Of a stretch of 18,462 nt of DNA, positions 1 to 18,462 are shown piece by piece. The DNA is taken from assembly GCA_964587725.1 (NCBI GenBank), contig CAZPLO010000024.1, positions 1-18,462 of the forward strand, given 5' to 3'. Under the pieces are notes generated by a model, which saw only the letters and a list, made by a program, of their open reading frames with translations, made no database searches and was not told where the DNA came from. A program made the position numbers and the translations under genes. Every line of letters starts with the position of its first letter. The first letter of the stretch is position 1. This DNA comes from an uncultured archaeon (lineage in GTDB: Archaea > Altiarchaeota > Altiarchaeia > IMC4 > SCGC-AAA252-I15).

Positions 1-2813
1 TTGAACACGTTCGCCCACAGGCTGTCTACATTGAACTGGCGGTAGTAGCTTAGGTCGTAGTTGAAGCATTCATCAGGACAGAGTGCTGAGTCGCATTCCC
101 TGCAGGGGTCGTGTTCCCTGCTGGCGGGACGGTCGCGCGCGTCTCTGCCGGCTGTTTCGTCGCAGTCGGAGTCCACTTCCTCGCCGCTGCAGTATCCTGT
201 GCGGGTGCACGCGAACTCGGTGTCGGTGGCGTTCGGCTTCCAGTACCTGTCCCTGCTGTTCTCCTGGTCTCCGAGGACGGCAGGCATGTTGCCGTGTGTT
301 GCCGGCCCGACGTCGTCGTTGCAGTCCAGCCCCCCCGGGTCGGTCCTCACGTAGTCGCTGTATCTGAAGGTCTCTGACTTATACTCGTCGTCAACCACCC
401 TCACGCCGCCGTACCCGCAGTATCCTTGGGAGCCTATAGGGTCTCCGTTATCGTCTACGGGAAACCAGGTGTAGCATGTGAGGTCCCAGTTGCCCCAGTC
501 GGTCCCGGACGGCAGGCTCTCACACGCCGAAATGTCGCGGTCTACCACATCCTTCCACTGGCACTGGCTGTTGTGGAGTTCGCAGTCTGTGCGGCTGCAG
601 GTGGTGCAGTCTGGGCTGCACCCGCTACACGAAGTCCAAGCACCCCCCACGTTTTTCTCGCATGCTCCGTCGTGCAGTTGACACCCTGGTTCGGAGCATC
701 CTCCGCAGGGGTTGCATCCGCTGCAGGGGTTCCAGTCGAATTCCCGGCAGCACGTCCACCCCTCCCAGTAATCTGATTCCGCAGCACACGGCATCAGATA
801 CCTTTTCCAGTCCAGCACATCAGACTTGACTTCACGGTCTCCGCCGGGTCCCAGGACGTCTATGTGCATCCAGTAGCCCTCGCCTCTCCACTCCGTCTCC
901 TTGACGAAGTAGGCGTTGACGTTGGTGGTTATGGATTCCATGGAGTCCTGGACGATGGCCGAATCCGGTATGCCGCTTTCGTAGTCGAGTTTGCCGTCGT
1001 ATACTCCGTCGCCCCACTCGTATAACGGGTTCTCCGCCGCCCGCATGTCCTCCAGGTCCAGGTAGCCGTAGTAGTCTGCTTTTTTGTCGAGGTACCCGCA
1101 TTCGCCTGTGAGTGCGTGTCTGGCGGAGCCGAGGGTGCAGGATGTGTCGCCGGGTTCGCAGGTGTCGCACCCCCATATCCTCTCCACGGACCGGTTGTTC
1201 CACCATAGGGTGTTGTCCAACGTGGTCTCCTTGAACTCGGGTTCGGAGTCGAAGATTTCATACTCGAATCTCCCCATCCTAGCCCCCATCCTCGAGTACT
1301 GGAACCCTTCGGTGTATAGGTCGGGGTAGTCGTAGTATTTTCCGGCGTCCACCAGCTGGTATACGCATTCTGTGAAGCCTTCCTCCCACACGCTCTCCCG
1401 GTAGTCCGTTTCCCCATCCGGGTTGATAAACACGTCGTCTTTGCAGTTGGTCGTGATCCTGAGTTTGCCTTGAAGGTCGCAGGACCTGACCAGTATATAA
1501 TCTGTATGGTATCTGATGCCGAATGTGTTAAGGTCCGGGTCGGCGGCCAACCGGTCCACGAGGTCGCGGTCGTTAACGCCTATCACGGTGTATTCGCTGC
1601 TGACAACCAGGTAGTCGGAGTAGTCCTCCTCCGTCCCGGAGGTTAGGGGCTGCAGACGCAGGTAGGCTGCGTTGCTCGACTCGCTCAGGTCTTTGACCCC
1701 TATTGACACGACGTTGGAGCAGTCGGGGTCCGCGTCCCAGCTCACTGAATCCCCTACTATCCTGCCGCAGGTGTATTCTCCGTCGTTCCAAACGCGTATT
1801 AAACGCAGGAAACAGTTAAGCCGGCTTTTATCCCCGAAGGAGGCTATCAGGGGTTCTGGCATGTACTCGTCGTTCAGCCCGTACACCTCGCTCAAGCACT
1901 CCCTGTCGGATCCCGTCCCGTCGCACTCCAGGTTTATGTTCCCGAATCGGTCTACCTGCACGTCCGCGTAGAACCGTTGGTCGCTGCACACGGGGTCGTT
2001 GGGGTACCAGCATCCGCATGCGTAGCTGGGGTACCTGTATTCGCCTTCTGCACTCCGGGTGGTCATGCACCTGTCGTCGGCTGGGTCCGGGGTGCACGAC
2101 TCCGTACTGTAGCCTCCCCCGTCCACCGTATACCAGAAGCTGCAGGTGTTGGCTGAGCACGTGTAGGGGTCCAGGTACCTGTAGCTGCTGTCCCTCAACT
2201 CGAAGTAGAGTCTGCTGCTGGGGCTGGAGCCCCTGCAGTACTCGTCAATCTGGGCGCCGCCCGCGATTCCTATGACGTTTCCCCTCCGGACGAAGCTTCC
2301 GTCGGGCACCCTGTCCATGAGGTGGCCGTAGTATGCGGTGTAATCCCCGTTTTCGTCGATGCCGTATACGGGCACGTCCAGGGTCTCACCCATCAGATCA
2401 AGGGTCTCGTATCCTGAAACGTATATGTCGCCGGAAACGAGTTCGACGGCGCAGCCGAGGGAATAATAGTTGGGGTCGTAATACGGGTCGCTGCCCAGGT
2501 GGTATGTTTCGTTGAACCAGTAGACTACTCCGTCGAACGCCGCATACACGGGCTCGCCGTCTTCGGCGTGCAGGTCGACGCCGTAGTGCCCTCCTGTCCC
2601 AAACCCGAAGTCCGCTTCACAGAGGGAGTCTTCGGGTTCGTCTGCCAGCTGCGTGGACTTCACAGGCCACACCATGTCGAATGGGACGCTGCATACGTGA
2701 CAGCATTCGAAGGGGTCGTATGTCCCGGCTGGACAAAGCACCGCGGAAGCAGTTGGTGATAGCAGAAACAGTGCGGCAGCGGCTGCTAAAACTGTGATGC
2801 GGGAGAGCTTCAT
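1..2813 (-). CDS. Large secreted Cys/Asp/Tyr-rich protein with an N-terminal M23/LytM peptidase-like domain (3' end beyond window, >=937 aa)
   Basis: Absent from the ORF track because there is no stop in the window. Manual translation from ATG 2813 gives no stop down to position 3. It begins MKLSRITVLAAAAALFLLSPTASA|VLCP (Sec signal peptide, A-S-A cleavage site). M23 hallmarks: WPV (aa 49-51), HYGVDLHAEDGEPVYAAFDGVV (H76, D80), YTAYYGHL (H164), VRRGNVIG, RLYFELR...YLDPY. About 50 Cys by manual count. TATA box 25 nt upstream of the ATG. Confidence 0.9.
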   Translation of the reverse strand, partial: MKLSRITVLAAAAALFLLSPTASAVLCPAGTYDPFECCHVCSVPFDMVWPVKSTQLADEPEDSLCEADFGFGTGGHYGVDLHAEDGEPVYAAFDGVVYWFNETYHLGSDPYYDPNYYSLGCAVELVSGDIYVSGYETLDLMGETLDVPVYGIDENGDYTAYYGHLMDRVPDGSFVRRGNVIGIAGGAQIDEYCRGSSPSSRLYFELRDSSYRYLDPYTCSANTCSFWYTVDGGGYSTESCTPDPADDRCMTTRSAEGEYRYPSYACGCWYPNDPVCSDQRFYADVQVDRFGNINLECDGTGSDRECLSEVYGLNDEYMPEPLIASFGDKSRLNCFLRLIRVWNDGEYTCGRIVGDSVSWDADPDCSNVVSIGVKDLSESSNAAYLRLQPLTSGTEEDYSDYLVVSSEYTVIGVNDRDLVDRLAADPDLNTFGIRYHTDYILVRSCDLQGKLRITTNCKDDVFINPDGETDYRESVWEEGFTECVYQLVDAGKYYDYPDLYTEGFQYSRMGARMGRFEYEIFDSEPEFKETTLDNTLWWNNRSVERIWGCDTCEPGDTSCTLGSARHALTGECGYLDKKADYYGYLDLEDMRAAENPLYEWGDGVYDGKLDYESGIPDSAIVQDSMESITTNVNAYFVKETEWRGEGYWMHIDVLGPGGDREVKSDVLDWKRYLMPCAAESDYWEGWTCCREFDWNPCSGCNPCGGCSEPGCQLHDGACEKNVGGAWTSCSGCSPDCTTCSRTDCELHNSQCQWKDVVDRDISACESLPSGTDWGNWDLTCYTWFPVDDNGDPIGSQGYCGYGGVRVVDDEYKSETFRYSDYVRTDPGGLDCNDDVGPATHGNMPAVLGDQENSRDRYWKPNATDTEFACTRTGYCSGEEVDSDCDETAGRDARDRPASREHDPCRECDSALCPDECFNYDLSYYRQFNVDSLWANVF
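558..734 (-). repeat. Two tandem ~32-aa six-Cys repeats within the large secreted protein
   Basis: WNPCSGCNP-CGGCSEPGCQLHDGACE versus WTSCSGCSPDCTTCSRTDCELHNSQCQ. The Trp codons are 96 nt apart (734 and 638). Confidence 0.8.
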
Positions 2814-2837
2814 GCTATTAAGTATAACGGGTTATGG

Positions 2838-2856
2838 TTATATAATCCGGGTTTCA
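2838..2856 (-). promoter_or_regulatory. Archaeal TATA-box promoter of the M23-like gene (probably leaderless)
   Basis: The minus strand reads TGAAACCCGGA-TTATATAA. TTATATAA (2838-2845) lies 25 nt upstream of ATG 2813. Confidence 0.65.
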
Positions 2857-3921
2857 GGCCCCGGTCAACCTGACATAGGACGTGGAGGTGGAAACCGTCT
2901 CCGGCGTCACATAACCTATTATCCTGCCTTCGTCGGCCACCAATGCAAGCTTCTTCGACAGCAGCGTCTTCAACGCGTCCTCCACGTTAGTATCCGCCTC
3001 CAACACCACATAGTCGGAGCCTTCCGTGTCGCCTACGGGGGATTCCGCGTCCACACGCTCCACGTCGTTCAAGTCCAATACTCCGCTGAGCATTCCGTCG
3101 GAGTCCACCAGCAGATACTTTCTCCTGTCCGGCCGGTACACCAGCTCCATGAAATCCCTCCACGACAGGTTCTTGTTGGCGTAGCTCATGTGTGGGACGG
3201 CGATGTCCCGCAGCCTAATGCCCCGCACCATCCTCCGGAGGTTCGCGTACTTCATCTCGCTGCTGCCCGCGTACGACAGGAACACGCCGATTATAATCCA
3301 CCACAGGTTCCCCATCAAAAGGCCCAGGAAGGCTAGCGTCAGGAATATGAACTGCCCCACCATGGTGGCCACTCTGGTGGCGCGTCCGTAGTCCATCCAC
3401 AGCGCCAGCACGCCCCTGAAGACGCGGCCGCCGTCCATGGGGAACGCAGGCAGCATGTTGAATGCGCCCAATATAAGGTTGACTGAAATCAGCACGCTGA
3501 GTATGCCGGACACGCTTCCCATGCTGAAGGTGCCCTCGAATATGCTGGACACCACCTCGTCGTATCCTATGAACTCCGCGTTTGACAGAACAAGCAGGGC
3601 TCCGCCGATGCCCGCGAGGAGGAAGTTGAACATCGGCCCAGCAGCCGACACCTTCAGCTCCAGCAGCGGGTCCTCCGGCAACTCTATGCTCGCCAGCCCG
3701 CCGATGGGCAGTAGAGTTATCTTAGGCACCTGTATGCCGTGTATCATGGCGGTGAGGGAGTGTATCATCTCGTGCGCCAGAACGACCGTGAATATGATGG
3801 CGAAGAACATCAGCGCCTGCACGCCAGCACCCAACAGTATCAAGGCGAAAAACAGCAGGAATGTTAGATGGAGTTCAACGGATATTCCCGCCACCCTGAA
3901 CAGCCGGTAAGACCACTTCAT
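2854..3921 (-). CDS. Site-2 protease (peptidase M50, SpoIVFB-like) with C-terminal CBS domains
   Basis: HExxH (HEMIH) within a TM segment, AAGPMFN, FNMLPAFPMDGGR (NPDG motif), multiple TM helices, and a CBS-like C-terminus (LLVDSDGMLSGVL; LVADEGRIIGYVT). Confidence 0.93.
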   Translation of the reverse strand: MKWSYRLFRVAGISVELHLTFLLFFALILLGAGVQALMFFAIIFTVVLAHEMIHSLTAMIHGIQVPKITLLPIGGLASIELPEDPLLELKVSAAGPMFNFLLAGIGGALLVLSNAEFIGYDEVVSSIFEGTFSMGSVSGILSVLISVNLILGAFNMLPAFPMDGGRVFRGVLALWMDYGRATRVATMVGQFIFLTLAFLGLLMGNLWWIIIGVFLSYAGSSEMKYANLRRMVRGIRLRDIAVPHMSYANKNLSWRDFMELVYRPDRRKYLLVDSDGMLSGVLDLNDVERVDAESPVGDTEGSDYVVLEADTNVEDALKTLLSKKLALVADEGRIIGYVTPETVSTSTSYVRLTGA

Positions 3922-3950
3922 GTTGTATCCAACTTGTAGGTGAACGCTCC

Positions 3951-3958
3951 TTTAAATA
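3951..3958 (-). promoter_or_regulatory. Putative TATA box for the M50 gene
   Basis: Minus-strand TATTTAAA about 30 nt upstream of ATG 3921. Confidence 0.4.
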
Positions 3959-3965
3959 TGGGGGG

Positions 3966-4451
3966 TCAGCCGCGCTGCATGGCGGTGACGCCTGTCCGGG
4001 CTATCTCCTTTATGCCCAGCGGCCTCATCATGTTCAGGAAAGCGTTTATTTTCTCGGAGTCGCCGATTATCTCAACAGCAAGGCTCTTGGGGCTGACGTC
4101 GACGACGTTGCCCCTGAAGACGTCCGCGTATTGTATAACCTGCGCCTTAGACTTGTCCGACGGCGTGTTCACCTTCACGATGCACAGCTCCCTGGAGACG
4201 CTTTTCCCAGGCTCTAAGTCGGTGACCTTTATGACGTTGACGAGCTTGTTCATCTGCTTGTTCACCTGCTCCAGTATCTGGTCGTCGCCCCTCGTAACAA
4301 TGGTCATCCGGGCTATGTCGGGGTGGTCGGTGGCTCCGACGGTTATGCTGTCTATGTTGTATCTCCTCCTCGCGAACAATGAGGCGATCCTCTGCAGCAC
4401 CCCCGGCTTATGCTCCACCAGGGCCGTGAAAATGTGGGTTTTCTCACTCAT
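3966..4451 (-). CDS. ilvH: Acetolactate synthase small (regulatory) subunit
   Basis: ACT domain [50 protein letters not shown] and C-terminal GIKEIARTG. 161 aa is the typical length. Confidence 0.95.
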
Positions 4452-4507
4452 CTTAAATACTCCCGTGCGGTACTACTTATAATAGTATACTATATATTAA
4501 GCTTACC
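4452..4507. promoter_or_regulatory. Divergent promoter region ilvH / eif2a
   Basis: AT-rich 56-bp gap. TTATAA at 4477-4482 is about 25 nt before ATG 4508. Minus-strand TTAATATATA at 4500-4491. Palindrome ATAGTATACTAT at 4482-4493. GGGAG SD-like site before ilvH. Confidence 0.6.
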
Positions 4508-5296
4508 ATGGCCAAGGATGAATACCCTGAAGACGGCGAACTGGTTCTGGGAACCGTAAACAACATATTCAGTCAGGGCGCGTTCATAGACCTGGACGAA
4601 TACCCCGGCCGCAGGGGGATGCTGCACTTGAGCGAAATCAGTTTAAAATGGGTTAGGAACATACGCGACTACGTTAAGGAGGGGCAGAAGGTCGTTTTAA
4701 TGGTTTTGAGGACGGACCCGAAACGCGGCCACATAGACCTGTCGCTCCGGCGTGTTTCGGATGCGGCGCGGAAGAACAAGCTGCAGGAGGTTAAGCAGCG
4801 GCAGCGCGCGAAGAAACTCACGGAACTATTGGCTTCCGAATTGAAGGTGAAGCCTGAAACAGCGTTCAAGAAGATATACGACGCATTATCCGACTATGAG
4901 TCGTTGTACGCGGGCATGGAGGCTGTTTCAGCCGACCCGTCGGCTGCCGACGACCTCGGCCTTGAAGACAAATGGCGGAAGAAGTTCGTGGAACTGGTGG
5001 AGAAGAGCATCAAACCCCCGTCTGTGGAGATAACAGGTTACGTGGAGTTGCGCAGCTACGAACCGGACGGTGTCGTCCACGTGCGGAATGCGTTGGAGCA
5101 GATAACAAAGCACAAGCCCAAAGGCTGTGAGATGGGCCTCACATACGTGTCGGCGCCCACGTACAGGGTGACGTTGACTGCATCGGATTATAAGACGGCG
5201 GAGAAGGCTATGCGCAAGGCCGTCGACCAGGGCATATCCTACATTGAAGGCCATCAGGGTTCGGGCGTGTTCCACAGGGAGCTGGAGGAGAAATGA
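4508..5296 (+). CDS. eif2a: Translation initiation factor 2 subunit alpha (aIF2-alpha)
   Basis: N-terminal S1 domain YPEDGELVLGTV...LDEY...LHLSEIS..WVRNIRDYVKEGQKVV..VLR.D..RGHIDLSLRRV and C-terminal YVSAPTY. Conserved synteny with nop10 and PAC2. Confidence 0.97.
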   Translation: MAKDEYPEDGELVLGTVNNIFSQGAFIDLDEYPGRRGMLHLSEISLKWVRNIRDYVKEGQKVVLMVLRTDPKRGHIDLSLRRVSDAARKNKLQEVKQRQRAKKLTELLASELKVKPETAFKKIYDALSDYESLYAGMEAVSADPSAADDLGLEDKWRKKFVELVEKSIKPPSVEITGYVELRSYEPDGVVHVRNALEQITKHKPKGCEMGLTYVSAPTYRVTLTASDYKTAEKAMRKAVDQGISYIEGHQGSGVFHRELEEK

Positions 5297-5451
5297 GGAT
5301 TCGCCGATGCGGTTCCGGACACTACACTCTTAAAGACAGATGCGGTAAGTGTAACGCCGAAGCCGTGGCGGTGGGTCCGGCGAAGTATTCGCCAGAGGAC
5401 CCCTACGGCAAGTACAGGCGTTTGATGAAGGAGGAGATGGCTGATGGATGA
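5293..5451 (+). CDS. nop10: H/ACA RNP protein Nop10 (52 aa)
   Basis: Not in the ORF track. Translates as MRIRRCGSGHYTLKDRCGKCNAEAVAVGPAKYSPEDPYGKYRRLMKEEMADG*, with the YTLK..C..C and P.KYSPEDPYGKYR signatures. ATGA overlap with the eif2a stop. Confidence 0.95.
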   Translation: MRIRRCGSGHYTLKDRCGKCNAEAVAVGPAKYSPEDPYGKYRRLMKEEMADG

Positions 5452-6208
5452 CGTGCAGGTGAACGTGCTGGAGCGCCCGGAACTGAAGGACGCCGTCCTG
5501 ATAGAGGGTTTGCCCGGCATAGGATTGGTTGGCAAACTCGCCGGAGACCACATGAAGGACGAGCTGGGCGCCACCAAGTTCGCCGAACTGTATTCACAGT
5601 ATCTGCCCCCTCAGGTGTCGATTCAGGACGACGGCACCGTCCGCCTAGTGAACATGGAATTCTACTACTGGAAGGGCGATAAAGACATAATATTCTTGCT
5701 CGGAGACTTCCAGGGGTTGACGCCGGACAGCCAATACCGCATCACCGAAAGCATACTGAATCTGGCTCAGGAGTTCAACGTCAAACGCATATACACGTTG
5801 GGCGGCCTGGGCACCGGAAGGATAACCAGCCAGCCCCGGGTCTTCGGCGCCGCAACCTCATCGAATCTGGTGACGGAGCTGGAGGAGCACGGCATCATCT
5901 TCAAGGGCGGCGGCGCCATATTCGGAGCCAGCGGCCTCCTACTCGGCCTTTCAATGCCTCTGGGCATCGAGGCGGTCTGCCTGATGGGTGAGACCCACGG
6001 CCAGATAATCGACGCCAAAAGCGCCGAAGCCGTACTGCAGGTTTTAACAGATATACTGGGTGTGGAAGTCAACATGAAGGAGTTGGAGAAGAAGGCTAAG
6101 CAGACGGAGGAGCAGATAGGCCAGATGAGCAAGATGATAGACCAATACAAGCAGGCTGCGGAACGCCAGCAACAAATCCTAGACGAAACACCCTCGTACT
6201 ACAGGTGA
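5444..6208 (+). CDS. PAC2-family proteasome assembly chaperone-like protein
   Basis: LIEGLPGIGLVGKLA, YTLGG, GASGLLLG, CLMGET.G..ID.KSA motifs. Usual position downstream of nop10. Confidence 0.92.
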   Translation: MDDVQVNVLERPELKDAVLIEGLPGIGLVGKLAGDHMKDELGATKFAELYSQYLPPQVSIQDDGTVRLVNMEFYYWKGDKDIIFLLGDFQGLTPDSQYRITESILNLAQEFNVKRIYTLGGLGTGRITSQPRVFGAATSSNLVTELEEHGIIFKGGGAIFGASGLLLGLSMPLGIEAVCLMGETHGQIIDAKSAEAVLQVLTDILGVEVNMKELEKKAKQTEEQIGQMSKMIDQYKQAAERQQQILDETPSYYR

Positions 6209-6774
6209 CTGAGGACGTCGCACAGGTTTTCGGCGGTGTTTATGACTGTTTCGCCGCCGGCTTTGTCTTCTTTCACTTCACCTGGTTTGTGGGCGACGCA
6301 TATTCCGCCGAAGTGCGCGGTTTTCCTGTCCCCCACCACCGTCATTTGCTGTATCAGCATCCACTGGTGTATCTGCTCTATCACGCCCTGCTGTCCGCCG
6401 TTCCGGCTGCCCCCCACGGCAAGGGCGGCGCCGACCTTCCCCGCCAACAGCATGCCGTTGCGGCGCAGCGGCAGCGTCCTGTCGAACAGCGTGTGCAGGC
6501 GGCCGGTGACGCCGCCGAAATACGTCGGCGAACCCACGATTATCCCATCCGCGTCCGCGAGTTTCTCAAGTATGGCGGCGACGTCGTCGTCGAGGCTGCA
6601 GTTCAGTCCCTCCCGGCAGGCGTCGCATACTGTGCAGAACCCGATTTCCTTTTCAGCCAATTCAATCTGCTCCACCTCAAAACCGCGTTTGCCGCAGACC
6701 TCCAGCGCCTTCCCCACAATGTATGCCGTGTTCCCCTCTCTCCTGTGGCTCCCATTCAACCCAACGACCTTCAC
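6199..6774 (-). CDS. Iron-sulfur flavoprotein (Isf / multimeric flavodoxin family)
   Basis: GS.R..GNT FMN-binding loop, Cx2Cx2Cx5C (CTVCDACREGLNC), ADGIIVGSPTYFG, GGSRNGGQ. GTG start overlaps the dapB stop (GTGA). Confidence 0.9.
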   Translation of the reverse strand: MKVVGLNGSHRREGNTAYIVGKALEVCGKRGFEVEQIELAEKEIGFCTVCDACREGLNCSLDDDVAAILEKLADADGIIVGSPTYFGGVTGRLHTLFDRTLPLRRNGMLLAGKVGAALAVGGSRNGGQQGVIEQIHQWMLIQQMTVVGDRKTAHFGGICVAHKPGEVKEDKAGGETVINTAENLCDVLSHL

Positions 6775-7535
6775 TTTAACCCCAGCACATCCCCCATGTC
6801 ATACATCCCTCTTTTGCCTTTGATGAACTCTATCGCGGCTGGTATGCCGGAGGCGAAGCTGTCCCTGCTGTGCGCCACATGCCTTACCTCAAACCGTTCT
6901 CCGAGGGTGCTGTATATTACGGTGTGTTCTCCGACGATGTCGCCTGCGCGTATGCTGTGCACCCCGATCTCCCCCTTCTTCCTCTGGCTCTCCCCCTCCC
7001 GGCCGCACACCACCTTCGACGCGCCGGAGGCTTCCTTCAGCACCTCCACCGCTTTTTTCGCCGTCCCCGACGGCGCGTCCTTCTTGAAACGGTGGTGCGC
7101 CTCTATGACCTCGATGTCGTATCCCCGGAGTTTCATGGCCGCCTCGCCCACCAGCTGCCAGAACACGTTCACGCCCACGCTCATGTTCGGGCTCACAACC
7201 GCGCCGACGTCCCCCAGATTATCCTTGAGCCTCTTCATCTGCTTGTCGGTGAAACCCGTAGTCCCCACCACCGCGTTGACGCCCGCCGCCGCCACTGTTT
7301 TGCTGTTGTTGACGCAGGCTTCCGGCGCGGTGAAGTCGACTGCGACGTCCGGCTTGGTCTTGGCCAGCGTCTCCTCCAGGTCGCTGACGTCCGTGACGTC
7401 CACGCCTTCGACGTAGTCGCCGACGTTGGCCACGTCGAATACGGCCACCAAGTCCATCCCGTCCGTTTCCGCAATCTTTTTCGCGGCCGCCCGCCCCATC
7501 ATGCCGGCGCCCAACAGCGCCACTTTAATAGCCAT
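6771..7535 (-). CDS. dapB: 4-hydroxy-tetrahydrodipicolinate reductase
   Basis: GAGMMG Rossmann motif, DFT, GTTG, SPNMSVGVN, EAHHRFKKDAPSGTA, RAGDIVGEH. Confidence 0.97.
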   Translation of the reverse strand: MAIKVALLGAGMMGRAAAKKIAETDGMDLVAVFDVANVGDYVEGVDVTDVSDLEETLAKTKPDVAVDFTAPEACVNNSKTVAAAGVNAVVGTTGFTDKQMKRLKDNLGDVGAVVSPNMSVGVNVFWQLVGEAAMKLRGYDIEVIEAHHRFKKDAPSGTAKKAVEVLKEASGASKVVCGREGESQRKKGEIGVHSIRAGDIVGEHTVIYSTLGERFEVRHVAHSRDSFASGIPAAIEFIKGKRGMYDMGDVLGLK

Positions 7536-7572
7536 CTTACCATTAACGTATTATGGCCGACGTATTAATAAT
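7524..7572. promoter_or_regulatory. Overlapping divergent promoters for dapB and purE, each TATA lying inside the other gene
   Basis: Only 17 bp separate the start codons. TTTAATA (7524-7530, +) lies inside the first dapB codons. Minus-strand TTATTAATA (7571-7563) lies inside the first purE codons. Confidence 0.55.
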
Positions 7573-7939
7573 AGCGGGCAGCAAGTCGGATAAGGCCGTG
7601 GTTGATAAGGCGGAGGGAGTTCTGAAAGACGGTGGAGTAGACTACAGTGTAGAGTACTGCAGCGCCCACCGCGAACCAGACCGCCTCAACGAAATACTGT
7701 CGAAGTCGGATGCGAAGGTGTTCATATGTGTCGCCGGCCTCAGCGCCGCCCTCCCAGGAGTGGTGGCCTCCAAAACCGACAAGCCGGTCATCGGCGTCCC
7801 CGTGGAGTCGAAGCTCGGCGGCCTCGACGCCCTGCTGTCGACGGTCCAGATGCCGCCGGGCGTCCCCGTCGCGTGCGTCGGCATCGACAACGGAAAGAAT
7901 GCTGCGCACCTGGCGATAAGGATACTGGGTTTGAAATAG
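7553..7939 (+). CDS. purE: PurE (AIR carboxylase / N5-CAIR mutase family)
   Basis: [54 protein letters not shown]...NAA. Confidence 0.96.
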
Positions 7940-7990
7940 TTTAAACTTTTTTCAAAACAGTTTAAACTTTTTCTAAATAGTTTAAACTAT
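7934..7990. repeat. Three tandem ~20-21-bp units, each with the palindrome AGTTTAAACT, between convergent purE and hisH; possible bidirectional terminator or protein-binding array
   Basis: AGTTTAAACT at 7938-7947, 7959-7968 and 7979-7988. T-tracts follow the first two copies. The outer copies overlap the TAG stop codons of both genes. Confidence 0.85.
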
Positions 7991-8589
7991 CTCTCAACTA
8001 TCCTCTGGAAGTTTTTCAGCACCCGGAGGCCTTTGCCGCCGCTTTTTTCGGGGTGGAATTGGGTGGCGTAGACGTTGTCTTTGCTGATGACGGACGGGAA
8101 TTTCACCCCGTATCCTGTCTCTGCGGCAACGACGCCGTGAGAGTCAGGGACTACGTAGTATGAGTGGACGAAGTAGAAGTGGTCACCGGACTCTATGCCC
8201 TCCAGCAGCGGCGTGTCCTCCACTTTCTCTATGGTGTTCCAGCCCATATGCGGCACCTTCAGGTCGCAGTTGAAACGCTTGCATGCGCCCCTGAACAGTC
8301 CGAGCCCGTTCACTCCGGGGCTCTCGTCGCTGCCCTCAAAGATGACCTGTATGCCCAGACACAGTCCCAGGAACGGCTTGCCGGAGTCCACGGCGTCCTT
8401 CACCGCCGGCTTGAACTCCTCCAGCTTCTTCATGGCGTCGCCGAAGGCTCCGACGCCTGGCAACACGATGCCGTCCGCTTTATCCAACGTGGCGGGGTCT
8501 TCTGTCACCTCAACTTCGGCGCCGACTTTCCTGAGGCCGTTGGTTATGCTCCTCAGGTTGCCGGCGCCGTAGTCCATTACCGTAATCAC
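7987..8589 (-). CDS. hisH: Imidazole glycerol phosphate synthase glutaminase subunit
   Basis: DYGAGNLRS, LPGVGAF, GLCLGIQ (catalytic Cys), VPHMGWN, YFVHSY, QFHPEKS. Confidence 0.97.
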   Translation of the reverse strand: MITVMDYGAGNLRSITNGLRKVGAEVEVTEDPATLDKADGIVLPGVGAFGDAMKKLEEFKPAVKDAVDSGKPFLGLCLGIQVIFEGSDESPGVNGLGLFRGACKRFNCDLKVPHMGWNTIEKVEDTPLLEGIESGDHFYFVHSYYVVPDSHGVVAAETGYGVKFPSVISKDNVYATQFHPEKSGGKGLRVLKNFQRIVER

Positions 8590-9302
8590 TTCACAGCCTC
8601 TACTATCCTCTTCAGCTTCTCTGGATTCTGTTCAGCTATGGTGCCCGTTACTATTACGTCGGCACCGGCGGTAACAACCTTCTCCGCCGCTCCCACATCC
8701 CTTATTCCTCCGCCCACAATCAACGGCACCTTCAACGCCTCCTTCACAGCCCTTATCATCTCCGCCGGCACGGGCTTGTCCGCGCCACTGCCGGCCTCCA
8801 GGTACACGCACTCCATCCCGTAGTATTCCGCGGTCAACGCGTACGCCACCGCCTTGTCAATGTCATCTTCACCTATTCTGTCCACTTCACCGACTTTCTC
8901 GACGGTGGTGGGTTCCCTGCTGGTGCTCACCACTATGTACCCCATGGGGACGGGGTTCACGCCCAGTTTCTTCACGTGGGGCGCGGCCTTCACCTGCTCC
9001 CCAACCAGGAAACGCCTGCTGTTGCTGTTCATCAGCATCATCCAGAAGATGTGGTCTGCGTGCCTGGACAGTCCGGCTGCGGTGCTGGGGAACAGTATCG
9101 TCGGGAGCTTGCATGCTTTCTTCACCGCCTCCGTGGTCCGGTCGGTGGGTTCGTGGCCGACGGTGCTGCCGCCTATCATTATCGCGTCCGAGCCGTAGGA
9201 TTCCGCGCGCGCAGCCAACTCACCCGCCTGTTCAGGACTCTGCTTGTCCGGGTCAATCAGCGTGAAGTGGAGCCGGCCCTTCTCCAGCATCTCCTTCATC
9301 AC
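8586..9302 (-). CDS. Geranylgeranylglyceryl phosphate synthase (GGGPS)
   Basis: HFTLIDPDK, DAIMIGGS, YLEAGSGA, VGGGIR, GADVIVTGT. A GAGGTGA SD site suggests the start may be the ATG at 9299 instead of the GTG at 9302. Confidence 0.93.
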   Translation of the reverse strand: MMKEMLEKGRLHFTLIDPDKQSPEQAGELAARAESYGSDAIMIGGSTVGHEPTDRTTEAVKKACKLPTILFPSTAAGLSRHADHIFWMMLMNSNSRRFLVGEQVKAAPHVKKLGVNPVPMGYIVVSTSREPTTVEKVGEVDRIGEDDIDKAVAYALTAEYYGMECVYLEAGSGADKPVPAEMIRAVKEALKVPLIVGGGIRDVGAAEKVVTAGADVIVTGTIAEQNPEKLKRIVEAVK

Positions 9303-10309
9303 TTTATCACCTCAGTCTCCACAGCAATCCTTCTGGCTTCTTCTTCAGTGAGTCCGCCGCGCAGTATCGTGTACCGGTCGCGTATGCCGTGGGCCTTCAC
9401 CAGGGCCTCTATTATCTTGTCCTCAGGTATCCTGAGTTGTTTGGCGTTCACCGGCGCATTGCATTTCTTCAGCGCGTTCCTCACCCGACGCCATTCCGTG
9501 TTGTGGAGGCACGCCATCATTATCGCGCCGACGCCGCACTGTTCCCCGTGGAGGGCGGGTTTCTCGCATATGAGGTCGAGGGTGTGGCTGAACATGTGTT
9601 CGGAGCCCGAGCACGGTCTGGAGGAGCCGGCGATGCCTATTGCGACGCCGCTTGAAATCAACGCTTCGACGAGGATGCTAACGTCTTTGTACACTTTCCC
9701 CGCGTTCCTCATCACTATTTCGGCGCTCATCTCCGACAGCGCCGCAGCGTAGTCCCCGTAGTATTCCTTCTTTTCTTCGTGGGCTAGGCGCCAGTCGAGC
9801 ACTGCCGTGTAGTTTGATATGGCGTCCGCGCATCCCGAGGCAAGCAGCTTCTTCGGCGCCTTCGCTATCACGTTCGTGTCCGCGATGACGCCCAGCGGCG
9901 AGTGCACCTGCACGGAGGTGGGACGGTCCATCTTCAGCGACGCCTGCGGCGACGCGATGCCGTCGTGGCTTGCGGCGGTGGGGACGCTGATGAACGGCAG
10001 CTTGCTTTCGAACGCCACCACCTTCCCGGCGTCCAGTATTTTTCCGCCGCCGACTCCGACGACGTATTCTATCTTCTCTTCCGCGACCTTCTTTTTCAGG
10101 TTGTTGAGCGTCTCCTCATTCACCTCGTCTATAACCGTGTTGTCGGCGTTGAGTTCTACGGACACGATGTTGCCTGCGATGTCCCTGGTTGTTTCGTCGC
10201 ACAGGATGAGGGGTTTCCCGTGGAGTCCAAGTTCTGCGACGATGTCGTCGACTTCGTAGACCGCGTCCGGCCCCACCAGCACCTTCCGGGGCAACTCTAT
10301 GTTCTTCAT
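9299..10309 (-). CDS. egsA: sn-glycerol-1-phosphate dehydrogenase
   Basis: GVGGGKILD, PTAASHDGIASP, GSSRPCSGSEHMFSH, HGEQCG, RDRYTIL. Confidence 0.96.
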   Translation of the reverse strand: MKNIELPRKVLVGPDAVYEVDDIVAELGLHGKPLILCDETTRDIAGNIVSVELNADNTVIDEVNEETLNNLKKKVAEEKIEYVVGVGGGKILDAGKVVAFESKLPFISVPTAASHDGIASPQASLKMDRPTSVQVHSPLGVIADTNVIAKAPKKLLASGCADAISNYTAVLDWRLAHEEKKEYYGDYAAALSEMSAEIVMRNAGKVYKDVSILVEALISSGVAIGIAGSSRPCSGSEHMFSHTLDLICEKPALHGEQCGVGAIMMACLHNTEWRRVRNALKKCNAPVNAKQLRIPEDKIIEALVKAHGIRDRYTILRGGLTEEEARRIAVETEVIK

Positions 10310-10599
10310 TGTAACGTAACTACCTGCGCGTGCTTGACCCCGCAGACGGTGATTACGTTTTTCTCATCCACTATGCCTTCCTTCACCGCCAACGCGACTA
10401 TGGCGTCTCCCATGAGGTTGGCTATGGTCGCGCCCCTCATCAAATCGAGGAATCTTCTTTCGTCCGCGTCTTCGCCGCCGTAGAATCCTTCGCTGACGTG
10501 TATGTCGGCTTCTCCAGTCAGCTTCCGCCCCAGCAGTGTTCTGTCGCAGCAGGCCAGCACCGTGTCCGGTCCGGCGCGGTGCATCTTCAGTGAAAACAT
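10306..10599 (-). CDS. DUF424 family protein
   Basis: K.H....VLACCD..LLG...VSE.FYGG...A.IANL.G...V..A...G.VD.. pattern, about 97 aa, at its known position next to aIF2-beta. Confidence 0.88.
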   Translation of the reverse strand: MFSLKMHRAGPDTVLACCDRTLLGRKLTGEADIHVSEGFYGGEDADERRFLDLMRGATIANLMGDAIVALAVKEGIVDEKNVITVCGVKHAQVVTLQ

Positions 10600-11019
10600 T
10601 TATTTTATCCTGCGCATAGGCCACCATCCGCCGCAGGCCTCGCATTTGATTATCTTCTGCCCCTCCAGTTCGGTGAATTTGGTGTCCGGGCGTCCGCATT
10701 CGTGGCAGATGACGTATTCCTTCGAGTAGTCCCGTATCTTCGCGTCAATGACGTGTTTCTTCAGCTTCCTCTGTATGATGACTCTGTTCCCTTCGACGCT
10801 GCCGGGGGCTGCCAGTTCTTTGAGGAGGAATTTGAGCATGTGCTCCTGCTTCCTCCCTAATGCGGTGGCTATTTCGTTGAAGTTCCGTATTATGGTCACG
10901 TTCCCCTCTATGAAGGCGTCGGACTCCGGAATCTCAAATCTCTCGTGTTTCCTCAGCTTCTCCGGCAGCCCCTCCCACACCCGCTCCAGGAGGCCGTCGT
11001 ATTCGTATTTCGGGTCCAT
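10600..11019 (-). CDS. eif2b: Translation initiation factor 2 subunit beta (aIF2-beta, ~139 aa)
   Basis: Y..LLER....LP....ERFEIP, GN.TIIRNF..IA..L.R...H.LKFLLKELA, and Zn ribbon CHECGRPDT...CEACG. Start moved to ATG 11019 (MDPKYEY) because of family length and a TATA-like TTATTATAA about 24 nt upstream. Confidence 0.95.
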   Translation of the reverse strand: MDPKYEYDGLLERVWEGLPEKLRKHERFEIPESDAFIEGNVTIIRNFNEIATALGRKQEHMLKFLLKELAAPGSVEGNRVIIQRKLKKHVIDAKIRDYSKEYVICHECGRPDTKFTELEGQKIIKCEACGGWWPMRRIK

Positions 11020-11112
11020 GCTGGACAATACATAGGAAGCCATTATAATAAAACAGCAAAACCCAAACTCGTTGTACAATGTTCAAAACCCTTGTTTTTC
11101 GCCGATTTCAGA

Positions 11113-11159
11113 GTATTTAAGCGTGAAATACCCGTATTTAACAACGCCAGAGAGGCGTT
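11113..11159 (+). promoter_or_regulatory. Putative promoter and operator of the giant orphan gene
   Basis: GTATTTAA occurs twice (11113-11120 and 11134-11141). Inverted repeat AACGCC-AGAGA-GGCGTT (11143-11159) lies between the second TATA and ATG 11171. Confidence 0.5.
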
Positions 11160-11170
11160 TGCCCGACACC

Positions 11171-14100
11171 ATGACGACCAGCCAAAACAACAGTCAGGGA
11201 CCGCAGAGACAGCGGCAGCGCCAGCCCACCCAACAGGACCTCGACCAGCAAGTCCAGGACATGGACGCCAGAGATCTTAAGTCCCATAGACCCCCTAAAG
11301 TCAACATCTGCAGCAACATGCCGGGGGAATACACCAAACCCCAGTTCATGGCCGCTGTCAGGGCATTCATAGCCCCTACGTTCGAAAAGGGCAAGCCCGT
11401 GCTGATATGCGACACTGAAGCCTCCAAACCGTCTGGCAGAGGAGCCCTGCCTGAATTGGTCGGCGGAATACGCACCCTACTGCGGAGGGCGCGTTCGTTC
11501 GAGGACAAGGAGCGGTTCGTGCAACAGTTCGGCCATGCCAAGGAGCAACGGGACGACGTTTCAGTGGACGAGATTGCGGGCGTCATACAAAAAATGCTTC
11601 TGAACACCACCGTCGACGTACACGAGTTCAAGCCGCTGATGACCGGCTACGACCCTCAGGACGTGTTTGAGGACATATTCTCAGAGGCGTCAGTAAGAGC
11701 GCTGAAGAAGGATGACGAGACCCCCGCTCAGTTCAGGGAACGCATGGAAAAAAACGGGCTTCCCGGCATCATGCACCGCATGAAAAAGAGGAAAGTCTCC
11801 GGCTTCGAAGAAGGGGAGGAGGCCACCGTCGCCGACGCGTTGGCGTTGGCCCGCTGGGGCCACGAGTCCAGCGATATGCTGGGGATATCAGACGCGAGCA
11901 AGGAAGTATACAAACGACTTCAAGAAGCGATTCCCGAATCCCTGCAGGGGGCATTCACCTATATGGACCGGGACGGTCACGTCCGTGAACTGGAGAACGT
12001 TCCCAGGGAACTGGAGAGAATGGGCGTCCAGTTCAACGACTACCTGTTCAACAGCCTGGCCTTCATTACGCGGGACATGGCCATGCGGGTCCACGACCGC
12101 TACGAGGCGGTCAAGATGAGGTACCCACCTGAGAGAAGATGGGCCCGCCACGCCATACAACTGGGTGTGGGAGACCCGAAGGCATGGCATAAGGCGCATT
12201 CGGTGCTGAACCCATTCCATAACGCCCACGGAGACATGCTCGCGGAATTCCGGGAGCGTCCGGACCTTACCGTATACGAGAAAAACATGACGATGGCCGC
12301 CCACAAAGGCCTGGACGACGTGTTCGCACAGAAGGGGAGCGTCTACGGGGTGGGCAACCCCCAGTACAAATTCGATTTCCTTCGCCACATGCTGGAGGAG
12401 TTCAGCTTCGACTTCCGAGACCACGAAGGTCCGCGACCCGACTTCCAGAACGAGACAGAATACCAGCGTCAGACGGCCGAGAAACTATGGGCCCGCATCA
12501 ACAACCAGGTGGTGCGGGACCCCGAAACCGGGGAGATAGTCATTGGCCAGGAGCATCGGGACGCCAACGTCCAGGACGTTGTGGTGGAGGGCCTGCCTAA
12601 ACTCCAGGAAGCCACCCTGGCCTATGTGCTCCGAACCTGGGGGGGAACCGACGAGGGGGCTGAAGTATCCAAGATACGGGGCTACGACATGCTCATAAAG
12701 GATGCTTGGAGCGCTGAAGACCTGACGAAAGCCCAGCGCAGGTCTCTGGTGGCGGCGGTAAACCAGTCCACCGGCAAGAAATTGAAACACGCGGACGAGA
12801 TAGACCGGGAAGACCTGGACGGCCTGAGCGACCAGCAAATAGCCGCAATGGGAATGGACCGGGAGACTGCGGTCAATGGGGCCGCGAAAGCCCGCCTAAT
12901 GCACGACATCAAAAGAGGATTCTACATCTACTCATACACGTTAGCCGACAAAGTCCACATGCTAGACCGCCTGAGAACCGACGTGGACCTACGGATGCGC
13001 ACGGTCTTCCACCACCAGGGAGCAGACCAGAGCGCATACGAGCTCCTGCACTACGGTATGGGTCAGCTGGCGAGGGACCCGGATAAGAGAATAAAGGTTC
13101 CGGAAGGCAGCGTTACCGCAGGGGACGTGAGAACATACGCCTACGCCTTACGCGACATGAAGGGGTTGGTGGGGCAGCTGTTCTGCAGCACCCAGTGGAG
13201 GCAGGCTAGCAGCACGGACACGTCCGACCCGAAGCTAGCAGCCAAGAGAAAAAGCGCAATGGACGACCTGGTGATATCCGTCCTCACCAAGCAGCAGCGG
13301 GAGTTGATTGCGTCGCTGGTCGGCAAAGACAGGATAAGCAGGGAAGCCCTGTTCCACACACTGAAGAACGTGGAGAAGCGTTTCGAGAAAGACCATAAAG
13401 ACATGCTCGCGTTCGCGATAGGGCCCTCCAGGTACGACAAATTCCACGACCCGTCGACCGGCGCATTGATGGGCAGCTACAGTTCAAACTTTGTCACAGA
13501 GGCCTTGAAGAACTCGGCGCCGTCGGGGCTTCCAGTCGAAGAGCAGGAATACTACGGGAGAATCCGCATGGCCAGGCTGCTCGGAAAATACGGGGACAGG
13601 CTTAAGGCCCTGCGTGCGCCCCTGAAAAACCCCTACGCCCCCATAGGGTACTCCCTGGTGTTCGGCAAAGACACGGAGGTGGAGAGGAACGCTTTGATAA
13701 ACGACATGGCGGCGGATTTGTTCTCCACCGACGGTGAATTCTCCCGCATCGGCAAGGCGATGCAGCAAAAGTCATTCCAGGACTATGTGGATTCCCTGGG
13801 TTCAACGGAAGAGAATGCGTCCCCGGAGTTCCTGGCAGCCCGGCAGATGTACGTGTTCCTCCAGAACACCCACGCCCGCTACCGCGGATTCGGGGAGCTG
13901 CTGATGGAATCCAACACCTACGGACGCCAGGGTCTGGCTCCGGTCAACCTAGACGCGTCGACCGTCTTCGATGCCATCACCACATTGGACCCCGAGAAGG
14001 GCGCCCGCATCAAGGTGCAGGAGTTCACATCCTCCGAGAAGGTGCGTTCGCCCAGGTCGAGGGCTCCGGGTCTGGAAAACACGACAGTAATGAACGGAGT

Positions 14101-15859
14101 GTCGGTGCTCGACGGCGCGTGGGCTCACGAGCAACGGGCGATACAGATTCTCACCGAAGACCCGTACAGCAGGGAGTTCATACTCAACCTGGCGAGGAAC
14201 CAGTCAGCACATCGTGAAATAAGCACTGCACTGGCGGTCGGCAAACCCCTGGACCTCCGTGAGGTGGTCGGAATCCTGGACCGCCACGGCGTGGACAGGA
14301 GACACCCAGCATGGGATGAGGCTAGGGCTGCTGTGGAAGAGGGCCGGGAGGTAGACGCCGGAGGAGTGGAGTCTGCCCTATCCAACATACACGGTGAAGC
14401 CCTCAGGTCCACGGCTCGGCACCTGGGGTTAACAGACTACGACATGGGAGACCTCAGCCAGTGGATGCACTACTACTCGAACGCCATGCTGGAGCAGGCC
14501 GACGGCAAGATGATGTCCGCGGTCGACGACCTCACAAAGGCGTACAGTTACGCCCGGAAATTCACCTCCGCAGAGGACGGAGTCAACCTAGCAGTCGTAA
14601 CACTCAACACCCGCGGCTGGGCCAAGAAGGACATCGGGGAGATGACTCCGCAGACGAACAAGGGAGCCGTGAAGAAATACTACCAGCACGCGTTGGACGA
14701 CTTCACCGCCGCTTGGAAGACATCAAGGGGCGAGAAACTCACATACGAGCTGAACACCAGCAGATGGTTTATCGCCGGGTCGCTGTACTGGCTGAGGCAG
14801 CGTTTCGTGGACGCAAACAGAGCCCCCGTGGAGGGCGAGAACGCGGAAGCCATGGCGGGCATGGGGGTTATGCAGTCGAAGCTCAGCAACCTCTCCCGGG
14901 TGAGCGGCGAAGACAACCGCAAATGGTTCATAGGCGTGGGAATCGGAGCTCCGCTTCTGGGGGCGGCAGTCGCCGCTCCAATAGCCGGTCTTGCGGTCGG
15001 CGCCGCATCGTTGGGGTTCACCTGGGCTTCGGAGAGACTCCGACTGGGAGAGAAATGGACGAATGAAGCGACGGCGGCGATGGAGGAGCGCCCGGAGGGT
15101 GGCAGAGGATACATACGGACGTACGAGGACCGTGTGGTGAAATACGCGAGGGCGGAGTCGCTGGTGAACAGCGGAGACCGTTCTCTGTTCCGCTTCTTCA
15201 GGGGCAACTTTGCGACGTTCAGATGGGATGCGGGAGCCATGCGCAGATACGACCAGGCCGCCAGGACTCTCGACCCGCTCACACACAACCACATAGTCCA
15301 CGCCCACCACGTCCGGATTGTGGAGGATCAGGACCCTGCGCTGCAGCTGGACCTGTACTATGACTCCTACCTGGTCCGGCTGCTGAAGCGTCAGGCCCTG
15401 GAGCGGCAGGGCAGATACTATGAGGCCGCATGGGGTGCGTTGGACAACCGCCTCGACGACATGACAGTCAACAGGACGACGGAGTTGTACGACATCGCCC
15501 ACAGAAACAACAGCATACAGCCGAACCTGTGGGGCCGCGCGCTATCGCTGGTGACATTGGGGGGTTTGAGCAAGTACACGGGCAGGAGGGCTGCGGTCAG
15601 CATGCTGTTGAACCGCATAGGCTCCCAGCCAGATGAGGCGGATGAGGCGAGTCCCGCGTTCGACAACCGGAGCGCGGTGCTGCTGCGGCAGCTGGGATAC
15701 GGGGACAGGGCTAAAGAGCTGTGGGAGGCCGCCCGAGACAAGTGGGAGCCGGCGTTCCAGAACGACAAAAACATACTCAAGTCGGATTCACTCAGGGGGC
15801 TGCTGACAAACGCAAGCCACTACCTAAACGGGGAAGCACCCACGTGGGAGTTCAGGTGA
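11171..15859 (+). CDS. Giant hypothetical protein (~1562 aa), apparently mostly helical, with a 34-aa Gly/Ala-rich hydrophobic segment
   Basis: Uninterrupted 4.7-kb ORF with GC-rich third positions like its neighbours. ATG 11171 is preferred to the track start at 11072, whose extension runs through the putative TATA region. No family recognised. Confidence 0.85.
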   Translation: MTTSQNNSQGPQRQRQRQPTQQDLDQQVQDMDARDLKSHRPPKVNICSNMPGEYTKPQFMAAVRAFIAPTFEKGKPVLICDTEASKPSGRGALPELVGGIRTLLRRARSFEDKERFVQQFGHAKEQRDDVSVDEIAGVIQKMLLNTTVDVHEFKPLMTGYDPQDVFEDIFSEASVRALKKDDETPAQFRERMEKNGLPGIMHRMKKRKVSGFEEGEEATVADALALARWGHESSDMLGISDASKEVYKRLQEAIPESLQGAFTYMDRDGHVRELENVPRELERMGVQFNDYLFNSLAFITRDMAMRVHDRYEAVKMRYPPERRWARHAIQLGVGDPKAWHKAHSVLNPFHNAHGDMLAEFRERPDLTVYEKNMTMAAHKGLDDVFAQKGSVYGVGNPQYKFDFLRHMLEEFSFDFRDHEGPRPDFQNETEYQRQTAEKLWARINNQVVRDPETGEIVIGQEHRDANVQDVVVEGLPKLQEATLAYVLRTWGGTDEGAEVSKIRGYDMLIKDAWSAEDLTKAQRRSLVAAVNQSTGKKLKHADEIDREDLDGLSDQQIAAMGMDRETAVNGAAKARLMHDIKRGFYIYSYTLADKVHMLDRLRTDVDLRMRTVFHHQGADQSAYELLHYGMGQLARDPDKRIKVPEGSVTAGDVRTYAYALRDMKGLVGQLFCSTQWRQASSTDTSDPKLAAKRKSAMDDLVISVLTKQQRELIASLVGKDRISREALFHTLKNVEKRFEKDHKDMLAFAIGPSRYDKFHDPSTGALMGSYSSNFVTEALKNSAPSGLPVEEQEYYGRIRMARLLGKYGDRLKALRAPLKNPYAPIGYSLVFGKDTEVERNALINDMAADLFSTDGEFSRIGKAMQQKSFQDYVDSLGSTEENASPEFLAARQMYVFLQNTHARYRGFGELLMESNTYGRQGLAPVNLDASTVFDAITTLDPEKGARIKVQEFTSSEKVRSPRSRAPGLENTTVMNGVSVLDGAWAHEQRAIQILTEDPYSREFILNLARNQSAHREISTALAVGKPLDLREVVGILDRHGVDRRHPAWDEARAAVEEGREVDAGGVESALSNIHGEALRSTARHLGLTDYDMGDLSQWMHYYSNAMLEQADGKMMSAVDDLTKAYSYARKFTSAEDGVNLAVVTLNTRGWAKKDIGEMTPQTNKGAVKKYYQHALDDFTAAWKTSRGEKLTYELNTSRWFIAGSLYWLRQRFVDANRAPVEGENAEAMAGMGVMQSKLSNLSRVSGEDNRKWFIGVGIGAPLLGAAVAAPIAGLAVGAASLGFTWASERLRLGEKWTNEATAAMEERPEGGRGYIRTYEDRVVKYARAESLVNSGDRSLFRFFRGNFATFRWDAGAMRRYDQAARTLDPLTHNHIVHAHHVRIVEDQDPALQLDLYYDSYLVRLLKRQALERQGRYYEAAWGALDNRLDDMTVNRTTELYDIAHRNNSIQPNLWGRALSLVTLGGLSKYTGRRAAVSMLLNRIGSQPDEADEASPAFDNRSAVLLRQLGYGDRAKELWEAARDKWEPAFQNDKNILKSDSLRGLLTNASHYLNGEAPTWEFR

Positions 15860-15863
15860 CAAA

Positions 15864-17780
15864 ATGCCTAGGAGCGTGACATCGGACGGAAGGCGCAGAG
15901 AAGAGCAGGAGATACCACAGGAGGAGCTTCCGGAAACTAAACCACCCTCTTTTTTCCAGAGGCACAAGAAACTGGTGGTGGGTGCGACAATCGGCCTGGC
16001 CTTGACAGTGACGGAGGCGACGATAGGGTTGCCGATAGGGAAGGTTTGGAGGGCCATAAGGAACCCTGCAGGCTATGCCGTCGGCGAAAGCACCAGACGG
16101 GCGGGGGATGCAATAAAAAATCGTATGGAAGCCGGCGCCGCAGGGGACCGGGTGGAGGACGAGGAAATCTCCAGGAAGGAGTTTTCCAGCATCCACACGG
16201 TAGCTCAGTCGCAGCTGTCCAGGGCGTTGAGGTCGGGGAAACTGTCCGACTACGACAAAGCCGCTGAGGCGTACGAGCAGGTCCTCGGCAACGACGAAGC
16301 CACCCCCCAGCAGAAGGCGTTGGCACATTATCACCGGGCTCAGGTTAACCTGCAGTCCGCCCAACTTTGCAGCCGGAACTCGCCGCCTGACTGGTGGTCC
16401 ACCGTATCTCAGGAGGATAGGTTCTATACCGAGGAAGCGCAGCGGAGGTACGGGCTTGCCAGGGAAGGGTTTAAGGCGGCTTTGGAGGCCGACCCGAACC
16501 ACCCCCACAAGATTAGTCTGCTGATGGGTTGGGGGGCGGCGTCGATGGGCTTGGGTGACCGAAGCGACGCGTTGGAGGTGTTTTCACGTGTCAGGGACTC
16601 CCCTGAAGCCTCGGATGCGGAGAAAATGGATGCGGTTCAGAAGCTCGGAGAGGCTCGTGGGATGCCAGAGAAACCGATTGAGTGGAATTACATTCAAACA
16701 GGAGGCTACTTAAAAAGAGAAAGAAAACCTCAGACTCTCCCCCAGACGGAGGAGGCTGCCGCCCGCGAGACCTTCAGGGAGACGTCGGAGTATGTGGACA
16801 GGATGCTGTTCGCCGCCGAAAAAGCCGGGGACCTGAGCACATACGACACAGCCATCGATGAACTTAAGAGCATGGGGGGGGACGATAAATTGTCCGCGGA
16901 CCAGAGGGCCCTCGCCCTCTACCGTGCGGCCAAGGCCACCGTGGATTCTGTCAAAGCTGCTCCAGAGGGTAAGAGGGAGGAACGGCTTAGAGCCGCACTG
17001 GAAATATGCGAGATGCTGGACTCGGAAGCCTACAAGGACACAGACTGGGTCCAGGACGCTAACCTGCTCGCCGCGCAAGCACACATTAGCCTGGGCGAAG
17101 ACGAGAATGCGGAGAATAAACTTAGGGGCGTCATAAAATCGCCGAACGCCGAGAAAGAAGAGGTGTCTAAGGCCGCTGAAATGCTGAAGCAGCTGAACAA
17201 ACCAGTTCCTGAACCGTCTGCCCATGAGGAGCCGCCCTCCTCCAGGGAGTCTGCGGCCCCGGAGCATGTGGGGGAGCCGGAGCTGGAGAGCCTCGGCAGG
17301 TCCTCTCACCTGCTGGAGTTGAAGATAAAAAACGGCGGTACAATCATCATACTTTCCGAAGACGTTGAAGTGGATCCAGCCACGGGCGAGGCCAAGGTGA
17401 AGGAGGGCGTGGGTACTGTGAAGGCGGTAATCCCCCACACAGAGAAAGGCAATTACGTGCAGAAGAAGCCGTTCACGCCGTCCCCTGAACGGGTGGTGTT
17501 AGGCTCCGAGATATCATTCGACTCCGACAGGATTGAGTCGTTGACCGTCTTCGGAGAGAAGGAGGCGGAGCTTCTGCGTGAGAAAGAAATCAGCCCCCGT
17601 GAACGCGCCGAACGGAACTGGAGGAGGCAGATTCAGAGGCTTGACCGCATCGAAGACCTGAAGGAGAAGCAGTTGGAGGTTCAACGGTTGGAGAACCAGC
17701 AGAGGGAGTTAATGCGCCTGGACAGAGAGCACGCTATGGAGCATTTCAGGCGGATGCGTGAACTCCGCAGATACAGGTAA
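15864..17780 (+). CDS. Hypothetical protein with N-terminal hydrophobic anchor, duplicated TPR-like module and C-terminal coiled coil (638 aa)
   Basis: Hydrophobic LVVGATIGLALTVTEATIGLPIG after RHKK. TPR-like YDKAAEAYEQVL, ALAHYHRAQV, FKAALEADPNHP, LGDRSDALEVF. E/R/Q-rich C-terminus. Starts 4 bp after the upstream stop. Confidence 0.82.
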   Translation: MPRSVTSDGRRREEQEIPQEELPETKPPSFFQRHKKLVVGATIGLALTVTEATIGLPIGKVWRAIRNPAGYAVGESTRRAGDAIKNRMEAGAAGDRVEDEEISRKEFSSIHTVAQSQLSRALRSGKLSDYDKAAEAYEQVLGNDEATPQQKALAHYHRAQVNLQSAQLCSRNSPPDWWSTVSQEDRFYTEEAQRRYGLAREGFKAALEADPNHPHKISLLMGWGAASMGLGDRSDALEVFSRVRDSPEASDAEKMDAVQKLGEARGMPEKPIEWNYIQTGGYLKRERKPQTLPQTEEAAARETFRETSEYVDRMLFAAEKAGDLSTYDTAIDELKSMGGDDKLSADQRALALYRAAKATVDSVKAAPEGKREERLRAALEICEMLDSEAYKDTDWVQDANLLAAQAHISLGEDENAENKLRGVIKSPNAEKEEVSKAAEMLKQLNKPVPEPSAHEEPPSSRESAAPEHVGEPELESLGRSSHLLELKIKNGGTIIILSEDVEVDPATGEAKVKEGVGTVKAVIPHTEKGNYVQKKPFTPSPERVVLGSEISFDSDRIESLTVFGEKEAELLREKEISPRERAERNWRRQIQRLDRIEDLKEKQLEVQRLENQQRELMRLDREHAMEHFRRMRELRRYR

Positions 17781-17789
17781 TCTGCGGTC

Positions 17790-18209
17790 TCAGGGGGTTA
17801 GGAACTTCCGGTTCACATCCATAATCAGTGAGTCGCAGTCCTGCTTGATCTTCTCCAACGTCGCCACAATACGTTCCCTTTCTTGTTCGACGTCGTCTAT
17901 CATCTCGTAGGGTTCGATGGCTGTTTTGAAGTCGTCTATCTCCACCATAGTGTATTCGCTCTGGTTCATCTTTTTGCTGATTTTCCTGCACAGGCTCTCC
18001 AGCCACTGGTTCATCCCCTCCTTCACCCTGCGCCGTATCATCTTGTCGTCGTCCATCTCCGCCTTAATCAGCCTCACTATAGGCGCCATGGGGAACGCGA
18101 AACCCGCGTCATCCTCTTCCGTGAACTCCTCCTCTTCCTCTGCGACGTCGGCCTTCTCCTCAACAACCTCTTCCTCAACAGCCTCTTCTTCCTTCTTCTT
18201 CTTTGCCAT
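17790..18209 (-). CDS. Histone-fold protein with acidic N-terminal tail and C-terminal coiled coil (coiled-coil histone type)
   Basis: Histone-fold pattern FPMAPIVRLIK-(L1)-KMIRRRVKEGMNQWLESLCRKISKKM-(L2) YTMVEIDDFKTAI, followed by an amphipathic helix EQERERIVATLEKIKQDCDSLIMDV. Confidence 0.8.
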   Translation of the reverse strand: MAKKKKEEEAVEEEVVEEKADVAEEEEEFTEEDDAGFAFPMAPIVRLIKAEMDDDKMIRRRVKEGMNQWLESLCRKISKKMNQSEYTMVEIDDFKTAIEPYEMIDDVEQERERIVATLEKIKQDCDSLIMDVNRKFLTP

Positions 18210-18323
18210 TTTACGAAACCTGAAATATCATTAAGCCTGGGAAAACCAGAGTAGCAGCTTAGAAGGCCAACACACCCTGAAAACAGGCCTAAATATATTG
18301 TCAAAACACCAATAAAAACCACA

Positions 18324-18343
18324 TGAAAACCGGGATTAATATA
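18324..18343 (+). promoter_or_regulatory. TATA-box promoter of the tRNA gene
   Basis: TGAAAACCGGGA-TTAATATA. The TATA ends 29 nt before the mature tRNA 5' end at 18372. Confidence 0.6.
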
Positions 18344-18371
18344 GAATAAACACCCTGTACTTACACTAACT

Positions 18372-18462
18372 GCTGGGGTCGCCAAGCCCGGTTAGGCGGT
18401 CGGCTGCAGCGGCACGTGCTGTGCCACAGCGACCGACAAACGGGAGTTCAAATCTCCCCCCC
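18372..18462 (+). tRNA. trnC: tRNA-Cys(GCA) with intron at 37/38 (last few nt beyond window)
   Basis: Acceptor 5' GCTGGGG with 3' CCCC[AGC expected]. D arm GCC-AAGCCCGGTTA-GGC. Anticodon stem GTCGG/CCGAC with loop CT-GCA-G|A (anticodon 18406-18408). T arm GGGAG-TTCAAAT-CTCCC. Confidence 0.92.
18410..18431 (+). other. 22-nt tRNA intron with BHB-like splice motif
   Basis: CGGCACGTGCTGTGCCACAGCG. Internal hairpin GGCAC/GTGCC. The 3-nt bulges AG|C and CG|A flank the central helix CTGC/ACAG. Confidence 0.85.

Follow-up and report, generated by a model that had tools for sequence, protein, structure and literature searches.

Domains of the M23/LytM type are associated with the murein of bacteria, and NlpD of Escherichia coli is among the non-catalytic LytM factors. 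In plasmid pCF10 of Enterococcus faecalis, the genes compared here presumably lie in the order prgH-prgI-prgJ-prgK. The LytM domain of PrgK is reported to be degenerate and free of metal, to lack activity in vitro, and to have a possible regulatory role; in the excerpted text of the same study, a model lets this domain bind peptidoglycan (PMC11323569, in excerpt). EnvC and DipM activate hydrolases, according to structure entry titles and the same excerpts (PMC11323569). In archaea, CedA and CedA1 are related to one another as VirB6 and VirB2 are; the excerpted text of the Ced/Ted paper mentions no extracellular giant partner and no hydrolase, VirB1, Altiarchaeota, or DPANN (PMC9905601, in excerpt).

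Here we describe a giant gene at one end of an 18,462-nucleotide stretch of DNA, referred to as the window, from an uncultured archaeon (Altiarchaeota; SCGC-AAA252-I15). The window comprises positions 1 to 18,462 of the forward strand of contig CAZPLO010000024.1 (C24) in assembly GCA_964587725.1. A first-pass annotation had proposed that this gene encodes a cross-domain, wall-acting protein. Our evidence leads away from cross-domain wall lysis and points towards a giant anchored surface protein with a degenerate LytM tip, whose gene is paired with that of a VirB2/VirB6-like channel protein. A literature search found no published account of such a pairing of a giant protein with a T4SS-like system in Altiarchaeota.

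A giant gene joined across two archaeal contigs

The predicted stop-free minus-strand open reading frame (ORF) of at least 937 amino acids is present at 3..2813 (-), where 937 codons follow an ATG start and run off the left end of the window. This ORF is only part of a gene, as the window is the beginning of contig C24. Positions 1..55 match the final 55 bases of contig C28 (C28:14818-14872) with 100% identity. The end of the window ORF and the start of a 5'-open ORF on C28 have 17 residues in common (LSYYRQFNVDSLWANVF), and the frame is kept. The C28 ORF (locus L003, 11325..14819, minus strand) supplies the remaining 1,164 codons by an in-frame join. Together, the C24 and C28 ORFs encode a protein of about 2,101 amino acids with 118 Cys residues, of which the window carries the front 45% of the gene. 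A separate 181-amino-acid ORF encoding a transmembrane (TM) anchor comes after the joined giant ORF in the same genome. In a genome of the same genus (G001), the intact ortholog is a single ORF of 2,241 amino acids with an identical order of neighbors, and its C terminus is the counterpart of the 181-amino-acid anchor ORF. The 55-base in-frame overlap and the gene order within the genus thus indicate a giant of approximately 2,101 amino acids followed by a separate anchor ORF. Among relatives, the giant is often broken into two or three ORFs, and in many of them a new gene begins at approximately residue 526.

Both contigs are archaeal, with Altiarchaeota relatives: C24 and C28 carry genes for aIF2 alpha/beta/gamma, PcrB, Fe-ADH_2, aTrm56, PAC2, S24e, and S6e. 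Because of these genes and the same gene order in relatives, we find no bacterial/archaeal chimera near position 2850. Upstream lies a gene for a site-2 protease of the M50 type that also has a CBS domain (2854..3921, minus strand), which serves as a conserved synteny marker and for which we claim no membership in the system. The giant locus lies between housekeeping genes whose order is shared by two families. The window has an even GC content throughout (0.53 to 0.61), and no integrase, capsid, or terminase gene was found near the locus.

The giant is a Cys-rich, anchored surface protein

The N terminus, MKLSRITVLAAAAALFLLSPTASA (residues 1 to 24; 2742..2813, minus strand), is a putative signal peptide, as judged from a hydrophobicity scan (Kyte-Doolittle 19-mer maximum of 2.05 at residues 6 to 29) and the aligned N termini of relatives. 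The anticipated composition, with about 50 Cys residues and abundant Asp, Tyr, and Trp, is borne out in the 937-residue part, which contains 52 Cys (5.5%; 45 of these beyond residue 217), 11.1% Asp, 7.0% Tyr, and 2.6% Trp; the Cys content of the 13 other ORFs in the window is 0 to 3.8%. The same part contains exactly three N-x-S/T sequons, the expected NET, NRS, and NAT, at positions 101, 540, and 861. The middle region (residues 521 to 937; 3..1253, minus strand) includes a dense Cys cluster at approximately residues 655 to 745. The core of the giant is long, acidic, mostly beta-stranded, and rich in Cys residues whose positions are conserved in an alignment of relatives. The genome encodes one DsbA-type protein, and no VKOR gene was found in it; disulfide stabilization of the giant is plausible from its sequence.

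The C-terminal module consists of one TM helix together with a cytoplasmic tail that is short and conserved. The helix and the tail motif MSYR[FW]F...DF...GKK are conserved in eight aligned sequences from at least two families, and the 181-amino-acid anchor ORF has a hydrophobic N terminus of its own. Together, these features support the earlier description of a secreted or surface-exposed, Cys-rich giant archaeal protein.

The head has a genuine M23/LytM fold and a degenerate active site

Pfam, profile, Foldseek, and VIA comparisons all identify an M23/LytM-fold head at approximately residues 45 to 220 (2154..2681, minus strand), in agreement with the M23-like domain first placed at residues 48 to 217. 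In a whole-genome Pfam scan, the head is the sole M23 domain of the genome; it matches PF01551 (Peptidase_M23) with 40.8 bits (cutoff, 28.7; E = 2.6e-10) in two stretches, residues 75 to 104 and 152 to 210. The head also contains a lineage-specific insertion of about 50 residues (approximately residues 104 to 157) seen in the alignment. The orthologs P0002 and a 505-amino-acid unit of G004 score 51.9 and 45.8 bits, and P0004 scores 27.8 bits, slightly under the cutoff. Against PDB sequences, the family profile matched zoocin A (1.2e-9), lysostaphin (7e-6), and LytM (7e-5).

The predicted model of the head has a pLDDT of 74.8, with core blocks around 90, and all 56 of its Foldseek matches at E values of ≤1e-3 are M23 proteins. 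Structural comparison by VIA returned 27 chains with Z scores of ≥8, led by DipM (Z = 15.0, root mean square deviation [RMSD] of 4.5 over 135 aligned residues) and EnvC (Z = 14.8, 2.7 Å over 125 residues; TM score, 0.72), with SpoIIQ at Z = 12.4 and the LytM domain of PrgK (8S0U) at Z = 10.4 (RMSD of 2.8 over 117 residues). These structural comparisons show that the M23/LytM fold is genuine.

Two motifs of the active site are retained: HYGVD, the HxxxD motif with His76 and Asp80 (2574..2588, minus strand), and GHL, with His164 of the YxHL motif (2319..2327, minus strand). At 2205..2213 (minus strand), R-L-Y (Arg201 and Tyr203) stands in place of H-x-H. Going by work on LytM and lysostaphin and by the excerpted PrgK study (PMC11323569), we take the first His of H-x-H to be catalytic and the second to be the third ligand of the zinc; both are replaced. 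The HMMER alignment sets "prlyfel" of the head opposite PHLHFEM and PHLHYEV of canonical M23 enzymes. Across 15 family members, His76 is kept in 10, Asp80 in 14, and His164 in 12, while the first His of HxH is found in none (Arg in 14/15) and the second in one (Tyr in 13/15); R-L-Y itself occurs in 13 members. No member has the complete set of five catalytic and metal residues, and three have lost both His76 and His164 in addition to HxH.

Because HxxxD and the YxHL His are kept and R-L-Y replaces H-x-H, the head is a degenerate LytM domain that most likely serves in binding or regulation and not as a zinc endopeptidase, and wall hydrolysis by the giant is unlikely. Since three of five active-site residues are kept and R-L-Y is itself conserved, an unusual catalytic or metal site is possible; the degenerate head may also bind a peptidoglycan-like ligand. 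With M23/LytM domains tied to murein, the presence of one here calls for explanation, as no murein pathway is evident in the genome. With only one Mur-ligase-type gene found there, the genome gives no evident sign of a murein-type substrate made by the archaeon itself.

The core is conserved and the head is exchangeable

The first conserved core domain (approximately residues 275 to 520; 1254..1991, minus strand) occurs in all family members, including those that lack M23. By hhalign it matches the giants of genomes G023 and G011 at 99%. Its model blocks reach a pLDDT of 80 to 90, and it has no credible structural match (Z ≤ 3.5); the core as a whole, approximately 1,800 residues, showed no recognizable family or fold in our searches.

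Within family f1, the core is found in 19 of 20 genomes and PF01551 in 9 of 20 (genera g1 to g5). The 2,650-amino-acid giant of G011 is without a Pfam match and begins at the core, the first approximately 500 residues of the G023 giant are unmatched by the family profile, and neither contains a remnant of the M23 head. In other genera, orthologous giants have retained both core and anchor and lack the M23 head, which is therefore an exchangeable tip. No giant was detected in family f5 (0/22 genomes) with the query used.

The giant gene lies beside a VirB2/VirB6-like gene

In all seven distinct genomes whose loci reach that far, a VirB6-like gene directly follows the anchor. Gaps from the giant to this gene are approximately 4 to 105 nucleotides, on the same strand, which suggests that the two are coexpressed. 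The encoded protein is polytopic and combines a VirB2-like hairpin with a putative VirB6/TrbL-like domain and a long tail in the cytoplasm. It matches PF18895 (T4SS_pilin) with 27.1 bits (cutoff, 26.6) and PF04610 (TrbL) with 20.1 bits, under the cutoff of 25.9. Among 13 members of this neighbor family, the pilin match recurs in five, at the cutoff or barely over it, and the TrbL match in three, always at profile positions of approximately 106 to 211; the PF04610 scores of the family (20.1, 19.3, 17.5, and 17.6 bits) are all under the cutoff. By hhalign, the family is related to the 13 free-standing pilins of the same genome (96.4%; E = 1.1e-9). The polytopic region can be aligned across six orthologs, and the family profile has no PDB sequence match. 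An HhH motif (HHH_5) is found in the tails of two of the 13 proteins (G023, 68.3 bits; G011, 21.6 bits, under the cutoff). One protein of the neighbor type, P0044, carries a precomputed PF19590 label, which we did not reproduce.

Further T4SS-like genes are encoded elsewhere in the genome. Contig C41 carries a match to PrgI (33.8 bits), a VirB4-like ATPase (P-loop_TraG, 84.5 bits; AAA_10, 54.7 bits), and, besides these, two VirB2-like genes; G001 has the same operon with a further candidate VirB6-like gene. There are 15 VirB2-like matches genome-wide, and a VirB2-like array on contig C3 adjoins AglB/STT3, prenyltransferases of the undecaprenyl-diphosphate synthase family, and glycosyltransferases. 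The VirB4-like gene is present in families f1 (20/20), f5 (22/22), and f3 (2/2) and also in f4, f6, and f7, and its best matches across the order are mostly 61 to 86% identical. This order-wide conservation, together with the housekeeping flanks, indicates that the T4SS-like set is a chromosomal core system and not a mobile element. Because family f5 has the VirB4-like gene in 22/22 genomes and the giant in none, the system appears to have no need of the giant, unless f5 encodes an undetectably diverged homolog.

Discussion

We give about even credence to the reading that a domesticated T4SS-like apparatus has the giant as its extracellular, membrane-anchored arm, whose LytM head is non-catalytic and resembles that of PrgK. 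The protein would run from its signal peptide through a distal LytM head and a Cys-rich beta core to a TM anchor with a cytoplasmic tail, and would serve as the contact or adhesion arm of a chromosomal apparatus comparable to Ced/Ted. Its gene would hold the position that LytM-bearing PrgK holds beside VirB6-like PrgH in Gram-positive conjugation systems. We infer the physical or functional coupling from same-strand adjacency only, the VirB4 operon lying at another locus, and, because the core has no recognizable fold or family, the role as an adhesion arm is argued from architecture.

The original proposal is thus upheld in part. An archaeal surface giant with a genuine M23/LytM fold stands, and action on bacterial or pseudomurein walls is not supported: R-L-Y replaces HxH, no family member has a full residue set, other genera lack the head, the closest structures are the non-catalytic DipM and EnvC, and the conserved genomic partner is VirB2/VirB6-like.

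A narrower form of that proposal, which we consider unlikely, is that the head binds bacterial peptidoglycan or its stems without cutting, so that the giant would be a cross-domain adhesin tethering the archaeon to bacteria independently of the T4SS-like genes. In favor of this, the giant is long, anchored, and surface-exposed. The head, the only M23 domain of a genome with no evident murein-type substrate of its own, has a genuine fold with three of five groove residues kept, and the conserved Arg/Tyr pair suggests a maintained ligand site; a degenerate LytM domain is modeled as peptidoglycan binding in the excerpted PrgK study (PMC11323569). However, the head is dispensable, as the f1 counts and the giants of G011 and G023 show, and wall binding therefore cannot be the common function of the family. 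Moreover, the degenerate LytM domains of EnvC, DipM, and SpoIIQ bind proteins (amidases for EnvC and SpoIIIAH for SpoIIQ), according to structure entry titles.

Ranked next, and likewise improbable, is a structural envelope protein, such as an S-layer-like, sheath, or appendage subunit, whose adjacency to the VirB6-like gene would reflect shared envelope biogenesis or chance that was vertically kept. Synteny that is conserved among such closely related genomes says little about function, and this account fits the constant place of the gene on the chromosome, flanked by housekeeping genes in several families, as do the large, acidic, beta-rich, Cys-rich, TM-anchored protein and the VirB2-like array beside envelope genes on C3. 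Against it, division into two or three ORFs and exchangeable heads would be unusual for a lattice-forming envelope protein, and the conserved tail motif and short same-strand gaps to the VirB6-like gene suggest coexpression. Typical archaeal S-layer glycoproteins have more sequons than the three found here in 937 residues, which are few for such a protein.

More speculatively, and with little confidence, one may picture, in Altiarchaeota of this order, a chromosomal and vertically inherited VirB2/VirB3/VirB4/VirB6-like machine for which the giant is a docking arm with clade-specific heads, here a LytM domain that recognizes peptidoglycan without cutting it and docks on bacterial walls for cross-domain transfer of DNA or protein.

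It is very improbable that the head works as a secreted, catalytically competent M23 endopeptidase with which the archaeon attacks bacterial walls or scavenges them. The intact HxxxD motif and YxHL histidine, the Pfam score above the cutoff, and matches that include active zoocin A, lysostaphin, and LytM would suit an enzyme, but in HxH Arg has taken the place of the catalytic His and Tyr that of the third zinc ligand, none of 15 members has the full set (three also lack His76 and His164), the top structural matches are inactive LytM domains, and the head is fused to a membrane-anchored stalk of 2,000 residues rather than released. It is hardly credible that the locus belongs to a provirus, an integrated conjugative element, or another kind of mobile element, where the giant would serve in a tail, in a fibre, or in entry and its tip would degrade walls: phages do have M23 domains in their tail and ejection proteins (phi29 gp13, the cyanophage A4 pre-ejectosome, and the A-1(L) baseplate) and a weak PHROGs match was obtained (phrog_7767, metallo-endopeptidase, 22.5 bits), but the core, anchor, and neighbor have no PHROGs matches, and the housekeeping flanks, uniform GC content, lack of integrase, capsid, or terminase genes nearby, and order-wide conservation of the VirB4-like gene all oppose it.

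The T4SS-like genes extend the short list of archaeal T4SS-derived systems to Altiarchaeota and, if the giant is indeed the extracellular arm of the apparatus, add a large extracellular partner. Such a link would make the giant a handle on how uncultivated subsurface archaea contact other cells and a naturally occurring case in which a LytM domain has been retained for a task unrelated to murein. The approximately 1,800-residue core, with no known family or fold, is a target for structure determination.

Comparison with known systems

The head retains in common with the active M23 enzymes lysostaphin, LytM, zoocin A, and ShyA a homologous fold and sequence, the HxxxD motif, and the YxHL His; it differs from them in having RxY for HxH, an insertion of about 50 residues, an archaeal host, and fusion to a giant anchored stalk. 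In EnvC and NlpD (E. coli), DipM (Caulobacter), and SpoIIQ (Bacillus), the M23 fold has incomplete metal or catalytic residues and is used for protein binding or regulation, as is probable for the head, and three of these (EnvC, DipM, and SpoIIQ) are its best structural matches. However, these factors act in bacteria, where they regulate murein amidases or form a sporulation channel, whereas the giant has an archaeal host in which no amidase or murein setting is evident, and its LytM domain caps a very large anchored protein.

PrgK of pCF10, a VirB1-class component that remodels the wall, is likewise membrane anchored and extracellular, with a LytM fold and a degenerate active site. It is encoded among VirB6-like PrgH, VirB3-like PrgI, and the VirB4 protein PrgJ, and the genome studied here has Pfam matches to PrgI and to VirB4-type and VirB2/VirB6-like proteins. 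DipM is the top structural neighbor both of the PrgK LytM domain, in the excerpted study (PMC11323569), and of our head model. PrgK has lost HxxxD and HxH, whereas the head has lost HxH only. PrgK also has extracellular muramidase (formerly SLT) and CHAP domains (PMC11323569, in excerpt), whereas no SLT/muramidase, CHAP, or NlpC/P60 domain was found in the 2,101 residues of the giant or in its orthologs by Pfam, NCBIfam, or PHROGs searches. Conversely, the Cys-rich core of the giant and its C-terminal anchor have no counterpart in PrgK, and its host is an archaeon without evident murein.

Ced and Ted of Crenarchaeota, with VirB6-like CedA/TedA, VirB2-like CedA1/TedC, and VirB4-like CedB/TedB, are also chromosomal, domesticated T4SS-like sets in archaea. 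As in CedA and CedA1 (PMC9905601, in excerpt), the N terminus of the VirB6-like neighbor is homologous to a free pilin by hhalign; among the matches obtained here, no sequence likeness to Ced/Ted was seen. Relative to Ced/Ted, the system described here belongs to the Altiarchaeota lineage and adds a PrgI/VirB3-like gene, an expansion of pilins to 15 matches, and the gene for a giant extracellular partner.

A giant cysteine-rich protein encoded across two contigs

The minus-strand ORF at window positions 3..2813 comprises 937 codons, begins with ATG, and is open at the left end of the window. Its product has a hydrophobic N terminus, 52 Cys residues (5.5%, against 0 to 3.8% in each of the window's 13 further ORFs), 11.1% Asp, 7.0% Tyr, 2.6% Trp, a pI of about 4.2, and exactly three N-x-S/T sequons (NET101, NRS540, and NAT861). 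The first-pass annotation, which had read this ORF, its composition, and an M23-like domain from the DNA alone, was borne out in these respects. Its minimum length of 937 amino acids was also real, but the gene is about twice as long: the window covers bases 1 to 18,462 of contig C24, and the gene continues on contig C28 of the same assembly (1.56 Mb, 48 contigs, 92% complete). Window positions 1-55 match the final 55 bases of C28 at 100% identity, and the first 17 residues of the 1,181-amino-acid terminal ORF of C28 are the last 17 of the window's ORF; the joined protein has 2,101 amino acids and 118 Cys. This join is independently supported because a genome of the same genus (G001) carries a single 2,241-amino-acid ORF between the same neighbors, flanked at one end by IlvH and an M50 protease and at the other by a large membrane protein and aTrm56.

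One nucleotide past the stop codon of the main ORF begins a 181-amino-acid ORF with its own hydrophobic N terminus, a C-terminal transmembrane (TM) helix, and a tail motif (MSYR[FW]F...DF...GKK) that is kept in 8 aligned sequences. It corresponds to the C terminus of the G001 giant; the ancestral protein therefore ran from a signal peptide through a giant ectodomain and a TM anchor to a short tail. On C28 (locus L003, 11321..11327), a single base separates the TAA of the main ORF from the anchor ORF. In G001 the two are fused into one ORF. The split may be genuine, or it may be a strain or assembly variant.

The first-pass annotation had also raised the concern that the contig might be a bacterial/archaeal chimera. 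This is ruled out by archaeal housekeeping genes on both contigs (aIF2 alpha/beta/gamma, PcrB-family [GGGP synthase type], Fe-ADH_2 [glycerol-1-phosphate dehydrogenase type], aTrm56, PAC2, S24e, and S6e), by GC content that is even across the window, and by the same gene order in relatives. The named relatives are "Candidatus Altiarchaeota / Altiarchaeales" MAGs.

The window encodes a second very large ORF at 11072..15859 (plus strand; 1,595 amino acids, TTG start, 0.25% Cys), which has one hydrophobic stretch near residue ~1270 and no Pfam or NCBIfam match. The next ORF, at 15864..17780 (plus strand; 638 amino acids), has weak TPR-type matches only.

The N-terminal head is a degenerate LytM domain

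Pfam Peptidase_M23 matched the head of the giant at 40.8 bits (cutoff, 28.7) in two stretches separated by an insertion, and a weak M23-type match was all that PHROGs returned for the giant. A single-sequence phmmer search with residues 32-238 gave 0 matches in the PDB; matches there required a 12-member family profile, which identified zoocin A (1.2e-9), lysostaphin, LytM, TagE, ShyA, and DipM. With an AlphaFold model of residues 1-520 (pLDDT 74.8, pTM 0.74), Foldseek returned 56 matches at E ≤ 1e-3, every one of them M23, and an independent aligner, VIA, ranked DipM (Z 15.0) and EnvC (14.8) ahead of several active enzymes (12.8 to 14.3), SpoIIQ (12.4), and the PrgK LytM domain (10.4). The M23 assignment first made from the DNA alone holds for both profile and fold.

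The head retains the HxxxD motif (HYGVD) and the YxHL histidine, while the HxH position reads R-L-Y (Arg201-x-Tyr203). Among 15 family members, His76 and Asp80 of HxxxD are kept in 10 and 14, and His164 of YxHL is kept in 12. The first His of HxH is found in none, with Arg in 14, and the second is found in one, with Tyr in 13; no member (0/15) has the complete M23 active-site set. This alignment marks the head as a degenerate LytM domain, probably non-catalytic, whose substitute residues are themselves conserved. It is also the one M23 match in the whole genome, which, at 92% completeness, contains a single Mur-ligase-type gene, and one match of this kind also turns up in murein-free control archaea. 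A murein or pseudomurein pathway is therefore not evident in this archaeon.

The core is rich in conserved cysteines

Searches of Pfam, NCBIfam, PHROGs, and the ESM Atlas matched none of the remaining ~1,800 amino acids of the giant. NCBIfam was negative for the giant, for the part on C28, and for the anchor, and the ESM Atlas gave no usable match for the C28 half. The first core domain (residues ~275-520) was modeled with fair confidence, and residues ~245-520 of the 1-520 model had no credible structural match (Z ≤ 3.5), in a model larger than advised for single domains. A second model, covering the last 581 residues of the main ORF, is mostly β-strand, with a pLDDT of 63.8 overall and 80 to 90 in residues ~390-581. 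It had no Foldseek match at E ≤ 1e-3, and VIA aligned it to Ig-like sandwiches only, at background level (Z ≤ 7.1) for a model that is likewise larger than advised. Residues 1-520 contain 9 invariant and 5 near-invariant Cys, and the last 581 residues contain 1 invariant and 11 near-invariant Cys. Because so many are invariant or nearly so, these cysteines are structural and may form disulfides or bind metal. The genome encodes one DsbA-type gene and no VKOR.

The giant is widespread in its family, and its head is optional

Representative proteins matching the 937 amino acids numbered 40 of 1.84 billion. A single-sequence query (P0001) found no related locus, and an alignment query found relatives. 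Among 60 related genomes, the giant was detected in 19 of the 20 belonging to the window's own family (f1), in both f3 genomes (2/2), and in the one f4 genome (1/1); with the query used, it was not detected in family f5 (0/22), f8, or f9. PF01551 is present in 9 of the 20 f1 genomes, spread over genera g1 to g5. Two orthologous giants (2,650 amino acids in G011 and 2,286 in G023) share downstream landmarks and the anchor with the window's giant and have no Pfam match; their N termini do not fit the M23 segment of the family profile, and the domain starting at residue ~275 of the window's giant aligns to them with 99% probability. These comparisons indicate that the M23 head is optional within the family. 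In many relatives, the head and first core domain form a free-standing gene of 450 to 550 amino acids, and the remainder is carried by one or two further genes.

Family f5 genomes encode M23-like proteins (~290-336 amino acids) with weak-to-moderate M23 matches, at L059 2910..3782 (plus strand; G042) and L061 2486..3496 (minus strand; G024). We rejected these conserved 290- to 336-amino-acid proteins as members of the same system: they are unrelated to the head of the giant, lack a hydrophobic N terminus, and lie beside radical-SAM-type genes. Beside the small gene in G042, L059 4115..6499 (minus strand) encodes a protein of 794 amino acids that has a Cys-rich C terminus and long linkers rich in Ser/Thr.

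A VirB6-like neighbor and T4SS-like genes elsewhere in the genome

Downstream, the next gene is co-oriented and encodes a protein of ~1,006 to 1,036 amino acids with a hydrophobic, signal-like N-terminal segment, a pilin-like hairpin, a polytopic region, and a long low-complexity tail. The hairpin matched PF18895 (T4SS_pilin) at 27.1 bits (cutoff, 26.6) and the NCBIfam Mbov_0395 pilin-like conjugal transfer family at 25.2 bits, below cutoff, and the polytopic region gave a sub-threshold TrbL/VirB6 match. Profile-profile comparison showed homology between the hairpin and 13 small, free-standing VirB2/TrbC-like proteins from this genome (96.4% probability, E 1.1e-9); a like relationship is described for CedA/CedA1 and VirB6/VirB2 by Beltran et al. 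2023 (PMC9905601). Across 13 proteins of this neighbor family, the pilin match recurs in 5; the TrbL match recurs in 3, each time at the same positions of the profile. The family profile had 0 matches in the PDB. Orthologs lie directly after the anchor in 7/7 distinct genomes with loci extending that far; being related, these genomes do not count as independent evidence of synteny. Complex prediction for the neighbor's membrane domain (residues 31-470) with the anchor module (residues 60-181) returned a score of 0.00 ("no answer"), which speaks neither for nor against binding. The cytoplasmic tails of 2 of the 13 neighbor proteins carry helix-hairpin-helix (HhH) DNA-binding motifs of the HHH_5 type, in G023 (L017 12867..15098, plus strand; 68.3 bits) and G011 (L016 16427..18553, plus strand; 21.6 bits, below cutoff), a hint of DNA handling by the channel protein; no HhH match was found in the source genome's own copy.

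The source genome has 15 PF18895 matches. Nine of these form an unusual expansion on contig C3, a tandem array of VirB2/TrbC-like T4SS_pilin genes (110 to 135 amino acids; L038 8813..12285, plus strand), adjoining an AglB/STT3 oligosaccharyltransferase, two undecaprenyl-diphosphate synthase-family genes, and glycosyltransferases. A compact T4SS-like operon on contig C41 (L050) contains a PrgI-family (VirB3-like) gene, a 756-amino-acid VirB4-like ATPase, and two pilin genes, and adjoins an aminoacyl-tRNA synthetase gene. Its G001 counterpart (L062 7209..18989, minus strand) has three pilins, a further candidate VirB6-like gene, and upstream unknowns of 398, 682, and 1,059 amino acids. The VirB4-like gene was found through PF12846 and PF01935, and in a protein scan through PF19044; PF03135 (CagE/TrbE/VirB4) had no match in the genome. 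On contig C7, two large membrane proteins are encoded in tandem (L039 1..7498, plus strand). The second (1,438 amino acids) is a paralog of the VirB6-like neighbor (27% identity over 377 amino acids); the first (at least 1,100 amino acids, cut by the contig start) was rejected as a second giant, as BLASTP found no similarity (E 0.25).

A putative extracellular arm of a domesticated secretion apparatus

With moderate confidence, we propose that the giant is an extracellular, membrane-anchored arm belonging to a domesticated T4SS-like apparatus, tipped in the window's clade by a non-catalytic LytM domain and possibly serving adhesion or contact. Coupling to the machine is suggested by the neighborhood, and this proposal is weakened where the VirB6 assignment depends on sub-threshold matches and hairpin homology and the synteny on related genomes. 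It is further weakened by family f5, which has the ATPase and no detectable giant. An adhesin that binds cell walls independently of the T4SS genes is an unlikely alternative. A core with no informative fold likewise weakens the T4SS-arm proposal; a structural envelope protein is a similarly unlikely alternative. The head keeps three of the five active-site residues, which tells against an inert tip, but with both HxH histidines replaced an active wall hydrolase is improbable. Membership in a mobile element or virus is hardly tenable, since the VirB4-like ATPase occurs in 52/61 genomes (all sampled f1, f3, f4, f5, f6, and f7, not f2) with best matches mostly 61 to 86% identical across nearly all of the order, as befits a core chromosomal gene.

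In the literature searched, which lay outside subscription journals and supplements, neither the giant nor any M23 domain or T4SS-like system of Altiarchaeota is described. Degenerate LytM domains and domesticated archaeal T4SSs are already known; the novelty lies in the joining of the two, in the giant core, and in the lineage.

In the conjugative plasmid pCF10, the gene order is prgH-prgI-prgJ-prgK. The archaeal locus resembles it in that a VirB6-like gene adjoins the gene for an extracellular protein bearing a LytM domain, with VirB3-like and VirB4-like genes elsewhere in the genome. We favor an extracellular T4SS arm because the neighborhood parallels these Gram-positive conjugation modules and because the PrgK LytM domain is reported to be degenerate too: it is described as metal-free and inactive, and a regulatory or wall-binding role is proposed for it (PMC11323569).
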